Both the position numbers and the translations under genes were made by a program. This document shows, one piece after another, positions 1-64,000 of a stretch of 64,000 bases of DNA. The DNA is from a bacterium (GTDB taxonomy: Bacteria; Patescibacteriota; Minisyncoccia; Phycocordibacterales; Zambryskibacteraceae), in the NCBI GenBank assembly GCA_030649135.1, contig JAUSGI010000002.1:1-64000 (forward strand), read 5' to 3'. Each line of letters begins with the position of its first letter. Position 1 is the first letter of the stretch. The notes under the pieces are model-generated. The model was not told where the DNA came from. It saw only the letters and a list, made by a program, of their open reading frames with translations, and searched no databases.

Positions 1-3000
1 GTTTGGTCAATGATAAACGGAGAGGTGTCTGGTGAAGCGGAGTCCTCCACGATGAACGCAGGTGCTCCTGCCGTTCCCGTTTGAGTTACAGAGAGTTTGC
101 CCCACGGTGTCGTCGTTCCGATGCCGACGTTGCCCGAGGAATCAATCGTCATCCTTTGCAAAGCACTCGTCCACAAAGAGAGTGCGCTGAGCGAATTGTT
201 GTACTGCACGAGACCCTGAGCTTCAGAATCCGTGTCGCCAAGCTGGAGTCGCGCAAGACCAGTATTGCCAGAGATGACTGAAATATACGCGGCCGCACCT
301 GCGGTACTGCTTCTATCAAAGAGAGCAACCGTACCCGCGGTCGTTGCCCATGTTTTTCCAGAACCAGTCTTCACGACATCGAGGCTTGTGTCAGGACTCG
401 TGGTGCCGATGCCGACGTTGCCGGATAGGTTAGTCATCGCTCCTTCAAGGCCAAAGAATGTTGCATCGGAGGGACCAGAGGTGTTCCCATCGTTAAAACC
501 CTCTACAAAAACTCCAATACTATAAGTAAGTGTTGCGTGATTATGGTAAATTTGAACAGATGTCCCACTAACTTGAAGCAATGGATGGTTGCTTGTGGTT
601 CCGTTGGCGCTGACCATACGAGCCACCCAAGTACCGACTGCCGTTCTATAAACTATATAGACCGCACCCGTAGGTGTTCCCGTGATTTGCGTAACGAGCT
701 TAATTCTATATTGGTATCCTGCTTGCAAGATACTCACCCCGTCATAAAGATTAATAGTAACTGCCGTTGAGACAGGAACACTATATGTAGCATTATAAAA
801 ATGCGATGCCACTGTAGAGCCGCTTCTGATACTTCCGTTGACATCAAGCTTGAAACTTGGCCCCGCCGTCCCGATGCCGACGTTCCTACTTGAATCCACC
901 ACTAACCCCGTACCCCCTACTGTGAGAAGAGTGGAATAAAGGTCGGTGGAAGAGGCAGTAGTACTGAAGAGATTGGTCGAGGTGGCGGAGGTACCAGTGG
1001 CGTTATTGAAAGTGAAGTTTTGGAGAGTGGAGGAAGCCTTCACCAAGAGATTAGCGAAGGTGGCGGAACCAGAATTGAGGAGCGCTGAATAAAGATTAGT
1101 GGAAGAGGCAGTAGTACTGAAGAGATTGGTCGAGGTGGCATTCTGGAAAGTAGAGGAGGATGTCACCAAAAGATTTTTAATGGTGGCCAGACCGAGAGCA
1201 TCGATGGAGAAGAGGGTGGTGGTGGAGAAGGCCGCGGTGGAAGAAGAAACCAGGAAGAGGTTGGCGTTATATGTATCGAGAGCGCCAGCGTGGAGAGCGA
1301 ACCTGGCATAAGGAGAAGTGGTACCGATGCCGACGTTGCCGACATTGGTCACAATAAAGTTTGTGGCGGTCGAGGAACCGACAACGAAAGAAGGTCCGCT
1401 GATACCGTTCGGATTTACAGAGAGGAGGCCCCACGGTGTAGTCGTCCCGATCCCGACATTCCTCGATGAATCCACCACTAGACCAGTACCCCCTACTGTC
1501 AAAAGTGAGGAGTAGAGATTGGTCGAAGAAGCAGTGGTGGAGAAGAAGTTAGTAGTAGTGGCGTTTGTCGAAGTGGAGTTGAGGAAAGTTAGGTTCTGGA
1601 AAGTGGAAGAAGCATAGGAGAGTATATTTTGAGTAAGTAGGTTGGTGGTGGAAGCGTTAATCGCTTCGAAATTAGTGCTGAAAAGATTGGTCGAGGTGGC
1701 GCTGGTACCGGTAGCGTTGGCGAAGGTGAAGTTCTGGAGAGTAGTGGACCCGCTCGAGAAGATGTCGCCAGCTTGGTTGATGGAGAATTTGGTGGTGGAA
1801 GCTACTTTGAGATCCAAGAGATTGCCAGTAAAGCCCGTGATGGCATCAGCTGCGATAACCGTGCCTGAAGTGCCACCTACCACCGAGAGTTTGGCGTAGG
1901 GAGAAGTGGTGCCGATGCCGACGTTGCCGTTTCCTCTTACCGCCAGAAGTGAATTACCTGAATGGTCCTCAATTGATAGTGGGTAATTAGAACTATGATC
2001 AATAAGACGCAACAGTGCATTTGAAATTGCCGGACTCGAATTATTATTCGGGCGGCGTATTGTTGCTACTGCAACCGAAGGACTTCCATCTTGGTCTTCG
2101 ATATACAGACTCCGTGTATCGCTTGCTGGATTAATTGCAAGAGTAGCACTCGGGCTCGTTGTCCCGATGCCGACGTTACCATTAGTCACTATAAATTGAG
2201 TGGTAGTAGCTACTGCATCAGAAGACGAGGCGATGACAAACGCAGGTAAAGTGGTCGAGAGGTTGTGGGTACCTATGGAAAACTTAGCCCAAGGTGAAGT
2301 GGTGCTGACACCGACTCTTTGGTTGGTAGTGTCGATAGACAGTACCGCAAGCCCGGCGGCATTTTGGAACTGGAAGGTGTCGGTTCGGTCTGAAGCAGGG
2401 ATGAAGATGGCTCTAGGAGTAGTACCGTTGAAGGCAAAGGTGGTAGTGCCCGTAGAACCAACAGAAGAAGTCCACTCGTTTGATGCGTCGTATTGCACCC
2501 TAAACTGCGGCTGTGAAGTGGAGGTGATAGTTTGAGAGCCTGTAGTGATAATACCCCCAGCCAGAAGATTACCGGAATTATCCACTCTAAAAAGAACCTC
2601 GTCCCCCGCCGCATTTGTGTATTCGATGAAGTCGCCCGAAGGTGCAACATCGGTAATCCTTCGAGCGTTGAAGATGTTTACACCATTTGTTGTTTGGATG
2701 ATATTGAAAGTGCTCTCGGGAGTGTTTGTGCCGATACCAAGCCGAGAAGTGGCATCATCCCAAAAGAAATCGGCATTATTTTGAGTCAAGAGACCGCTCG
2801 CGCCGATAAATGGCACGGACCCAAGTGTGAGTGAGGTGAAGAGGTTATCGGAAACCGCTAGATTGGTAGTAGTAGCGTTGGTGATGATGGCATTGGTAGT
2901 CGTCGAGTTGGTGGACGTTGAATTGGTAGCGGTTAAGGCACCGACCGTAATGTCGTCGGCAATGAGAGAAGTGATGGTGGAAAAGAGAGATGTAAAGGTG

Positions 3001-4229
3001 TTGGTAAAGAAATTGGTAGACGTGGCGTTAGAGGTCGTGCTATTGGTAGCGTCAAAGGAAGTGGCAGAGACCCGTGGCGCGCCAACAGAGCTGTTGAAGA
3101 ACGCGTGACCAGCCGCGTTCAGGGTCACGTTTTTAGCATCAATAATAAAGACTTCATCTGGATTTCCTAAAGTAATTTTCCCACCGGCTGAGAAACTGCC
3201 CAATACTCCGAGCGAACCGAACGAACCACTCATGGCTATAACGGCGCTACCGACTTCTAACCCGCCACGTATCGAGACATTTTTTTGTATATCTAGATTG
3301 CCTTTAACAACTAAATCACTTTGGGTAGTAACAATATCTTCAAAGTAAGCCCGACCGATAACTTTCAGGTCTCCGCCGACTTCGAGAGTTGAGAGCAGTT
3401 TGGTTGCTCCCCTTACCAAAAGAGTTTTTCCAACTTCCACATTGCCTTCTAACTTTACATTCTCTCTGGTCATGGAGCCATTGGCAGTCACAAACGCGAG
3501 AGTGAAGTCTGTTGAACTGGCACCCCCTATGAATTCGGCATTCAAATTTTTAACTAAAGTTTTTGAATCTACCACGATGGGCGCAATACCATCTTGAATG
3601 TAAGACCTCAATTGACCCTCGGTCTCGATATGTCCCATAATGGCAACATTGCCTTCGCTATCCAAAAGTAGAATCTCGTTTTGATGAGTACCGGGACGGA
3701 AACCTAAGACAGTATTCGCATCATTTATCGAATCCCTAACAAAGTTAAATGATTTGTCGAAGAATCCAAAAACAATCGGCACCGGTAATAGCGCAAGCAA
3801 GAGCAGAGAAGCGAGCGTCGCCGCGATAAGTAACCTGCTCGATAACACAACTTTAAACGGAGAAAAGCGGGAATGAAATTTTTTATCGATGACTCTCTCA
3901 AGTATCAGCCCGATATCAGGGATAACCGTATTGGAAGAAACTTTTTCAGTTTTATTTTCTACTGAGGATTGCTCTTCGTATTTATTGAAGTCGGTATGAG
4001 GTGACTGGGACGATTCAAGAGACCGGAAATTTCCGTTCTGAACTTGAGCCCGAATCATCTGCTTCTTCATGTAATCATCTAAAACAGGCTTGGTTGTATA
4101 CCAAGCATTTCCAATTTTTTTTGAAGTCAGTTTTTTCTTACGGGCAAGTAGACTCAAATATTCAGCACTGTAAGGAACATGGTGCGCCGCCTCAGACATT
4201 GAAAGCCAGTTTTCAGCTTCGTTTTTCAT
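1..4229 (-). CDS. Giant surface fibre/adhesin-like protein, partial. The C-terminus lies beyond the window start. It has an N-terminal HTH_17-like segment and tail-fibre-like GNVGIGTTSP repeat modules.
   Basis: A minus-strand ATG at 4229 opens a frame (coordinate mod 3 = 2) with no stop down to position 1. The ORF track omits it because its stop is outside the window. The N-terminus reads MKNEAENWLSMSEAAHHVPYSAEYLSLLARKKKLTSKKIGNAWYTTKPVLDDY, which matches the excisionase/MerR-type HTH pattern. The motif G-N-V-G-I-G-T-T (revcomp of gtgccgatgccgacgttgcc) is in frame at about 119, 403, 862, 1321, 1441, 1908, 2158 and 2718. Long Ser/Thr/Asn tracts separate the repeats. Confidence 0.7.
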   Translation of the reverse strand, partial: MKNEAENWLSMSEAAHHVPYSAEYLSLLARKKKLTSKKIGNAWYTTKPVLDDYMKKQMIRAQVQNGNFRSLESSQSPHTDFNKYEEQSSVENKTEKVSSNTVIPDIGLILERVIDKKFHSRFSPFKVVLSSRLLIAATLASLLLLALLPVPIVFGFFDKSFNFVRDSINDANTVLGFRPGTHQNEILLLDSEGNVAIMGHIETEGQLRSYIQDGIAPIVVDSKTLVKNLNAEFIGGASSTDFTLAFVTANGSMTRENVKLEGNVEVGKTLLVRGATKLLSTLEVGGDLKVIGRAYFEDIVTTQSDLVVKGNLDIQKNVSIRGGLEVGSAVIAMSGSFGSLGVLGSFSAGGKITLGNPDEVFIIDAKNVTLNAAGHAFFNSSVGAPRVSATSFDATNSTTSNATSTNFFTNTFTSLFSTITSLIADDITVGALTATNSTSTNSTTTNAIITNATTTNLAVSDNLFTSLTLGSVPFIGASGLLTQNNADFFWDDATSRLGIGTNTPESTFNIIQTTNGVNIFNARRITDVAPSGDFIEYTNAAGDEVLFRVDNSGNLLAGGIITTGSQTITSTSQPQFRVQYDASNEWTSSVGSTGTTTFAFNGTTPRAIFIPASDRTDTFQFQNAAGLAVLSIDTTNQRVGVSTTSPWAKFSIGTHNLSTTLPAFVIASSSDAVATTTQFIVTNGNVGIGTTSPSATLAINPASDTRSLYIEDQDGSPSVAVATIRRPNNNSSPAISNALLRLIDHSSNYPLSIEDHSGNSLLAVRGNGNVGIGTTSPYAKLSVVGGTSGTVIAADAITGFTGNLLDLKVASTTKFSINQAGDIFSSGSTTLQNFTFANATGTSATSTNLFSTNFEAINASTTNLLTQNILSYASSTFQNLTFLNSTSTNATTTNFFSTTASSTNLYSSLLTVGGTGLVVDSSRNVGIGTTTPWGLLSVNPNGISGPSFVVGSSTATNFIVTNVGNVGIGTTSPYARFALHAGALDTYNANLFLVSSSTAAFSTTTLFSIDALGLATIKNLLVTSSSTFQNATSTNLFSTTASSTNLYSALLNSGSATFANLLVKASSTLQNFTFNNATGTSATSTNLFSTTASSTDLYSTLLTVGGTGLVVDSSRNVGIGTAGPSFKLDVNGSIRSGSTVASHFYNATYSVPVSTAVTINLYDGVSILQAGYQYRIKLVTQITGTPTGAVYIVYRTAVGTWVARMVSANGTTSNHPLLQVSGTSVQIYHNHATLTYSIGVFVEGFNDGNTSGPSDATFFGLEGAMTNLSGNVGIGTTSPDTSLDVVKTGSGKTWATTAGTVALFDRSSTAGAAAYISVISGNTGLARLQLGDTDSEAQGLVQYNNSLSALSLWTSALQRMTIDSSGNVGIGTTTPWGKLSVTQTGTAGAPAFIVEDSASPDTSPFIIDQ

Positions 4230-4457
4230 GCCGATATACCGTATCGGTTACAAAATATCATTGTCTTTATTATATATTTTAGAAAGGGTGACTACTACCT
4301 ATTTTGTGATTTTCTGTGGATAGAAACCTAAAAAACTGACGCCTAAATTGTGATGCGTTTATCGAGCTGATGAATCTAAACCAATACTTAAACAACAAAA
4401 TAACTAAATAAACATACAAACATTAATACACCTTAATAATCTCTTGTGATAGAAAGT

Positions 4458-4976
4458 TTATAAACCTATATATTTAAAGCTCTTAAGTCTAAAAATACCG
4501 AAAGCTCTACCTTTTATGTGCCACCTATCTATAAATCCCAGTTCGCGTGAATCTATACTGACATCTCTATTATCTCCAAGTATAAAATACTCCTCCGGAT
4601 CAAGCTTAGATTGGGTTACACCTATAAGCAACTCAAGATCGTCTATAAGATAATCTTCCTCAAGGGTAATGCCTGGATCAAGACGATTAGTCCTTATCAC
4701 TACTTGGTCTTCCTCGATACTGAAACGCTCTCCCGGTAAAACAATTATTCTTTTAATAACTTTGAATGATTCCCCTCTAGGAATAGCGACCACAATATCC
4801 CCGCGTTTTGGGTCTTTGTATAAATAAGCAAGTTTATTTATAAAAACATAATCACCGGAGAGGATGGTGGGCGACATTGAATCTCCGTTAACAATAAACC
4901 CTTCCAATGCAAATAGACGAACCAGAAGTGCCAAAGCAAACGCCACCAGAAATACTGATAAAATTTTCGTTTTCAT
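4458..4976 (-). CDS. lepB: Signal peptidase I (S26 family)
   Basis: N-terminal TM segment; GDSMSPT Ser box; KRIIVLPGE and GDNRDVSIDSR motifs. Confidence 0.9.
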   Translation of the reverse strand: MKTKILSVFLVAFALALLVRLFALEGFIVNGDSMSPTILSGDYVFINKLAYLYKDPKRGDIVVAIPRGESFKVIKRIIVLPGERFSIEEDQVVIRTNRLDPGITLEEDYLIDDLELLIGVTQSKLDPEEYFILGDNRDVSIDSRELGFIDRWHIKGRAFGIFRLKSFKYIGL

Positions 4977-5014
4977 CCTTACTTGTATATTGTAGCATAT
5001 ATGATAAATTATGA

Positions 5015-5257
5015 ATGTTTATGGCAGAAATCTATTTTTCTATTAAAGAGGCGGCCGAGATTCTGGGAGTATCTCCTTTAACTTTACGCAACTGGGATAA
5101 GTCCGGTAAGTTCCCGGCCCAAAGGCATCCGATGAACAACTACCGAGTTTACAGACTTTCAGCTCTGGAAAATATTGTCAATGATATTGAAGGTGGCACA
5201 AACAAAAGTAACGCAGAGAAACGTATTAAAAAACTAATGATTAGGCACGAGGAGTAA
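5015..5257 (+). CDS. Small MerR/excisionase-family (HTH_17) DNA-binding protein
   Basis: FSIKEAAEILGVSPLTLRNWDKSGKFPAQRHPMNNYRVYR is a textbook HTH_17 signature. Confidence 0.75.
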   Translation: MFMAEIYFSIKEAAEILGVSPLTLRNWDKSGKFPAQRHPMNNYRVYRLSALENIVNDIEGGTNKSNAEKRIKKLMIRHEE

Positions 5258-6632
5258 GCAAGTCTTGGAAAATCTCCTTTAGTATGACCGGGTTACCACT
5301 CCCCTTCATCTCTTTCATAGCCTGACCAATAAGAAACTGTAGAGAGGCGGCCTTGCCTTTTTTAAATTCATTTACCACAGTTTCATTTTCGGAAATTATT
5401 TTCTCAACCACAACCTGTAGTTCGACTTTATTGCTTCTTTGAATAAGATTATTTTCCTCTGCAATTGTTCTTGGGTCACCATTTTTTTCCTGAAGAATCT
5501 TTAAAATATCTTTCGCCCCGCGGGAGGAGATAGCGCCACTTACAACCATACGGATAACTTCAGCCAGACTCTTGGCCGGTATAGGAATCTTCAGATCGCT
5601 TGTGATGTAATTGGAAGCTAGTTCAATAAACCTGCTCTCTCTAAGAATCTCCGCAACCTCTTCAAAGAGTCTTCCCCACTCTGGTTCCCGAACATAAATT
5701 TCTATATCCCCCTCTTTCAGCCCGAAATCTCTTTTGTATCTCTCCCTCTTCTGCCAAGGTAATTCCGGTAAAGAGGCCCTCAATACTTCTTCATCGTATT
5801 CTGAAATTGCTTTTATAAAAAGCTTTGGTAAATCTGGGTCCGGGAAGTAACGATAGTCATGGGCCGACTCCTTTAACCTTTGGGTAAAAGTAATTTCCTT
5901 ATTTTCGTCCCATCCTCTTGTTTCTTGCAATACCTTTTCTCCCCTCTCGAGCGCTTCAATCTGACGTGCCATCTCAAACTTGATTGCTTTCTCGACCACT
6001 TTGAACGAATTAAGATTCTTAATCTCAACTTTGGTCCCCTTCTTGTTGTCTTTGCTTACGGAAACATTGGCTTCGACTCGCATTTCTCCTTTCTCCATAT
6101 TGGCCCCGCTTATATTTAAATACTTCAGTAAAAGTTGCAATTCACGGGCAAAATTAGATGCCGCTTCGGCCGTCTTAATCACCGGTTCTGTCACCAGTTC
6201 CATGAGCGGTACCCCCGCCCTATTGAAATCGAGCAAACTGTCCCCCTTATCGTTATGAATTGATTTTGCCGTGTCTTCTTCGAGATGGACACGTGTGATA
6301 GCGACACCGGTAAGCAAACCTCCTCGCACCAACGGATGCTCGTATTGACTAATTTGGTATCCTTTCGGAATATCAGGGTAGAAATAGTTTTTACGGTCAA
6401 ATTCCGTATAATCGGCAATTTCTCCGCCTATCGCCACTCCAAGGCGTAAAACACTTCGCACCGCTTCTTTATTTATCACCGGCAAAGTGCCGGGATATCC
6501 TAGGCAGATTGGGCAGACATTGGTATTGGGGCGTGATTCGTCAGTATTATTTCCAGAGTTACAGAACATCTTAGTCTTAGTCGAGAGCTCCGCATGTATT
6601 TCAAGCCCAATAGTCAAGATATAGTCCTTCAT
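5241..6632 (-). CDS. gatB: Aspartyl/glutamyl-tRNA amidotransferase subunit B
   Basis: IGLEIHAEL, VCPICLGYPGTLPVINKEAV and FDRKNYFYPDIPKGYQISQ are GatB hallmarks. Confidence 0.93.
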   Translation of the reverse strand: MKDYILTIGLEIHAELSTKTKMFCNSGNNTDESRPNTNVCPICLGYPGTLPVINKEAVRSVLRLGVAIGGEIADYTEFDRKNYFYPDIPKGYQISQYEHPLVRGGLLTGVAITRVHLEEDTAKSIHNDKGDSLLDFNRAGVPLMELVTEPVIKTAEAASNFARELQLLLKYLNISGANMEKGEMRVEANVSVSKDNKKGTKVEIKNLNSFKVVEKAIKFEMARQIEALERGEKVLQETRGWDENKEITFTQRLKESAHDYRYFPDPDLPKLFIKAISEYDEEVLRASLPELPWQKRERYKRDFGLKEGDIEIYVREPEWGRLFEEVAEILRESRFIELASNYITSDLKIPIPAKSLAEVIRMVVSGAISSRGAKDILKILQEKNGDPRTIAEENNLIQRSNKVELQVVVEKIISENETVVNEFKKGKAASLQFLIGQAMKEMKGSGNPVILKEIFQDLLTPRA

Positions 6633-6634
6633 GA

Positions 6635-7594
6635 TTAAAAAGTTTTGCTGATGACATTGCCAAATTCTTTGACTAGTTTGTCATCCAGTACGGAAACCGG
6701 ATATACCTTCGAGCTAACTTTTTTTAAGAGCTTGAGCTTTTTGCCCTGTTCTTCTTTTGTTAGAGTGTCAACTTTGGTAAGGACAACAACTTCGGTCTTC
6801 TTCAACATGTTCTTATTATAGAGCCCAAGTTCGTTTCGAACCACTTTATAAGCGTTCAGGGGATCCTCTTCCTCGGCAGAAACACAATGGACGAGAGCCT
6901 TGGTACGTTCGATATGGCGCAAAAACTTATGGCCCAAACCCTTGCCTTTGGCCGCTCCCTCCAAGAGACCGGGAATGTCGGCCAGGATAAGTCCATAAAA
7001 GTCTCCTAAACTTGGTTCAACGGTAGTAAATGGAAAGTTGCCCACTTTGGATTGAGCACTAGTGAGAGCATTCAAGAGACTTGATTTGCCGGCATTGGGC
7101 AAGCCTACAATACCCACATCGACGACCAAGAGAAGCTCAATGTGAAAATCTGCCTCTTCCCCCGAAACACCGGGAGTAGACTGTTTGGGGCGAATATTGG
7201 TTGAACCCTTAAAATGATTGTTTCCCAATCCCCCTCTTCCTCCACGAAGAAGTAACACCTTTTCACCATCTTTCAGAAGTTCCGTGGCATACCCTGTGGT
7301 GAGATTCGTTAGGCGTGAGCCGACAGGTAGTTTTATGACAACATCTTTCCCCACTCCGCCCTGCTTGAGGTCTTTAGCTCCATCCTCTCCACGTCCCGCT
7401 TCAAACTTCCCCACATTGCGATAGGCCGATAGAATACCGATATCCCGTACAGCGAGAGCATGAACATCGCCCCCTTTGCCACCGTTACCACCAGAGGGAC
7501 CGCCATGGTCTTTGCCTTTCTCATGTCGCCAGCGCACTACACCGTCGCCGCCGCGACCAGCTTTAAAGTGAAGTGTTAATTCGTCTATAAACAT
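6635..7594 (-). CDS. obg: GTPase Obg
   Basis: N-terminal Gly-rich Obg fold (GRGGDGVVRWRHEKGKDHGGPSGGNGGKGGDV); G-domain GLPNAGKSSLLNALTSA. Confidence 0.92.
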   Translation of the reverse strand: MFIDELTLHFKAGRGGDGVVRWRHEKGKDHGGPSGGNGGKGGDVHALAVRDIGILSAYRNVGKFEAGRGEDGAKDLKQGGVGKDVVIKLPVGSRLTNLTTGYATELLKDGEKVLLLRGGRGGLGNNHFKGSTNIRPKQSTPGVSGEEADFHIELLLVVDVGIVGLPNAGKSSLLNALTSAQSKVGNFPFTTVEPSLGDFYGLILADIPGLLEGAAKGKGLGHKFLRHIERTKALVHCVSAEEEDPLNAYKVVRNELGLYNKNMLKKTEVVVLTKVDTLTKEEQGKKLKLLKKVSSKVYPVSVLDDKLVKEFGNVISKTF

Positions 7595-7603
7595 TCCCTT
7601 ACC

Positions 7604-8476
7604 TTATGCATTAAGAGCAATTTCCGCAAGTGCTATCGCACCCTCTTTGCTTTGAGCCACTGCCGTAAAGAGTGCCCTATGACAAAACACGGCATCCGGT
7701 ACGCCTGTGATTTGCTGTAACTCTTTGTCTTTTTTACCCGCCCAAGATAGAGGCAGGGGTCGGCGTGACACGAAGCCGGTATCTTGAACTACTCTAAGAC
7801 CCCATCGACTGTCATTACGAGGATAGACTACAAACAACACCTCCGGTTTTTCCGCAAAAACACGCCCCCACGGCAATTCTTCCGGCAAAATAACAATTCG
7901 TTTGTCAGGGCTCGCCTCATAAACTTCTCTGACTTTAGCCTCGCCCGCAATAATATTTTTAGCTTTAGCAATCTCCCTTAGCAAAAGCTCTCTGGCCACA
8001 CCGACCAGTTGCATAAAAATTCTATAAAGTTCCTCCTCACTTTCATGAAGACTCGGTAGAAATGAATAGAGAAAATCGACAATACTGTATGTCCTGACAT
8101 TTTTAAAACGGTAATCGGCAATAGAGACTCCGTTATCGTGAGCATCCAACGGCTGCATAAGATTAATATCTATCAAATCCGTGACCTCTTGACTGCCGGA
8201 TAGCTTCTCTCCGAACTCTTTCCACACTAGTCCACAAGAAGCATAAGGGATGCCGTTTGGTCTCTCTCCCGCACCGCCGGGCTGGTGATGGTCAAAACGA
8301 TGGGTGGCCGGGTCATGGGTCATTCCAACATCGACAACATAGTCGGCCAGGGCAATCTGGTCTGCATCACGAGTGCGGACCACTTTGGACTCGCCAATTG
8401 TCAACATTAAAATGGCCACAGCAAAGATATCATCGGCTTGGAAAGAACCGCTATGAGTGAGGATGGTTTTTGCCAT
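7604..8476 (-). CDS. MYG1/UPF0160-family metal-dependent hydrolase
   Basis: N-terminal THSGSFQADDIFAVA and an internal HHQ motif are characteristic of MYG1-like proteins. Confidence 0.65.
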   Translation of the reverse strand: MAKTILTHSGSFQADDIFAVAILMLTIGESKVVRTRDADQIALADYVVDVGMTHDPATHRFDHHQPGGAGERPNGIPYASCGLVWKEFGEKLSGSQEVTDLIDINLMQPLDAHDNGVSIADYRFKNVRTYSIVDFLYSFLPSLHESEEELYRIFMQLVGVARELLLREIAKAKNIIAGEAKVREVYEASPDKRIVILPEELPWGRVFAEKPEVLFVVYPRNDSRWGLRVVQDTGFVSRRPLPLSWAGKKDKELQQITGVPDAVFCHRALFTAVAQSKEGAIALAEIALNA

Positions 8477-9014
8477 AAATTTTATCGGCCCAAGCGAGAA
8501 GCAAAATGTAGAGCGAGACGGTGAGCGACATCATAGGGATAGTGATATAGCCGAACGCCATAACGTAAATCTTCGAGCAGGCGCCACCTAGCGCGGTGCA
8601 GGGCAGAATTGATGTGCCGCCAAGAGAGATGTATGACTGATAGGCGGCAAGAAGAGCCGAAGCCAGAGCAAAAGGCAAGGCGTAGAGAAAGGCGGACTCG
8701 GCCTTTTTCCACAGAGCCACCCAAAAGATAATGGCCAAAGGATAGAGGAAAACTCTCTGCCACCAACACAACGAACACGGCTCGAAACCCATAATCTCGG
8801 AATAAAAGAGTGAGCCGATAATAGCGACGAGAGCAGTCAAACATGCAAGCAGTATGGCATGTTTCCCTAGTGATACCGAGAGTATCATGCCCCATGAGTT
8901 TCTGAAAATAAGAGCGAAAAACAAAACCACCCAAACGACGTGGGAGAAGAGAACCAGGTACGGCAGCAGTAAATTGATATTCTCAACCATTGCTTTCCGG
9001 TAATTCCACCTCAC
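8451..9014 (-). CDS. Disulfide bond formation protein B-like (DsbB/BdbC) membrane oxidoreductase
   Basis: Polytopic membrane protein with EPCSLCWWQR (CxxC plus WQR) in the first periplasmic loop. Confidence 0.7.
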   Translation of the reverse strand: MRWNYRKAMVENINLLLPYLVLFSHVVWVVLFFALIFRNSWGMILSVSLGKHAILLACLTALVAIIGSLFYSEIMGFEPCSLCWWQRVFLYPLAIIFWVALWKKAESAFLYALPFALASALLAAYQSYISLGGTSILPCTALGGACSKIYVMAFGYITIPMMSLTVSLYILLLAWADKIYGKNHPHS

Positions 9015-9387
9015 TATCTGGCAGAGGGCATCCTGTGGCTTCGCTCAAACGTTTCAAAGGAACTTCTCCACTCTCGCGACTACCATCGGCAAATTCCCAA
9101 GTCGGGTAACCGGTAACCTTTGCTTCTGTACATATCGGCAGTTGATTTCTGCCATCCGGTGTAGAACATTCCACATAAGGAAGAAATTTAGCGGAAGAAC
9201 CAAACAGGGCCTTCTGGTTCTGGCAATGTTGACACCAAAAAGCGCCATAAAAGATAGTCCCGCTGTCCTTGATACAGGACGCGAATGTGTCCAACTTCCC
9301 CGGCTTACTAGGCATTCTGATAATCCAGACCAAACCGGCAACTGCCAATACTAACATCGAAAGCCATATTAACTTATTTTTCGTCAT
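8983..9387 (-). CDS. Membrane-anchored thioredoxin-like thiol-disulfide oxidoreductase (DsbA-like partner of the DsbB-like protein)
   Basis: N-terminal TM anchor, then a Trx-fold with a WCQHCQ CxxC active site. Confidence 0.65.
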   Translation of the reverse strand: MTKNKLIWLSMLVLAVAGLVWIIRMPSKPGKLDTFASCIKDSGTIFYGAFWCQHCQNQKALFGSSAKFLPYVECSTPDGRNQLPICTEAKVTGYPTWEFADGSRESGEVPLKRLSEATGCPLPDSEVELPESNG

Positions 9388-9401
9388 ATTTTTATATTAT
9401 A

Positions 9402-11867
9402 TCAGATGCTAGCTCCGTGGCACTTCTTGTATTTCTTGCCGCTACCGCAAGGGCATGGGTCGTTTCTACCAACTTCGGCTTTGGGAGAAACGGCTGAACG
9501 TGAGGTATCTGAGAGTGTCGTGGCCTCTACTGCTATGGGAGCCATCTTAAAAGAAGTGAGCGCTTCCAGATTGATAGCAATAACAAATTCGGCAATCTGC
9601 CGAGCAATGGACACTTCCATATCTCTGAAAAATCTTAAACCATCTTTCTTGTACTCCACCAGAGGGTCGCGTTGACCATAGGCACGCAAATTCACGCTCC
9701 CGCGCAGATATTCCATCATCTCCAAGTGGTCAACCCAGAACAAGTCTATGGTCTGGAGAATCACCCTCCGCAGAACCTCGACTACTTCTGGAGTGTCAAG
9801 GGACATCTGTGACATTTTATTATTTACCTTATCCGTCATCTCTTGGTCTAAATGCTCCGCTACCTCGACTAAATATCCTTTGATTTCAGCCTGACCACCG
9901 ACCAAAACTTTGCGACGGTGGCCATAAATAATACCCCGTTGAAAATTTAGTACGTCATCGAACTCGAGCACATGTTTCCTAGCATCAAAGTTGAAACCCT
10001 CTATTTTTTCTTGCGCCTTTTCAAGAGAGTTCGTTATAAGCTTGTTTTCTATGGGTTCGTCTTCGGGTATGTTGAAGCGTCCCATCATCTTTTTAATGGC
10101 ATCCACGGCAAAAATACGCATCAAAGAATCCTCCAGAGAAACAAAAAACTGCGTCTCACCCGGGTCTCCTTGCCTACCGGAGCGTCCACGTAACTGATTA
10201 TCTATACGCCGAGCATCATGCCGCTCGGTACCAAGGACAAACAGACCGCCAAGTGTCCTAATGTCTTCATAAGCCCCCCGGGCAGCGGGATTACCGCCAA
10301 GCTTAATATCAATGCCACGACCGGCCATATTGGTGGCAAGCGTTACAGCCCCTCGCTTACCGGCTTGAGCGATAATCTCGCCCTCTCGTTCATGGTTCTT
10401 GGCGTTTAAGATTTCATGTTTGATTCCCTCGTTCTTTAAATAAGTCGAAAGAAGTTCATTGTGTTCTATAGAGACCGTACCGATGAGAACCGGCTGGCCT
10501 ATTTTGCTCAACTCTCCGACTTTTTTAGCCACCGCTTTCATCTTGCCGGCTTGCGTTTGGAAAATCTGATCGCCGTGGTCCGTGCGGGCCACCGGTTTAT
10601 TGGTCGGGATAACAAAAGTTTCTAAGCCATAAACTTTATAAAATTCTTCTTTGGAAGTAACAGCGGTGCCGGTCATGCCGGAGAGCTTCCGGTACATACG
10701 AAAATAATTTTGGAAAGTGATACTGGCGAAAGTGCGGCTCTCTTCCTTAATACCCACGCCCTCCTTGGCCTCTATGGCTTGATGCAAACCTTCCGACCAT
10801 CTCCTGCCGGGTTGCAGACGACCGGTAAAGGCATCCACGATGACCACCTCGTTATCTTTGACTACATATTCTTTGTCTCGCTGATACAGAGACTTGGCCC
10901 TGACAGCTGTCTCAAGATGATGCACATATTTGACGCCGCCTTCGGCGTAAATATTTTCGATTCCCAAGGATTTCTCGGCCTTATTTAACCCATCATCCGT
11001 CAAAGAAATGGCGCGCAGCTTTTCGTCAACTGTAAAATCTGGACCCTCTTCAAGCCCCCGAGCAATCTTGGCAAATTTTTCATATAGTTCTCCGGCAGTA
11101 CCGGTATTGCCGGAAATAATGAGAGGCGTCCGCGCCTCGTCAATCAGAATGGAGTCTATTTCGTCAACAATAGCGTAATGGTAGTCCCGTTGGGAAAGAT
11201 GTTCCTTATTATAAAGCAGGTTATCACGCAGATAATCGAAACCAAATTCATTGTTGGTACCATAGGTAATATCCGCCCGATAAGCCTCTTGCTTGGTGGC
11301 CGGCCTCAAGAACTCATGAACCACGCGGAAAGAACCAAGTTCATCACGTTCTTTATCTTTCTCCATATGAGACTCGTCATAAATAAAAGACTCCGCATGA
11401 TTGAGCACACCCACGGACAGGCCAAGATAAGCATAAATTTCTCCCATCCAGACAGCGTCACGGCGGGAGAGGTGGTCATTAACCGTCACTATATGTACCC
11501 CCTTACTCATAAGAGCGACGAGGTAAGCAGGTAGTGTCGCTACCAAGGTCTTACCTTCTCCCGTTTTCATTTCCGCGATTCCACCTTTGTAGAGAGCAAT
11601 GCCACCAAGAAGCTGGACATCAAAATGTCTTTGCCCGAGGGTACGCTTAGCCGCCTCCCGCACAACGGCAAAAGCTTCCGGCAATATATCGTCCAGAGTT
11701 TCACCTTTAGCGATACGGCTTCTGAATTCGGTAGTTTGGGCCTTCAGCTCTGCAGGCGAGAGATTCTCTAGCGAAGATTCGAGCGCATTCGTGCGCTCGA
11801 CAATCGGTTTCCAAGACTTAAGTAATTTCTCCTCGGGAGTACCGAAAAGGCTCTTAAAAAAGGCCAT
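9402..11867 (-). CDS. secA: Preprotein translocase ATPase SecA
   Basis: Walker A GEGKT in the DEAD motor; full-length SecA architecture; C-terminal zinc-binding [14 protein letters not shown]. Confidence 0.95.
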
Positions 11868-11917
11868 AAGACGCCTATTTTAACACGTTTTAGGCCCCCG
11901 CCCAAGCGGGGTAAAAA

Positions 11918-11948
11918 AGAAAAAACGCCCTTGCGGGGGCGTTTTTTC
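11918..11948 (-). terminator. GC hairpin flanked by an A-run and a T-run. Likely intrinsic terminator upstream of the secA promoter; bidirectional in form.
   Basis: aaaaaacgccc-ttgc-gggggcgtttttt; a second hairpin cccgccc-aa-gcgggg lies at 11896-11911. Confidence 0.5.
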
Positions 11949-11979
11949 TTTGAGCGGTCCGCCGATGGGCAGACTACAC

Positions 11980-12039
11980 TTACCTTCTCTTCTTTGAAGA
12001 CTTTCTCTTCTTGGAAGCAGCTTTTCTTTTCTTTGCCAT
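11980..12039 (-). other. Tiny ORF for a 19-aa, extremely basic peptide (MAKKRKAASKKRKSSKKRR). A terminator follows it directly.
   Basis: ATG at 12039 to TAA at 11980; sits between a structured leader and the 11918-11948 hairpin. Coding status is unverified. Confidence 0.2.
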
Positions 12040-12294
12040 TGTGTTGCCCCAACATGATGTCGGGAAATTATTATTAACGTCTGTCGCAGATAAATATTTT
12101 TAGAAACAATCTGTCTGCGGTTGCATTCATTATGGTACTAAAAGTTAACATATACAATAGGGAAAATAAAAAAATGTGGATAACTTTTTAAAAATTTCCG
12201 TCCGCACGCGGAGAGCGGGGCTAGCTCCAAACGAATATCTTTGTGAGTGCGGCCGCTCTCCACGAACAAAAAGAAACTAATACCATTATAACTA

Positions 12295-12329
12295 TAAAAA
12301 CGTAAATCCCGCCAGAGGCGGGACTTACG
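12295..12329 (-). terminator. Rho-independent terminator of the 12393..14441 gene
   Basis: cgtaaa-tcccgcc-aga-ggcggga-cttacg stem-loop at 12301-12329, followed on the minus strand by ttttta. Confidence 0.65.
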
Positions 12330-12392
12330 CAGACATTCGTTCGTTTGGTGCTAGTTTCGAGCACCCACTCCGCCAGCATAGCATAGTCTGGA

Positions 12393-14441
12393 CTAATTTG
12401 CAACTTTTTCGAGATATTGTCGGTAAATACTCTCCTTGGCAGGGTCCAGCTTGATACGACTCCCGAGTAGGCCCCTCACCCTATCGGTTCGCCCATTGGC
12501 ATAATAGGCATTCAGAATCCGATCGTCGAAAATTACTTCCCTTTCGGTCAGTGTATTCATTATTTTACTTTCGACAATTTTATCACCGGCGTAAATCGCG
12601 CCCACCAGATAAATCACCCTGGCTTCCGTATATTCCGGTGCCAATTCGTATGCTTCTCTGAAAATATCGAGCGCCTTAAGTGGTTCCTTTTTATTTATAT
12701 AAGCTGCACCGATTTCAAAATACACCTGTTGTTTGCCCGGCATCAACGCTCGAGAAACTTCCAAATGAGTTAATGCTTCATCAAGAAGTCCGACAGTAGA
12801 AAGAAACGACCCAGCCAGTAACTCGTAGCGAGCGTCTCCATTCAAATCATCTGTTTGTCCAAGCAGGACATCCTTGGCGAAACTGAAGAATGCGTTCTTC
12901 TCTTCCATAGAAAGACCGCTGGACAGGATGGCAATCGAGTTGGCGGCAATATGCTCCGCCACCTCCGGTCGACCAAGACGTGATGCGTTGTAGGCCTTCT
13001 TAAAGTTTGCCACCGCGACGGGAACTTGCCCAGACGTTTGCAGAGATTGGAGAGCTTTTATGATAAATATGTTAGTAATAATCGGTTTAATATTGGCAAA
13101 ATATAAAGAGAGTATAAGCAAAATAGAAACCACCGGCAAAGCAATTCCCTTCACTTGTATATCGGAAAGTGTTTGCCCCCACAGAGTTCCGCCATTATTC
13201 CTATAATGCACATAGGCAAGGAGAGAGAAGAATAGGGTGTAGCTAATAAGATTGTCGAAGACGAAAAAGTTATGGAAAAAGTACGTGGCTACCAGGCCAG
13301 TGAGAACGGACTTCTCCGTGTGAGACAAATTGGCATATTTCCAAATGGAAAATAGAAGCGCCACGTATAGAGCCAAGTAAGAAACAAGGCCGAGTAACCC
13401 ACCAGCCACCATCCAGTCCAGAAAAATGTTGTGAGCGCGGTCGAACCATGGCTCTAAATTAAACATCTGCGGGTCATAGTACTGATTAAAAACATAATTA
13501 AAATTATCCTGCCCCCAACCCAAGAGCGGTCTTTCTTGGAATCCTTTGACAGCCATCGGCCAGACAAAATATCTTCCCTGTGTCTTTATCGCTTCCGTAG
13601 TGAGAGAAGAGAAACGCGAAAGTATTGGACTATTCTGTATGAAGTTTCTGTCCTTAAACAACATGAAGCCTCCGACCAAGACCACCAATCCCACCAGGAG
13701 AGCCGCACTCGCCCTGCGGACAAGTTTGTCTTCTTTATTGGCAAGGTTAAGAACGGCCATGATGAATATACCGCCAATGAGTCCGAGAATAGCCCCTCGT
13801 GTGGCTGTCTGGTAGAGAATGAAGGCTTGGGAAAGGATGAGCAGTCCGTAGACCCATCTCAAAGCCACATTCTTCCACTCACGCCAGAGAAAAAGCAAAG
13901 CGATAAAAATATGAAAAAGCATGTAGACGGCCAAATAAATAGCGTTGCCTAGGGTACCATCTACCCGTACTCCTCCTTGATTTATCGCTCTTAATCCGAT
14001 GATCTGCAAAATGCAATACAGAACCATCAAGAACGATGCCACAAGCGAGACATTCCACCATCTCTTCCAATCGATTTCTCTAAAAACAGAGGAAGTGACC
14101 ACGAAAAACATTCCCAAGTGTAATAGAGTAATAAACCCTTCCATACGTTCGAAGTTCGACCAGAAACTCTTGACTGGGGCCACACCGAAGAGATCGGCAA
14201 CACCAACAATCACCAAAAAACCTACCACTGCGTACAAGATGACGGATTTTTTCGGGCGAGAATCGACATCGTAGAGGGCAAGCAAGACCCAGACAGCAAA
14301 CACAATTTCTACAATAATTCTCCAAGTAAAAGCCTTAGTAGTGATGAAGGGGAAAAAAAGTGAACTGGACACAAGAAATGGAACGAACGGAACCAAGAAA
14401 AGGCCGACGAGGATAATGTTTCGCGGTATTTGTTTATTCAT
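12393..14441 (-). CDS. O-antigen ligase/polymerase-family (Wzy_C) polytopic membrane protein with a C-terminal TPR domain
   Basis: At least ten TM helices with the YQTATRGAILGLIGG Wzy_C signature. The C-terminal ~230 aa are soluble TPR-like repeats (AYNASRLGRPEVAEH... YFEIGAAYINKKEPLKALDIFREAYELAP). Confidence 0.75.
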   Translation of the reverse strand: MNKQIPRNIILVGLFLVPFVPFLVSSSLFFPFITTKAFTWRIIVEIVFAVWVLLALYDVDSRPKKSVILYAVVGFLVIVGVADLFGVAPVKSFWSNFERMEGFITLLHLGMFFVVTSSVFREIDWKRWWNVSLVASFLMVLYCILQIIGLRAINQGGVRVDGTLGNAIYLAVYMLFHIFIALLFLWREWKNVALRWVYGLLILSQAFILYQTATRGAILGLIGGIFIMAVLNLANKEDKLVRRASAALLVGLVVLVGGFMLFKDRNFIQNSPILSRFSSLTTEAIKTQGRYFVWPMAVKGFQERPLLGWGQDNFNYVFNQYYDPQMFNLEPWFDRAHNIFLDWMVAGGLLGLVSYLALYVALLFSIWKYANLSHTEKSVLTGLVATYFFHNFFVFDNLISYTLFFSLLAYVHYRNNGGTLWGQTLSDIQVKGIALPVVSILLILSLYFANIKPIITNIFIIKALQSLQTSGQVPVAVANFKKAYNASRLGRPEVAEHIAANSIAILSSGLSMEEKNAFFSFAKDVLLGQTDDLNGDARYELLAGSFLSTVGLLDEALTHLEVSRALMPGKQQVYFEIGAAYINKKEPLKALDIFREAYELAPEYTEARVIYLVGAIYAGDKIVESKIMNTLTEREVIFDDRILNAYYANGRTDRVRGLLGSRIKLDPAKESIYRQYLEKVAN

Positions 14442-14469
14442 CGCTACTATCTTATCATGGTACCAATAT

Positions 14470-15741
14470 ATGCCAAATCTGCGTAATGAGAGCTACCGAC
14501 TTCTCCGGTGGAGCGAGAGTTTCTTCAAAACTGACATCAACTACCTGGCTAGAGGGGGGTTTTGGCTCTCCATGAGCCAGGGTGTGGCCATGATTGCGGG
14601 TTTTCTCATTTCTATCGCCTTCGCAAATCTTTTTACAAAAGAGTCATTCGGTACCTACAAATTTATCATTTCAATGGCCGGAATCATAGGAGTATTTTCT
14701 CTGACCGAAATAGGGACATCGGTTACTCAAGCAGTGGCACGAGACTTTGGGGGTTCTCTCCGCCAAGGTTTCCGCGTGAACTTGAAGTGGAGCATTGGAA
14801 TGTTTCTAAGCGGGCTAGCTCTTGGCATCTACTACTATCTCAACGACAATATGCTTTTATCGTTCTCGTTTCTATTGGCGGGAATATTCTCTCCAGTCAC
14901 CGCCAGCGCCAGTCTCTATGCAAACTACATCTTGGGCAAGAAGGACTTCAGAAGAAATTCCTTCTACGCCATGACTCGTAATGCCGCCCCCGCCCTCGCC
15001 CTTATTTTGACACTGGTGCTGACTAGAAGTCTGCCGGCTATTATTGTCGTCTACTTCTTTTCAGGAACGATCGTCACATTATTCCTCTATCATAGAACCC
15101 TTCGTGCTTACGCACATGAGAACAACAAAGAAGACCCTGAACTTAGCTCCTATAGCAAACACTTGAGCGCCATGGAAGTCATTGGTAATGTTTCCGGCTA
15201 CTTGGATAAAATCCTTATTTTCCACTACCTCGGCGCAATACCGCTGGCTGTCTATGCCTTCGCCATTGCTCCAGTTGAACAACTCCAAAGTGGAAAGAAA
15301 ATACTAAGCACCTTGATTCTACCTAAATTGAGTGGGCGCTCTTATGAAGAACTACGAGAGTCTGCCCCACGTAAAGCTATAATTCTCACCTTCTATGCCT
15401 TATTGCTCGCCCTAGTCTGGATACTTCTTTCCCCTTACTTCTACAGATTCCTCTATCCGCAGTATCTTGATGCGGTCTTTTACTCGCAAGTTTATTCCCT
15501 AACCCTCTTGGCCATTTCCGGTACTATATTCGACTATATGCTGGTGGCTCATAAGAAAAAGAAGGAGTTATACTTACATCGCACCATCATCCCAATCCTT
15601 AAGATTGCCCTTTTCGTTATTCTGCTTCCCCTCTTCGGTCTTATGGGTCTCATCGTGGCACACGTCATCACGAGATCTTTCGGTAGTCTCCTGCTTTATT
15701 ATCTTGTCAAGCATCCCTTCAAGAGCCAAATAAATGCTTAG
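14470..15741 (+). CDS. Wzx-like polysaccharide flippase (MOP superfamily)
   Basis: About 12 TM helices typical of polysaccharide biosynthesis/export proteins. Start moved from the track's 14341 to the in-frame ATG at 14470, because the longer version overlaps the 5' end of the divergent ligase gene by 100 nt. Confidence 0.7.
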   Translation: MPNLRNESYRLLRWSESFFKTDINYLARGGFWLSMSQGVAMIAGFLISIAFANLFTKESFGTYKFIISMAGIIGVFSLTEIGTSVTQAVARDFGGSLRQGFRVNLKWSIGMFLSGLALGIYYYLNDNMLLSFSFLLAGIFSPVTASASLYANYILGKKDFRRNSFYAMTRNAAPALALILTLVLTRSLPAIIVVYFFSGTIVTLFLYHRTLRAYAHENNKEDPELSSYSKHLSAMEVIGNVSGYLDKILIFHYLGAIPLAVYAFAIAPVEQLQSGKKILSTLILPKLSGRSYEELRESAPRKAIILTFYALLLALVWILLSPYFYRFLYPQYLDAVFYSQVYSLTLLAISGTIFDYMLVAHKKKKELYLHRTIIPILKIALFVILLPLFGLMGLIVAHVITRSFGSLLLYYLVKHPFKSQINA

Positions 15742-16444
15742 AGTAACAACCAGTTGGGATGACGGCGACATTTTGGACAAACGTCTGGCTGACTTGTTAT
15801 TACGTTACGGAATCAAAGGTACATTTTATATTTCAAAAGACTATCGCCCCGAACATCTATCAGATCAAGAGATTCTGGACTTAGCCAAAGCGTACGAAGT
15901 CGGAGCACATACTCTGACCCACCCAGACCTTCGCACCCTCACACCGGCAGAAAAGAAAAACGAAATAAATGGAAGTAAAAAGTGGCTTGAAGAACTTCTG
16001 GGCGCTGAAATAAAAATGTTTTGCTATCCCAAAGGACTTTATGATGATTCTGTCGTTTCAGCCGTCAAGGAAGCGGGATTTCTTGGAGCTCGTACTACCC
16101 AACTGGGTGCAATAACTTCAAGTGACCCATTTCTGATGCCTACCACCATTCAAATTTATCCGTTCCCTTTTCGTAAAGATCTAGGAAAATTTCTTCAACC
16201 TTACAAACAGAGGGCTCCAGCTTTAAAAACATTAGGTGTAAGTTATTTCTCAATGTATTCTTGGTTCAACATGTCAAAGGCCGTCTTTGACATCGCCCTA
16301 GAGAAAGGCGAAACATTCCATCTGTGGGGCCATTCATGGGAAATTGAAAAATATGGCATGTGGGAAGAGCTGGAAAAAATCTTTCAGTATATTGGGAATA
16401 GGAAAGACTGTGTGTATTTAACGAATAGCGAATCAATAAAATAA
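15734..16444 (+). CDS. Polysaccharide deacetylase (NodB-homology, CE4)
   Basis: TTSWDDGD (TFDDG motif), GAHTLTHPDL (HTxxHP motif), FCYPKG. Confidence 0.8.
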   Translation: MLRVTTSWDDGDILDKRLADLLLRYGIKGTFYISKDYRPEHLSDQEILDLAKAYEVGAHTLTHPDLRTLTPAEKKNEINGSKKWLEELLGAEIKMFCYPKGLYDDSVVSAVKEAGFLGARTTQLGAITSSDPFLMPTTIQIYPFPFRKDLGKFLQPYKQRAPALKTLGVSYFSMYSWFNMSKAVFDIALEKGETFHLWGHSWEIEKYGMWEELEKIFQYIGNRKDCVYLTNSESIK

Positions 16445-16447
16445 CCA

Positions 16448-17080
16448 ATGGACAATTTTAAAAATACTCGCGCTGTCGTTGTGTACCTAAGTAAGTATAT
16501 ATCGGGCAAAACTCTTGACTATGGCGCTGGCTCTGCCAAATATAGAAACCTGATTGCTCCACAGACGAGCGAATACATAACCTTTGATATGGTTCCCGGA
16601 GAATACATTGATGTGGTAGGAGATGCCCTCAAACCCCCTTTTCCTGACAACTCTTTTGATACCGTCATCTCCACTCAAATGCTGGAACATGTAGAAAAGC
16701 CATGGGTAGTGGCAAGCGAAATAAGACGCATCCTGAAGCCAGGTGGTATCTGTATACTCACAGCGCCCTTTTGGGTCCCTTATCACGCTGACCCTCACGA
16801 CTATTTTCGCTACACCAAAGAAGGATTAGAAAGTTTATTTAAAAATGAGGGCTTTGAAATAGAGGTGAGCGGTAATTACGGAAAACCCCCATCTGTCCTG
16901 GGAGAAATGATTCATTTCTCCTTTTTTAGCCCTTATGATGTTGTCTCTCAAAGAAAAGCAAGATGGCGCTCAAGAATAATGCGTTTCATACAATCGTTAA
17001 CCTATAAGCTAGACACTCTCTCTAAAAACAAGGTTGTTTACGCTAACGCTTATGTGGTCGCAAGAAAATCCTCCAGTTGA
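16448..17080 (+). CDS. Class I SAM-dependent methyltransferase
   Basis: LDYGAGS motif I; FDTVISTQMLEHV; LKPGGICILT (Methyltransf_11-like). Confidence 0.8.
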   Translation: MDNFKNTRAVVVYLSKYISGKTLDYGAGSAKYRNLIAPQTSEYITFDMVPGEYIDVVGDALKPPFPDNSFDTVISTQMLEHVEKPWVVASEIRRILKPGGICILTAPFWVPYHADPHDYFRYTKEGLESLFKNEGFEIEVSGNYGKPPSVLGEMIHFSFFSPYDVVSQRKARWRSRIMRFIQSLTYKLDTLSKNKVVYANAYVVARKSSS

Positions 17081-18756
17081 TCCACGACCCATTTACTCCC
17101 ATTCTGATATGGGTCGCCAAAGTATCGTTCTCGCAATTCTTTGATGTTATCCTCTGATATTTGGGGAATATTTTTTATTCTTTTAATAAGCTCACCAGGA
17201 TTCTCAGCAAATAACGGACTCCCTGTCCCATAATCCTTCATGTTAAAGCAATCTCCCCATTTATCTGTCTTAAAGAAAATAGGTATCTTAAACTCTAATA
17301 AGGCCTCCAACACTGCTGTACTATGAGAACCAACAGCGGCATCACATTCTTTGACGGCGTCAGTGATACTACCCCTCAAGATTTTGAGATTTTTGTCTTC
17401 TAATATTTCTGGTTCATTGGCTAAAAGCCACTCTTCAAATCCATCTTTGGTTGGCCTAAACTTTATGCTCAATTCAATTTCACGATTATTTAATAATTCA
17501 TTTAGGTAAGGCAATACCTCATAAGGCGCGGCCAATTGTTCCGAAATAAAAAGTACTTTAACGGGCCCTTGGTTGCTTTGCCCTGGGTTTGTCGAAGGGT
17601 TGGTTTGCTTTTCTAATGGCCTCATCGGACCTGATACGTAGAGCTGTTCCGGAAGATAGGCTCTGCTATTTGTAATATAATATTCCTTCCACCAGTCGCT
17701 CCAGAGACCATATTTATCGGTGGTTAAAATTTTTTCTCCATCAAATCCAGGCATAAAATCATACACATTATAATATTTAGAAGGGGCACCATGCAGAAGG
17801 CCAACAGTCGGAACATTGTTCAATTTACACCCTAGGACAGCATGGAAATTTCGTTCCAAGGCCACCGGGAAAAACGCCGACTTCACGCCAATGACCCGCA
17901 AAATCCATTTCATAATCCGGATAGCCCACATATCATTATAGACATTAAGAAGATGATGGGTGGCCACCAAAATCTTAAACTGTTTTTGTGGATCTCTTTC
18001 TATTTGCTTACTGATCTGATGACGGCTCCCCAAGATGAAGCTTAGGAACTTACCAACGAAAGCCACCGCTTCTGAGTAAATGACTGGACGCCCCCTGGTA
18101 AGAAAATGCTCTAAAATTGTTTTCCCAGACTCTAGACTTCTAATGAATTCAACAAAGGGGAGATTCCGGTCACGCAATTCCCTGTAGACAAATTCCATTC
18201 TAAAATCGTAGTCTTTAGTCTTTTCGAATTTATCGCCGGTAAAAACCAGTATTCGTCGTCTTTGAAATATAAGAAATGGCAGAGACAAGAGGGTCAGAAT
18301 TATTTGAAGAAGAATGCCAAGAGGTAGAATAGCTAGACTTTTAAAACCAGGTTTATTGAGCACGCTCATCTCACATCCATAAGCAGATAGATAGTGGGCA
18401 AAAAGACTTTTATATGGGGGGTTGTAAAAATACACCTGCCGAAAATCCCCTAAATACGAAAGAAGTTTTTTATATTGTGTGTATGGAAGACAAAAGTAGG
18501 TAGAGAGACTATTGTAATGTATCCACCATAATTCATAGCCCTCGTAAATAAAAGATTTGGCGATGCGCGTCCCGTCTGGAAACTTGAGATACGAAAGCTC
18601 TTTGGCAAACTGACTAGCTTCATAAATACTTCCGGGTCCAATAAATTTATTGAGCTCTTCACCAGAAAGCACCATATCGTAGGAACGTAGATCCCCTTTC
18701 GGCATCTCTTCGCCAAAAACTACTAAAATTGATTTATTTTTCATTTCTATAACCAT
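17050..18756 (-). CDS. Large soluble glycosyl/glycerophosphotransferase-like protein. It could be TagF/CDP-glycerol glycerophosphotransferase-like or KpsC/KpsS (Capsule_synth)-like.
   Basis: About 565 aa; C-terminal AVGSHSTAVLEALLEFKIPIFF resembles GT-B nucleotide-sugar-binding domains. The track's start at 18951 runs through a GC-rich hairpin and gives a nonsense N-terminus; a start near 18756/18744 (MVIEMKNK or MKNKSILVV) is likelier. Confidence 0.4.
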   Translation of the reverse strand: MVIEMKNKSILVVFGEEMPKGDLRSYDMVLSGEELNKFIGPGSIYEASQFAKELSYLKFPDGTRIAKSFIYEGYELWWIHYNSLSTYFCLPYTQYKKLLSYLGDFRQVYFYNPPYKSLFAHYLSAYGCEMSVLNKPGFKSLAILPLGILLQIILTLLSLPFLIFQRRRILVFTGDKFEKTKDYDFRMEFVYRELRDRNLPFVEFIRSLESGKTILEHFLTRGRPVIYSEAVAFVGKFLSFILGSRHQISKQIERDPQKQFKILVATHHLLNVYNDMWAIRIMKWILRVIGVKSAFFPVALERNFHAVLGCKLNNVPTVGLLHGAPSKYYNVYDFMPGFDGEKILTTDKYGLWSDWWKEYYITNSRAYLPEQLYVSGPMRPLEKQTNPSTNPGQSNQGPVKVLFISEQLAAPYEVLPYLNELLNNREIELSIKFRPTKDGFEEWLLANEPEILEDKNLKILRGSITDAVKECDAAVGSHSTAVLEALLEFKIPIFFKTDKWGDCFNMKDYGTGSPLFAENPGELIKRIKNIPQISEDNIKELRERYFGDPYQNGSKWVVDQLEDFLATT

Positions 18757-18760
18757 ATCA

Positions 18761-18800
18761 TATAGGAAAAGGGCCGGCCGCGATGTACTGCGGCCGGCCC
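18761..18800 (-). terminator. Strong GC hairpin terminator downstream of the GC-rich gene 18809..19243
   Basis: gggccggccgc-gatgtact-gcggccggccc is a perfect 11-bp stem, followed on the minus strand by ttttcc. Confidence 0.65.
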
Positions 18801-18808
18801 AGGTTAGA

Positions 18809-19243
18809 TCAGGCGTCCGGGTCGATGGCGTTGGGGCGGTATTCGAACCGCCAGATGGTGACGAGGTTGTCGTCACCGAACGGCTTGTTGTAGATGCCCG
18901 CCAGGTGATTCTTGACCTCCTCCTGGCTCGTGATGTCCGGGGACATACCACGGAGGTCCTCCGCCGTCAGCTCGCTGATCTTCTTCACCAGATACTCGGT
19001 GACCTCGACGTTGGTCCCGTCATCTGGGAAGAACTTGGCCGCCACGCCTCGGGCCTGGTCGCCAGGCACCTCGATGTAGCGCACGAGGATATTGGTGAAC
19101 CGCGGGATGCCGGTGGGCTTGGTCGGGTCGGAGCGATCACCGGGTCTCACGACCGAGGTGATCGTCTGATCTTTGAAGCCCTGCATGTGCTCCACTCGGA
19201 CCCAGAGTCCGGGCTGGCCATACTCCACGTTTCGATCCAGCAT
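18809..19243 (-). CDS. Hypothetical protein encoded on a GC-rich (~60%) island
   Basis: Clean 144-aa ORF (MLDRNVEYGQPGLWVRVEHMQGF...). Its composition contrasts sharply with the ~40% GC flanks. No recognisable motifs. Confidence 0.45.
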   Translation of the reverse strand: MLDRNVEYGQPGLWVRVEHMQGFKDQTITSVVRPGDRSDPTKPTGIPRFTNILVRYIEVPGDQARGVAAKFFPDDGTNVEVTEYLVKKISELTAEDLRGMSPDITSQEEVKNHLAGIYNKPFGDDNLVTIWRFEYRPNAIDPDA

Positions 19244-19315
19244 GAAATCCCTCCCCCTTGCTTGATTTGTAACAATTTTACTCCTCGCGTATTATAGCAA
19301 ACTATGTAGAATGTG

Positions 19316-20230
19316 TCAATAGTCTGGAGAATGCTTCATATGCTCATCGTATCCTTCAGGATTAATCCTCTGGTGAGTCTCATTGATTAAATCAAGTAAA
19401 CCTTGTCCGATATCAGTCGATAAATTAGGTATGAGCTTCCTAGCTAGACGAGGTTGGAAGCTGTAACCTGTCATTTGATAGTGCCCGAGATCTCCTTTGT
19501 TTAAAAATTCAATTTCCACTTCATGGTTGAGCATCTCTTTAATCATCATTAGAAGGTCGCGAGACTTGAGTGTCTGGTGACCAGTAATAAGTATGTGTTG
19601 GTTTTCAAATTCTGGTTTGAGTATTTCCACACTTGATCGGGCCGCATCTCTGACGTGAATATGCTCGCGCACTTCTTCCCCTGTTCCGGGATAAGAGATC
19701 TTTTTTTCTTTGATTGCCTGATTGATAAACTTATTGATACTTGAAAGATGATTGGATCGAGCCGGACCATAGAGTGAACCGTAACGCAAAATGGTGAAAG
19801 GCAAGCCATATTGGCGCTGATATGTCTCCGTAATCTTTTCACTGGCTAATTTAGAGTCGCTATAGAAGGCACCGAAACGGCTGTAGGCGTAAACGGAACT
19901 AGCATAGACAAAGCGCTTAGCTCCAGCCTTACGAGCTGCTTCAAGGGCATAGGTATTACCTAAAATATTAACTTTAACGACATCAATTGGATTATTTTTA
20001 GCCACATCAATATCCGCTACGGCAGCAAAGTTGTAAACAATATCGTACCCTTTGACAGCCTTTTCTACCGCCTTCTGGTCAGTGATATCACCTACGATCA
20101 TTTGTTGACCCGGCTTTAAGTATTCCGATTTGGTACGGCCGAATATAACCACGTCGTGCCCTGCTTCAGTCAAAGCATCAGCCACATAACTACCGAGAAA
20201 TCCCCCACCACCAAAGACAATGATTTTCAT
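19316..20230 (-). CDS. NAD-dependent epimerase/dehydratase (extended SDR)
   Basis: N-terminal VFGGGGFLGSYV Rossmann motif; YASSVYAYS and YSDSK (YxxxK) catalytic motif. Confidence 0.8.
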   Translation of the reverse strand: MKIIVFGGGGFLGSYVADALTEAGHDVVIFGRTKSEYLKPGQQMIVGDITDQKAVEKAVKGYDIVYNFAAVADIDVAKNNPIDVVKVNILGNTYALEAARKAGAKRFVYASSVYAYSRFGAFYSDSKLASEKITETYQRQYGLPFTILRYGSLYGPARSNHLSSINKFINQAIKEKKISYPGTGEEVREHIHVRDAARSSVEILKPEFENQHILITGHQTLKSRDLLMMIKEMLNHEVEIEFLNKGDLGHYQMTGYSFQPRLARKLIPNLSTDIGQGLLDLINETHQRINPEGYDEHMKHSPDY

Positions 20231-20234
20231 CTCG

Positions 20235-20984
20235 TTATTGATAGGTTTTAAATAAGGGATCGTTTCTCATAATTTCTCGCACCCTGATCAAGTCAGCCTC
20301 GGTATCGACATTGAAAGTTTCTTGCTCTGTTTCTACTACCTTAACTTTAGCACCATGTTCAAGAAAGCGTAAGAGATCAATCGATTCTATTGTTTCAAGT
20401 GGTGCCATTCCCCAATTGGTAAAGTCCCGGAGGCTTTCTCGTCGTATGGGATAGACACAGACCATTTTGTAGTGAGAAATCGGCTCTTTGGTCTTTGCCT
20501 TGGAGGGAATGGGTTCGCGCGAATAGAACAATGCATCCCCCTTACCATCTCGAACCACCTTAACTCGATTGCGATCTTCAACTTCAGAAAGGTCAGTAAT
20601 TTTTTGCACTAATGTTCCGCATGCATAAGAATCATCTTCAGCCAGTGGCTTGGTAATAGCATCAATCATTTCTGGATAAATCAAGGGCTCATCGCCTTGA
20701 ACATTGACAACGAGATCAGCCAAAATCGTTTCATTAGCTTCAGCCAGACGATCCATGGCCATGGTGTGGTCAGGTCGAGTCATAATGGCTTTACCACCAA
20801 ATTTCTCCACTACATCAAATATTTCTTTGTTGGGAGTGGCTACCCAAACTTCATCTAGGAGTTTAGACATCTTGGTGCGAAGCCAGACGTGTTCAACCAT
20901 CGTCTTGCCTAAAATATCCACCAAGGGCTTACCTGGGAAGCGAGATGACTCCATCCGAGCTGGAATAATGGCTACAATCTTCAT
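20235..20984 (-). CDS. Acylneuraminate/3-deoxy-octulosonate cytidylyltransferase family (CMP-sugar synthetase, KdsB/NeuA-like)
   Basis: IIPARMESSRFPGKPL and NVQGDEPLI are CTP-transferase motifs. Confidence 0.8.
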   Translation of the reverse strand: MKIVAIIPARMESSRFPGKPLVDILGKTMVEHVWLRTKMSKLLDEVWVATPNKEIFDVVEKFGGKAIMTRPDHTMAMDRLAEANETILADLVVNVQGDEPLIYPEMIDAITKPLAEDDSYACGTLVQKITDLSEVEDRNRVKVVRDGKGDALFYSREPIPSKAKTKEPISHYKMVCVYPIRRESLRDFTNWGMAPLETIESIDLLRFLEHGAKVKVVETEQETFNVDTEADLIRVREIMRNDPLFKTYQ

Positions 20985-21007
20985 ATTTCTAGATTAGAAT
21001 ATGTATT

Positions 21008-21751
21008 CTAAAACTGTCCGCCATTTACGTCAACTATGGCACCGGCCATATAACTTGAGGCATCTGAACTAAGGAACAGAATGACTTCAGCCTGTTGCTC
21101 TGGCTTGGCGATATAACCAAGTGGAATTTTCTCATTCAACTGTCTTTCTATATCGTCGTTGATAAGAGAACGCAGCATTGGTGTCATAGTCTGCGAGGGA
21201 GCAAGACAATTTACATTGATACCAAATCTTGCAACTTCCGCACCAAGCTGACGAGTAAATCCGATGATTCCAGATTTGGCGTAAGCATAGTGGAGTCCTG
21301 AAGTCATGCCCCGAAATCGCCCTGCGATTGAGGCGACGTTTACTACTTTACCGTATTTTCTTTTTTTCATTTCAGCGATAACGTATTTACAGCATAGGAA
21401 AGTTGTCAATCCATTGTTGCGATTGATCATCTCCCACTTTTCAACAGTCAGTTCATCAATATTTCCTCCTCCACTGACACCAGCAGAATTAACTAAAATA
21501 TCGACCTGACCGAACTTCTTGACAGTTTCCTCCACCATCGCTTTCACCTGTGCTTCTTCCGCCAAATCTAGTTTAATCGCTAATACACGCTTGCCCGAAG
21601 GATCCAATTCTTCAGCGGTGACATCAACCTTTCCGTCACGGCCGGCAATAACTACAGAAGCACCACGATCGAAAAAAAGTTTGGCTGTGGCCTTGCCGAT
21701 ACCTGACCCTGCTCCGGTGACAATGGCAACTTTATTCTTAAATGTTTGCAT
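21008..21751 (-). CDS. Short-chain dehydrogenase/reductase (FabG-like)
   Basis: VTGAGSGIGKA, NSAG and YAYAKSG (YxxxK). Start set at MQTFKNK; the track's 18-aa extension overlaps the upstream gene. Confidence 0.8.
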   Translation of the reverse strand: MQTFKNKVAIVTGAGSGIGKATAKLFFDRGASVVIAGRDGKVDVTAEELDPSGKRVLAIKLDLAEEAQVKAMVEETVKKFGQVDILVNSAGVSGGGNIDELTVEKWEMINRNNGLTTFLCCKYVIAEMKKRKYGKVVNVASIAGRFRGMTSGLHYAYAKSGIIGFTRQLGAEVARFGINVNCLAPSQTMTPMLRSLINDDIERQLNEKIPLGYIAKPEQQAEVILFLSSDASSYMAGAIVDVNGGQF

Positions 21752-21752
21752 G

Positions 21753-22784
21753 CTAGTTTGGTTTAAGTATAACTTTAAGTGCCTTACGACTAAAGCCCAA
21801 TTCAAACCCTTCTCGCCAGTCTTCGAGTGGTAACACTTTGGAAATCATTTTTTTGGCATTAACCTTTCCACTCGAAATAAGATCGATGCATTCTTTCCAC
21901 ATCTCGTGAGTATGACTGAAGCTTCCTTGCAGGCGAATATTTTTCCTAATCAAAGTGTCAAGTGTGGTGTTGGTCGTCTTCATAAACCAGCCGACTTTGG
22001 TAATCTGTCCACCCGGCCGCACCATCTCAAGTGCTTGATCCATCGTTTTGGACGAACCGCCGACGGTATCTATCACCAGCGGCGCCCCGTTTTGTTTGGT
22101 CAGTTCTAGTACCTTTTCAACAGGATTTTCATTAGCATAAATCAAATAATCAGCTCCCAGATCTTTGCCAATCTTCATTCGATTTACATCTTCTGGCAAT
22201 CCAATGAGTGCCACCTTAGCTCCACGCAGTGTCGCCATCTGTAGGCACAAAAGACCAACAGTCCCAACCCCGATAATTACAACCAGCTCCCCTTCTTTAG
22301 GATTACTATTAATAAGCGTGGCATTGTAAGAAACGCAAGCCGGCTCGACCATTGCCCCCTCTTCGAAACTGACGTTGTCCGGCAAAAGATGAATGTACTC
22401 CAGCGGCACTTTCATAAACGGGGCGTAAGCGCCATTCATCCCACCACCAATATTTTTGCGCTTTTTGCAGAGATTATAATTACCCAAATCACAAACTTCG
22501 CATTCGCCACAGACAAAATCAATCGTCTCAGCAGTCACTCTGTCACCTATTTTGAAATTTTTTGCACCGGGGGGCAATTCAACAATCGTGCCGGAGAATT
22601 CATGGCCGGGAATAAAAGGAACTTTTTTATCGTCAAGCTCTTCGCGAAAGTGTTCAAGATCGCGACCGCAAATGCCTACTGCCTCAACACGCAAAATAGC
22701 ATGCGTCTCATCGACTAGAGGTTTAGGTACCTCCTGAAATTCAAGTGTTTCTGGTTTGGTGCCAAATCTAACAAGTGCTTTCAT
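21753..22784 (-). CDS. Zinc-dependent medium-chain alcohol/polyol dehydrogenase
   Basis: GHEFSG zinc ligands, CGECEVC structural zinc site, GVGTVGL NAD fold. Confidence 0.85.
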   Translation of the reverse strand: MKALVRFGTKPETLEFQEVPKPLVDETHAILRVEAVGICGRDLEHFREELDDKKVPFIPGHEFSGTIVELPPGAKNFKIGDRVTAETIDFVCGECEVCDLGNYNLCKKRKNIGGGMNGAYAPFMKVPLEYIHLLPDNVSFEEGAMVEPACVSYNATLINSNPKEGELVVIIGVGTVGLLCLQMATLRGAKVALIGLPEDVNRMKIGKDLGADYLIYANENPVEKVLELTKQNGAPLVIDTVGGSSKTMDQALEMVRPGGQITKVGWFMKTTNTTLDTLIRKNIRLQGSFSHTHEMWKECIDLISSGKVNAKKMISKVLPLEDWREGFELGFSRKALKVILKPN

Positions 22785-23782
22785 GGTCGTAATGTTAGTA
22801 AATATTTTAGGCTAGTTTCTAGCTCTGTTGCTTCGTAGGAAATAATTTTATCTACTGGCTCCCCAGCTTCCCATGGCGTCTGCCAGGAACCATCCGCTAC
22901 ACGCACAGTCTCATGTTCGAGGAGTTGGAAAAAAGTAACGAGTTCCGAGTGATTACGTGGCTTGATTTCCTCCCAAAAATCTGACCCGAGCCATGAGATG
23001 TTTCTGGCTTCCAATGCACCAAGCTCGATGACCATTTTAGCATTTGGACAGTTTCTAGCAAGAAGTGGTAACACTTTTTTAAAATCAACCGAACCGTCGC
23101 CAATAGAGCATCGCACCAAGCGAAAACCCTCTTCACTTTTAAATATTTTGTATTCTTTCAGATGAATATTAATAATGTGTGGTCCAAGTTTATTAGCAAA
23201 TACTATGGGATCTTCACACGTAGCAAAGGCATTACCAATATCAAAGTTGACTCCAACTACGTCAGCTCCAACTACTTCGATAATTTGTAATAAATCATTT
23301 GAATCAAGATCTTGGTGATTTTCTATTGCAATTCTAAGACCATTCTGACGCAGTAATGGCGTAAGCTCACTTAATACAGAGATGACGTGCCTTACGTGCT
23401 CATTCCATGGTTTACCAAGTTTCTTCCTATCACAGCCTAAAATATTGCTGCTCTTTATCCTGATGATTGGTGAACCAAATTCTTTGGCTAAAGGTATTAA
23501 AGTCCTAATTTGTTCGACATCAAGCGCGACTTCAGAATCCATTATGAAAAACAGGTTGTGATCAGAAAGTTTTTTCTTTAATTCCTTAAGCCGACTGGGC
23601 TCAAGATCAGGCACAAAACGTGAAAGTGGTACTTCAATTCCACCAAAATCATGCCCTATTGCAAAATCAACAAATCCTTCCAATATCCATGGTTTGGGAT
23701 TTTTCTTATCCGTACTCTTACCGATATTACCCATGCTATACCCAAAGGCTGAGCTAGAGAGTCCAATTTCTTTTATATTCAT
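22781..23782 (-). CDS. Sugar phosphate isomerase/epimerase (xylose-isomerase-like TIM barrel)
   Basis: IRIKSS... IAIENH pattern of the AP-endonuclease-2/TIM family. Confidence 0.65.
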   Translation of the reverse strand: MNIKEIGLSSSAFGYSMGNIGKSTDKKNPKPWILEGFVDFAIGHDFGGIEVPLSRFVPDLEPSRLKELKKKLSDHNLFFIMDSEVALDVEQIRTLIPLAKEFGSPIIRIKSSNILGCDRKKLGKPWNEHVRHVISVLSELTPLLRQNGLRIAIENHQDLDSNDLLQIIEVVGADVVGVNFDIGNAFATCEDPIVFANKLGPHIINIHLKEYKIFKSEEGFRLVRCSIGDGSVDFKKVLPLLARNCPNAKMVIELGALEARNISWLGSDFWEEIKPRNHSELVTFFQLLEHETVRVADGSWQTPWEAGEPVDKIISYEATELETSLKYLLTLRP

Positions 23783-23787
23783 ACGGT

Positions 23788-24705
23788 TTATTTCTCTAAC
23801 TTTTCCAGACCTTTGATCAAATTATTGACTGTATTATCGTGAACATAATTTTCTGCTTCTACTGTGTTGTAAGCATTGTGCGGAGTCAGAATGACGTTAT
23901 TCATTTTTCTTAATGGACTATCAATGGGAAGTGGCTCCATTTCAAAGACATCAATTCCTGCTCCAGCAATTTTTTTATGTTGTAAAGCTTGAACCAATGC
24001 CTTCTCATCAATAACCGGACCACGTGCGGTGTTGAAAATATAAGCAGTCGGCTTCATCAGAGAAAATTCTTTTAAACTTATGAGATAGTGACTCGTTGGA
24101 TTCAAATCAACTGTCAGTGCCACGAAATCAGACTGACGGAGGAGATCTTCTTTACTCACATTGGACAATTCTTCTCTGATATCACTGCCTAAAACTATCA
24201 TCTCAAATGCTTTGGCCCGCTTCGCTACTGCTTGGCCCACGTTACCCATACCAATAATTCCAATAGTCTTACCAGCAAGTGCTGTACCTGGCACATGCTT
24301 CCATTCACCATCACGAATAGACTTATCCTGGCCCCTAACATCACGAGCAAAATGTAATAAGTAGGAAAAAATTATGGTAGCACAACTTTCCGAAAATGCC
24401 CCGGGCGAATTGTAGACCGCAATACCTCGACGTTTAGCCGATTCTAAATCAATACTATTGATACCCACGCCCCATTTGGAGATCACCTTCAAATTCTTAG
24501 CCTTTTCCATCACCTGATCGGTAATTTCATCATCACTACAGATAATGGCGTCGTAAGGTTCGACAATGGGAAGCAGGTCTGCTTCTGGTACAAACTGTGG
24601 ACTAGTAATTAGGTCGAAGTCGATATTATGCTTTTCAAGCAACTCTTTATACTGCTCGAGGCGAGACTGCAAATGTATGCTAGATATAAGGACTTTCCAG
24701 CGCAT
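23788..24705 (-). CDS. D-isomer-specific 2-hydroxyacid dehydrogenase family
   Basis: GKTIGIIGMGNVGQAVAKRA NAD fold; catalytic R/E/H context. Confidence 0.85.
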   Translation of the reverse strand: MRWKVLISSIHLQSRLEQYKELLEKHNIDFDLITSPQFVPEADLLPIVEPYDAIICSDDEITDQVMEKAKNLKVISKWGVGINSIDLESAKRRGIAVYNSPGAFSESCATIIFSYLLHFARDVRGQDKSIRDGEWKHVPGTALAGKTIGIIGMGNVGQAVAKRAKAFEMIVLGSDIREELSNVSKEDLLRQSDFVALTVDLNPTSHYLISLKEFSLMKPTAYIFNTARGPVIDEKALVQALQHKKIAGAGIDVFEMEPLPIDSPLRKMNNVILTPHNAYNTVEAENYVHDNTVNNLIKGLEKLEK

Positions 24706-24722
24706 ATATAGGCCATATTAGC

Positions 24723-25406
24723 CTAAGAACTAGCATTTTTCAAGATCTGATCTGTGTAGAGATAGGCTTCAGGAATTTGTTTCATGATTTGGGCAGGCAT
24801 TTGGGAGGGGGGAACGATTTCGTTTTGTAGGCGCGTAATAATTTCTTTCTTAGCCGGGCCGAAAACAAAAGCGTAAGCAACAGGAATTTTAGCCAAAACC
24901 GATAAAGTTAAAGTTATTCTAGTGTAGGGGGAAGCTTCAAAAGAGCGAACCATCTCTCTATCAGAAACTTCCATAGTTTCTGGCAAGATGCCAGCAATGT
25001 GGCCATCTGTCCCAATGCCCAATTGAGCAATCACGAGAGCATCATCGTCAAATATTTTTTCTAATTTCTTTGTATATTCCACTATGGTTTCTTCCAGAGA
25101 CTTATCAATCAGAACTGGGATAGTAGTGATATTTTCAATATTAAACCCAGTATCCATAAGTTGCTGCCAATTAGAATCTCTGTGACCAACAGAACCAAAG
25201 CGTTCATCAGTTAACGCAACTGTAAGATTCCTCAAATCTGCTCCTGCCTCACGAATTTCATTCATGGCCATAACTGAAAACTCTATATTCGACCCACCGC
25301 AGACGAGCCATAGCACTTTCCCATTCTGAAGAGATGCGGTAATCCTTTGTGCCATAACCGACATAGCTCGGGCTGGTTCTTTTTCTTGAATAATTTGCAG
25401 TCCCAT
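24723..25406 (-). CDS. Glucosamine-6-P deaminase/6-phosphogluconolactonase family (NagB/Pgl-like)
   Basis: GIGTDGHIAGILP signature of the NagB/RpiA/CoA-transferase-like fold. Confidence 0.65.
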   Translation of the reverse strand: MGLQIIQEKEPARAMSVMAQRITASLQNGKVLWLVCGGSNIEFSVMAMNEIREAGADLRNLTVALTDERFGSVGHRDSNWQQLMDTGFNIENITTIPVLIDKSLEETIVEYTKKLEKIFDDDALVIAQLGIGTDGHIAGILPETMEVSDREMVRSFEASPYTRITLTLSVLAKIPVAYAFVFGPAKKEIITRLQNEIVPPSQMPAQIMKQIPEAYLYTDQILKNASS

Positions 25407-25419
25407 ACCTAGGAGGTTT

Positions 25420-25965
25420 TTACTTGGTTAACCTAAATACCCCTTCGTCCATAACAAAATCATATCCGTGGGAGCGGGCGGACCTTTTTATTTCCCTTAT
25501 GTCACGCACAGTAAAGTGTCGAGCATCATCGATGAGGACATCGTGTCCTTTAACAGGGTGAGAGAATACTGCATCTAACTCTTGCCGGACAGGCGAATTA
25601 TCAAGATTGAAGGGAGAACCGTGAGCATCTAGCCAAATCAAAGCCGGCTCTTTGACTTCTGCCATTACCTCGTATATTTTCTCCCCGCTATCTCCGTGAT
25701 ACAGATGGATGTTCCTTGCACTGGCAAACATGGCCACTGCCTGATTATAGAGTGTCGGGTCAAGTTCTATTGAATAAATCTCCCTAAAACTATCTTTCAT
25801 GGCAGCAATAGTGTCGCCTCGGTTCGTACCAGTTTCTACAAAGATATTTTTCTTCCCTTTATACGATAGCAATATTTCAACTTTCCGCTCCCCTGTTATT
25901 TTGAGGCCTTTCGCAGGATTTCTAAGACCTACAAATACAAGAATTTTTTTAATATAGTGTTTCAT
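25420..25965 (-). CDS. Class I SAM-dependent methyltransferase (Methyltransf_24/TylF-like)
   Basis: IFVETGTNRGDT glycine-rich loop; IYSIELDP; LIWLDAHG. Start taken at the ATG of MKHYIKK; the track begins at the TTG three codons upstream. Confidence 0.55.
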   Translation of the reverse strand: MKHYIKKILVFVGLRNPAKGLKITGERKVEILLSYKGKKNIFVETGTNRGDTIAAMKDSFREIYSIELDPTLYNQAVAMFASARNIHLYHGDSGEKIYEVMAEVKEPALIWLDAHGSPFNLDNSPVRQELDAVFSHPVKGHDVLIDDARHFTVRDIREIKRSARSHGYDFVMDEGVFRLTK

Positions 25966-25980
25966 ATATAGCAATAATAA

Positions 25981-26850
25981 TTATATTTCTTCAAAATCCA
26001 AGTGTTTTATTTGGCTGAACTGTTCCTCAAGACTACCGAATCTTTTAAGAGTATATGGATTATGATAAAAAGCTTCTTCGGGCGAGACTTCTCTAAACTT
26101 CCCCTGCGCCACATCTCTCCTGACAAAGAAAGCATCAAGGCCATGGCTATCACAGGCTACCAAGTTGTAGCCTTTTTTTATCGCTAATTTTGACAAAGCT
26201 CTCAAAGAAGCGCCGTAATAAAAATCATTCTGATAACGACGGGCCGGATTGTAAGGAATAGTCAAAGAGCGATGGCCCATGGCGGTGTTATATTCCATCA
26301 CTACTACCCTCGGATTAATCACGTTAATCGCTTCCCACACCCAGTAGTCATTACCATCTATATCTATAGAGAGTAGGTCAATTTCACCTCCAATGCCGTT
26401 ATCTTGAAGCAATTGGTTTATATTTTCAGCGGTGACCAAACACGCGGCTACTTTGACCTTATATTCTTGGTAAAAATCCCTGGCCCTTTTTACCCACTCC
26501 TCGTTGGCATCAATCAAGAGTCCATTCCAGCCAAAGTTTCGAGACAAATTCGCGGTATTACATTCTGTGCCGTCTTCTACACCTACTTCCACAAATATAC
26601 AATTAGTCATTCCTATCTTGGAGAAGATGAGAGCCAAGATACCATCGCCACCGTGCTTGGAATAAACTTTAAATTCCGCATTTTTGAAAGCTATTTTTTG
26701 ACTTAAATTGGGGTCGGCTATTCCCTGATAGTAAGTCAAGAACAAGTTGCCCAACCGTTCTTCGAGAATATTAATTTTCTCTGGATAGAAAATGTCCCTA
26801 ATAAAAGCAAGAAGCTGTGGGGGTAGAAACTTTTTAATATAGTGTTTCAT
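25981..26850 (-). CDS. FkbM-like SAM-dependent methyltransferase
   Basis: FVEVGVEDGTECNTANL and IDLLSIDIDGNDYWV resemble the Methyltransf_21/FkbM consensus. Shares an identical MKHYIKK start region with the downstream gene. Confidence 0.5.
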   Translation of the reverse strand: MKHYIKKFLPPQLLAFIRDIFYPEKINILEERLGNLFLTYYQGIADPNLSQKIAFKNAEFKVYSKHGGDGILALIFSKIGMTNCIFVEVGVEDGTECNTANLSRNFGWNGLLIDANEEWVKRARDFYQEYKVKVAACLVTAENINQLLQDNGIGGEIDLLSIDIDGNDYWVWEAINVINPRVVVMEYNTAMGHRSLTIPYNPARRYQNDFYYGASLRALSKLAIKKGYNLVACDSHGLDAFFVRRDVAQGKFREVSPEEAFYHNPYTLKRFGSLEEQFSQIKHLDFEEI

Positions 26851-28063
26851 ATATAGCAATAAGCTTAGCTATTTGAACATTTAAATTGAAGTTTGTTTTG
26901 ATTCTATCTAAACCAGCTTTACCAAATCTTTCTGCTTTTTCAGGATGGTTGATTAAATCAAGCATTTTTTCTGCCACTTCTTTTGTATGGAAAGGATTAA
27001 CCACATATCCAGTGATACCATCCTCAATGATTTCCGGCGCTCCCCCATAGCAAGTGCCCACCACCGGTTTGGCGCAGGCCATCGCCTCAAGCACGATTCT
27101 GGGGAAAGAATCGAAGATAATTGATGGCACCAAGACAAGGTCGGCACAGGCATAAGCAGATTTTATCTCGTCCCTTTCTATCCAACCAGTAAAAATTAGT
27201 CTACCCCCTATTCCCAACTTGTCTGCCGCCTCTTTCATGCTGGCGGCATACCCCTCCATTTTACCCGCAACCAGGAGTACTACATTATCTACTTCCTTCT
27301 CAAGCTCTGCCATCACTTCAAGTGCCTTTCCCCCGCCTTTAGCCTCACTTAACCGCCCACCGAACAATATTACTTTTTTATTTGTTAGATTATACTTTTC
27401 TCTAAATTGGGCTACTTCTTCTCCACTCGTGCGCCACAAATTCACATCAGCTCCGAAATACATCACTTCTACATTTACAATACCATTTTGTTCAAGAGCT
27501 TTTTTTAAGGCACCGCTTACTGCAAAAATTTTGTCCGCGTGTTTGAGATACTTTCTAATGAATAAATTACGAAGGGGATTCCACCTTTTTCTCGCCTGTT
27601 TCAGATGGTCAAACCAAGTTGTATGGGCATCAAAATTTTCCAAATACCGCTTGGTGTGTAGTTTCCCATAATTAAAAGACATGACATCATGAGCAGTCAA
27701 AACCACTACTTTGCTAAACCGCTTCGCAATCACCAGAGTATGGTAAGAGAGGTAGAAGTGAATGTTGTGGGCATGCACTACATCCGGCTTAATGTTCTTA
27801 AGAAGTTTTGCCACTTGGCGTACAACTGGAGGATTGTACAGACCAAGATAGGAACGCCATCTGGTGGAATAATTGCTGGTAATTTTCCAAACTTTTATAC
27901 CATGGTATTCCGATACTCCCGCCTCATCTCTATTTCTACACGTAGTGATCACATAAATCTCGTGACCCATCCTTTTCATGGCGATGGCAAAATCATATGC
28001 GACAATCCCCGCCCCCCCAAAGCTCTGTGGCGGAAAATCGTCTGAAAGAAAGACTATTCTCAT
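26834..28063 (-). CDS. Glycosyltransferase family 4 (GT-B, retaining)
   Basis: MRIVFLSDDFPPQSFGGAGI N-terminus; EGYAASMKEAADKLGI... PRIVLEAMACAKPVVGT (E-x7-E region). Confidence 0.85.
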   Translation of the reverse strand: MRIVFLSDDFPPQSFGGAGIVAYDFAIAMKRMGHEIYVITTCRNRDEAGVSEYHGIKVWKITSNYSTRWRSYLGLYNPPVVRQVAKLLKNIKPDVVHAHNIHFYLSYHTLVIAKRFSKVVVLTAHDVMSFNYGKLHTKRYLENFDAHTTWFDHLKQARKRWNPLRNLFIRKYLKHADKIFAVSGALKKALEQNGIVNVEVMYFGADVNLWRTSGEEVAQFREKYNLTNKKVILFGGRLSEAKGGGKALEVMAELEKEVDNVVLLVAGKMEGYAASMKEAADKLGIGGRLIFTGWIERDEIKSAYACADLVLVPSIIFDSFPRIVLEAMACAKPVVGTCYGGAPEIIEDGITGYVVNPFHTKEVAEKMLDLINHPEKAERFGKAGLDRIKTNFNLNVQIAKLIAIYETLY

Positions 28064-29808
28064 ATTTTACGGTAAATGGCTATATCATCGAATTCGGCCA
28101 CTTTAGTTAGGAATTTGTATTTATCCAAATTCCAGAGAGGGTCACTCTTTTTATCCCAAACAAGATACGCCACTTCGTACTTAGTCCAGAGATTCTTTAA
28201 CCATTCCGCCGCGGGTAGAGAAAGCGTTTTTTTATAGGAAAGAGCAATTTCTCTGATTTTCTCATCGGGAAACGCCTCATGTGAACCAAAAAGCTCCCGA
28301 TAATGAATCCCGTAAGCCTCAAAAGAAACTTTCTCGCGATCCTTGAGAAACGCATCTTCTACTTCTTTACTGTCCACACCAGCAAGCCTATAAAACGAAA
28401 ACATGGTATTAAGCTGACGCGCATAGGTAGCGGATAGGGAGGCAAATGAAGTTGACCGATGGTAAAAAACATTCAGAGGAGTGTAGATAACAGTTATATG
28501 AGAAATCTCGTCATTGGCAAAGACAACAGACTCCTTCTCTGCATTCAGATTGAGCCATTTCATAACCGGCCCATATCTCTGACGCCCAATGAGAACCGTG
28601 CCCCCATCACCCATATCATGAGAATAGGAGTAAGCCTGGACATAAATACCTGTCGTGACACTTGTCACGATAATGAGAACGGCCAAAGCCTTCTTGTAGA
28701 AATCCAGCTTCCAACGAGCAAGCAGGTAGAAAATCACTATGAGCATAAAAATAATAGCCATCGGTTTGTGGAAAAACCAGTGGTAATGCGGCGCTTCAAG
28801 CACTTTGCCCGTGAAAAGCTGTTGATTCAGTGTGACAAAAGGGGTTAAGAGTAAAGCTAAACCAAAAAAATACTTTTCCCTATCCCCTTTCGGGAAACCT
28901 AAGAAAAAAATGATTAGGGCAACAATCACTCCCCAACCAACGAACAAGGGCGCATGGGTTAGAAGTACACCAATATTTGAACTAACTTCATTGTATGCGG
29001 GAAATTGGGTAACTCGGTATAGATTGATAACATAAGGGGTGGCCACCAAAAATGCGCCTAAAAATACGCTGGATATTCTTACCGCCTCTCGCCATTTTTT
29101 CTGGATGAGAAGCAGCAAAACCAAAACGCCGCCAAAAGAATATAGGTACGTCCATGTGTAAAAATAGTTATAAAAATTCAAACCTAAGAGAATGGCGCTA
29201 ATAACACCGTACTGCCACTTCCGTTTGCGATAGAACAACCAAAAGGCGATTAGGAAGGCAAAAAGAAAAAAGTAGATCATAGCGGGATTCACCGGCTTGG
29301 AGAGCCGTAAAAAATTTTCGTAACTAACGCCGTGGAAGAATAACTGAACAAGGCCGGATTTGCTCAAAATAGAATCCGCCAGTAAATTTACTGCCGCACC
29401 GCAAAGGGCGACCAACTTATCTTTAGATAACAAAAAGACAAAGCCGTAAATTAAAAGGAAAACAATAAACGAGAGCACAAACCGAGATAACAAGAAGGTA
29501 TTATTGATATCAAGGGAGAATATTTCCCCCATGTAGGCCACCACCATTGACCCCAGTGGCTGCAGGAGATACGGGTTATCCTTACCATCTTTTTGATAGA
29601 TATTGCCGAAATTGGGGTGTCCATCTTGTACTTCCCGGGCTCGCGCCGACCAGGGAGAATCGGGCAACAACTCTATGCCTTGATAAATACCGTCATTTCT
29701 ATGTTCAAGACGGAAATAAACCTGCGGTGAAGCCGCAATCACGGAGGTAAGTACAGCCAAAGCAATGGCCACCCGATGTTCACGGAGTATTTGTTTAAAC
29801 TGATTCAT
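28060..29808 (-). CDS. GT-C-like polytopic membrane glycosyltransferase candidate; paralog of 40666..42372
   Basis: About 12 TM helices followed by a ~200-aa C-terminal soluble domain. Shares its architecture and the C-terminal motifs FANDEISHITVIYTPL and KYEVAYLVWDKKSDP with the 40666 gene. Confidence 0.5.
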   Translation of the reverse strand: MNQFKQILREHRVAIALAVLTSVIAASPQVYFRLEHRNDGIYQGIELLPDSPWSARAREVQDGHPNFGNIYQKDGKDNPYLLQPLGSMVVAYMGEIFSLDINNTFLLSRFVLSFIVFLLIYGFVFLLSKDKLVALCGAAVNLLADSILSKSGLVQLFFHGVSYENFLRLSKPVNPAMIYFFLFAFLIAFWLFYRKRKWQYGVISAILLGLNFYNYFYTWTYLYSFGGVLVLLLLIQKKWREAVRISSVFLGAFLVATPYVINLYRVTQFPAYNEVSSNIGVLLTHAPLFVGWGVIVALIIFFLGFPKGDREKYFFGLALLLTPFVTLNQQLFTGKVLEAPHYHWFFHKPMAIIFMLIVIFYLLARWKLDFYKKALAVLIIVTSVTTGIYVQAYSYSHDMGDGGTVLIGRQRYGPVMKWLNLNAEKESVVFANDEISHITVIYTPLNVFYHRSTSFASLSATYARQLNTMFSFYRLAGVDSKEVEDAFLKDREKVSFEAYGIHYRELFGSHEAFPDEKIREIALSYKKTLSLPAAEWLKNLWTKYEVAYLVWDKKSDPLWNLDKYKFLTKVAEFDDIAIYRKI

Positions 29809-30415
29809 TTTTAGAGTTTACCATAATAAATGTTGGGGAAAGAAATCCCACCAGCTTTTTAATTTTAAAAAAGAAGAAATTAAGATAGGGAAAGTATCCA
29901 TAAATTTGGTAGCCACTGGCAAGCTTTTTAATACCCCTCAAATCAAAAAACTGTTTGTGGTCAGCATTTTGCAGTTTCTGGGGAGTCCAACCCCATAATT
30001 TAACAACATGATAAAACCAGAAAGCAGAATTGGGGGTAGTGATGATGGCAGTTCCTCCCGTTTTGAGAGTCCGCCCAATCTCTCTAATTAAAAAGTCCGG
30101 TTTGTGCAAATGCTCAATGACGTCGGTACACCAAATTAAGTCGAAATAGTTATTTCCAAAAGGGAGACCATTTTCAAGGTCATGTTTTATAGCTTCTTGG
30201 TATTTGGGCTCAATGTCTAGAGAAATGACCGTATAGCCAAACTCTTTTATTCTCTCCGACCAGTAACCATCTCTGCAACCCATATCGAGAGCGACTAGCC
30301 CCTCCCCAGACTTCGGAATGAGAGACAGAGCAATCATTTTCTCTGCCGCGCCATGTTTATACTCAGCTTGCCCCAGATCGATAGGCAGTTTTTTCAGTAA
30401 AGAGATTAAATTCAT
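29795..30415 (-). CDS. Class I SAM-dependent methyltransferase
   Basis: LVALDMGCRDGYWS motif I; FDLIWCTDVIEHL; LKTGGTAIITTPN. Confidence 0.8.
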   Translation of the reverse strand: MNLISLLKKLPIDLGQAEYKHGAAEKMIALSLIPKSGEGLVALDMGCRDGYWSERIKEFGYTVISLDIEPKYQEAIKHDLENGLPFGNNYFDLIWCTDVIEHLHKPDFLIREIGRTLKTGGTAIITTPNSAFWFYHVVKLWGWTPQKLQNADHKQFFDLRGIKKLASGYQIYGYFPYLNFFFFKIKKLVGFLSPTFIMVNSKNESV

Positions 30416-30426
30416 TTCGGTTTATT

Positions 30427-32106
30427 TTACATCGTTTGATCACTTTTCTCAACGACAAAAATTAGACTCAAACCAAAACCTAGATTAATTTTGTTTTCAA
30501 TATATTTGAACCAAAAATTCAAGACCTTAAAAAAAATGCCCTTTTTATTCTTGCCCCCCCTAATACTTTCAAAATGAGATTCTCTCTTTAAAACTTTATA
30601 CAAAATCCAATAAGGCAGAACTCCAAGCATATTCCAATATCTCACTTTTATTATTTTCAGCCCCAAATCTTCAAGCTCACGCGAAAGCTCTTTTTTGCTA
30701 AAGCGCCTAAAATATCCCATCATCTTATCTCTCGAGCCATATAGCGAAGGGAGTGCCGGAACCACTAAAATCAATCTCCCCTCTTTATTTAGAAGAGAGA
30801 TGGCCTTTATGAGATTTTTTTTGTAGTCTTCAAGGCATTCCAAAACATCAATCATGATAATGTTGTCAAATCTCTTCTGGGAATCATACTGCTCAATAGA
30901 GACTTGATTAATGTCCAATTTACCAAAAAACTTTTCCGATAAATCAACCAATTTTTTATCCGGTTCTATCCCCTTCACCTCTATGTTCTTTTGGAGAGCC
31001 TTGGAAACCAAGAGCCCCAGTCCTGCTCCGATATCAAGAAGATTACCTTTTCTTAAGAAATTTAGAACAAAATCAGCCAGATTATTATTTCTAAAATCCT
31101 CTTCGGGGTTATTAAGATTTGAGTAAAATTCTGTGTGTGTTTTAGCTTGGTAGTCAAAAGTTCTTTTACCAAAAAAATTTCTATACCAAAAAGCCCAAAC
31201 AAAAAACAGGAAAGAAAAAAGGATGATTTGGATATGGAGAATAAAACTCAGGTTGAAAGCATCCTCTATACTGACACTTAAAAGGACGAGTCCACCGGCC
31301 ACCGTTCCCTCAAACGCTCCAAAGTTTCCAATTAGATTGATGGGAATTAAACTGGCTAAAGCCGGGAAGACTCCAATAAACGCCGCCTCTATAAGAGAGA
31401 AATCAAACCCGGCAGAAAGTAATATCACCAAGACAAAGAGTGTGTCTAAAACCCAAACAAAAAGCGAGAGTGTGGCAAGAATAGCTAATCTTTTGAAATT
31501 CTTAATCTGCTCAAGAGCGAGAAAGGTTTCTGCCATAATCCGAGAAAATTTATTTAGGAACGAGTTTTTGAAAGAAAGACCGGAAAAAAATCTACTTAAT
31601 TCATGTCGATAAAAAACAATACCCCAAAGGATGACCACGCCAGATATTAAAATAGACACGATAAAAGTTAATGGGGTTGATGCTAAAAAACTTGGATTCT
31701 GACGAAAAATAAAAAAACCTGATATTAAAAAAAAGGTCAATACTATTAAAAGGTCGAAAACTCTAGCCAGCACGAGCGAAGTTACATTTTCTCCATTCGA
31801 GATATTCTTTTCTTCATTAACCATATAAAGGTACGTTATTTCTCCGGATCTAAAAGGCAATATGTTGTTCCAGAAACTATGTATGGAGACTATACTCAAT
31901 AGTTTTTTTAGGCTAATTTTATTTCTTAGGACAAAACGAAAACGTAAAGTTTTAGCTACCAAATTTAAAATATACAGAAAGAAAGCCAGGACAACTATAA
32001 CGGGATTAATATTTTTAAGAATTTCAAATAAACCACTATCACCACTAAATCGCCATAATAAGTAAGCGACAATAACTGTAGTGGCTGCGGTTGCAATAAT
32101 CTTCAT
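30427..32106 (-). CDS. Fusion protein: N-terminal polytopic membrane domain (UPF0104/flippase-like) plus C-terminal class I SAM methyltransferase
   Basis: Eight or so TM helices in the first ~330 aa; then LLDIGAGLGLLVSKAL, FDNIIMIDVLECLED, LNKEGRLILVVP. Confidence 0.65.
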   Translation of the reverse strand: MKIIATAATTVIVAYLLWRFSGDSGLFEILKNINPVIVVLAFFLYILNLVAKTLRFRFVLRNKISLKKLLSIVSIHSFWNNILPFRSGEITYLYMVNEEKNISNGENVTSLVLARVFDLLIVLTFFLISGFFIFRQNPSFLASTPLTFIVSILISGVVILWGIVFYRHELSRFFSGLSFKNSFLNKFSRIMAETFLALEQIKNFKRLAILATLSLFVWVLDTLFVLVILLSAGFDFSLIEAAFIGVFPALASLIPINLIGNFGAFEGTVAGGLVLLSVSIEDAFNLSFILHIQIILFSFLFFVWAFWYRNFFGKRTFDYQAKTHTEFYSNLNNPEEDFRNNNLADFVLNFLRKGNLLDIGAGLGLLVSKALQKNIEVKGIEPDKKLVDLSEKFFGKLDINQVSIEQYDSQKRFDNIIMIDVLECLEDYKKNLIKAISLLNKEGRLILVVPALPSLYGSRDKMMGYFRRFSKKELSRELEDLGLKIIKVRYWNMLGVLPYWILYKVLKRESHFESIRGGKNKKGIFFKVLNFWFKYIENKINLGFGLSLIFVVEKSDQTM

Positions 32107-33149
32107 AGAGAAATGTGTCTGCCCCGGCTACGCATCGACTCTGAAGCTTTTTCAAGAAGATGGACCACTTGCTCTCCAAAAAATCCATCTGTTACCGGTA
32201 CTTTGTTTGATAAAATTAAATCTATAAAAGCAGCGCAGGCAGATTTAAGAGGTTCGTCATCGTAAGAGACGCCCGGAAGCTCATCACCTTTCCCGCCTAA
32301 AAAATCTTCAATACAAGCATCGAGAGCGCGCGATGGGGAATAACTTTCTTCCGTAGGATAGATTCGAGCCGTTCTTCCGGCAAAACTTCCTTCGTAGATA
32401 ATCGTTTTCTCCTTACCTACAATACTGGCTCGGGCAGCCTTAGGAACATGGAGTCCTCGCACAGTCTGGTCTTTCCAAGCCAATTTAATTTCCGAACGAG
32501 TACCATCCTCAAAATGAACCTCCCCCTCAAGAGCCGACGGCGTTTGTGTATCTGGTATTCGTTCAATAATATTCATATGAAGTGAAACAGGTTTTTTGCC
32601 TATCAAAAAAAGCATAGAAGAAAAGGCATGGGGCCCAGAATCCCATAAAACGTCCGGCCCTTGGGGTTTTGCTCGAGCTCCGAGCCACTCAAAACGAGAA
32701 TGATAAATTTCTCCAAGCTTACCTTCATCAATTAGTTTTCGTTTTTCTATAAACACAGCGTCGTGGCAAAAGGTATGGTCGATAAAAATATTTAAGTGTT
32801 TCTTTTTGGCCAGATTATTAAGAAGGACTGCGCCCTTTTTTGTCACAGTCATTGGCTTTTCTATGTAGACATGCTTTCCTGCTTCAAGCACTTGGCGAGC
32901 AATATCAAGATGGGTGGCCGGTGGAGTAACGACAATCACGGCGTCTACCTGATGCTTGGAGTTATCCAGAAGTTCACTTATTTTTGTTGTACCTTTTATG
33001 CCAGAAACCTTCTCAGCCTCACCTAAAAGACCGGGGTCAAGGTCACAAATAACGGTCACTTTGGCCTGGGGTATGGATTGAAATTTATCAATTAGCTTCG
33101 GCCCCCAATACCCTAAACCAACTATTCCTAGATTTACCGTATTTTTCAT
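32103..33149 (-). CDS. Gfo/Idh/MocA-family NAD(P)-dependent sugar oxidoreductase
   Basis: LGIVGLGYWGPKL Rossmann fold; EKP motif (YIEKPMT). Confidence 0.85.
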   Translation of the reverse strand: MKNTVNLGIVGLGYWGPKLIDKFQSIPQAKVTVICDLDPGLLGEAEKVSGIKGTTKISELLDNSKHQVDAVIVVTPPATHLDIARQVLEAGKHVYIEKPMTVTKKGAVLLNNLAKKKHLNIFIDHTFCHDAVFIEKRKLIDEGKLGEIYHSRFEWLGARAKPQGPDVLWDSGPHAFSSMLFLIGKKPVSLHMNIIERIPDTQTPSALEGEVHFEDGTRSEIKLAWKDQTVRGLHVPKAARASIVGKEKTIIYEGSFAGRTARIYPTEESYSPSRALDACIEDFLGGKGDELPGVSYDDEPLKSACAAFIDLILSNKVPVTDGFFGEQVVHLLEKASESMRSRGRHISL

Positions 33150-33153
33150 ACTT

Positions 33154-34056
33154 CTATCTGAAAGTCTTAATAACGAATTTAGGATTCTCTCTGCAATCTA
33201 TAAATCTTCCCAGATTCCAAATGACGCTTAAAAGAGGCAGTATGATAATGATAAGTATGGATGAAGGCCAAAAGCCACCAGTAAGAACACCGCTTATGAG
33301 TAATAACCCAATAAATATTGTAAAGTAAATAGTTTTTTTTCTAATATTCTCAAGAGACTCCTGGTTCCTTTTTCTGATAAAAGGAACCACGAGGATGTCA
33401 TTCATGATAATAAAGATTCTTTCTAGCCCGTAATGAGACTTGCCGGCCAGTCTGACTCTGTCTGGTACTTGTACTTCTGTAAAATCTTTCGGATCAATAT
33501 CATATATTACAGGAGAGAATCTGTTATTAAAACCTTTCGGTGTGTAATAATTTTTTATCACATCAGAACGATAAGCTTTAAGAGTGCACCCTGTATCGTG
33601 AACGGAAAAACCGGTGACCAGCGAAATAAGCTTGTTGGCAACTACCGATGGTATCACGCGATCAATAAGACCGATGCGTTTTTCTCTCCGACCACTGACA
33701 ACTTTGAAGCCGTCATTTATTTTGTTGACTAAAACTGGTATAAAACGCGGGTCATTCTGAATATCGCCATCAATAGTCACAATCACCTTACCTCGAGCTT
33801 TAGAGACGCCGGCGTAAACGGCCCAATTTTCCCCAACATTAAACTCTAAATCACAATAATGAAAATTATTGTCGTCTCTTCCGCGAATTTGCTCTAAAAC
33901 TTTAAGGGTATCATCGTTTGAAAAATCGTTAACAAAAATTATTTCATAGCCCTTGTTATAAACGTCGAGAGATTCCTTTATCTCTTCATATAGCTGCATG
34001 GCATTACCTTCCTCATCATGCATTGGGACTACTACTGATATTTCAAGGTCATTCAT
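33154..34056 (-). CDS. GT2 polyprenol-phosphate glycosyltransferase (DPM1/ArnC/GtrB-like)
   Basis: ISVVVPMHDEE, VNDFSNDDT, IDGDIQNDP (DXD), C-terminal TM helices. Confidence 0.85.
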   Translation of the reverse strand: MNDLEISVVVPMHDEEGNAMQLYEEIKESLDVYNKGYEIIFVNDFSNDDTLKVLEQIRGRDDNNFHYCDLEFNVGENWAVYAGVSKARGKVIVTIDGDIQNDPRFIPVLVNKINDGFKVVSGRREKRIGLIDRVIPSVVANKLISLVTGFSVHDTGCTLKAYRSDVIKNYYTPKGFNNRFSPVIYDIDPKDFTEVQVPDRVRLAGKSHYGLERIFIIMNDILVVPFIRKRNQESLENIRKKTIYFTIFIGLLLISGVLTGGFWPSSILIIIILPLLSVIWNLGRFIDCRENPKFVIKTFR

Positions 34057-34068
34057 TTACACAATAAA

Positions 34069-35172
34069 TTACTGCTTAAAAAAGTCCTTCACGACCGAGA
34101 TAGTATACTCGATCTCCTCTTCAGTCAACTCAGCGAAGACGGGCAGAGCAATATTATCTTTTGAATATTGCTCCGCTCTGGGGAAAGAGCCAGCCGGAAG
34201 CTTGGCATGACTCCACGCTTCTTGAGTATGTAGAGGATATGGGTAGTAGCTCCCATTGCCTATTTCCTTTTCATCCAAATATTTTTTGAAAGCCTCTCTA
34301 TTATTGGCGTAAAATATTCCTTGATGATAGACGGATTCTCCGTTGATAGATTCCGACATGGGAACGAGTGGCAAGTCTTTAAAAGCTTCTTTGTATCTTT
34401 TATAGATATCGACCCTTCTTTTGTTTCTCTCATCAAGAACTTTCAGCCCAAATAATAACCAAGCGGCTTGAATTTCGTCTAGCCGGCTGTTCCAACCATA
34501 GATGGTATGGAGATACTTGCTCTTCTCACCATGGTGAGCCAGCTGTACGATTTTTGAGTACAAATTGCTATCATCGGTAGTAATAGCCCCGGCATCCCCG
34601 ACTGCTCTAAGATTTTTAACCGGACCAAGACTGAAAACGCCAATCTTACCCAGACTACCAACTTTTTTACCATTGATCGATGCCCCTTGAGCTTGAGAAG
34701 CATCTTCAATGACAGGCACCCCGCTCTCTTCGGAAACCTTGAGGATTTCCTCCATTGCCGATGGGACGCCGAGCAGGTGGACCACTAAAATGGCCTTGGT
34801 CTTTTTGTTGATCGCTTTTTTCAATTGCTCCAAATCAGGTCCGTAATCATTTTCACTTTTATCAACTAGAACGGGAGTGGCTCCAATGGCCATGATCGGT
34901 TCGATATCAGCGATGAAAGCATTGGCGTGAGTGATGACTTCATCGCCATGGCCGATATCAAAGGCTTTCAGGCTCAAAAAAATGGCATCCGTACCTGAGG
35001 CCACACCCAAACAATGTTTAACGCCTAAATATTGGGAAAATTTTTCCTCAAAATCTTTTTTATAAGGACCGTTTAAAAGACGCCCGGACAAAATAATGCC
35101 CCGAACTTGTACCAGCCATTCTTCAGCAATTTCTTTATTAAATCTCGTTAAATCCAGCAGTGGTACTTTCAT
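34069..35172 (-). CDS. DegT/DnrJ/EryC1/StrS-family PLP-dependent sugar aminotransferase
   Basis: GVASGTDAIFLSL; EDASQAQGA; SLGPVKNL (active-site Lys). Confidence 0.85.
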   Translation of the reverse strand: MKVPLLDLTRFNKEIAEEWLVQVRGIILSGRLLNGPYKKDFEEKFSQYLGVKHCLGVASGTDAIFLSLKAFDIGHGDEVITHANAFIADIEPIMAIGATPVLVDKSENDYGPDLEQLKKAINKKTKAILVVHLLGVPSAMEEILKVSEESGVPVIEDASQAQGASINGKKVGSLGKIGVFSLGPVKNLRAVGDAGAITTDDSNLYSKIVQLAHHGEKSKYLHTIYGWNSRLDEIQAAWLLFGLKVLDERNKRRVDIYKRYKEAFKDLPLVPMSESINGESVYHQGIFYANNREAFKKYLDEKEIGNGSYYPYPLHTQEAWSHAKLPAGSFPRAEQYSKDNIALPVFAELTEEEIEYTISVVKDFFKQ

Positions 35173-35184
35173 ATTAATTATAGT

Positions 35185-36138
35185 TTACTGCTTATTTCGC
35201 CAATAAGTAATCGCTTTGTTAAGGCCTTCGTCTAATGAATATCGCGCTTGCCACCCCAAAACTTTTTTAGCCTTAGAAGAATCGAGGGAAAGATAATCTT
35301 CAGCTATTGGACGCGTGGGATAATCTGGCGGGAAACGTTCTGCAATAATTTTCCCCTTAAACCCAAGCATGGATTTAATTTTTTTAGCTAGCTCCATCAT
35401 TGTAATGCCAGAGCCATTGCCAAAGTTAAAAGTCCGATTGACTTCTTTTGATCTAAGCAAGGTTAGATACGCATTGACGTGGTCGTCAACATACATCAAA
35501 TCTCTCACTGCTTTCGGGGTGCCGATATAGACATCTTCCCCTGCCAACATTTTAGTAATGAGATACTCGACGATGAAACCTGCATTATGTTTTCTGCCGT
35601 AGGTATTGCATGGACGGAGAATTATATACGGTAAACCAAAAACTTTGCTAACCATTTCTAGATAGTATTCGCAAGCCGCCTTGGAGACCGCATAAGGGCT
35701 ACCGGGATGCAATAAAATATTTTCTTTAAAAGGTCTCTTCTCCTTCTGGAAACCATATGTCTCCATGGTCGAGGCAAAAATAAATTTCTTTAATCTCGGA
35801 AGGTTAAGAGCAGCATGTATTAGATTAATAGTGCCAAGGTAATTTGCCTCATTAAATTCATGTGGCATCTCAAAAGAGTCGCGTACGGCAGTTTGGGCGC
35901 CGATATGCAAGATATAATCTGGCGCAAATTTTTTAACTACATTTTGTAGGGCATAATAATCAGTAAGGTTGGCCCTTAAAAGCGTTACCTTGTGAGCAAT
36001 ATCGGCAATTGGATCAAGGTCGTTCTTATTCGATGAAATACGGACTAAACCAGCAACTCGATACTTGCTGTCTTTGACTAGCTTACGAGCTAGTTCGCTG
36101 CCAATAAAACCGGTAATGCCAGTAATAAGTATCTTCAT
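35185..36138 (-). CDS. NAD-dependent sugar epimerase/dehydratase (CDP/NDP-hexose branch)
   Basis: ITGITGFIGSEL; YAVSKAACE (YxxxK). Confidence 0.8.
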   Translation of the reverse strand: MKILITGITGFIGSELARKLVKDSKYRVAGLVRISSNKNDLDPIADIAHKVTLLRANLTDYYALQNVVKKFAPDYILHIGAQTAVRDSFEMPHEFNEANYLGTINLIHAALNLPRLKKFIFASTMETYGFQKEKRPFKENILLHPGSPYAVSKAACEYYLEMVSKVFGLPYIILRPCNTYGRKHNAGFIVEYLITKMLAGEDVYIGTPKAVRDLMYVDDHVNAYLTLLRSKEVNRTFNFGNGSGITMMELAKKIKSMLGFKGKIIAERFPPDYPTRPIAEDYLSLDSSKAKKVLGWQARYSLDEGLNKAITYWRNKQ

Positions 36139-36139
36139 A

Positions 36140-36844
36140 CTAAGTTTGTCTATGGTTCTTTAGTATCTTTTCAGCCTCTTTTAAATCTTTTTGGTCGTTA
36201 ACGGTGGTGAATAAGCCCTTATGCACATAAGACCTAAGTTTGCCCATCTTAGCCAGCTTCTTAAAAGTAGTTCTTTCAATTGACCCGTGCTTTGGTAAAT
36301 ATTTTAAAATTTCTTTATCAAACATATAGATACCAGTGTTCATTAAAACGTCTTCTAAGATTGGTTTCTCGAGAAAATCCTCAATCGAGTGGTCATGACC
36401 GAGTTTAACCACGCCATACGGATGGCGAGTAGGGCAAGTTACAATCGTAGCCACGGGCCTATATTTTTTATGATGTAGCTCTAAATCTCTTAAAGACAGG
36501 TCGGTAAATTGGTCAGAATTCATAGCAAAAAAATATTTTGGCAGATGGATATTCTCCAAAACACTACGGAAGGCATCGCCGGTTTCTTTAGCTCCACTGT
36601 GGTCATTATAAATAATACGAATACCGAAATTCTTGCCATTTCCCAAATGCTTCATCAGAACCTCTTTCTTGTAATCCACGCTTAAGACTAAGCGTTTTAT
36701 TTTATTTTTCCTAAGCCAGATAAGAATCCACTCTATCATGGGCTTATCCAAGACCATCACCATAGTCTTGGGTTTATCTAGTGTGAAGGGAAGCATTCTA
36801 AATCCCTTGCCTCCTGCTAAAATAATGGCGGTTTCTACTTTCAT
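36140..36844 (-). CDS. Sugar-1-phosphate nucleotidyltransferase, most like glucose-1-phosphate cytidylyltransferase (RfbF/DdhA)
   Basis: ILAGGKGFRMLPFT (GGxGTRL variant); NSDQFTD. Confidence 0.7.
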   Translation of the reverse strand: MKVETAIILAGGKGFRMLPFTLDKPKTMVMVLDKPMIEWILIWLRKNKIKRLVLSVDYKKEVLMKHLGNGKNFGIRIIYNDHSGAKETGDAFRSVLENIHLPKYFFAMNSDQFTDLSLRDLELHHKKYRPVATIVTCPTRHPYGVVKLGHDHSIEDFLEKPILEDVLMNTGIYMFDKEILKYLPKHGSIERTTFKKLAKMGKLRSYVHKGLFTTVNDQKDLKEAEKILKNHRQT

Positions 36845-36903
36845 ATTATCTTTAAATGGCCAATTTCTTGCTTAGTATATACTAGTGTACTAATATGTAA
36901 ATT

Positions 36904-38124
36904 ATGAGTAATAGTCAACCTAAAATGAGAGTGCCCTACGGTCTTTCTGTGCATGGTCAAGAAGAGATCGATGCTGTAGTGAAAGTTTTGAGGGGCAATA
37001 CTGCCTTGGGCGACCGTACGAGAGAATTTGAAAAAAAAATAGCAAAAATGTTTGGTAAGAAATACGGGGTCATGGTCAATTCTGGATCATCGGCTAATTT
37101 ACTGGCGTTTGAACTCTTACGTCTACCCAAGGGTAGCGAAGTTATAACTCCCATTCTAACGTGGGCTACTACTGTCGCTCCAATTGTCCAAAAGGGTCTT
37201 GTCCCAGTCTTTGTAGATGTGGACCCGTACACCTTTGTCGCCAATATAAAACAGGTAGAAAAAGCGATTACCAAAAAGACCAGAGCTCTCATGATTCCGT
37301 CTCTCATGGGTAATATTCCTGATATGGAAAAACTGGCCAAACTAGCGAAGAAGTATAGACTTTATTTTATTGAAGACTCGTGCGATACGCTCGGAGGAAA
37401 ATACAAAAGGAGGCCAACGGGAAGTTACTCCCATATCACTACCACTAGTTTCTATGGCTCCCACATTATTAATGGCGCCGGTGGGGGTGGCATGATTTGC
37501 GTAAGCAACCCAGAATGGATGAGGCGCCTTACAGTTCTGCGCCTTTTTGGTAGGCAGTCTTCCCTCTTTGGTGAAAAAGAGAATTCCGAAGCCCTGGAAA
37601 ATCGTTTCAGACAGAAGCTTGGTGGCATACCATACGATAGTAAATATCTCTTTAGTGAACTCGGCTACAACATGATGCCCCTGGAAATCTCTTCCGCCTT
37701 CGCTCTAGAGCAACTAAAGAAACTGCCCAAATTCGCCAAGATGAGAAGTAAAAATTTTGACAATTTATATAAATTTTTTAAGAACTATAAAAAATACTTT
37801 TCCCTTGCTGTTCAGACGTCTCAAACTGAAACCATCTGGCTAGCCTTTCCTCTCGTCATTAATAATGGAGCACCTTTTACGCGTATGGAGCTGGTCACCT
37901 TTCTAGAGACAAACAATATACAAACAAGACCTATATTTACCGGGAATATTTTAAGACAACCAGGATTTAAAAATATCTCTCATCGCCTAGCGCAAAAAAG
38001 CTATCCTAATACGGAACACGTCATGCGTAATGGCTTAGTCATAGGTAGTCATCATGGTTTGAGTCCACGGCAAATTGCCTATTTAAAAGAAAAATTTGTG
38101 GAATTTTTGTCTGATTACAAATAA
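36904..38124 (+). CDS. CDP-6-deoxy-D-xylo-4-hexulose-3-dehydrase-like (RfbH/DdhC, E1), a DegT-family dehydrase
   Basis: NSGSSANLLAF replaces the aminotransferase lysine region, as in RfbH. It sits beside a cytidylyltransferase and an SDR. Confidence 0.6.
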   Translation: MSNSQPKMRVPYGLSVHGQEEIDAVVKVLRGNTALGDRTREFEKKIAKMFGKKYGVMVNSGSSANLLAFELLRLPKGSEVITPILTWATTVAPIVQKGLVPVFVDVDPYTFVANIKQVEKAITKKTRALMIPSLMGNIPDMEKLAKLAKKYRLYFIEDSCDTLGGKYKRRPTGSYSHITTTSFYGSHIINGAGGGGMICVSNPEWMRRLTVLRLFGRQSSLFGEKENSEALENRFRQKLGGIPYDSKYLFSELGYNMMPLEISSAFALEQLKKLPKFAKMRSKNFDNLYKFFKNYKKYFSLAVQTSQTETIWLAFPLVINNGAPFTRMELVTFLETNNIQTRPIFTGNILRQPGFKNISHRLAQKSYPNTEHVMRNGLVIGSHHGLSPRQIAYLKEKFVEFLSDYK

Positions 38125-38143
38125 GCCCTATGGATTAAAGGGG

Positions 38144-38839
38144 TTATTTCCCAAACCTTAATTTAATCAAAGTAAATATATAAGTCAGCATAAAGATAAA
38201 CAGATTTCTTTTAGTCTTTCCAAACATCCTTTGGTTGAAAGTGAATGGTATTTCTTTTATTTTCAGGTTTTTATTATTTTTCTTCAACTTGAAGAGAATC
38301 TCTTCTACGATATCGAAATTATTGCAATATAAGTTAAGCCTTTTGAGGTCTCCTGCCTGATATAATTTAAAACTATTGGAGACATCCTTGCAGTTTAAAC
38401 CCAGAACCAAAGAATATACTAGGTTAACCACGAGACTCATGAAGATTAACACTTTGCTATTTTTTGTAGCACCTCCCGCCACATAACGAGAAGCGATAAC
38501 TACATCAAAATTATTTCTATATTTGTAAAGCTGACTTATAAATTCCGGATCATGAGAACCATCTGCGTCCATGAAGATAACGTACTCCCCCATGGCCCTG
38601 GCGATGCCAGTGCGCACGGCATTACCGAAGTCGTTTCCTTTTTCGCGATTTACATACTTAATATGAGAGTCAAGACCAGAACAATAATCTTTAGTTCCGT
38701 CCATTGGCTCCATGGTATCAACAATAATAATTTCGTATGACGGCTCAGTTTGGTCCAATGTGGAACACAACCGAGGTAAAATGACTTTCAAATTATCCTC
38801 TTCTTTATAAGATGGGATTATAACGCTTAAAGTTATCAT
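38144..38839 (-). CDS. GT2 glycosyltransferase (dolichyl-phosphate mannosyltransferase-like)
   Basis: LSVIIPSYKEEDN; IIIVDTMEPMDGT; FMDADGSHDP. Confidence 0.85.
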   Translation of the reverse strand: MITLSVIIPSYKEEDNLKVILPRLCSTLDQTEPSYEIIIVDTMEPMDGTKDYCSGLDSHIKYVNREKGNDFGNAVRTGIARAMGEYVIFMDADGSHDPEFISQLYKYRNNFDVVIASRYVAGGATKNSKVLIFMSLVVNLVYSLVLGLNCKDVSNSFKLYQAGDLKRLNLYCNNFDIVEEILFKLKKNNKNLKIKEIPFTFNQRMFGKTKRNLFIFMLTYIFTLIKLRFGK

Positions 38840-39729
38840 TGCATTTTATTTTTATACCGAAGGTAATAATCTAATGTTTTTTGAAGCCCTGCATCTAAAC
38901 TAGTCTTTGGTTTTATCAAATTATTAAACTTGTCTAGTTTCGTAGGCTTATCCTTGTTATTTAAATCTACATGGATTTTTAACCGCTTGCCAATTAATCT
39001 CATAATTTTTGAAACGAGTTTCTTTACCTCAATAGTCTCGTCATTGCCAATGACGAAAAAGTTTTTGGGGCTGTTTCTTATCGCTATCAAATTAGCGACA
39101 AAATCATCAATATAAACAAACTGAAGTCTACGCTTGCCATTCGAACGTAGGACCACGCCATCTTTGCTTTCAGCCGTTTTCATTATAAAAAACGGGATTA
39201 CTTGAGCAACCTCTGGGTTAAAGTCATTGCCTGGACCGTAAACTGCCGGTGGACGAACTATTTTAACATTTATCTTGGTCTGGGCCTCAAATGATTTAAG
39301 GATTAGCTCATTCATGTATTTACCAATGACATAACCGTCAATTTGTATATCTTGAGATAATGCGTATTCAACAAGAACTGAACTAACATAGATGATTGTC
39401 TTAATTTTGCTAGTCTTGGCCGCTTCTAAAAAAGTTAGCAGGGGCAAGGTATTATTAAAAATAGCATCAAATGGCCATCCAGTGTGAACAGCCACATTTT
39501 TCTTAAAGGCCGCTAGATAATAGACAGCATCAATATTTTTAACAATTTTTTGGCAAAATTTCTTATTCCTCAAATCTCCATAAAAGACTTTTGCTCCAGA
39601 ACATTTGAATTTTTCATCCCGCGAAACTAGAAATAAGTTGCTATTACCAACTAATTTTTTGGTCAAAGCGTGACCAACGAAACCATTTGCTCCCGTGACC
39701 AAGATATTTTGTTTTTTCTGTCTAGTCAT
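38836..39729 (-). CDS. NAD-dependent epimerase/dehydratase (SDR)
   Basis: VTGANGFVGHAL; YVSS; GKY. Confidence 0.75.
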   Translation of the reverse strand: MTRQKKQNILVTGANGFVGHALTKKLVGNSNLFLVSRDEKFKCSGAKVFYGDLRNKKFCQKIVKNIDAVYYLAAFKKNVAVHTGWPFDAIFNNTLPLLTFLEAAKTSKIKTIIYVSSVLVEYALSQDIQIDGYVIGKYMNELILKSFEAQTKINVKIVRPPAVYGPGNDFNPEVAQVIPFFIMKTAESKDGVVLRSNGKRRLQFVYIDDFVANLIAIRNSPKNFFVIGNDETIEVKKLVSKIMRLIGKRLKIHVDLNNKDKPTKLDKFNNLIKPKTSLDAGLQKTLDYYLRYKNKMQ

Positions 39730-39776
39730 CCGAATATTTTGCTAAGTCTAACAAATCATAGACTTATTAAAAACCG

Positions 39777-39805
39777 TTGACTTTAAATATGTAATATGTT
39801 ATTAT
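39777..39805 (+). promoter_or_regulatory. Sigma70-like promoter: TTGACT, 17 nt, TATTAT
   Basis: TTGACT at 39777-39782 and TATTAT at 39800-39805, about 40 nt upstream of the 39845 start codon. Confidence 0.45.
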
Positions 39806-39844
39806 AGTAAAAGAGTGTAAATCAAGTTTGGGAAAGGACTTCTC

Positions 39845-40603
39845 ATGGGTGGAGTAGTGGTCGTCACAACTACGTTATACAACAGCATCGAGGAATTACG
39901 GTTTCGCCTGGCCTGCGATATGGTCAGGGTGGCCGTAGCCGATGGGTACAAAGTTGTCATCGGTGACGACTCGTCTATTATTCCCGAAGTGGCGGGAACT
40001 TTCCGTAGTCTCGGCGCGAATGTCTATCCCCGGCACCACAAGGGCGTGGGGTCAGGACGACGGGAAGCATTCTTCCACGCCTGGGAAGTGTCGGTGCGGG
40101 AGAACTGCTCCGCCATCGTCTGGACCGAACCTGAGAAGGTCGACCTGATCCGATGGGTCGGGAAAATTATCAGGCCCCTCGAGAATGGAGAGGCTGACAT
40201 CGTCATTCCCGCACGCACGGAAAGGAGCTGGCAGACCTGGCCAGCATTCCAGCGGGAAAGCGAGACGCGGGCCAACGGTGTCTACAACGAGGTTTTGGGT
40301 ACGAGAGGCTTCGACCCGATGTTTGGGCCGGTGGCTTTCACTCTCGACTTCGTGCCAGAATTTGCTTTCTGTAACCCGAAGGCGCTCGGAGTGCCGGACA
40401 CCTACGTCCAGCATTACGCACCGATCATCGCCCGACATCATGGCGCCCGGGTCGTGTCGGTTGAGGTCGACATGACCTATCCGCCCGAGCAGCGAGCCGA
40501 GGAAGAAGGAGCGGCGAAAGAGACCATGCTCGAGAAACGCAAGTGGCAGCTCGGGAGCCTCTCTGAGGCCTACCGAACCTTAGCGAAAATTTCTCCCCGA
40601 TGA
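39845..40603 (+). CDS. Hypothetical GT-A-like protein on a GC-rich (~60%) island
   Basis: VVIGDDSS and ADIVIPAR segments weakly resemble a nucleotide-sugar transferase fold. Composition is strongly atypical for the locus. Confidence 0.35.
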   Translation: MGGVVVVTTTLYNSIEELRFRLACDMVRVAVADGYKVVIGDDSSIIPEVAGTFRSLGANVYPRHHKGVGSGRREAFFHAWEVSVRENCSAIVWTEPEKVDLIRWVGKIIRPLENGEADIVIPARTERSWQTWPAFQRESETRANGVYNEVLGTRGFDPMFGPVAFTLDFVPEFAFCNPKALGVPDTYVQHYAPIIARHHGARVVSVEVDMTYPPEQRAEEEGAAKETMLEKRKWQLGSLSEAYRTLAKISPR

Positions 40604-40626
40604 AACGTGTCCAGTAGTGCATCACA

Positions 40627-40667
40627 ATGGCGACCGCAGTAATACACGCGGTCGCCATTTTCACTTT
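40627..40667 (+). terminator. Rho-independent terminator of the GC-rich gene 39845..40603
   Basis: atggcgaccgc-agtaatacac-gcggtcgccat is an 11-bp stem, followed by ttttcacttt. Confidence 0.7.
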
Positions 40668-42372
40668 AGAGAGGCAGGGACAAAATCACAAATCTCCCGT
40701 CATCATACAGGGCCTTGTTTAAAGAGATGCGCTCAAGATTATCGTGAGCACGATCGAGGATGAGATATTTAACGTTAAATTGTTGGAGGAGGGTGGCTTG
40801 ATCTTTTTTGACGGTCTTAAAACGCTCTACCAGCGTTTTGAAATATTCTTCCCCGCGGAGAGTAATCGAATCGGTACGTGGCGGACATTGGCGAGGACCA
40901 GCAAAACGCACCCAAACATCGCAGAGCCAGGCGCGCCGGTTTTGAGCTAGAGGCTCTAGTTCTGACGGCCCGGCGCCAGCGTAAAGCCCTAGACCACTCT
41001 TTATGTCTTCGATCGTCAAAACATCCATGCTATGCGAGACGAGATATCTATCCTCAAGTTCGGGCCCAGAAATATTATGAAGTACCGTACCTTCTGTAAA
41101 GAGTGGGTAGTGCCGAGTCATAATCGGTATATATTCCGAAATTGAATCGTTCGCCCAAATCACAGATTGTTCTGGCACATTTTTATCTAGCCATTTTAGC
41201 GGGCCAGCATAGGTCTGTAGATCGGCGGTATAATCACTACCACGTTCACCAAAAAACTTGAAAAAATCTAGCCCATGAGGAAGGTTTCTCACCACTCCTA
41301 CCGAGAGTATTGAGAGAAGAATCGCTACTACTATGTATTTGGTTCTGTGGGTTTTTAAAGTTTCTGAGAAATACCATTCATACAAACCGACTCCTAAAAT
41401 TATCACCATCCATAAAATGACAAAACGTCCGACATGCACGCCAAGAGTCAGTTCGACGCCAGTAATGATATTTAAACACAAGCTAACGAAGAGTGCCGCA
41501 CCTGTCGAGAACCAAAATACTTTTTGTTTTAAAGGCACCAGCCATGTCAAAAGCATTCCGACTGCCAACCAACGACCATAGAAAAAAACTTCTATCGATG
41601 GAACGCGAGTGTAAACAAGACCAATGCGACTAAGGGTTTCAAAGTAATAAGGGCCCTGCATCTGCATCAAGGTATAGAAACCGAAAGGGATAAGGAGGAG
41701 TGCGGTAAAAATACCGCAGGTCAGAAGCGAGCGTAACTCTTGGAAACGTCTGGTAAACAAAAACCAGAAAAAAATAAAGGCAAAACTTAACAAGACAATA
41801 TAAGAAAGATACGAGTAGACATAAAAGGCAGAAGCCGCAGCGAGCGAAAGCCAAACTATCCTCTTTCTCTCATGCGGCTCGTACAAGAACTTCAGAAGGG
41901 CAATGAGAAACATGAGAAAGAAAGGATAAACTATCTGCATAATGGTCGGCCGAAGCATGAGTGAATATAAACTGATATAGAGAAACACCGACCACAGGAA
42001 TGCCCACCCTCTCGGCAAACGCAAGAGCCGGAGCAGGGTAAAGGACAGAGCTAAAAATACAAAACTCCACGCGAACATATTAATCATAACGGCGAGATTA
42101 AACGGCACCCCAAGAAGCATTGGAATCGCTGAGACAATATCCGGCAAGAAAAACGCTGGAGCCAAATCCTTGCGGTATTCATAGACATACGGATTGCCGA
42201 GGAGCGGGTATCCATCCACCACTTCATGCATGCGCGCATAGTAATACAAACTGTCGGTAGAACCTCTGGGTAAGACGCCCTGCCAGTTTCGCCATCCCCC
42301 AACTTCGTATATGACAAAAATTGCTGGAATTAGTGTGGCCACCAAAGCGACGGCTAGGAACAATTTCTTCAT
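40666..42372 (-). CDS. GT-C-like polytopic membrane glycosyltransferase candidate; paralog of 28060..29808
   Basis: About 12 TM helices plus a C-terminal soluble domain with WANDSISEYIPIMTRHYPLF and QFNVKYLILDRAHD, which match motifs in the 28060 gene. Confidence 0.5.
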   Translation of the reverse strand: MKKLFLAVALVATLIPAIFVIYEVGGWRNWQGVLPRGSTDSLYYYARMHEVVDGYPLLGNPYVYEYRKDLAPAFFLPDIVSAIPMLLGVPFNLAVMINMFAWSFVFLALSFTLLRLLRLPRGWAFLWSVFLYISLYSLMLRPTIMQIVYPFFLMFLIALLKFLYEPHERKRIVWLSLAAASAFYVYSYLSYIVLLSFAFIFFWFLFTRRFQELRSLLTCGIFTALLLIPFGFYTLMQMQGPYYFETLSRIGLVYTRVPSIEVFFYGRWLAVGMLLTWLVPLKQKVFWFSTGAALFVSLCLNIITGVELTLGVHVGRFVILWMVIILGVGLYEWYFSETLKTHRTKYIVVAILLSILSVGVVRNLPHGLDFFKFFGERGSDYTADLQTYAGPLKWLDKNVPEQSVIWANDSISEYIPIMTRHYPLFTEGTVLHNISGPELEDRYLVSHSMDVLTIEDIKSGLGLYAGAGPSELEPLAQNRRAWLCDVWVRFAGPRQCPPRTDSITLRGEEYFKTLVERFKTVKKDQATLLQQFNVKYLILDRAHDNLERISLNKALYDDGRFVILSLPL

Positions 42373-42785
42373 GAGTTTTCATTATGGATGCTATCGGGAG
42401 AAAAAACCAGGTATTTAAACACAAAAAAACTATAGACGGCGACCAGACCGAGAACAAAAAATTGAGAGATTAGGTAATGAATATGAAGCATATCCACACT
42501 TATGTATAGGAGTAAAGCATTAACGCCTAGATTTAAAATCTGAATTCCTAGATAAACGAGAGACTGCTGTCTGATTTTCTCTTTTGTATAGTCGTTGAAA
42601 GTGAAAAACTTCTGCATCATGAAACTCACGGCAACCGCCACGATGAAGGCTACGACGGAAGCCAGCAAATACCACATATAAAAAAAGTGTACCAAGATAA
42701 AAAGCATGGTTAGATTTATAACTGCGGCAGAACCACCGGAGATAAGATAGCGAATGGCGCGATGATTAAGGATGATTTTTATCAT
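42369..42785 (-). CDS. GtrA-family protein (polyprenol-P-sugar translocation accessory)
   Basis: Four-TM ~130-aa protein; RYLISGGSAAVINLTMLFIL GtrA signature. Confidence 0.8.
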   Translation of the reverse strand: MIKIILNHRAIRYLISGGSAAVINLTMLFILVHFFYMWYLLASVVAFIVAVAVSFMMQKFFTFNDYTKEKIRQQSLVYLGIQILNLGVNALLLYISVDMLHIHYLISQFFVLGLVAVYSFFVFKYLVFSPDSIHNENS

Positions 42786-42825
42786 TTGGGTATCTGTAAG
42801 GCGCTATGATAGTATAAACGCTAAG

Positions 42826-43383
42826 ATGATAAAAGAATACCTAGAAAAATCCTTGGCGGTAAAAAATGCCGCGCTGACCGATCAAAGCTTCCTTGAAAAT
42901 GCGGAGAAAGCGGGACGGCAAATTTATGACTCGCTGATGGCCGGTAAACATATTTATATCGCCGGTGTTGGCGGAGCAGCCGCAGAGTCGCAACATTTCT
43001 CCGCAGAACTCTTGGGTAAATACTCTGCGATGAGGAGAGCTTTTCCGGCAGTAGCCTTAACTACCGACTCCTCAATGCTTACTGCTTGGGCAAATGATAC
43101 CAGCTTTGACTTTATATTTTCGCGCCAACTTGAAGGCCTTGGAAAAGAAGGGGATATATTTGTCGCTCTCTCCGCGGGAGGAAACTCACCTTGTATCGTA
43201 GAAGCTCTTAAGACGGCAAACTCTATCGGAATGATCTCCATTGGTCTTTTGGGTAAAAGTGGCGGAAAAGCCAAAGAAATGTGCACCATTCCCATCGTCG
43301 TCCCTTCAGATGTTACTTCTCACATTCAAGAAACCCATCTCATGCTTGTTCACTTTTTCTGCGAATATTTAGAACCGCAGTAA
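42826..43383 (+). CDS. gmhA: D-sedoheptulose-7-phosphate isomerase (SIS domain)
   Basis: GVGGAAAESQHFSAELLGKY, ALTTDSS, FSRQLEGLGKEGDIFVALSAGGNS and VPSDVTSHIQETH align with the GmhA consensus. Start moved to the ATG at 42826 to avoid overlapping GtrA. Confidence 0.85.
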   Translation: MIKEYLEKSLAVKNAALTDQSFLENAEKAGRQIYDSLMAGKHIYIAGVGGAAAESQHFSAELLGKYSAMRRAFPAVALTTDSSMLTAWANDTSFDFIFSRQLEGLGKEGDIFVALSAGGNSPCIVEALKTANSIGMISIGLLGKSGGKAKEMCTIPIVVPSDVTSHIQETHLMLVHFFCEYLEPQ

Positions 43384-43463
43384 ACAAATACTTGACATTT
43401 GCATAGTATACAGATATAATCGGGAAAGAACTCATTCCCCTACACTACAAAAGGAGGGCACAC

Positions 43464-44141
43464 ATGCCCACGATTCTCAAGGCCATTCTTTGTGATGTCG
43501 ACGGAGTGCTCGTCGACACAGAGGGTCTGCATTTTCAGGCGTGGGATTGGATTTGTCGTGATATCGGAGGACAACCCCTCACTCAGGAAGAACACGCTAC
43601 TCTCGTTGGGAAAGACGGGCCAGTCATCATGAGGGAACTTTCCCAGATGAAGGGGTTCGGCGGCGATCTGACCAAACTCAATGACCGTTGCCGAGAGAAG
43701 TACATCGAGTTACGGCAGACTGGGAACATCCCAGTCATCATGGAGAACGTTATGCTTCTTCGTGAGTTTGCCGAGCTGTACTCGGGCTTAAGGTTCGCGG
43801 CTGTTTCTTCCGATACTCACGACCATATTCAGCAGAACCTTCGGGTAGCTGGGCTTGAAAATTTCTTCGAACTGGCAGTTTCCGCCCATTCAGACGGTTT
43901 GAAGAAGAAGCCCGCCCCCGACGTGTGGTTGGTGGCGATGAAGAGACTCGGAGTCGCTCCAGAAGAATGCCTAGCTTTCGAAGATTCACCAGCCGGAGTC
44001 GAATCTGTCACCAGCGCCGGGGTCAGGGTAGTGGCGCTACCCAGCCCCTCAACTGTATCCTGTAGCTTCCCGACCGCTCACACGGTCATCAAACCAGGAG
44101 AAAGGAAAAACGCCAGAGAAATCCTTGCGCGCGTGATGTAG
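43464..44141 (+). CDS. HAD-superfamily phosphatase (subfamily IA, beta-PGM-like) on a GC-rich island; candidate heptose-bisphosphate phosphatase
   Basis: ILCDVDGVLVDTE motif I; S/T motif II; K...AFEDSPAGVES motifs III/IV. Confidence 0.7.
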   Translation: MPTILKAILCDVDGVLVDTEGLHFQAWDWICRDIGGQPLTQEEHATLVGKDGPVIMRELSQMKGFGGDLTKLNDRCREKYIELRQTGNIPVIMENVMLLREFAELYSGLRFAAVSSDTHDHIQQNLRVAGLENFFELAVSAHSDGLKKKPAPDVWLVAMKRLGVAPEECLAFEDSPAGVESVTSAGVRVVALPSPSTVSCSFPTAHTVIKPGERKNAREILARVM

Positions 44142-44151
44142 TGTGCTCACC

Positions 44152-44180
44152 AAGAGCCGGGTCCTGACCCGGCTCTTTTC
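44152..44180 (+). terminator. Rho-independent terminator after the HAD gene
   Basis: aagagccggg-tcctga-cccggctctt is a 10-bp stem, followed by tttc. Confidence 0.7.
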
Positions 44181-44182
44181 AA

Positions 44183-44674
44183 TTACGATTTTTCTTTATA
44201 AATTTTAAGAATCTTTTCTATAATATTTGTCGTCGACTGAACACGGCCAGGAATAATTACCACCTTATCTACATTCTCGCGCACAAAGTCTGCTTGAATA
44301 TTTTGTTCCACAGTATAATCTCCACCTTTAGTATAAATGTCAGGGTGGACTGCTTTCAAAAAAGTGCCCGGGTCTTTTTCATCAAAAATATGAACGTAGT
44401 CGACGCAAGCCAGAGCTGCCACCACTTCCGCGCGTTCACGTTCAGGAATGATTGGACGAAGTTTTGATTTGTATTGTCTTACCGAAGCATCTGAATTTAT
44501 ACCCACTACTAGAATATCACCAAGCAATTTACTTTCTTCTAGAAGTATTTTCTGGCCGATGTGGAATACATCAAAAGCACCGTTGGTAGCTACAATTTTT
44601 TTACCATGCTTTTTGAGTTCCTCGACTCTTGCTTCAAGCTCGGAGAGAGAAACAATTTTGTGAGCTGTTTTCAT
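44183..44674 (-). CDS. D-glycero-beta-D-manno-heptose-1-phosphate adenylyltransferase (RfaE/HldE domain II, cytidylyltransferase fold)
   Basis: IVATNGAFDVFHIGQ (the GxFDxxHxGH motif), INSDASV and YTKGGDY match HldE C-domains. The track's N-terminal extension (start 44845) is implausible; start set at MKTAHKI. Confidence 0.8.
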   Translation of the reverse strand: MKTAHKIVSLSELEARVEELKKHGKKIVATNGAFDVFHIGQKILLEESKLLGDILVVGINSDASVRQYKSKLRPIIPERERAEVVAALACVDYVHIFDEKDPGTFLKAVHPDIYTKGGDYTVEQNIQADFVRENVDKVVIIPGRVQSTTNIIEKILKIYKEKS

Positions 44675-44769
44675 ATCAGACAGTATACAGCTGAAAAAAT
44701 ACTTGACAAGTAGGCTAAATCTATTATAATCAGAAGCAGACACAATCAATATAAACGCGAGGAGAACGT

Positions 44770-45504
44770 ATGAACTTCGCTGAGTTCTGCTCAAAACAAA
44801 GCAGTATCTACGACGACATGCGGAAGCAGGAATGCGAGGAATCACGGATCACAGGGATGATGGAAGATCCCGGGCTCGTCACTAGGAGAGGCGGGTTTTT
44901 TCTCTCCCTCATTCACCCGCCTGAGTTTGCTCAGAAAGTAGCGGATTTCTCCGCCAAGGTTGGCGCCCTGATGCCAGCAATGGTTTACAGCAACAAGGAG
45001 ATACACACGACCGTCGGGTCAATTTCCACTTCGGTCATCCCACACTTCTATTTCGACGGAAACCGTGAGGACCATGCGCACCAGCTTTCCGTCATCGAAC
45101 GCGTGGCGGAGGAGACAGCAAAGAGAGTGAAAGCGGGGGTATGCAAAATTGGTTTTATTACGCCCTGCATCCTTCTGCCGAATCTCATCATCGCGCCGGG
45201 CGAAGCGAATCAGAGCGTCTTCGAAGTGACGACCGCGCTGACCGAATTCGGTACACAGATGGGGTTAGCAATGGCCCCATGCAAAAACGGCCATGTGACA
45301 GTCAACCGCTTCACCGAAGCGAAGAGTGTAGGGGAAATATCCGATATTCTTAGGTTGATGGAGAAGGAGCCACCCTTTGGTGTCAGTCATCCGATCGGGA
45401 TCGCAGCGGGTTACACACTGCGTCACGAATCCGAACGAAATGTTACTGACCTTCGCGAAACACCCGGGCACTTCCACGGCACCAAGTTCTTCCGGTTCCA
45501 ATAA
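44770..45504 (+). CDS. Hypothetical protein on a GC-rich island
   Basis: 244-aa ORF with typical coding periodicity and its own terminator. No motifs recognised. Confidence 0.4.
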   Translation: MNFAEFCSKQSSIYDDMRKQECEESRITGMMEDPGLVTRRGGFFLSLIHPPEFAQKVADFSAKVGALMPAMVYSNKEIHTTVGSISTSVIPHFYFDGNREDHAHQLSVIERVAEETAKRVKAGVCKIGFITPCILLPNLIIAPGEANQSVFEVTTALTEFGTQMGLAMAPCKNGHVTVNRFTEAKSVGEISDILRLMEKEPPFGVSHPIGIAAGYTLRHESERNVTDLRETPGHFHGTKFFRFQ

Positions 45505-45508
45505 AGAC

Positions 45509-45540
45509 GGCCACCTCGAAGTTTGAGGTGGCCTTTTATC
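45509..45540 (+). terminator. Bidirectional intrinsic terminator between convergent genes
   Basis: ggccacctc-gaagttt-gaggtggcc followed by tttt. Confidence 0.65.
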
Positions 45541-45541
45541 C

Positions 45542-46264
45542 TTAATACGCGCTGATGCCATAGCCCGCAGCCTTGGCATCATCGTAGAACATTCGTACTG
45601 TTTCGAGCGAGTAGACGTCGTGGTCCTTGCCGACGAGCGACAACTTCTTGAGGATGTCGTTGGTTGCCGTGATGATGTGACAACCGACGGAGTCGGCCTG
45701 GAAGACATTGAGAAGCTCGCGTGGGCTGGCCCAGATGAGCTCAGCCTTCGGCCTCGCTCTCATGATCTCGACTGCCTGTTGCATTAACGGCATCGGATCA
45801 ACCCCGGTGTCAGCGATACGCCCTGCAAATACCGAGATGATGGCCGGTGTCCCTGGTGAGAGATGCTCGGTCACGGCCTTCACTTGTTCCAGAGTGAGTA
45901 ACGCCGTGACGTTGAGCTTCACGCCAGCGTGCGACAGCCGCTCGATAAGCGGGCCACTCGACTCCCCTGTCGTGTTGGTGACTGGAATCTTGACGTAGAC
46001 GTTATCGCCCCACGAGGCGATGACGCGCGCTTGCGCCTCCATCTCATCGAAGTCGTCAGCGAAAACTTCGAACGACACCGGGCGATCCGAGATAGTGGCG
46101 AGCACTTCCTTGGCAAACGCCTTGTAGTCAGTGACACCCGCCTTCCTCATCAGCGTAGGGTTGGTCGTGAACCCTTTAATGAGGGGGTTCGCGTACATCT
46201 CCTTCATGCCGGTGAGGTCCGCGCCGTCTGCGAATAACTTGATTTTGAGTTCTTGGATGTTCAT
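45542..46264 (-). CDS. Transaldolase/fructose-6-phosphate aldolase family (short Tal type) on a GC-rich island
   Basis: FADGADL, TTNPTL, VKIP (Schiff-base Lys), NVTALLT, SVFAGRIAD. Confidence 0.8.
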   Translation of the reverse strand: MNIQELKIKLFADGADLTGMKEMYANPLIKGFTTNPTLMRKAGVTDYKAFAKEVLATISDRPVSFEVFADDFDEMEAQARVIASWGDNVYVKIPVTNTTGESSGPLIERLSHAGVKLNVTALLTLEQVKAVTEHLSPGTPAIISVFAGRIADTGVDPMPLMQQAVEIMRARPKAELIWASPRELLNVFQADSVGCHIITATNDILKKLSLVGKDHDVYSLETVRMFYDDAKAAGYGISAY

Positions 46265-47226
46265 GAGTTTTTCTCCTTTAAGATTTTCACTAAATCTTTC
46301 CTTCTGGGTGGCATAGTACCATGAATTTTAGTTGAAAGTGCTCCCCAGATATTGGCTATCCTAAGAGATTCTTCAGGTCGGTTTCTATCTCCAAGACTAA
46401 AAGCCGCCAAAAAAGCATCGCCTGCCCCGCAAACATCGACCGCTTTTACTTTATATGGCCGGCTTTTTATATACTGGTCACTAAATATAGCTATGGAGCC
46501 TAGACCACCCAGTTTAACCACAACATTTTTTAGCTTTAACTTTTTCATTATTACCAAAAGAGACTGCTCAGGCTTTTGGAGATTAAACTTAGGGTACACA
46601 CTCTTAGCTTCTTTTTGGTTTAAAAACATCGTGTCTACCCCTTTATATAAATGGTGATTCGAAGGACGGTGAAAAACTTGCACATCGACATGCAAAGGTT
46701 TTTTATATTTCTTACTCATAGCAACAATATTTTTAATCAACTTTTTTGAGAGCATTCCATGCTGGGGGTCCATAATAACAACAACGTCTACATGTGGGGC
46801 ATTAGCTTCCACTAATTTAATTATTTTTTTCTCCAGATCGGAATTAATGTAGTGATTATCAACTTTGTTAACTTGTAGGAGTTTCAGATTTTTGTCATAC
46901 CATCTTCTCTTAACAGTCGTTTTCCGGGTCGGATCTATTAAAAAAATCTTTTTTAATTTTGGATGTGTCCACGAATCATAATATTTCGCATCTTCATCGT
47001 CACCCAAGATGGTAACAAAAGTTACCCTCCCCCCGAGATTTAAAATATGACTGGCAATCAGTCCATTACCACCGAAAAATATTGATGACTTTCTCTCTTC
47101 CATTTCTGGCGCAGGAGCATCAGGAGACAGACCGATAGTATTGCCATAAATATAAATATCCAGTATAGTGTCGCCCACTAGCAACACCTTTTTATCTTTA
47201 AATGACCTTATAATATCTGGCTTCAT
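46261..47226 (-). CDS. D-glycero-beta-D-manno-heptose-7-phosphate kinase (RfaE/HldE domain I, PfkB family)
   Basis: VLLVGDTILDIYIYGNTIGLSPDAPAPE parallels the HldE N-terminus; DVCGAGDAF PfkB signature. Confidence 0.8.
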   Translation of the reverse strand: MKPDIIRSFKDKKVLLVGDTILDIYIYGNTIGLSPDAPAPEMEERKSSIFFGGNGLIASHILNLGGRVTFVTILGDDEDAKYYDSWTHPKLKKIFLIDPTRKTTVKRRWYDKNLKLLQVNKVDNHYINSDLEKKIIKLVEANAPHVDVVVIMDPQHGMLSKKLIKNIVAMSKKYKKPLHVDVQVFHRPSNHHLYKGVDTMFLNQKEAKSVYPKFNLQKPEQSLLVIMKKLKLKNVVVKLGGLGSIAIFSDQYIKSRPYKVKAVDVCGAGDAFLAAFSLGDRNRPEESLRIANIWGALSTKIHGTMPPRRKDLVKILKEKNS

Positions 47227-47250
47227 CCATGGTATAATACACTTTTTGCT

Positions 47251-48027
47251 ATGAAATATAAATCTATTCTTCTAGATGTCGACGGGACACTTGTCGCTGT
47301 CGGACCCAATACAATTCCATCTGAAAGAGTGCGAGAAGTCCTAAGCCATGCCAAATATGTGGCACATGTTTCTCTTGTTTCTGGACGTTGTCTTGATTGG
47401 CTCAAAGAAATCTTTCGAGTCCTTGATTTGACAGCTCCTTCTATTATCAACGGTGGTTCACAAATCATTAATCCAAAAACGGGAGAGATTCTTTGGGAGC
47501 GGCCAATCACGCAAGAAGATGTGGGAAAAGTGCTAAGAATAGTTACAAGAGACGGGATTCCTTTTGTGGTCAGTGACAACGGTATTGAGTATGAGAATCC
47601 ACCCCAGTCCGAATTTACTAATCCCCTTGCTATAAAACTTTCGTATTTTGATTCTAAAGAGAAATCTGACCAGTGTCTAAAGATTCTAGAATCGATACAG
47701 GGTATTTCGGCCCATAAAACTTTTTCCTGGAATAAAGAAAGAAACTACATAATGGATATATACATCACTCATAGAGAAGCCACCAAACATCACGCTGCCG
47801 AAGAATTAGCAAAAATTTTAGGAATTGAAACTCATGAAATGATAGGGGTTGGTGATGCTCGAAACGACGTTCCCCTGCTCAATGTGTGTGGACTAAAGGT
47901 GGCTATGGGTAACGCCGACGACAAACTGAAGAAAATTGCTCATTACATTGCCCCTAGTGTAGACGAGGACGGTGTGGCTCACGTGGTGGAGAAGTTTATT
48001 CTTTCTCAATTGGTCTGTTCTGGCTAG
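47251..48027 (+). CDS. HAD-IIB (Cof-type) sugar phosphatase
   Basis: ILLDVDGTL; SGR; GDARNDVPLL. Confidence 0.8.
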   Translation: MKYKSILLDVDGTLVAVGPNTIPSERVREVLSHAKYVAHVSLVSGRCLDWLKEIFRVLDLTAPSIINGGSQIINPKTGEILWERPITQEDVGKVLRIVTRDGIPFVVSDNGIEYENPPQSEFTNPLAIKLSYFDSKEKSDQCLKILESIQGISAHKTFSWNKERNYIMDIYITHREATKHHAAEELAKILGIETHEMIGVGDARNDVPLLNVCGLKVAMGNADDKLKKIAHYIAPSVDEDGVAHVVEKFILSQLVCSG

Positions 48028-49153
48028 CTTCTTTGAGAGCTTCTACTGCCGCAGTTATAACATCTTCAAGACGGGTGGACTCCGCTATGCGCTCCGCTTC
48101 TTTAACATCGTGATTCCGCGTGTTCATAATACAAAGTAATGGTTTGGGTCCTCCGGGGGGAAAGACCATCTTGTGAATTTTGCCTTGCGGCGGCTGGTCC
48201 CATGGATTAACTGGGCCGAGGATATCGACCGTTGGGATATTAAAGGCTTCAGCAATGTATAGAGGGCCAGTATTGACACTCACAAAAACATCCAGCTTCG
48301 ATATGATCGCCTTTAATTCGTCTATTGATACAGAAGTGGTATCAGTCACCATTGATTTATCCTCGATCGCCAACATCATTTCATTAGACTCGCGTAGGTC
48401 GTTCCTACCGCCAATAACAAAAATATGGACGCTAAACTTTTCGATAAGATGATTCGCTACTTTGGCAAAATTTTTTGGACTCCATTGCTTTTCTTTATTA
48501 CCAGAACCGGCTGCAATACCAACGATATATTTGTATGGTTCACATATTTGAGAAATTATCTCCGCAGCCCTTTTTTCAGCAGTTTCGGAAAAGCCAAGGT
48601 GTTTGGTGGTATCGTCTGTAAAAATACCGAGTGATTCGAGAGCTTTCAATCTTTCTCTGGGAGCATATCCATCCAACTGATGCGGAAAGGTCTTAATAAG
48701 CCTCTGAAGAATTTTATAGGGCCTGGTCACATCATGGGCTACACCTCCCACGGCAGCCGGAGCTATCACTAAGGGAATCCCGGCAAGGTAAAGTAGAGAG
48801 GTGTGTTTAAATGATGGGCCAGTCACTATCGCTACTTCAGGATGATATTTTTTAATACGTTCTGTAGCCCCTTCATCCTCCAGATCAACATATTCATTAA
48901 CCAATCTACTGTCCGACAAAAGTGGACGATGCAATTTAGAATTACCCGCTACGATAATACGCGCTTTCGGTAAGTGCGCTCGAATGGCACGCAAGACTGG
49001 TGTAGCACAGACCACATCGCCCAGTTTACCAGTTGGCACCACCACAATATCGGAAATGCTTTTGGGAATCTTAGTGGCAGTTCCGTGGAAAAGTGCCCTT
49101 ATTAGACATTGGACAAGAAGTAGCATTCTATTGGCTCTATTTAAAAAATCCAT
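47996..49153 (-). CDS. ADP-heptose:acceptor heptosyltransferase (GT9)
   Basis: PTGKLGDVVCATPVLRAIRAHLP N-terminus; IGIAAGSG... VNTGPLYIAEAFNIPTVDILGP C-terminal GT9 pattern. Confidence 0.8.
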   Translation of the reverse strand: MDFLNRANRMLLLVQCLIRALFHGTATKIPKSISDIVVVPTGKLGDVVCATPVLRAIRAHLPKARIIVAGNSKLHRPLLSDSRLVNEYVDLEDEGATERIKKYHPEVAIVTGPSFKHTSLLYLAGIPLVIAPAAVGGVAHDVTRPYKILQRLIKTFPHQLDGYAPRERLKALESLGIFTDDTTKHLGFSETAEKRAAEIISQICEPYKYIVGIAAGSGNKEKQWSPKNFAKVANHLIEKFSVHIFVIGGRNDLRESNEMMLAIEDKSMVTDTTSVSIDELKAIISKLDVFVSVNTGPLYIAEAFNIPTVDILGPVNPWDQPPQGKIHKMVFPPGGPKPLLCIMNTRNHDVKEAERIAESTRLEDVITAAVEALKEASQNRPIEKE

Positions 49154-49216
49154 GTCGTTTTTTATAATTATAATACAAAGTGGGGCGGAGAGCTTGTGAC
49201 TCCCCGCCCCGGTTTC

Positions 49217-50743
49217 TCAAGTAGTTTTTCCGCCCTCCCATCGCGTCCCGATTTCTATCTGGAGACGCTTTCTGCGGTACTCCTCCGAGTTGACGCCAAA
49301 CTCCGCCCATTGTTGCAGTTCCTCGATTCTTTCCGGAGGTACTGTCGTGTTCTTCATGACAGCATTCCTCCAGTTAAAAATATCGGGGTCGAAGTCTTGC
49401 ACCAAGTACCCGTCACGCAGAGCCAAATCATGTAGGTTACTGCCGGGCAGAGGAACAGGGATCTTGAAAGAACAGTAATCTGCCCCCGCACCCACCAGCC
49501 GCCGGCCGAGCTCGATCGAGGACATCATCTCTGCCTCGGTCTCGTCCGGGAAACCGATCATCATGTTGATGGGGCACGTGATACCGATATTCCTCGCAAC
49601 CCTCACCAGCTCGACTACATCGAGTCGTTCATGGTTGAGCTTCCTCGTCGCATGCTGGTCAAGAATGCGCTGGGAAGCTGACTCCACCGGGAAAACGATC
49701 TGTGTGAGACCGCAGTCATAGAGGAGTTGCAGGAACTCTACATCGATGACCGGCTTGCCTCCGACGCTTCCCTTGAGAAAGTGCACCAGATTCACTCCGT
49801 TCACGTCAGCGAGCTTGAGCCCCAGGCCTCGGACTTTCCCGAGAATCTTACGCATCCGCGGCTTGTTGGCCAGGAGCGTATCATCCTCGAGGTAGACTTT
49901 TGTGACACCAAGGCTCTTGAGTATTGAGAGCTCTTCGAACACCCGCGCTTCGGACTTGAAGCGCAACTTGGCGATCCCGCCACTCTCCTCTTCATTTTCA
50001 CTTTCTTTAGAGATGTGGCAGTACGAGCACTTGAAAATACATCCGCGGGATGTTTGCATGTTCCCGGAACGCTCTGGGTCTTTGAGAAAGGCCCTTCCGC
50101 CAGCTGCTTCGGCACGATCGTAATGCATCCAGGGAAGCTTGTGCCATGCCGGGATGGGCAGAGCATCAAGATTAGTGAGCGTATCCCCCACTTGAGGAAA
50201 ACGTCTCACGATTCTCCCATTCTGCATGGTGACTGTTCCAGAGACGGCGAGACTTTCCCCCGCTTCCCAGGCTTGGATGACCTCGACGACCACCCGCTCA
50301 CCTTCGGTATTGCAAATGGCATCTACGCCGGCCGCGAGGAACCGTTTGTGAAGAGCTCGGGCGTTAACGCCACCGGCAATGACCAGGATTTCCGGAGATA
50401 CTGCCTTGGCCGCCTTGACGACTTCAAGTGCCATCCTGTGCTGCGGAGTGAAAATGGAGCTAAGACCGACAACGTTGTAGCCACCACGAGCGATGACCTC
50501 ACTCATCCGATCGGTCGTCATGCCGATACGGGTGAGGCCGTTTTCCTGCATGACAAGCTTGTCGAAGGTGTCTTCAAGCTTGTCATCCGGCGTGCCGACA
50601 TTGGCGTCGAGCAACTCCGACTCAATACCGGCTCGTTCGAGCGAGGCATCGAGATACAAGAGACCGAGCGAACCATCGACACGACGGGCTTCTCTCTTCG
50701 CCAACTGGGTAGGATGGTAAATGAGCAGAGCTTTTGCCTTCAC
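49217..50743 (-). CDS. B12-binding-domain radical SAM enzyme (class B; probable C-methyltransferase or rearrangement enzyme) on a GC-rich island
   Basis: N-terminal cobalamin-binding Rossmann region (VVGLSSIFT... VIAGGV); radical SAM cluster motif RGCIFKCSYCH (CX3CX2C). Confidence 0.8.
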   Translation of the reverse strand: MKAKALLIYHPTQLAKREARRVDGSLGLLYLDASLERAGIESELLDANVGTPDDKLEDTFDKLVMQENGLTRIGMTTDRMSEVIARGGYNVVGLSSIFTPQHRMALEVVKAAKAVSPEILVIAGGVNARALHKRFLAAGVDAICNTEGERVVVEVIQAWEAGESLAVSGTVTMQNGRIVRRFPQVGDTLTNLDALPIPAWHKLPWMHYDRAEAAGGRAFLKDPERSGNMQTSRGCIFKCSYCHISKESENEEESGGIAKLRFKSEARVFEELSILKSLGVTKVYLEDDTLLANKPRMRKILGKVRGLGLKLADVNGVNLVHFLKGSVGGKPVIDVEFLQLLYDCGLTQIVFPVESASQRILDQHATRKLNHERLDVVELVRVARNIGITCPINMMIGFPDETEAEMMSSIELGRRLVGAGADYCSFKIPVPLPGSNLHDLALRDGYLVQDFDPDIFNWRNAVMKNTTVPPERIEELQQWAEFGVNSEEYRRKRLQIEIGTRWEGGKTT

Positions 50744-50801
50744 GGTGTGTTCCCCCCTTGATTTTGGAACGTTTCTTGAAACAGATTAACAGAAATATCA
50801 A

Positions 50802-51977
50802 TTAAGTCAAGGTCTTTTTTATAAATTCGGCGATAGCGATGCCGCGTTTTTCCCAAGTGTATTTATCTTTAGTAATCCAGGCTTGGTTCGACAAACTTTG
50901 GGCCAGTTCTCGGTCATTATAGATTTTTAGGATAGCCTTCGCCCACCCTTTCGGAGTATTCGTCTCTATAATCAGGGCATCGGCTCCGTCGGTAAGCACC
51001 TCTTCGATACATGCTGTATGACCACCAACAATCGGCCGGCGACTAGCAAGTGCCGGAAACATTTTGGCAGGAGAATCCCCTATTAAATCTTTCTTTCGTT
51101 TTGGGATAAGAATGATATCGAATGCCTGTAGATATTTCGGTATCTCGCTCCTTTCCTGCCACGGCACAATAATTACCCGCCCTTGGACACCACTTTCTTG
51201 CGCAATTTCTCGTAACCATCCCGCATTCTCGTTCAGTTCACCCACAATCACAGCCACGATATTTGTCGGTAGAGATGCAAGGCTCTTCACGATATCGTCC
51301 ACTTCATAGTAGTCATTATTCGGATTGGCTCCGACCACACCGGTGTATCCTATAAGAAATAAATCGTTGGGAAGCTCTAATTCTTTCCGAAATGTGTATC
51401 TGTCTTGCGAATAGTCAAACCATGAATCCTCGGCCGCGCTACACAGAGAGAGCAGAATACTGTGATTGGATTTTTGATAATACCGTTTAAGTCCAGAACT
51501 GATGGCAATTACGCCGTCCGCCCATCTTACTGAAACCGTATTCAAAAATTGCCTAGGCTTGCTTTCCAGCACCGAATGTATCTCGAAAAACACTTTTTTC
51601 TGCAAAATCATCTTCGCCGCCAAGACTGCGGGGAAAAGCGACTCGTCTCGAAAATAAACCGCGTCGAATTCTCCCGTATGCATGAGGAAAAACCAGGTGA
51701 GACGAAGATTGGCAACAAAAAACATAAATAGTTCATACCAACTCTTACCGCCATACCTGGAGACGGTATTTGTCGCTTGTAGGCAGACAATATCAAATGG
51801 CTGATGGATACCCATCTTGCTGAAGAAGACGTGCCTGTCTCTATCTTGGTCCGTTGTCATAAACCTGACTTGAATATCTTTGTCGGTATTTACGGCTTCA
51901 CATGTTTTAGCCAGATTATAAACATTGGTCCTTCCGGCCAAAAGATTTACCCTAGAGATAAAGAGTATGCGTATCAT
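50802..51977 (-). CDS. Glycosyltransferase family 4
   Basis: GT-B C-terminal domain GGHTACIEEVLTDGADALII. Confidence 0.8.
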   Translation of the reverse strand: MIRILFISRVNLLAGRTNVYNLAKTCEAVNTDKDIQVRFMTTDQDRDRHVFFSKMGIHQPFDIVCLQATNTVSRYGGKSWYELFMFFVANLRLTWFFLMHTGEFDAVYFRDESLFPAVLAAKMILQKKVFFEIHSVLESKPRQFLNTVSVRWADGVIAISSGLKRYYQKSNHSILLSLCSAAEDSWFDYSQDRYTFRKELELPNDLFLIGYTGVVGANPNNDYYEVDDIVKSLASLPTNIVAVIVGELNENAGWLREIAQESGVQGRVIIVPWQERSEIPKYLQAFDIILIPKRKKDLIGDSPAKMFPALASRRPIVGGHTACIEEVLTDGADALIIETNTPKGWAKAILKIYNDRELAQSLSNQAWITKDKYTWEKRGIAIAEFIKKTLT

Positions 51978-52723
51978 AGTCTTACATCTTTACGCTTGAC
52001 TTCTTCTTGATGATAAAGTGGAAGAAGAGCCTCGTAAGAACCGACTTCGGCCCCAATACTTTCAAAGTAACGCGGGAAATATTTCCCGCAATTTAACCGC
52101 AAGGTTTCGGAACTAAGTTTTATTTTGGATAGAAAGTTAAAAAGGTCAAATCCAGCGAGGGTAGAAACACCGGCATAATCGTAGTCGATAAGGTAAATAT
52201 CTTTTTCCGAGACAAGGACATTATCCGGTGTCATGTCTCCATGTTGGGTAATCACGGGCAATCTAATATTATCGGGAAGTGTCTGAAATTCCTTGGTATT
52301 TTGTGCCAAATGAGACTGCCAAGCAATATAGTTTTCCATCACCAGCTCCACGTCTTGAGTTGAAGCCGAAAATCTCACCCCTGGGCAAACGGATTCAATA
52401 CAAAATACTATTTTCCCATCATCATAGAGATAAAGTGGAAGAGCAAAGAGGCTGGAATGAACACTTCCCTTCACCTCTTCTTGAAGCTTCTGAAGATTAT
52501 GATGATTCTCCCTGATACTCTCTCCCGCCGCGTAAGTACGAGTAGTTTTAACACAAAGGGTTGGCCATTTTTCCTCTTCTTCAAAGACAAAGATGAGAAC
52601 CTTGCCTTGGTCGACTTTAGTCCCAGAAGCCGGAGTACTGGTCTTCATAAACGACAGTTTGCTCTCTCTGGCATGAAGCCATTCTGGATGCTCTTTTATA
52701 AGCTTGGTTAGAATAGCAATCAT
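51974..52723 (-). CDS. Protein-kinase-like phosphotransferase (APH/ChoK/WaaP-type); candidate sugar (heptose) kinase
   Basis: HGDMTPDNVLV catalytic loop; IDYDYAG (DFG-equivalent). Confidence 0.65.
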   Translation of the reverse strand: MIAILTKLIKEHPEWLHARESKLSFMKTSTPASGTKVDQGKVLIFVFEEEEKWPTLCVKTTRTYAAGESIRENHHNLQKLQEEVKGSVHSSLFALPLYLYDDGKIVFCIESVCPGVRFSASTQDVELVMENYIAWQSHLAQNTKEFQTLPDNIRLPVITQHGDMTPDNVLVSEKDIYLIDYDYAGVSTLAGFDLFNFLSKIKLSSETLRLNCGKYFPRYFESIGAEVGSYEALLPLYHQEEVKRKDVRL

Positions 52724-53622
52724 TTCTGTACTACTATGCCAAAACTAAAGAAAAAATAGCGATAGAGCCACAACAAGATTGATGAGTGCACAATGGAGTG
52801 CAGGGCATACGAGAGCGCATTTAGATTGTCATATGGAATCATCATTCGTGGCAAATTATATCCCGGGTATGTAAGGTAAAATTCTATATTATTGAAGCCG
52901 GCTTCGCGGAGAAGTTTCTCATAGCCACTTTTGGTATAAGTGTAGGTATCGTAACTTCTCCCTCTCCTCAACTTCATGTAGATATTAGCTACAAAACGTG
53001 GCATGTAGCTCGTAAAGTAAAGTCCGCTGTGGTCCCGGCCTCGTAGATAGGCCAAGGCGAAGCGATTCTCGATGCCAATATAGAGATGCCCGCCTTTTTT
53101 TAATAAATCTTTGGCGATTTTTAAACTGGCGATTTGCGCCTCTCGGGGGTCGTGAAAGCGCTCTGTAGCACCGACCCATTCCAGAAGTCCATTCATGACA
53201 ATTAAGTCAAAGCTCTCTTTTCCAAAAGGTTTGTCCAAAATATCTCCCACATAGACCTCGATATTTTTGAGACCCTCTTTTTCGGCTCTTAATTTCAGAA
53301 ACTTCATCCGCAAATATGAACCATCAAGAGCCACAACACTTGACGCAACCCTGGCCAGCGGAATACTAATCCGCCCCATACCGGCCCCAACGTCCAAGAC
53401 TCTAAAGTCCTCGGCCAGAGGAATAACGAAGCGCCAATCAGCCCTGTTTTCCTCAAAAGTTTGGTCAAATTTATTGCTGAAACGACTTCTAAACTCATCC
53501 CATCCCTCCTTTTCTATCACTTCAACGGCTCTCTCCAGCTCTTCTTTGGGCGCTTTTCCCCAATAACGATCTTCGGAGAAAAAGGGTATGCCTTCAACTA
53601 TTTTCTTATAATTTGCGTTCAT
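52720..53622 (-). CDS. Class I SAM-dependent methyltransferase
   Basis: VLDVGAGMGRISIPLA; FDLIVMNGLLEW; LKKGGHLYI. Confidence 0.8.
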   Translation of the reverse strand: MNANYKKIVEGIPFFSEDRYWGKAPKEELERAVEVIEKEGWDEFRSRFSNKFDQTFEENRADWRFVIPLAEDFRVLDVGAGMGRISIPLARVASSVVALDGSYLRMKFLKLRAEKEGLKNIEVYVGDILDKPFGKESFDLIVMNGLLEWVGATERFHDPREAQIASLKIAKDLLKKGGHLYIGIENRFALAYLRGRDHSGLYFTSYMPRFVANIYMKLRRGRSYDTYTYTKSGYEKLLREAGFNNIEFYLTYPGYNLPRMMIPYDNLNALSYALHSIVHSSILLWLYRYFFFSFGIVVQK

Positions 53623-54233
53623 TTTGTTACCTCTAAATTCAGAGAATTATCACGATTTGATTTGTCATGAAATTCATGATGTTCGGCACTTTCGACATCC
53701 CATGGTCTCAACTGACCGGAAAAACCCGCTTCTTTAAGAATCTTTTTTGCATAATTAAAATTCCAGATAGTGCAATGCCTATCAAAGTCCTGATCTTGGC
53801 CAAGAAGCTGATTAATAATGCTATCCGTTTCTTTCCCGGACGCGTTATAAAAATCTATGAGCTTGTCGAAATCAGGAACTCCAAATCTTAGGATACCTCC
53901 CGGCTTAAGTACTCGCCGCCATTCTGCCAAAGTCCCAAGGAGATTGCTTCTGGGAATATGCTCGAGAACGTGACTGGCGTACACCATGTCAACCGACTCA
54001 TTGGGAAAGACCGAAAGGTCTCGGATATCCAAAACCAAATGGGTCTTGCGAAACGGAAAAGCATCAATATTTATAAATTCCGATGAGGTATTTACCCCGC
54101 TGCCCAAATTCAGATAAATCTTTCCATCTTTATTCTTTGGAATCCTCTCCCTAAAAATTAAAAACTTTATACGCCACAAGAGACGATAAAGCCATAATCT
54201 CGATGGTAGAGTCCATGCTTTGAATTTATCCAT
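53619..54233 (-). CDS. Class I SAM-dependent methyltransferase
   Basis: LNLGSGV; VDMVYASHVLEHI; LKPGGILRF. Confidence 0.8.
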   Translation of the reverse strand: MDKFKAWTLPSRLWLYRLLWRIKFLIFRERIPKNKDGKIYLNLGSGVNTSSEFINIDAFPFRKTHLVLDIRDLSVFPNESVDMVYASHVLEHIPRSNLLGTLAEWRRVLKPGGILRFGVPDFDKLIDFYNASGKETDSIINQLLGQDQDFDRHCTIWNFNYAKKILKEAGFSGQLRPWDVESAEHHEFHDKSNRDNSLNLEVTK

Positions 54234-54241
54234 AGAAAAAC

Positions 54242-55207
54242 CTATTTCTGCTGGTTTTGCTTATCTATCCAACGGTAAGTTTCAGCCAGTCCGATTTGAA
54301 GTTTCTGACTGGGGGCCCAACTTAATTTTTCTTTTATCAATTTATTATCGGAGTTACGGCCTCGCACACCAAGCGGACCTTCAATATGTTTGATACTTAG
54401 CTTTTTACCGGCAATCTCCATGACCATTTCTGCCAATCCGTTGATAGTCACCATCTCATCCGAACCAATATTAACTGGCCCAGTAAAGTCAGAATCCATA
54501 AGCCGTCTGACACCGTCTAGGCACTCATCAATATATAGAAACGAGCGTGTTTGCTTACCGTCACCCCAGATTTCAATTGTGCCCCCTTCCGATGCTTCGG
54601 CGACCTTCCTACACATGGCGGCTGGGGCTTTTTCCTTCCCACCGCGCCAAGTACCTTCCGGCCCGAAGATATTATGAAACCGCGCAATGCGAACATCCAG
54701 ACCATAGTTTCGGTAGTAGGAAAGATACATCCGTTCACTAAAAAGTTTTTCCCAACCATATTCGCTGTCGGGCGCGGCGGGGTAAGCCGATTCTTCCGAA
54801 CACTTGGGATTATCTGGGTCAAGTTGGTTATACTCGGGATAAATACAGGCAGAAGAAGAGTAGAAGATTTTTTTTATGCCAGCTTTTTGTCCAAAGGAAA
54901 CAACATTTAAGTTGATGCTGGCAGAATTGTGCATCACGTCGGCATCATGTTCCCCGCTAAAGATGTAACCGGCACCACCCATATCGGCAGCCAATTGATA
55001 AACCTCGTCAAACGGCTGGTCCAGTACATTTTTAACCACACTCTGGTCTCGTAGGTCGCCAATAACAAATTCATCAGCCACAGTTGGGGAAAATTCTGGC
55101 TGCTTCAAGTCTACGCCTCGGACCCAGGCACCCTCGCCCTTTAACTTCTTAACCAAATGGCCACCAATAAACCCGCCAGCACCACAGACTAGTATTTTTT
55201 TTGCCAT
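54242..55207 (-). CDS. NAD-dependent nucleotide-sugar epimerase/dehydratase
   Basis: VCGAGGFIGGHL; SSSACIYP; YGWEK (YxxxK). Confidence 0.8.
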   Translation of the reverse strand: MAKKILVCGAGGFIGGHLVKKLKGEGAWVRGVDLKQPEFSPTVADEFVIGDLRDQSVVKNVLDQPFDEVYQLAADMGGAGYIFSGEHDADVMHNSASINLNVVSFGQKAGIKKIFYSSSACIYPEYNQLDPDNPKCSEESAYPAAPDSEYGWEKLFSERMYLSYYRNYGLDVRIARFHNIFGPEGTWRGGKEKAPAAMCRKVAEASEGGTIEIWGDGKQTRSFLYIDECLDGVRRLMDSDFTGPVNIGSDEMVTINGLAEMVMEIAGKKLSIKHIEGPLGVRGRNSDNKLIKEKLSWAPSQKLQIGLAETYRWIDKQNQQK

Positions 55208-55220
55208 AAGTGGGTGTATT

Positions 55221-56246
55221 CTACCTCGTTAAGAATTGAGGCGCAATTTCATTAATAACCTTGCGGGCTAAGATTTTAGGAGTAAATTCTTGCTGGTATA
55301 GCTGGTAAGCATGTTCCGCAACTTGTTCAAGTTCTTTCGGGTGACCCCTTAACTCAACAATCTTACGAGCCAACTCACGATAACCCCCCGGTGGCACGGT
55401 AAAGCAGGTTTGGTTATCGGCGAGAAACTCCATCACACCTTTATTTTCTCCAGTAAGATACGGGAGTTTCATCGCCATGCTTTCAAAAACTTTATGTGGA
55501 ATCGTGGTGTGAACCCGCGGATGATTAGCTAATTGTCCAAGCGACAGGTGACATTCCGTCATTTTTTGTCGCAATTCATCTATGGGAAGTCTCGTAGTAA
55601 CAAGTTCGAGATTCTTGGGTTTAAGCTCATCTATCAATTTTTCAATTTCTTTTAACAGTAAACCACGACCAATAATTCGGATTTTAATATCTTCTTGCTC
55701 TAACTCTTTGGCCGCCCGAACGACAACTTCTGCCCCAGCTTCTGGCAGAAACATGCCACGGAAAACAACAGTAAATTGTTTTAATTTGGCAATGGCGGGG
55801 TCAAAGTAAAATTGTTTATCGTCCGTCCCAACGAAGTGGACCGAGATTTTGTCCGGATTAATTCGGAAAATTTTGACCACTAAATCTTTTTGAGACTGAC
55901 ACTCAAGAAATACCTTATCGGCCAAACTGAAAGCCAGGAAATCTATTAGCCAATATCGCACCAGATTCGCGCCCCGGGATATCACCATGCTGTCATAAAA
56001 AGTGGCCAGAGCATTGTATATAATTCTTTTTCTGGTAAAAAATCTAAGAAAGATAATTAAGATACTTGAGGCGTAGCCTATCATTACTAAATCACTCTCT
56101 GGTTCCAGATTACGAAAGTCTTTCAAAAGCTTGCAATATCCATTAAAGCCGAGCTCTTTGACTTCTACTCCATTTTCTTTTAAACCCATGACGGTAATCC
56201 GGTCTCGCGGATTATCGAGTTTGAAGCTCACGTAGCAGATTTTCAT
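55221..56246 (-). CDS. Glycosyltransferase (GT-B, GT4-like)
   Basis: C-terminal nucleotide-binding domain FRGMF... IIGRG... KVFESMAMKLPYLTG. Confidence 0.65.
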   Translation of the reverse strand: MKICYVSFKLDNPRDRITVMGLKENGVEVKELGFNGYCKLLKDFRNLEPESDLVMIGYASSILIIFLRFFTRKRIIYNALATFYDSMVISRGANLVRYWLIDFLAFSLADKVFLECQSQKDLVVKIFRINPDKISVHFVGTDDKQFYFDPAIAKLKQFTVVFRGMFLPEAGAEVVVRAAKELEQEDIKIRIIGRGLLLKEIEKLIDELKPKNLELVTTRLPIDELRQKMTECHLSLGQLANHPRVHTTIPHKVFESMAMKLPYLTGENKGVMEFLADNQTCFTVPPGGYRELARKIVELRGHPKELEQVAEHAYQLYQQEFTPKILARKVINEIAPQFLTR

Positions 56247-57184
56247 AATTCTCGCGCCAACTTATCCATGAGTAGATTAAGGCTGTGGTCTTCTACCTTG
56301 AAGTTTTTTAGGTCCGGGTTCCTAACTTCGAGCTTCATCCCGCAAGCGGCAGCTTCAATTATTGTTTTATCCATACTTCCGGCAGGAGTGAAGTTGGCGT
56401 AAGTTTCGTGTGTTTGGTAAAGCTTGAGAGCCTCGACTTGATTTACCGGTCCGATGAATTTGATTTTATCGTTAAGATTTTGCTTTACACGTTCTCCATA
56501 TTCCTTATCATCCGGCAAAATAGGCCCGGCAATAGTTGCAGTATATTCGGTACCCCCGACCCAATCAATGAACTCTAAAACCTTCTTTACCGGAGAAATG
56601 CGGCCTAGGAAAAGAACGGAATTAGGTATTCTCTTTACACTTGGGTCAGGTTTGAAAAAATCAGTATCTATACCAGCGGGCATCAATTTAGTCTTTTTGA
56701 ATCTGGCAGTATAAGAACTCGGCGAAGTGCAGAAAACTTTATCTGAAAGTAATACGGCCATACGAGTCCATAAATTCCCCTTCGCATGATTCCTCCACAA
56801 ACATACTTTCTTGCCCATTAGCCACCACGATTTCCAACCGAGGATGACATACTCTTGATTCATGTGCACAAACACAGAATTATAATTTCTCCTCTCCCGC
56901 CAAATATATTCATAAAATCTGAAAATGTATTTGAATCTAGACCGACCACCCTCTTTGCCAAGAGATAGTACCTTAACATTTGCCGGTAAATGATAGCTCC
57001 CCCGTGAAATAATTTTTCCTCCAGAAAAATTATCGCCTTGCGATATTTCACGGGGTGAACCCCTCTCAAGACAGATTACTGTCACAAACTCAAATCGCTT
57101 AGCAAACTCCCGTACCCAGCGTACAAAGAAACCAAGCACAGGATTATTCTCGTCTAGTGATTGTGTAATTATTAGTAATTTCAT
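56243..57184 (-). CDS. Glycosyltransferase (GT-B, GT4-like)
   Basis: FLGRISPVKK... EAAACGMKL. Confidence 0.6.
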   Translation of the reverse strand: MKLLIITQSLDENNPVLGFFVRWVREFAKRFEFVTVICLERGSPREISQGDNFSGGKIISRGSYHLPANVKVLSLGKEGGRSRFKYIFRFYEYIWRERRNYNSVFVHMNQEYVILGWKSWWLMGKKVCLWRNHAKGNLWTRMAVLLSDKVFCTSPSSYTARFKKTKLMPAGIDTDFFKPDPSVKRIPNSVLFLGRISPVKKVLEFIDWVGGTEYTATIAGPILPDDKEYGERVKQNLNDKIKFIGPVNQVEALKLYQTHETYANFTPAGSMDKTIIEAAACGMKLEVRNPDLKNFKVEDHSLNLLMDKLAREL

Positions 57185-57529
57185 GTGGAGGGCCTTGTGA
57201 AATACGATTTGAGCCTGTTTTTTGTCGATTCTACAGCCCCCTTCAAGTGTTGCTCAAATCGTAATTCAATATCATTAGTATACCCGACATAAAAATTTCC
57301 ATCTTTTTGACTCTGTAGAACATAGACGTAGAATTTTTCATCAAATACAGACATGATATTGAATTATTTCACTGGGCAAGTCCAACGATGGAAAAAACCC
57401 AAAATAGGGTCACTTTTATCGACTTTCTGGGTGATCACCAGCAGTTTCATTGGATTTCCTCGCTCCTATTTTCTTATATGCGGAAGGTTAAACCTTGCGT
57501 ATTGGTCTTACTTCCATCATAATTCTAGT

Positions 57530-58195
57530 ATGACACGCCCAATTATATTATCAATCGGAGAATTTTATCACATTTATAATCGTGGCACTGAAAAAAGAAA
57601 GATTTTTTTATCCAAACATGACTACGAACGTTTTATAGCTCTTCTCTATCTTTGTAACTCCACTATCTCCGTCCGTATAGACATGCGACGCAAATCTTTA
57701 GATGAAACCCTCGATACTGACCGTGATAAGAATCTGGTAGATATTGGTAGCTACTGTTTAATGCCCAACCACTTTCATATTCTACTTAAAGAAAGAGTTG
57801 AAAATGGTATTAGCCTATTTATGCAAAAATTAACTACGGCTTATACTATGTATTTCAATAAAAAATACGAACGTAACGGATCTCTTTTCCAAGGAACTTT
57901 TAAGGCAGAGCATGCGGATAAAGACAGTTACTTGAAATATCTATTCGCATATATTCACTTAAATCCAGTCAAACTGATTGAACCCGAATGGAAGAAGGTG
58001 GGTATCAAAAACCGCACAAATGCTAAGCAGTTTCTGAGAAATTACCCTTATTCTAGTTATTTTGAATATACCGGAATCGACAGAAAATGGAAGACTATTC
58101 TAACGCCTAAGGCGTTTCCAGACTATTTTGATACTACCGATGGCTTTCAGAAAATGATTGATTACTGGCTTGAGTTTAGTTCTGAACAATCCTAG
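57530..58195 (+). mobile_element. IS200-like/REP-associated tyrosine transposase (Y1 HUH) gene, copy 1
   Basis: YHIYNRG, the HUH motif CLMPNHFHILLK, GSLFQGTFK and the catalytic-Tyr region YLFAYIHLNP. Flanked by AAGGTT-A/T-AACCTT palindromes (57485-57499; 58206-58220) and a 33-bp direct repeat (57408-57440; 58228-58260). The track's longer N-terminus (57353) reads as junk. Confidence 0.75.
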
Positions 58196-58266
58196 TGTAG
58201 TGCGTAAGGTTTAACCTTGTTCAAAAAGGTCATTTTTATCGACTTTCTGGGTAACTACCAATAATC

Positions 58267-59550
58267 TCATTGAGTTGGTGTGTCTGGGGTCTTTTCCGCA
58301 TTTTCAGTTTGCTCTTCTTTTTTCATAAGTTCAAATGCTTGGCCGAGATATCTCAATACATGGTGCCCGACAAGATAATGGAATAGGAGGCCAACCAGTC
58401 CGGCAAGAATGACGAGCAAGAGGAGATAAACGAGATTGTCTTTGATAAATTTGCTAATAAGCGATGACGACGAGACTGCCGCTGTGACATCTCTGATATT
58501 GCCGGCCTTATCGAAGACTCGCACCATAACGTTTAAGTCGCCGCGAGCGAGCGGTATCTGAAAAGGACTCTCCGTTTGGACAAAAACGGGGGAGACGGTA
58601 ACTGGTTGGCTTTTATCAATTATTCCGACCTCATAATAATCCACTCCCGACAGATTATCCGTAGTAAAGAAAGAGATTATCGACCGTTCGACCAAATTCA
58701 CCGCTGCCAACAAATAACTAACTTCCGGTTTGAAGTCTGCCGGCGGGACAGTGTCAATTCTTATCAGAAAATGCCCAGTCGTCCCCCAGACTCCATTTTT
58801 ATTGGCTTTAATATGAAAATACCATAAGCCATCGGCCAAACTTTCAAACGCTTCTGAAGTCTCGTTGGCAGTAATGGAGTTCTCTGGGATTGTGGATGGT
58901 TTATCATCCAAAATATAACTAAATCCCGAAACGCCGGCATCCCGATCCCATGAGATTACCGGACTGTCATTGTTGTACCACTCACCCTGGAACGGATGGG
59001 TCTCCGAGAAGACCTTCACCCCTTCCGGAGCCTTCGGCACAATCGCATATTCCGCCCTGCCCAACTCTACTTCGGCTTCCGTACCTTGGCCATCATTCAA
59101 GAGTACTTTTGAATTAGCGCCAAAAGAGACCGTTGCCCAGCCAGTCCTCTTGGCTTTAAAAGTGATTGTCCCCACTAAACCGGAGTTCGTAGTAATACCG
59201 TCCGGTATGACACCGACATAACTGGCCGTACCGCGAGTGTTATCGTAACTTGGCGGTTCCACCCAGACACCGATAATAGAGAGGCCGCTCGACGGTTTTA
59301 TGATTTCCAGCTTATCTTTGTCGAAGTTAACCCTGATTTCAATACCATTGATTTCGGCGCCGTCTGTATCGACTAGAATCGGGATATTGAAGGTTGAGTT
59401 CTCGACAAAGCTGGCGGCACGGGGAGAGAATGAAAGTTCGATTTTCGGAATTAATTGCGAGACATCCAGAGAGACTGTCTCGGCGTATGTATGAGACCAG
59501 ATGAGAGCCGTGAGAACAAACAGTAGAAGTATTCTTGAAATACGTGCCAT
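58267..59550 (-). CDS. Cohesin-domain surface protein with signal peptide and C-terminal TM anchor
   Basis: Signal peptide MARISRILLLFVLTALIWSHTYA. The N-terminal ~140-aa beta domain parallels the next gene (SVGDTFSV... LSF... LQV pattern). A second beta module resembles the 60489 gene. C-terminal TM helix LVYLLLLVILAGLVGLLF followed by a charged tail. Confidence 0.6.
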   Translation of the reverse strand: MARISRILLLFVLTALIWSHTYAETVSLDVSQLIPKIELSFSPRAASFVENSTFNIPILVDTDGAEINGIEIRVNFDKDKLEIIKPSSGLSIIGVWVEPPSYDNTRGTASYVGVIPDGITTNSGLVGTITFKAKRTGWATVSFGANSKVLLNDGQGTEAEVELGRAEYAIVPKAPEGVKVFSETHPFQGEWYNNDSPVISWDRDAGVSGFSYILDDKPSTIPENSITANETSEAFESLADGLWYFHIKANKNGVWGTTGHFLIRIDTVPPADFKPEVSYLLAAVNLVERSIISFFTTDNLSGVDYYEVGIIDKSQPVTVSPVFVQTESPFQIPLARGDLNVMVRVFDKAGNIRDVTAAVSSSSLISKFIKDNLVYLLLLVILAGLVGLLFHYLVGHHVLRYLGQAFELMKKEEQTENAEKTPDTPTQ

Positions 59551-59559
59551 TATTATTAT

Positions 59560-60537
59560 CTAATCCCCGAGATCCTTCTCAGCGTGGACAACTTCCTGAT
59601 GGATGATTTTTTCAGCATCTGCCAAGTTCTGCTTTAGGCGATGCGTGATTGTCTCTTCTTCCGCGGTTAGCTTCCGTTTATCGCGGGTCCGCTCCAAAAT
59701 ATGGAGGCTATCACCGACATCCTCTTTCAGAAGTTCAAAAGATTTTCCCGTCAATCGGTCTATATTATGCAGGTCTTTCCTCATATCCTTCCGCAATCTC
59801 GATACATTGCCCGCCCCCTTCGCGGCAGTATGAGTGAGAAGGAATATAAGCGCGACAATGAGAGCGAGCAGGAAGAATAACGCCAGAAGCCAGCTTATGG
59901 CAGTTTTAAGCGACGGGGTGCCAAATGGAAGAGTGTCCGCTTCTTCCTCCTTATCAAGCGTTCCAAGATCAATGGCGGGTGCTAAATTGTCTTCTCCATC
60001 TGTACCATTAGTCTCGAGCACTGCTGGCGGAGTGACGGGAAGTTGCTGCTTTTGCTCCAGCGCAAACGAGGCAGTGCCGAGGGTCTTAAGAATATTGGTG
60101 CCATAGCCATCGTTGGCAAGAAGTGAACCCGATGTCAAGCGAATGAGGGCGTTACCCGTACCGACTACCTTAAAATTGACACCCAAAACCCTGCCGTTAG
60201 ATTCGCTAAAGCCGGGGTTAGGCACCACGCCCTCGAAAGTCACCGTGCCGCGAGAGTTGGAAAATGACGGTTCCTGGATCCAGAGCGATAGCACCGACCC
60301 AATCTTCGATATGGAAGTCACCTGCAGACTGTCCGCCGGGAATGACAGCACGCCGGAAACGGCATTGATGGACTGCTGGGGACTTGAGACCATGATGCGC
60401 ACCGAGAACGTATCCCCGACGGAGTACGTCCCAGTTAAGGGAGAGAGAAAAATAGTATCGGCAAAAACGCTCTTCGGTGATACGAGGACTAAAAGAATCG
60501 TGAGCGTAAAGAGCGCCTTAAGAGTAAAAGAACGCAT
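59560..60537 (-). CDS. Cohesin-domain surface protein with signal peptide, TM anchor and cytoplasmic tail
   Basis: TIFLSPLTGTYSVGDTFSVRIMVSSPQQSINAVSGVLSFPADSLQVTSI is the cohesin-like signature seen in many small-genome bacteria; TM helix ISWLLALFFLLALIVALIFLL. Confidence 0.6.
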   Translation of the reverse strand: MRSFTLKALFTLTILLVLVSPKSVFADTIFLSPLTGTYSVGDTFSVRIMVSSPQQSINAVSGVLSFPADSLQVTSISKIGSVLSLWIQEPSFSNSRGTVTFEGVVPNPGFSESNGRVLGVNFKVVGTGNALIRLTSGSLLANDGYGTNILKTLGTASFALEQKQQLPVTPPAVLETNGTDGEDNLAPAIDLGTLDKEEEADTLPFGTPSLKTAISWLLALFFLLALIVALIFLLTHTAAKGAGNVSRLRKDMRKDLHNIDRLTGKSFELLKEDVGDSLHILERTRDKRKLTAEEETITHRLKQNLADAEKIIHQEVVHAEKDLGD

Positions 60538-61238
60538 AACAATATTATAATACTAATCAAAACACTTGCATAATGGTATGGACCAGCTGTGGATGCATCT
60601 CTATGATTACCTGCCTTATCCACCGCGCGAATGTGTATCTTCTGGAAAGTCTCTAGGTGCGATAAAACTAAGGGTGATTCTGTTTCTATCCAATTTTCAT
60701 CTCTAGGACTAAGAAACCAAGTGGAAGCCGCCTCGTAGCGCTCGACGCCCGTGCCCTTGTCTTGAGCGGTAAACGAAATGAAATGTCTGCCGCCAAAAAT
60801 ATCCGGCGATGTTGATATTATAGGCTCAAAAGGTTCCGGTGGTACCGTATCTTCGGCTATTTCCGTTTGTCGTAAAGAGAGCCTGACCGAAACGCTTTCT
60901 CCGGAACCGTCATTTTTATATGCTTTTATGTTGTTGAAAGAGAAGCCGGCAATATTTGAAGCGTCAAAAGCAAAAAGCCGATATTTCCCCCTAAATCCGC
61001 CCGGTGTTATACCGGCAAACGGGATGGTATTTCCAAGCAGCTCCGGCGAGGTAACCCAGATAAGAACGGCTGAATTGCCGGTATAGATATTTTCCACGCT
61101 TACATTTGTTGGCAAAACTAAAGTTCCCTCAATGGCATTGATTGTTTCTGTACCCGTATCAACTTCAATCACGGCAGTAACTGCTCCAGCAAAGAGTGGT
61201 AGAGAAAAGAGAATGATTATGATAAGAATTTTTCTCAT
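60489..61238 (-). CDS. Secreted membrane-anchored module protein related to the C-terminal half of 58267..59550
   Basis: Signal peptide; ISFTAQDKGTGVERYEAA, TESPLVLS and IRAVDKAGNHRD parallel ISFFTTDNLSGVDYYEVG, TESPFQIP and VRVFDKAGNIRD; C-terminal TM helix. Confidence 0.55.
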   Translation of the reverse strand: MRKILIIIILFSLPLFAGAVTAVIEVDTGTETINAIEGTLVLPTNVSVENIYTGNSAVLIWVTSPELLGNTIPFAGITPGGFRGKYRLFAFDASNIAGFSFNNIKAYKNDGSGESVSVRLSLRQTEIAEDTVPPEPFEPIISTSPDIFGGRHFISFTAQDKGTGVERYEAASTWFLSPRDENWIETESPLVLSHLETFQKIHIRAVDKAGNHRDASTAGPYHYASVLISIIILLCVLLLLRRSLRSRFF

Positions 61239-61239
61239 A

Positions 61240-62580
61240 CTAGCCAGTCCAATTAAACGCCATTATAGAGAAGTCTACGAGATTGACCTTGCCATCGCCA
61301 TTGATATCAGCACTCTTGGGCGGAGCTGGCCTATTATACCAATAGGCAACAATGGAAAAGTCCACGAGGTTGACACGGCAATCGGCGTTCGCATCTCCTC
61401 GTTTATCGCACTTTTGGGGAGTTTTGGCAAAAAGAATACTGATGTTGCCGACAACGAAAGGCACTGCCAGGCTGTACGGGCTTATCTCATTTGCTTTAGC
61501 AGCTTTCGACTTGGTGCTATGGTCGCCATACTCGAGTGGTGTAGTATCAAAGTTGTAGAGATATATCCCGTTCACATCTGCCGGAGTTTTGGCGAAGAAC
61601 TGCTGGTCGGAATTTATTTGTATTGTTACTTCGCTTTGGTGAGCTACCTGACCGAATATGGTAATGTCATCCCCTTTTCTCACTTGCGATTTATCCACAG
61701 CCACAGTCGGCGCTATGAATATGCCGGTAATATCGGTGGTCACTCCTGCGGTTACGCTCACCGGGAATGTCAATAAAGATGACCTATTACCTTGATTGTC
61801 CTCGCTATATATGGAAAAGAAATAATTGCCGGCAGTCAGATTGGTAAGTGATGCCTGGAAATTGGACGTGGCGTCAGCAATTGTTGTGGCAGACACTTGG
61901 GCATCTTTAAGGATAGTGATGGGTCTTCTCGGATATGCTCGGCCGGAGAAATTGACCCCGCCTGTAGCATAGGTCGTCACGCCTCCTCCACCACCACCAC
62001 CACCCCCACCACCTCCGCCTCCTCCGCCATCATCATCGTCGTCAACCGGTGCGGTGGGGGTAGCGGAAACCTCGGTAGAAGTGGCAATGGTATTATCCAG
62101 AGCATCCAAAACCCTGACAACGAAGTAATATGTGGTGCCGGCAGTAAGCCCCGTGCGCGTGGAAGCAAGTACGTCACCAACATCTGTATAAGTATATGCA
62201 CCGCCGGCAGTAGTGGACTGACCCACCGAATATCCTCCTACCGCCCAGCCAGTCGAGGCATCCGCGGTCGTCCAAGTGAGTGACACTTGCTCGGCACCGG
62301 CGGTGGCCGTCACGGCAGGAGTGGAAACAAACGGAAAATAAAGAAAGCCACCAAAAAGTTGATAGAGACTGTTGGTGGTTGAAGTGCCAATCGCCATTTG
62401 GGAAATGACTGCGTTTAGTCTGAAACTAGTGGAAGTAGAGTATCCGCCGGAAAATAACACGGGGTTAGAGACCGTATAAGTATCGGAAGAAAAATCCTGC
62501 GCATAGGCGGCGTTGACGGTGAGAAAAAATAGAAAACATAAACTTAGAAGCGTTAGAAATCGTACTTGTGGAAAAAACAT
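61240..62580 (-). CDS. Secreted dockerin-containing protein with FN3/Ig-like domains and an Asp5-Gly16 linker
   Basis: Signal peptide. The C-terminus carries two Ca-binding dockerin repeats, DANADCRVNLVDFSIVA and DINGDGKVNLVDFSIMA. An in-frame (GGN)16 tract at 61985-62040 encodes the flexible linker. Confidence 0.65.
   Translation of the reverse strand: MFFPQVRFLTLLSLCFLFFLTVNAAYAQDFSSDTYTVSNPVLFSGGYSTSTSFRLNAVISQMAIGTSTTNSLYQLFGGFLYFPFVSTPAVTATAGAEQVSLTWTTADASTGWAVGGYSVGQSTTAGGAYTYTDVGDVLASTRTGLTAGTTYYFVVRVLDALDNTIATSTEVSATPTAPVDDDDDGGGGGGGGGGGGGGGGVTTYATGGVNFSGRAYPRRPITILKDAQVSATTIADATSNFQASLTNLTAGNYFFSIYSEDNQGNRSSLLTFPVSVTAGVTTDITGIFIAPTVAVDKSQVRKGDDITIFGQVAHQSEVTIQINSDQQFFAKTPADVNGIYLYNFDTTPLEYGDHSTKSKAAKANEISPYSLAVPFVVGNISILFAKTPQKCDKRGDANADCRVNLVDFSIVAYWYNRPAPPKSADINGDGKVNLVDFSIMAFNWTG
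61985..62040 (-). repeat. In-frame trinucleotide (GGN)n/(GAY)n simple-sequence tract encoding D5G16
   Basis: cctccaccaccaccaccacccccaccacctccgcctcctccgccatcatcatcgtcgtc on the plus strand. Confidence 0.8.
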
Positions 62581-62691
62581 ACTAAGTAATTATACAACAT
62601 AGTAACTGTGCAGAATATATAGTACCGAGTACTGAAAGCCGAGAGCTTTAGACTCTCACTAATACTGTATACTTATAGATATCTCCCAAAC

Positions 62692-63360
62692 ATGAGAAAG
62701 GAACCTATCATAACAAACCATTATTATCACATTTATAATCGAGGAGTGGATAAGCGTGACATATTTAGCGATATAAAAGACCTTAAACGTTTTAAAGAAA
62801 GTGTAAAACAGTTCAATCAAGTCGATGGCATAGGTAGCCTGGAACTATATCGCAAATCCGTGAGAGCTTTAGGCTCTCACTTTGAATTGAAATCGAAACC
62901 GATTGTGGATATTGTCGCCTTCTGCATAAATCCTAATCATTTTCATTTTATCTTAAAACAACTGGAGGACGGCGGAATAGCAAAATTCATGCAGAAATTA
63001 CTCGGTGGATACACATATTACTTTAATCAGAGACATGCACGTTCTGGTTCATTATTTCAAGGAACATTCAAGTCTAAACTAATCAACCACGATGACTATT
63101 TTAGAAAAATATTTGCGTATGTAAACCAAAATTATTCTGTTCATAACATACCAAAAAATAAATCAATTTTTATTTTTGCAAGCAATACAGAATACGAGAG
63201 TGGGCATTTTGATTTTGTTTCTAAAATCGAAGGACAGGAAATGTTAAAAATTTTTGGTGGAAAAAATAATCTTAAAAAACACTGCGAAGAAATTATATCT
63301 ATTATTCGAAAAGAACGTGGCAAAACTTCTCTAGAAGAACCAGACGAACTGCCTATGTGA
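62692..63360 (+). mobile_element. IS200-like/REP-associated tyrosine transposase (Y1 HUH) gene, copy 2
   Basis: YHIYNRG, HUH motif INPNHFHFILK, GSLFQGTFK, FAYVNQNY. Flanked by hairpins GAGAGCTTTAGACTCTCAC (62640-62658) and GTGAGAGCCTAAAGCTCTCAC (63360-63380). The latter is the exact reverse complement of an internal copy at 62867-62887. Confidence 0.75.
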
Positions 63361-63394
63361 GTGAGAGCCTAAAGCTCTCACTAAACAAACGATC

Positions 63395-63925
63395 TTATAG
63401 GAAGAGCCAGGTTTTTATTATAGGAGAAAGCCAGGATTCTTGCTCACGAAGAGCGGTCACTTCATAGAGAAATCCCTTATGGACAAACCAGACTTCCCAA
63501 GTCTCACCGAGCTTAACACTCTTGCTATAGAAAGACGTGGCGAGCACGCCATCAAGATAAAAAGTGGAGGGATTCTGTTTGATGCCGGACGGCACGTCCA
63601 GCAAGAAACGCTTATCACTTATCTTTTCCTCGCCATAGGGAACCACAAAAATCTGGAAACCCATTTTTTCGTCTTTATTTTCAAAAATAAAAGTCTTTGC
63701 CCCATCACCCTCATCGAACTCTCTTGCAATTGTGCCTGCCGGATAGAGCAGGGAGAAAATGTATCGTTCGCTTCGATATTCGTGCCACCCATCGGGCACG
63801 TCTCGCACGGCACCCGCTGTCCTGTTCTCGTCGTCTCCACCACGCTTTTCCGGTAAATAAAAAAATGCTCCGACAATAAGCCCGAGGGTTATAACAATAC
63901 CGACCACAATGCTTGTGTATTTCAT
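63395..63925 (-). CDS. Hypothetical membrane-anchored protein
   Basis: N-terminal TM helix (YTSIVVGIVITLGLIVGAFFYL) followed by a ~150-aa soluble domain. No motif recognised. Confidence 0.45.
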   Translation of the reverse strand: MKYTSIVVGIVITLGLIVGAFFYLPEKRGGDDENRTAGAVRDVPDGWHEYRSERYIFSLLYPAGTIAREFDEGDGAKTFIFENKDEKMGFQIFVVPYGEEKISDKRFLLDVPSGIKQNPSTFYLDGVLATSFYSKSVKLGETWEVWFVHKGFLYEVTALREQESWLSPIIKTWLFL

Positions 63926-64000
63926 ACTTTTACACATATAATTATATCACCGCACACCTTGGCACGAAACGGTGATATACTTTAAGAGAGTGGGTGGGTG

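Follow-up and report, generated by a model that had tools for sequence, protein, structure and literature searches.

The stretch of DNA analysed here (the window, 64 kb) contains four consecutive open reading frames, P1 to P4, all located on the minus strand, to which all coordinates given below refer. Independent gene calling on the source contig (Logan SRR13727527) yielded the same four genes. The first gene of the operon encodes P1 (446 aa, 61240..62580), a putatively secreted fibre protein with a dockerin. It is followed by the genes for P2 (249 aa, 60489..61238; start 1 nt past the P1 stop), a short cohesin-like protein with a predicted membrane anchor, for P3 (325 aa, 59560..60537), in which a cohesin is followed by a linker, a transmembrane (TM) helix and a helical tail predicted to be cytoplasmic, and finally for P4 (427 aa, 58267..59550), which combines a cohesin with FN3-like and Ig-like domains and a TM helix and is encoded by the last gene of the operon. 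The intergenic distances from P1 to P4 are 1 nt, −49 nt and 9 nt. The 49-nt overlap between the P2 and P3 genes, already pointed out in the first-pass annotation, is real, as it appears both in the list of open reading frames and in the independent gene call, and the corresponding junctions in three orthologous loci are overlaps of 46, 22 and 4 nt. Hydropathy analysis revealed N-terminal signal-like segments in all four proteins and a C-terminal hydrophobic anchor in P2, P3 and P4, which is absent from P1. According to HMM searches and a motif scan, dockerin and cohesin modules within the window are confined to these four reading frames. The operon is accompanied by genes for surface-glycan biosynthesis, as is also the case in its closest relative, and the earlier statement that glycoside hydrolases are lacking nearby was borne out for the approximately 35 proteins of the window that were examined.

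The dockerin protein P1

P1 has more than 2400 homologues with 50–78% identity, several of which are named 'dockerin type I repeat-containing protein'. The predicted signal segment is followed by a module (residues 28–86, 62323..62499) that is conserved in the alignment and consists of three S-x-S/N-F-like strands and a subsequent GFLYFP motif. Its fold is unassigned: pLDDT values in the AF2 model are below 50, Pfam searches gave no match, and an HMM built for the module matches P1 orthologues only. An FN3 domain (residues ~88–175, 62056..62319) is indicated by a weak Pfam fn3 match and a beta-sandwich in the AF2 model, and the Foldseek matches of P1 are dominated by FN3 strings. It is connected by a flexible, Asp/Gly-rich linker (DDDDGGGG..., 61966..62055; pLDDT <50), the glycine run of which is kept in orthologues, to two Ig-like domains (residues ~206–290 and ~295–380, 61441..61965) that are modelled as confident beta-sandwiches by AF2. 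The Ig-like region scores 23.7 bits with Big_6, which is under the cut-off, and PF17936 is precomputed for many orthologues. At the DNA level, the linker is a short direct repeat family. Neither Pfam nor the AF2 model nor Foldseek provided any indication of a catalytic or carbohydrate-binding module in P1.

The first-pass annotation had proposed a tandem dockerin at the C-terminus of P1, and this module (residues 392–446, 61243..61407) proved to be genuine and type-I-like. It comprises two 22-residue Ca-loop/helix repeats together with a pair of cysteines, and residues 395–440 match Dockerin_1 (PF00404) with 32.0 bits at a cut-off of 22.9; the same Pfam family is precomputed for many P1 orthologues. 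In type I dockerins, a repeat of about 22 residues consists of a 12-residue Ca loop with D or N at positions 1, 3, 5 and 9 and D at position 12, followed by a helix. The pattern D-x-N-x-D-x-x-x-N-x-x-D indeed occurs twice in P1, in the sequences DANADCRVNLVD and DINGDGKVNLVD, which lie 29 residues apart and form the sole such Ca-loop pair among all open reading frames of the window, and the loop positions are conserved across 50 orthologues. Structure prediction, suggested earlier as a check on the C-terminal repeats, returned a confident EF-hand-like helix pair (residues 405–413 and 434–442, pLDDT >90 in the AF2 model). The module also matches the solved type-I dockerins 5nrm_B (E 2.8e-5) and 2y3n_B (E 8e-4), with both repeats covered in each case. 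Positions 10 and 11 are Leu-Val in both repeats of P1; in Clostridium thermocellum dockerins, they are Ser-Thr. The two cysteines occur together in 32 sequences and are both absent from 17, and not a single sequence contains only one of them. Such a covarying pair is consistent with a folded extracellular module.

Three membrane-anchored cohesin proteins

Among the proteins encoded downstream of P1, P4 provides the clearest case. Its cohesin (residues 35–172, 59035..59448) matches PF00963 with 27.3 bits at a cut-off of 24.1 and is predicted to adopt the nine-stranded flattened beta-sandwich (jelly-roll) fold of solved cohesins. The comparison of predicted structures that had been recommended for the cohesin-like domains thus turned out positive for P4, the AF2 model of which (pLDDT 83) matches solved cohesins in Foldseek at 12–20% sequence identity, the best match being the cohesin+FN3 double module 2w1n; a profile search against PDB sequences was not significant alone (E 0.08). 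On the membrane side of the cohesin, AF2 secondary structure indicates a stalk of an FN3-like (residues 175–266) and an Ig-like domain (residues 272–360; together 58471..59028) with weak Big_3_2 and OmpL47-type matches. The protein ends with a TM helix, assigned by hydropathy, and a short, presumably cytoplasmic tail with an HYLVGHH motif (58270..58461). The juxtamembrane residues H391, Y392, G395, H396 and H397 are near-invariant, and the TM/tail HMM detects this segment in 85 of 90 P4 reading frames. Homologues of P4 with 57–74% identity are found across Parcubacteria-type MAGs. The names of the closest homologues of P1, P3 and P4 place the source organism among the Parcubacteria-type Patescibacteria.

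The cohesin of P3 (residues 28–160, 60058..60456) shares 32% identity with that of P4 (E 8e-20), and the two are linked by HMM cross-matches. A protein at NCBI that is 100% identical to P3 bears the name 'cohesin domain-containing protein', and PF00963 is present in several orthologues of P3. The P3 and P2 proteins of the window did not themselves reach the threshold of the Pfam Cohesin family, and P3 is without any Pfam match. A TM helix at residues ~213–236 (59830..59901; hydropathy maximum 3.18) precedes a tail of residues 237–325 (59563..59829), predicted to be cytoplasmic, that is charged, helical, conserved in the alignment and without a Pfam match. An HMM recognises this tail in 60 of 75 P3 orthologues, and the others for the most part likewise exhibit a TM helix and a charged tail with an unchanged end motif.

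P2 represents a family with 2741 cluster representatives. Its N-terminal domain (residues ~20–125, 60864..61181) shares signature residues with the cohesins of P3 (hhalign 99.6%, E 5e-25) and P4 (hhalign 99.9%, E 1.6e-32). In an alignment with longer family members, the domain is N-terminally shortened and the first strands are absent in this lineage; as judged from its sequence, the truncated domain in the window may lack binding competence. The adjoining Ig-like domain of the OmpL47/Big type (60579..60857; 26.6 bits with NCBIfam NF047446, under the cut-off) is related by homology to the P4 domain closest to the membrane. The first-pass annotation had already noticed a module that P2 has in common with the C-terminal half of P4, and BLASTP (30% identity, E 8e-9) as well as HMM cross-matches at the profile level substantiate this relationship. 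A C-terminal TM anchor, identified by hydropathy and conserved in position within the family, is followed by RRSLRSRFF (60510..60569). The initial count of two TM-anchored cohesin-like proteins therefore needs to be revised: domains and anchors stood up to scrutiny, but the homology of the P2 domain implies that the single dockerin of the operon is accompanied by three cohesin paralogues.

The canonical dockerin-binding sheet of cohesins is formed by strands 8-3-6-5. Residues common to the three paralogues lie on strands 3, 5 and 6 and in the 8–9 loop, as numbered from predicted secondary structure, and each paralogue has additional conserved residues of its own on these strands. Mirror-tree comparison of distance matrices for the dockerin and the cohesins gave weak signals (r 0.32 for P2, 0.31 for P3 and 0.16 for P4).

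Conservation and a proposed surface complex

Conservation was assessed by comparing 81 related, non-redundant loci taken from genomes that each represent a species, almost all of which are Parcubacteria/Paceibacteria-type MAGs. The order P1-P2-P3-P4 is kept in 61 of the 81 loci with 45–75% identity, and the window shares both this order and the domain architecture. When only the 55 loci with sufficient upstream sequence are considered, the order is kept in 48, and in the other seven the genes are mostly still adjacent. Flanking genes vary from locus to locus. The co-occurrence of P1 to P4 in dozens of genomes provides strong, if indirect, support for a functional unit. An extra dockerin reading frame was present in one of 84 loci of ~15 kb, such that the dockerin is otherwise essentially restricted to P1 in these neighbourhoods; the extra reading frame, in locus L013, encodes 847 aa and lies directly upstream of P1. 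The earlier description of the gene set as 'self-contained' and 'minimal' consequently holds for the window and for the ~15-kb neighbourhoods but does not extend to whole genomes. Our literature search retrieved no published description of the P1–P4 cluster.

We lean towards the view that the operon builds a Ca-dependent cohesin–dockerin complex on the single-membrane patescibacterial cell and that this complex is a non-enzymatic fibre or scaffold and not a cellulosome. P2, P3 and P4 would be type-I membrane proteins from which the signal peptide is removed and whose C-terminal TM helix is retained in the membrane, so that the cohesins would be exposed at the membrane-distal tips of stalks differing in length. 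P1 would be secreted without an anchor, and its C-terminal dockerin with two near-symmetrical Ca repeats would plug into at least one of the cohesins. Once docked, P1 would stand on this platform and extend its Ig/FN3 rod and its conserved N-terminal module away from the cell. Conservation of the TM segments and of the P3 tail suggests that the three anchors form a single membrane complex that also touches something inside the cell, and the product could serve attachment or the organisation of the cell envelope. The data establish domain identities, topology signals, operon packing and conserved synteny; that P1 docks onto a cohesin, which cohesin it prefers, in what stoichiometry and to what biological end are inferred.

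An alternative that we regard as unlikely is that P2, P3 and P4 assemble by themselves into a complex of the membrane or envelope, such as a scaffold that organises the wall or a glycan layer and is linked to the adjacent surface-glycan genes. The cohesin-like domains would then act as generic beta-sandwich spacers or bind a target other than the dockerin, and the P1 dockerin would bind elsewhere or be a Ca-stabilised end module. The truncated P2 domain in the window would fit such a complex, as would the weakest mirror-tree signal being that of P4, the best-conserved cohesin, and very high conservation suits a housekeeping part of the envelope. The glycan-biosynthesis genes adjoining the operon in the window and in its closest relative point in the same direction, but they do not belong to the conserved context at other loci. 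Moreover, P1 is nearly always encoded directly upstream of the three cohesin genes and carries essentially the sole dockerin of these neighbourhoods, the predicted fold is shared with cohesins whose structures were determined with a dockerin bound, and the best-conserved shared residues appear to map to strands of the canonical binding sheet.

Enzyme display is the best-known use of cohesin–dockerin systems, and the 847-aa dockerin reading frame in L013 could be taken as a hint that P2, P3 and P4 anchor a cellulosome- or amylosome-like system with several dockerin-bearing enzymes encoded elsewhere in the genome and P1 as one of many ligands or as an adaptor. We consider this improbable. In cellulosomes and amylosomes, dockerins reside on glycoside hydrolases or other carbohydrate-active enzymes, whereas that of P1 is joined to FN3 and Ig domains and the N-terminal module; no glycoside hydrolase was found among the approximately 35 window proteins examined, and extra dockerins are as rare in the ~15-kb loci as described above. 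In place of a multi-cohesin scaffoldin with a carbohydrate-binding module (CBM) there are single cohesins in each of P2, P3 and P4, C-terminal TM helices take the place of SLH or sortase (LPXTG) attachment, and searches of P1 to P4 for CBM, SLH and LPXTG gave no match. Reduced genomes of this kind generally encode few glycoside hydrolases. The low identity to known cohesins and the profile result of P4 against PDB sequences might finally be read as a fortuitous resemblance, with generic beta-sandwiches lying beside a generic EF-hand-like repeat and no specific relation between them. This explanation, which we deem highly implausible, is effectively refuted by the Pfam matches, the matches to solved dockerins, the structural matches to cohesins and the conservation of the locus.

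For the favoured cohesin–dockerin complex, lineage-wide conservation of the operon and the cytoplasmic tail of P3 argue for a core envelope complex and against an occasional display device. Sequence conservation of 55–75% is also unusually high for an adhesin that tracks varying hosts, which favours a structural role in the envelope over host recognition. It is conceivable, albeit doubtful at this stage, that P1 to P4 constitute an undescribed envelope organelle that defines the Parcubacteria/Paceibacteria lineage, i.e., a heteromeric transmembrane platform of the three cohesin paralogues, coupled to the cytoplasm via the P3 tail, that holds a dockerin-tipped Ig/FN3 fibre. The N-terminal module of P1 would then contact a conserved target, which could be the wall or glycan layer of the same cell or a trait common to all host surfaces, and cohesin–dockerin chemistry would be the central means by which ultra-small episymbionts assemble a housekeeping structure on their surface, one that might match surface appendages seen on such cells by cryo-EM.

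A large part of bacterial diversity belongs to the Patescibacteria (CPR), most of which probably live in attachment to another cell. Little has been learned about the molecules from which they build their envelope and attachment apparatus, and P1 to P4 are concrete and tractable candidates, the domains of which are small, soluble and easily expressed. They widen the known uses of cohesin–dockerin pairs, the new elements being a platform in which three paralogues are anchored by TM helices and a cytoplasmic tail that is conserved, and may yield orthogonal binding pairs for protein engineering. Should binding fail, the finding would amount to a correct domain annotation in an unexplained conserved operon.

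Comparison with known cohesin–dockerin systems

Non-cellulosomal cohesin–dockerin modules have reportedly been surveyed by Peer and coworkers in 2009. The set described here shares the features of the Archaeoglobus fulgidus type, namely enzyme-free cohesin and dockerin proteins, a non-cellulolytic host and closely spaced genes. The A. fulgidus modules (cohesin structure 2xdh) have been employed as a binding pair (PMC9705933) and are also mentioned in PMC12484212. In contrast to A. fulgidus, the set analysed here contains three paralogous cohesins, each on a C-terminal TM helix and one with a conserved cytoplasmic tail; it carries the dockerin on an Ig/FN3 fibre and forms a four-gene operon conserved across a large uncultivated lineage.

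Judging from their sequences, P2, P3 and P4 resemble the OlpA/OlpC/SdbA-type anchoring scaffoldins of C. thermocellum and relatives (3ul4, 4dh2, 1ohz) in that each would expose a single type-I-like cohesin on the surface for a dockerin partner, and the best structural matches include anchoring cohesins of this type. The two near-symmetrical repeats of the P1 dockerin are likewise reminiscent of dual-binding type-I dockerins. Unlike the C. thermocellum anchoring scaffoldins, the proteins described here are attached by a TM helix and not via SLH or sortase, and the system has neither a CBM nor a multi-cohesin scaffoldin nor a dockerin-borne enzyme. The GH84C/NagJ cohesin-FN3 module and the toxin-complex cohesin–dockerin pairs of Clostridium perfringens (2w1n, 2o4e, 2vo8) reside on secreted glycoside hydrolases or toxins, whereas the cohesins of P2, P3 and P4 are part of membrane-anchored, enzyme-free proteins. 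As in the amylosome of Ruminococcus bromii (PMC4611034), cohesin–dockerin assembly appears to be diverted from cellulose, and sequence searches with the P1 dockerin matched, among others, a dockerin region of R. bromii Amy12. The amylosome dockerins ride on GH13 amylases (PMC4611034), whereas P1 to P4 are enzyme-free.

Within the Patescibacteria, a dockerin-containing envelope protein, SEML1_0315, is essential according to Tn-seq in the saccharibacterium Southlakia epibionticum (Wang et al. 2023, PMC10633639). By its description, it is comparable to P1 in being a patescibacterial envelope protein with Ig/FN3-type domains and no enzyme, and it offers, by analogy, an earlier case of a vital protein of this kind in the group. 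In contrast to P1, the 927-aa protein is encoded on its own, by a gene whose neighbours are unrelated and do not include cohesin genes.

Operon structure, topology and distribution

An ORF scan of the window revealed four co-directional genes on the minus strand within 58267-62580, which we refer to in transcription order as P1 (61240-62580, 446 aa), P2 (60489-61238, 249 aa), P3 (59560-60537, 325 aa) and P4 (58267-59550, 427 aa). Independent gene calling on the source contig (Logan assembly, SRR13727527) yielded the identical four genes. The P1 stop and the P2 start are 1 nt apart and P4 starts 9 nt after P3, while the overlap of 49 nt mentioned in the first-pass annotation is indeed found between P2 and P3 and recurs with 46, 22 and 4 nt at three orthologous loci. 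This tight packing marks P1-P4 as an operon. In hydropathy analysis, all four proteins have an N-terminal hydrophobic signal-like segment, and one strongly hydrophobic C-terminal segment is present in each of P2, P3 and P4 and in P1 is absent. On this basis secretion is predicted for P1, and for P2-P4 a type-I membrane topology that leaves most of each protein on the outside. An Rfam scan of the window gave zero matches.

Homologues of P4 sharing 57-74% identity are encoded in MAGs named Zambryski-, Wolfe-, Pace- and Parcubacteria. More than 2400 homologues exist for P1 (50-78% identity for the best 120 listed), and the P2 family comprises 2741 cluster representatives among the 1.84 billion proteins of the library searched. 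A search with two strict P4 motifs, run on a single genome for each GTDB species, gave 157 relatives, from which 80 loci were kept; related loci were annotated with HMMs of the P1, P2, P3 and P4 families. The arrangement P1-P2-P3-P4 is colinear in 61 of 81 non-redundant loci and in 48 of the 55 that have at least 3.6 kb of upstream sequence; most of the other seven keep the genes adjacent in rearranged form. One of the carriers of the operon is a Minisyncoccia MAG (L069). The flanking genes vary from locus to locus. Of the available evidence, this conserved and portable synteny argues most strongly for a joint function of P1-P4.

P4 is tandemly duplicated in some loci. More than one full-length P4-type ORF was seen in L034 (three in tandem) and in L042 and L049 (two each), and in L070 one such ORF lies on either side of P1-P3; in L074 and L077 the apparent duplication looks like a single P4 ORF that has been split. 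The gene order is P1-P4-P2-P3 in L063 and L081, P4 is divergent from P3-P2-P1 in L057 and L083, and in L080 P3 does not exist as a separate gene and the P4 ORF is unusually long. In L002, the Zambryskibacteria locus that is the nearest relative, a small ORF for a GIY-YIG nuclease (4875-5138) is located between P1 and P2.

The dockerin of P1 and the cohesins of P2, P3 and P4

Following its signal peptide, P1 comprises a 60-residue N-terminal module, an FN3 domain, an Asp/Gly-rich linker, two Ig-like domains and a dockerin. The tandem dockerin Ca-binding pair claimed in the first-pass annotation is present, with Pfam Dockerin_1 scoring 32.0 bits against a cut-off of 22.9. Two 12-residue loops, DANADCRVNLVD and DINGDGKVNLVD, lie within the last 55 residues, both with D/N at positions 1, 3, 5 and 9 and D at position 12, and this pair is the only one of its kind among all ORFs of the 64-kb window. 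Structure prediction, which had been proposed as a check on these repeats, returned a loop-then-helix pair: in the AlphaFold2 model each loop is followed by a helix (405-413 and 434-442) with pLDDT >90. Foldseek matches of the whole P1 chain were dominated by FN3/Ig strings and were uninformative on the dockerin. Its identity was therefore sought by sequence search with the C-terminal 60 residues, which retrieved the solved type-I dockerins 5nrm_B (E 2.8e-5) and 2y3n_B (E 8e-4, both repeats covered by the alignment), with CelS also among the matches. The two repeats carry identical residues at the usual cohesin-contact positions (L10 and V11, then A17 and Y/F18), and the P1 dockerin is, judged by its sequence, a near-symmetrical module. 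Near-symmetry of the repeats is a feature of dual-binding type-I dockerins. Two cysteines, one just before and one within loop 1, occur together in 32 P1 sequences and are both missing in 17, a single one being found in none (49 of 50 aligned sequences scorable); perfect covariation of this kind is the hallmark of a disulfide bond within a folded module outside the cell.

The N-terminal module of P1 is conserved, has a pLDDT <50 in the AlphaFold model and found no credible match in a Pfam search. Neither Pfam nor the AF2 model nor Foldseek revealed a catalytic or carbohydrate-binding module in P1. The Gly run of the linker is kept among orthologues and differs in length, a sign that the hinge of the fibre may change in length by slippage. 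In the window, the linker (61966-62055) contains about 16 Gly codons after DDDD in an imperfect 9-nt periodic repeat, with DNA repeats at 61980-62035.

Pfam Cohesin scores 27.3 bits in P4 (cut-off 24.1). A cohesin structure prediction had likewise been suggested, and for P4 it gave a nine-stranded sandwich (residues 35-172), succeeded by an FN3-like domain (175-266), an Ig-like domain (272-360) and a long TM helix (AF2, mean pLDDT 83). The top match of the P4 family profile against PDB sequences was a cohesin at a non-significant E of 0.08, and fold comparison was used instead. P3 of the window is itself without a Pfam match; its N-domain (residues 28-160) and the P4 cohesin share 32% identity (E 8e-20), an NCBI protein identical to P3 bears the name 'cohesin domain-containing protein', and PF00963 is detected in several P3 orthologues. 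The module that the first-pass annotation had seen in both P2 and the C-terminal half of P4, a membrane-proximal one, was recovered with 30% identity (E 8e-9). Profile-profile comparison furthermore identified the P2 family as homologous to the P3 cohesin over its N-domain (99.6%, E 5e-25) and to P4 along both the cohesin and the Ig domain (99.9%, E 1.6e-32). The two cohesin proteins recognized initially correspond to P3 and P4, and their number needs correction, since the N-domain of P2 (residues 20-125) is cohesin-homologous as well. In the lineage of the window, the P2 domain is without the first strands found in longer family members. By homology, then, the set consists of three cohesin paralogues and one dockerin.

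A signature is common to all three cohesins (P4 numbering: N68, S91, W96, P100, G113, P116, G118 and N152-D-G-x-G156), most of it on strands 3, 5 and 6 and the 8-9 loop as predicted. The canonical dockerin-binding sheet of cohesins is 8-3-6-5; since the strands come from predicted secondary structure, the correspondence is no more than suggestive.

On the predicted cytoplasmic side of the membrane, the TM helix of P3 is followed by a conserved, charged helical tail of 85-90 residues that gave no credible Pfam match. An HMM detected it in 60 of 75 orthologues, and most of the remaining ones retain a TM helix and a charged tail that ends in the same motif. In P4, a near-invariant HYLVGHH motif is situated at the inner end of the TM helix, and the short tail bears a weak resemblance to the beginning of that of P3. 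Taken together, these features indicate that the complex probably has a cytoplasmic face.

Proposed assembly, alternatives and known systems

The domains, the topology signals, the build of the operon and its synteny are what we observe, and from them we infer binding, partner choice, stoichiometry and function. The reading with the most support, which we consider reasonably probable, is that membrane-held cohesins on P2-P4 are docked by the Ca-loaded dockerin of secreted P1. P2, P3 and P4 would be inserted in the cytoplasmic membrane and present their cohesins at different heights, on stalks formed by one Ig domain in P2, an FN3-like plus an Ig-like domain in P4 and a flexible linker in P3. 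P1 would be secreted, its Ca-loaded dockerin would dock onto one or more of the three cohesins, and its Ig/FN3 rod with the N-terminal module would then project outward. Conservation as high as this speaks for a structural part of the envelope or a fibre meeting a conserved target, and against a host-specific adhesin. The gene set noted in the first-pass annotation is confirmed, and the surface assembly system envisaged there is of the right kind and partly supported; it was incomplete in detail, and its binding part is a prediction.

A mirror-tree comparison of dockerin and cohesins (42 loci), meant to point to the partner of the dockerin, did not single one out: r was 0.32 for P2, 0.31 for P3 and 0.16 for P4, the P1 Ig domain as a control being equal or higher (0.39); the partial correlations with the dockerin were 0.17, 0.11 and -0.19, respectively, versus 0.245 for the control. 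Chance resemblance to cohesins and dockerins is effectively excluded. A complex of the cohesin proteins in which the dockerin plays no part appears unlikely. Even less probable, in our judgment, is a role of the cohesins as anchors for enzymes with dockerins whose genes lie elsewhere. Within the 64-kb window, HMMs place the modules of P1-P4 in these four ORFs exclusively, and in the ~15-kb neighbourhoods of related loci the dockerin HMM found P1 only, with a sole exception in L013. In line with the first-pass annotation, which saw no glycoside hydrolases nearby, none was found among the ~35 window proteins examined.

The putative docking of P1 onto P2-P4 would resemble the capture of a dockerin protein by an anchoring cohesin. 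The non-cellulosomal pair of Archaeoglobus fulgidus (2xdh), a cohesin-dockerin pair that has been put to use (PMC9705933), comes closest in the absence of enzymes, and C. perfringens 2w1n is closest to P4 in its cohesin-FN3 arrangement. P1-P4 does not show the defining features of cellulosomes and amylosomes, as it has no dockerin-bearing enzymes, multi-cohesin scaffoldin, CBM, SLH or sortase anchor; cellulosome-like enzyme display was rejected because GH, CBM, SLH and multi-cohesin scaffoldin were not found among the window proteins examined. SEML1_0315 from Saccharibacteria is an enzyme-free Ig-string protein described as dockerin-containing and essential by Tn-seq (PMC10633639). Its gene stands alone among unrelated neighbours and it is therefore only a loose precedent. 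Full-text literature on cohesin/dockerin with Parcubacteria/CPR yielded no description of the P1-P4 operon, and single proteins of this type are already auto-annotated by domain in NCBI. To the known kinds of cohesin-dockerin system P1-P4 adds an operon that is TM-anchored and enzyme-free, has three cohesin paralogues and is conserved in a major uncultivated lineage.

Genomic surroundings

The rest of the window contains housekeeping genes (GatB, Obg, SecA) and, directly downstream of the operon, a surface-glycan biosynthesis region of ~45 kb (~12393-57184). The latter encodes a Wzy_C ligase-like protein, a Polysacc_synt flippase and GT1/GT4/GT9 transferases, together with DegT aminotransferases, epimerases, dehydratases, methyltransferases, a choline kinase, a radical SAM enzyme and an LPG_synthase_TM-methyltransferase fusion. 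Three large minus-strand ORFs in this region are without a Pfam match at E <= 1e-5 (17050-18951, 633 aa; 28060-29808, 582 aa; 40666-42372, 568 aa). Glycosyltransferases are found at the corresponding place in L002 and not in the other loci.

Two diverged IS200/RAYT-like genes of the Y1-transposase type flank the operon, one in the intergenic region on each side (57353-58195 and 62692-63360, both plus strand). They are 42% identical to one another, each is bracketed by its own hairpin or direct repeats (62641-62660, 62860-62881, 63360-63381, 57403-57452/58223-58272 and 57484-57499/58203-58218), and neither is present at orthologous loci. They thus look like independent intergenic insertions, and a composite transposon was rejected on the same grounds. 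A 50-nt repeat inside the 280-aa RAYT-like ORF suggests that the shorter 221-aa call is the real gene.

Upstream of P1, beyond one of these insertions, a co-directional gene (63395-63937, minus strand) encodes a 180-aa TM-anchored protein whose sole match is weak and PsbP-like. A 38%-identical counterpart lies directly upstream of P1 only in L002, and the gene was rejected as a fifth conserved member because it is common only to the window and this nearest relative. In 33 related loci, P1 is directly preceded by one to four genes in tandem for a different, N-terminally TM-anchored protein of ~130 aa, which is absent from the window and has no credible Pfam match (examples are L030 2890-3720, L012 780-2477 and L003 4271-4672). 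It has the consensus ...LPxxExPTxATVSDPxxLKDQPFFAxAKxGDKVLIY... and may be a fifth component. Giant fibre-like surface proteins also recur near the module, mostly upstream, in 22 loci (e.g., L003 1-4262, L004 8469-11195 and L043 3-2279); the one in L004, located downstream of the module, combines a Peptidase_S74 chaperone-type region with a Bact_surface_Ig-like domain.

Follow-up and report, generated by a model that had tools for sequence, protein, structure and literature searches.

The RAYT-like gene at 62692-63360 of the window (the whole stretch of DNA analysed here, 64 kb in length) resembles the gene of a domesticated transposase, comes from an ultra-small bacterium of the Patescibacteria and is accompanied by three copies of one palindrome, located just upstream of the start codon, inside the reading frame and at the stop codon. 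We think it likely, from comparison with homologous loci, that these hairpins are the cognate REP-type palindromes of the encoded RAYT-like nuclease, that gene and palindromes together form a very compact "REPtron", and that the palindromes are copied between their sites. The features to which the text refers are the following.

57480-58219, forward strand: the paralogous unit of copy 1, whose gene (57530-58195) has its own flanking palindrome.
62641-62659, forward strand: H1, the upstream REP copy, degenerate in this genome (GAGAGCTTTAGACTCTCAC, loop TTTAG).
62666-62673, forward strand: a candidate -10 promoter element (TG plus TATACT), read from the sequence, 7 nt after H1 and 18 nt before the ATG.
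62692-63360, forward strand: copy 2, the RAYT-like Y1 HUH gene, 222 amino acids (open reading frame, Pfam Y1_Tnp, AF2 model).
62860-62881, forward strand: H2, the internal in-frame REP copy, with an 8-bp stem and the loop TTTAG, read as VRALGSH in codons 57-63.
63154-63177, forward strand: an AT-only palindrome (AAAAATAAATCAATTTTTATTTTT) at the H3 position, coding for KNKSIFIF, with a weak fold.
63360-63382, forward strand: H4, the 3' REP copy, with a 9-bp stem and the loop CTAAA, inverted relative to H1 and H2.

The copy 2 protein matches the Pfam model Y1_Tnp (PF01797) with 35.3 bits (cutoff 23, E 1.4e-8). Its HUH motif occupies codons 83-85 (62938-62946) and reads H83-F-H85, and the catalytic Tyr143 is encoded at 63118-63120; H83, H85, Y143 and N147 are invariant in a 28-sequence homolog alignment (A2). 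The Tyr motif is YVNQNY, from which the Pro of the class-2 signature Y---NP is missing; the Tyr motif of copy 1 is the canonical YIHLNP. For the AF2 model of the copy 2 protein (pLDDT 79, pTM 0.81), the top Foldseek match is 4er8_A (E 5e-4, TM-target 0.59), the structure of E. coli TnpA-REP bound to a REP hairpin, followed by the TnpA proteins of IS608 and ISDra2. A PDB sequence search with the family profile returned no meaningful match. Against the NCBIfam model REP_Tyr_transpos (NF047646, cutoff 80), copy 2 scored 31 bits and copy 1 scored 41.8 bits. Because the copy 2 score falls below the cutoff, the copy 2 protein is placed as a distant RAYT-like member of the TnpA-Y1 superfamily, and the shortfall weighs against a REPtron. 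The hairpin is best explained as belonging to a RAYT-like single-strand DNA nuclease of the TnpA-Y1 kind, class-2-like, with predicted activity. Homologs number in the thousands, and the named ones belong to Patescibacteria (Nomurabacteria, Paceibacterota and others). Most homologs have about 220 amino acids, and those listed are 60-88% identical to the copy 2 protein.

The initial annotation had described three hairpins at this gene. Their presence, the in-frame position of the internal one and its exact reverse complementarity to the 3' one all stand, while the coordinates had to be re-mapped by small shifts. The H2 21-mer, GTGAGAGCTTTAGGCTCTCAC, occupies 62860-62880 (earlier given as 62867-62887) and lies in frame 0 of the open reading frame 62692-63360. 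Its exact reverse complement, the H4 21-mer GTGAGAGCCTAAAGCTCTCAC, occupies 63361-63381 (earlier 63360-63380), and the inverted match extends to 22 nt (62860-81 against 63360-81). The TGA stop codon (63358-63360) adjoins the H4 21-mer, its A being base 1 of the 9-bp stem at 63360-63382. The gap between H1 and the ATG is 32 nt, where 35 had been given. With up to three mismatches allowed, a search of the 64 kb window for the 21-mer found only these three sites, and in 100 shuffles the number of such sites expected by chance was 0. As single-stranded DNA, H4 folds with -10.6 kcal/mol (z -7.0) and H2 with -9.5 kcal/mol (z -4.1). H1 folds weakly (-3.3 to -3.5 kcal/mol, z about -1), has no GT foot and carries a C.A mismatch; this degenerate state weighs against a REPtron. 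The AT-only palindrome at 63154-63177 was considered as a fourth REP copy and rejected, given its different sequence, its weak fold (z -1.5) and its position in a structured and conserved segment of the protein; this genome probably has no REP copy at the H3 position.

That the gene should be the second of two RAYT copies, as it had been labelled, is correct: a paralog with 42% identity lies at 57530-58195. Copy 1 has a palindrome different from that of copy 2, found as GGAAGGTTAAACCTTG at 57482-57497 and as GTAAGGTTTAACCTTG at 58204-58219, and no internal palindrome copy is present in its gene. In a screen of the fetched homolog loci, copy-1-like paralogs elsewhere are likewise bracketed, and occasionally interrupted, by palindromes of their own. 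Paralogs that share a genome and differ in palindrome include L003 and L016, L021 and L025, the trio L020, L059 and L064 (L numbers denote homolog loci), and the two copies in the window.

The layout recurs across the family. A sample of 80 homolog loci was chosen by protein patterns only and then scanned for hairpins. Nearly every locus contains a perfect palindrome specific to that locus (AGATAGAG..CTCTATCT, CCAGTGCC.., ACTTGGAGG.., TGTAGACG.. and CAGCGGT.. are examples), and copies of it occupy as many as four conserved positions per locus, H1 to H4. The H1 position lies 12-50 nt upstream of the ATG and holds a locus-specific hairpin in 58 of 69 loci. The H2 position, at reference codons 60-67, is the same loop that holds VRALGSH, and it is kept across 40-88% protein identity. 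Cognate hairpins at the H3 position, near codon 156, occur in eight distant loci. The H4 position is at or over the stop codon. At 30 of 64 loci this codon falls inside the loop or an arm of the hairpin, and among close homologs it is contained in the REP foot (cagTGAGAG..) or adjoins it (TAGtGAGAG..). Among the 69 loci with a repeated hairpin, 52 have H2, and 40 have H1, H2 and H4 together.

The internal site was also assessed by a test that does not depend on the repeat, in which perfect stems of at least 7 bp were counted in the H2 window, with 539 equal-sized windows from the same genes as controls. Such a stem is present in the H2 window of 39 of 77 loci (51%) versus 4.3% of the control windows. 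Where the best upstream hairpin was found independently, its inner 7-nt arm equals that of H2 in 31 of 32 cases; the same holds for the hairpin at the stop codon in 31 of 33, so that the H2 arm matches the flanking hairpins of its own locus in 62 of 65 comparisons overall. By these counts, half to two-thirds of the family have the internal copy at an orthologous site, and it is no accident of this genome. A hairpin inside the transposase reading frame had at first been called unusual. In this RAYT-like family an internal copy is the rule, and in-frame REPs are known from subclass 2.4 (PMC6006769).

The internal hairpin is best explained as being kept as a DNA palindrome, with the peptide that it encodes merely tolerated. 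In the AF2 model this peptide forms the end of a helix and a loop just before the strand that precedes HUH; residues 60-65 are modelled with pLDDT below 50. The peptide varies with the palindrome (VRALGSH, QIESKALSG, QIVPEALSG, FVDVRRLQ and others), and the hairpin is read in all three frames among lineages (21, 17 and 14 loci). Codon choice in H2 is essentially frozen among 16 distinct close homologs (68-88% identity): Leu is TTA in 16 of 16, Ser is TCT in 14 of 14, Ala is GCT in 14 of 14 and Val is GTG in 11 of 11. Of 159 other conserved columns, only 4.4% keep to one codon, and Leu columns elsewhere average 4.4 codons. Across loci, three to four Watson-Crick pair types are found at each stem position. 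Chance, or conservation of VRALGSH at the protein level, is ruled out as the source of the internal hairpin by the shuffles, the control windows and the codon test. The initial annotation had also named what would refute its reading, a palindrome absent elsewhere in the genome together with homologs that encode the same peptide without palindromic DNA; instead, homologs retain a palindrome at this place, and the peptide changes along with it.

Turnover of the palindrome is rapid. Arm identity is 8.5 of 9 within loci versus 3.3 of 9 between loci, and inner arms far outpace the protein in divergence: of 89 pairs of loci whose proteins are 70-79% identical, just 10 have the same inner arm, and identity of that arm averages 3.6 of 7. 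Such low constraint between lineages, combined with identity within the locus, points to copying between sites, since independent selection at each site would not produce that combination. On these comparisons, the palindrome copies evolve in concert at the DNA level. At the mixed locus L025, H4 is of another type with its arms fully compensated, and L034 and L027 are similar; partial arm duplications stand beside some hairpins (L024, L031, L105, L125, L196). Mixed loci and duplications alike fit replacement in progress. Nothing points to the hairpin as a trace of the gene's origin, an idea raised at the outset, and the palindrome turns over much faster than the protein. Homogenisation of the sites could be the work of ordinary short-patch gene conversion rather than being driven by the enzyme.

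The internal copy might instead be a neutral passenger, REPs having landed repeatedly and independently in a permissive loop that acts as an insertion hot spot, with no role and no copying between sites. In-frame REP insertions into loops of many genes are known (PMC3733652, PMC6006769), the H2 peptide of copy 2 lies in a disordered loop, all three frames are used among lineages, and the arm duplications next to H2 in L024, L031 and L105 resemble insertion scars. A third to half of the homologs (L002, L007 and L008, for example) lack H2 or have it in decayed form, which makes it dispensable, and it could be functionally neutral. Independent landing fits poorly, however, with a site that stays at reference codons 60-67 over the full 40-88% range of protein identity, with synonymous positions that are frozen, and with an internal hairpin that is of the locus's current type, by the count of matching arms given above, despite fast turnover. 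We regard the passenger account as unlikely, though deserving of serious attention; it differs from the REPtron account mainly over whether the internal copy has any role.

Whether the palindrome behaves as a REP elsewhere was judged from its distribution. A metagenome scan for the 19-mer GAGAGCTTTAGRCTCTCAC returned 118 stretches with 136 exact matches. Of the matches, 35 are at homologs of the copy 2 gene (8 at H1, 12 at H2 and 15 at H4), and 101 are away from them, 94 in stretches free of a homolog and 7 far from one. The dispersed 19-mer has many unrelated flanks and occurs as singlets and as directly adjacent inverted doublets; one recurrent context without a RAYT gene had no match in an Rfam search. 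REPIN-like doublets are found in the 20 kb flanks of some homologs, where 47 extra copies were counted in 944 kb, concentrated in few genomes. Judging by this distribution, the palindrome appears to be a dispersed, low-copy, REP-type repeat. The early suggestion that the hairpin is REP-like and tied to a RAYT-like gene is borne out by this dispersal and by each paralog and homolog having a palindrome of its own at matching sites. The bracketing expected of a REPtron is present as well, H1 (+) and H4 (-) being inverted around copy 2 with a palindrome specific to this gene. Two observations weigh against a REPtron. In the 64 kb examined there are no dispersed copies, all three being at the gene, and the hairpin foot in the window, AGTGAGAG, reads GTGA rather than GTAG or GTGG, outside a strict GT[AG]G pattern. 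Some related clades do have a GTAG foot (TGTAGACG, GGTAGAGG).

Signals for expression bear on whether the hairpins act as DNA or as RNA. Of 57 homolog loci, 46 have a hexamer between H1 and the ATG that matches TATAAT at 5 of 6 positions or more; the distance from its end to the ATG is exactly 6 nt in 29 loci, and a TG extension is present in 29. The homolog mRNAs would be leaderless or nearly so. A consensus promoter scan did not call the candidate -10 element at 62666-62673, and matches to a -35 element are poor family-wide, mostly 2-4 of 6. The H1 loop was considered as the -35 element and rejected: TTTAGA stands 17 nt from the -10 in few loci only, the spacing in the window is 15 nt, and scores are poor. 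H1 falls in the -35 and spacer zone, upstream of the -10, which would put it outside the transcript. H2 followed by TTTGAATT was flagged by a terminator scan; a role for H2 as an intrinsic terminator or attenuator was rejected, the T-rich tail not being conserved in close homologs.

If the hairpins were mRNA structures, affecting stability, translation or termination, they would be selected as RNA independently of the enzyme. H2 and H4 are indeed within the transcript, and H4 overlaps the stop codon. REPs near stop codons reportedly lower expression in E. coli (Liang, Rudd and Deutscher 2015). Many REPs are, moreover, thought to act as RNA (PMC3733652). Against such a role, H1 has the same sequence yet is probably untranscribed. 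A frequent variant, GAC, is informative as to strand: on the sense strand it gives a C.A mismatch at H1 and H2 and a T.G wobble at the inverted H4, and at H2 a G.T wobble arises solely on the antisense strand. The better-folding strand of the variant therefore follows the orientation of the REP and not the mRNA. The orientation of H2, furthermore, flips between clades, being inverted relative to H1 in 31 loci and the same in 15. Taken together, the strand pattern, the H2 flips and the place of H1 upstream of the -10 favour an element that works at the DNA level; nor would selection on RNA hold the inner stems identical between sites. Selection as RNA seems to us improbable.

A different proposal, made from the sequence of this locus at the start, was that the internal and 3' copies serve as inverted repeats for recombination, allowing the segment 62881-63360 to invert as a switch. 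H2 and H4 are exact 22-nt inverted repeats in the window, and in one population variant, L091 versus L156, a rearrangement has one of its breakpoints within the REP at H1. Split or opposite-strand matches were sought in about 100 homolog loci and none was seen, every locus giving a single collinear match, so the proposal found no support. H2 and H4 point the same way in 31 loci and opposite ways in only 18, some of these calls resting on 3-nt loops, and an inversion would break the reading frame at a point between the N-terminal strand and the HUH core. In the L091 variant, flanks are 100% identical and the stretch from H1 to about codon 70 is replaced by 253 nt carrying the start of an EEP-like gene; this is a replacement rather than an inversion, and there is no hairpin at the second breakpoint. 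REP-associated rearrangement evidently occurs, but as gene disruption. An inversion switch is extremely improbable. The outer pair, H4 and H1, is inverted in 39 loci and has the same orientation in 16.

Several known systems resemble the copy 2 locus in part. According to the survey by Quentin, Siguier, Chandler and Fichant (2018), in-frame REPs within tnpA-REP are a hallmark of subclass 2.4, from Cyanobacteria and Bacteroidetes; the insertions generally lie between HuH and Y in a peripheral region, and some members of subclass 2.8 have them too (PMC6006769). Like subclass 2.4 (Bertels group 4), the copy 2 family has cognate flanking REPs and frame-preserving internal copies, with the inserted peptide at the periphery of the structural model. 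Unlike it, the main internal site of copy 2 lies before HuH (codons 57-63 against 83-85), and the second site of its distant relatives lies after the Tyr, near codon 156. The subclass 2.4 motifs are WQ and YIxNNP, whereas copy 2 has FQ and YVNQNY, which places it outside that subclass as there defined, and the hosts of the copy 2 family are Patescibacteria. Positional orthology of the internal site and its lock-step change with the flanks characterise the copy 2 family; the portion of the survey cited makes no mention of them for subclass 2.4 (PMC6006769).

Subclass 2.1, or TIRYT (Bertels group 1), has the motifs NH[YF]H...FQ...Y[IV]HLNP, which copy 1 fits exactly and copy 2 partly. Length (about 220-240 amino acids), a C-terminal extension, low copy number and divergent paralogs are further likenesses. 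This subclass is reported to be without nearby REP-like sequences (PMC6006769), whereas both paralogs in the window and their relatives are palindrome-flanked and often interrupted; the assignment is by motif comparison only. A search of the literature found no paper linking REP or TnpA-REP with Patescibacteria.

The E. coli REPtron, with TnpA-REP (4er8), is the best fold match and shares HUH, a single Tyr and inverted cognate palindromes that bracket the gene, but sequence identity to copy 2 is only 12%. The REPs of E. coli, unlike the palindromes of copy 2, are imperfect, have a GTAG foot, number in the hundreds and are absent from the inside of the gene. TnpA of IS200/IS605 has the same fold and chemistry, and hairpins on either side of its coding sequence are recognised by the enzyme in single-stranded DNA, as is predicted here. 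Those elements are multi-copy and near-identical, with end hairpins in the same orientation and a Tyr motif Y---Q, whereas the genes in the window are divergent (42% identical), low-copy and of the type Y---N, with flanking hairpins mostly inverted across the family, and so fall outside IS200/IS605. Rickettsia palindromic elements (RPE) and intragenic REPs resemble H2 as short in-frame palindromes translated into extra loop residues (PMC3733652); they sit in unrelated host genes and not in the gene of the enzyme presumed to mobilise them (PMC3733652). Di Nocera et al. (2013) describe in-frame REPs in many genes, as well as REPs overlapping the ends of RAYT genes (PMC3733652). Corneloup et al. 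(2021) showed for a group-3 TnpA-REP enzyme that it matters to cleavage whether the stem is perfect (PMC8266576).

In the REPtron that we favour, H1 would stand just upstream of the -10 element, H2 would form a disordered surface loop between the N-terminal helix and the strand leading to HUH, and H4 would lie over the stop codon. Palindrome copies may be overwritten from one another or from the pool of REPs. The most plausible agent of such copying would be the enzyme itself, through its cut-and-join activity on single-stranded REP hairpins together with hairpin-templated repair. As a likely consequence, the gene would be physically tied to its substrate and would limit its own expression. 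Such self-limitation might come about if the enzyme binds or cleaves its own promoter and gene body, and through the stability of the hairpins H2 (codons 57-63) and H4 (stop codon).

A bolder view takes the in-frame REPs for a built-in self-recognition device, by which the nuclease, acting on hairpins in its own promoter, gene body and stop codon, would set its own expression and rewrite the copies as the REP family changes. In a more extreme version, the loop peptide encoded by the REP could help the protein to recognise the REP. The idea is distinctly doubtful in our estimation. If it were true, the gene would store "master" REP copies, enzyme and substrate could not drift apart, and a new form of cis-coupling between a domesticated transposase and its repeats would be widespread in Patescibacteria.

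An internal REP is not a new principle in itself, in-frame REPs within tnpA-REP genes having been described in 2018 (PMC6006769). REP/RAYT is the best-studied case of a domesticated transposase that lives with its own repeat family, and at stake are the way in which enzyme and repeat stay matched and the way in which the enzyme is restrained. The copy 2 family offers a compact natural experiment on both: hundreds of divergent loci, three fixed sites, one of them translated, all changing in lock-step. Concerted evolution of enzyme and substrate would be directly measurable from the sequences, and the same loci would supply ready-made substrates for biochemistry. If the REPtron reading is right, REPtron-like systems extend to the Patescibacteria and to a group resembling subclass 2.1, which is reported as REP-free.

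Three features of the window lie in or near the two RAYT-like Y1 HUH genes, copy 2 and its 42%-identical paralog, copy 1:

57530-58195: gene of the copy 1 unit, which consists of a hairpin, this gene and another hairpin.
61240-62580, minus strand: gene adjoining copy 2, encoding a secreted-looking protein of 446 aa.
63154-63177: AT-only palindrome AAAAATAAATCAATTTTTATTTTT within copy 2, with a 9-bp stem, coding for KNKSIFIF.

An imperfect direct repeat, each copy about 50 nt long (GGTCAYTTTTATCGACTTTCTGGGT..., at 57403-57456 and 58223-58276), bounds the copy 1 unit on both sides and looks like a duplication made on insertion or movement of the unit; the downstream repeat copy overlaps the 3' end of the minus-strand gene at 58267-59550. 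The product of the gene adjoining copy 2 combines Ig/fn3-like repeats with a C-terminal dockerin domain and has a conspicuous linker, DDDDD-GGGGGGGGGGGGGGGGG. The AT-only palindrome, conserved in the homolog loci L007, L008 and L009, occupies the exact position of the second cognate hairpin that is read in frame in some distant homologs. Its fold is weak, and the protein segment encoded there is structured.

Rearrangement at a hairpin is seen in a pair of metagenomic contigs, L091 (1300-2300) and L156 (150-1100), which are 100% identical on either side of a differing stretch. From the hairpin upstream of the RAYT-like gene as far as about its codon 70, the L156 sequence is replaced in L091 by 253 nt in which an ORF of EEP type (endonuclease/exonuclease/phosphatase-like) begins, MKIITLNIWGG...; the left breakpoint falls inside the palindrome. 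Elsewhere a single hairpin arm is repeated in tandem beside complete hairpins, as in GACTCTCAC-TGCAA-GACTCTCAC-TGCA-GACTCTCAC; examples occur in L125 (from about 11289 onward), at the upstream hairpin of L196 and at the internal hairpins of L024, L031 and L105. Either repeated rounds of cleavage and joining or slippage may have left these repeats as scars.

In some genomes REPIN-like inverted doublets of the locus-specific palindrome, spaced 20-70 nt apart, are dispersed across the 20 kb flanks of the homolog locus; this was seen around L038, L043, L050, L052, L053, L055, L056 and L058, several of which (L038, L043, L053, L055, L056 and L058) have no internal in-frame copy. In L003, whose gene (at 10001 onward) is a 72%-identical homolog, codon 55 is an in-frame TAA directly 5' of the internal hairpin, and judging by this stop codon the gene is probably a pseudogene. 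That internal hairpin carries compensated changes (GAGGG/CCCTC) absent from the upstream copy at the same locus.

One conserved context of the 19-mer, the palindrome of copy 2 as searched in metagenomes, recurs in L083, L084 (e.g. 7037-7096), L086, L100 and about 20 other loci. It reads CCAGAGG-[hairpin]-AC-GGCnnnnnGCC-TTCCTCTG, comprises three stems, and has a tRNA gene, encoded on the other strand, at a distance of about 80 nt. Rfam returned no match for this context; it could represent a structured element not described before, or a terminator within which a REP is nested.

Most of the homologs at L001-L080 have a TATAAT-like -10 element, often TG-extended, that ends exactly 6 nt before the ATG, and most lack a Shine-Dalgarno sequence upstream of the start. 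This combination suggests leaderless transcripts for the RAYT-like gene family in Patescibacteria.
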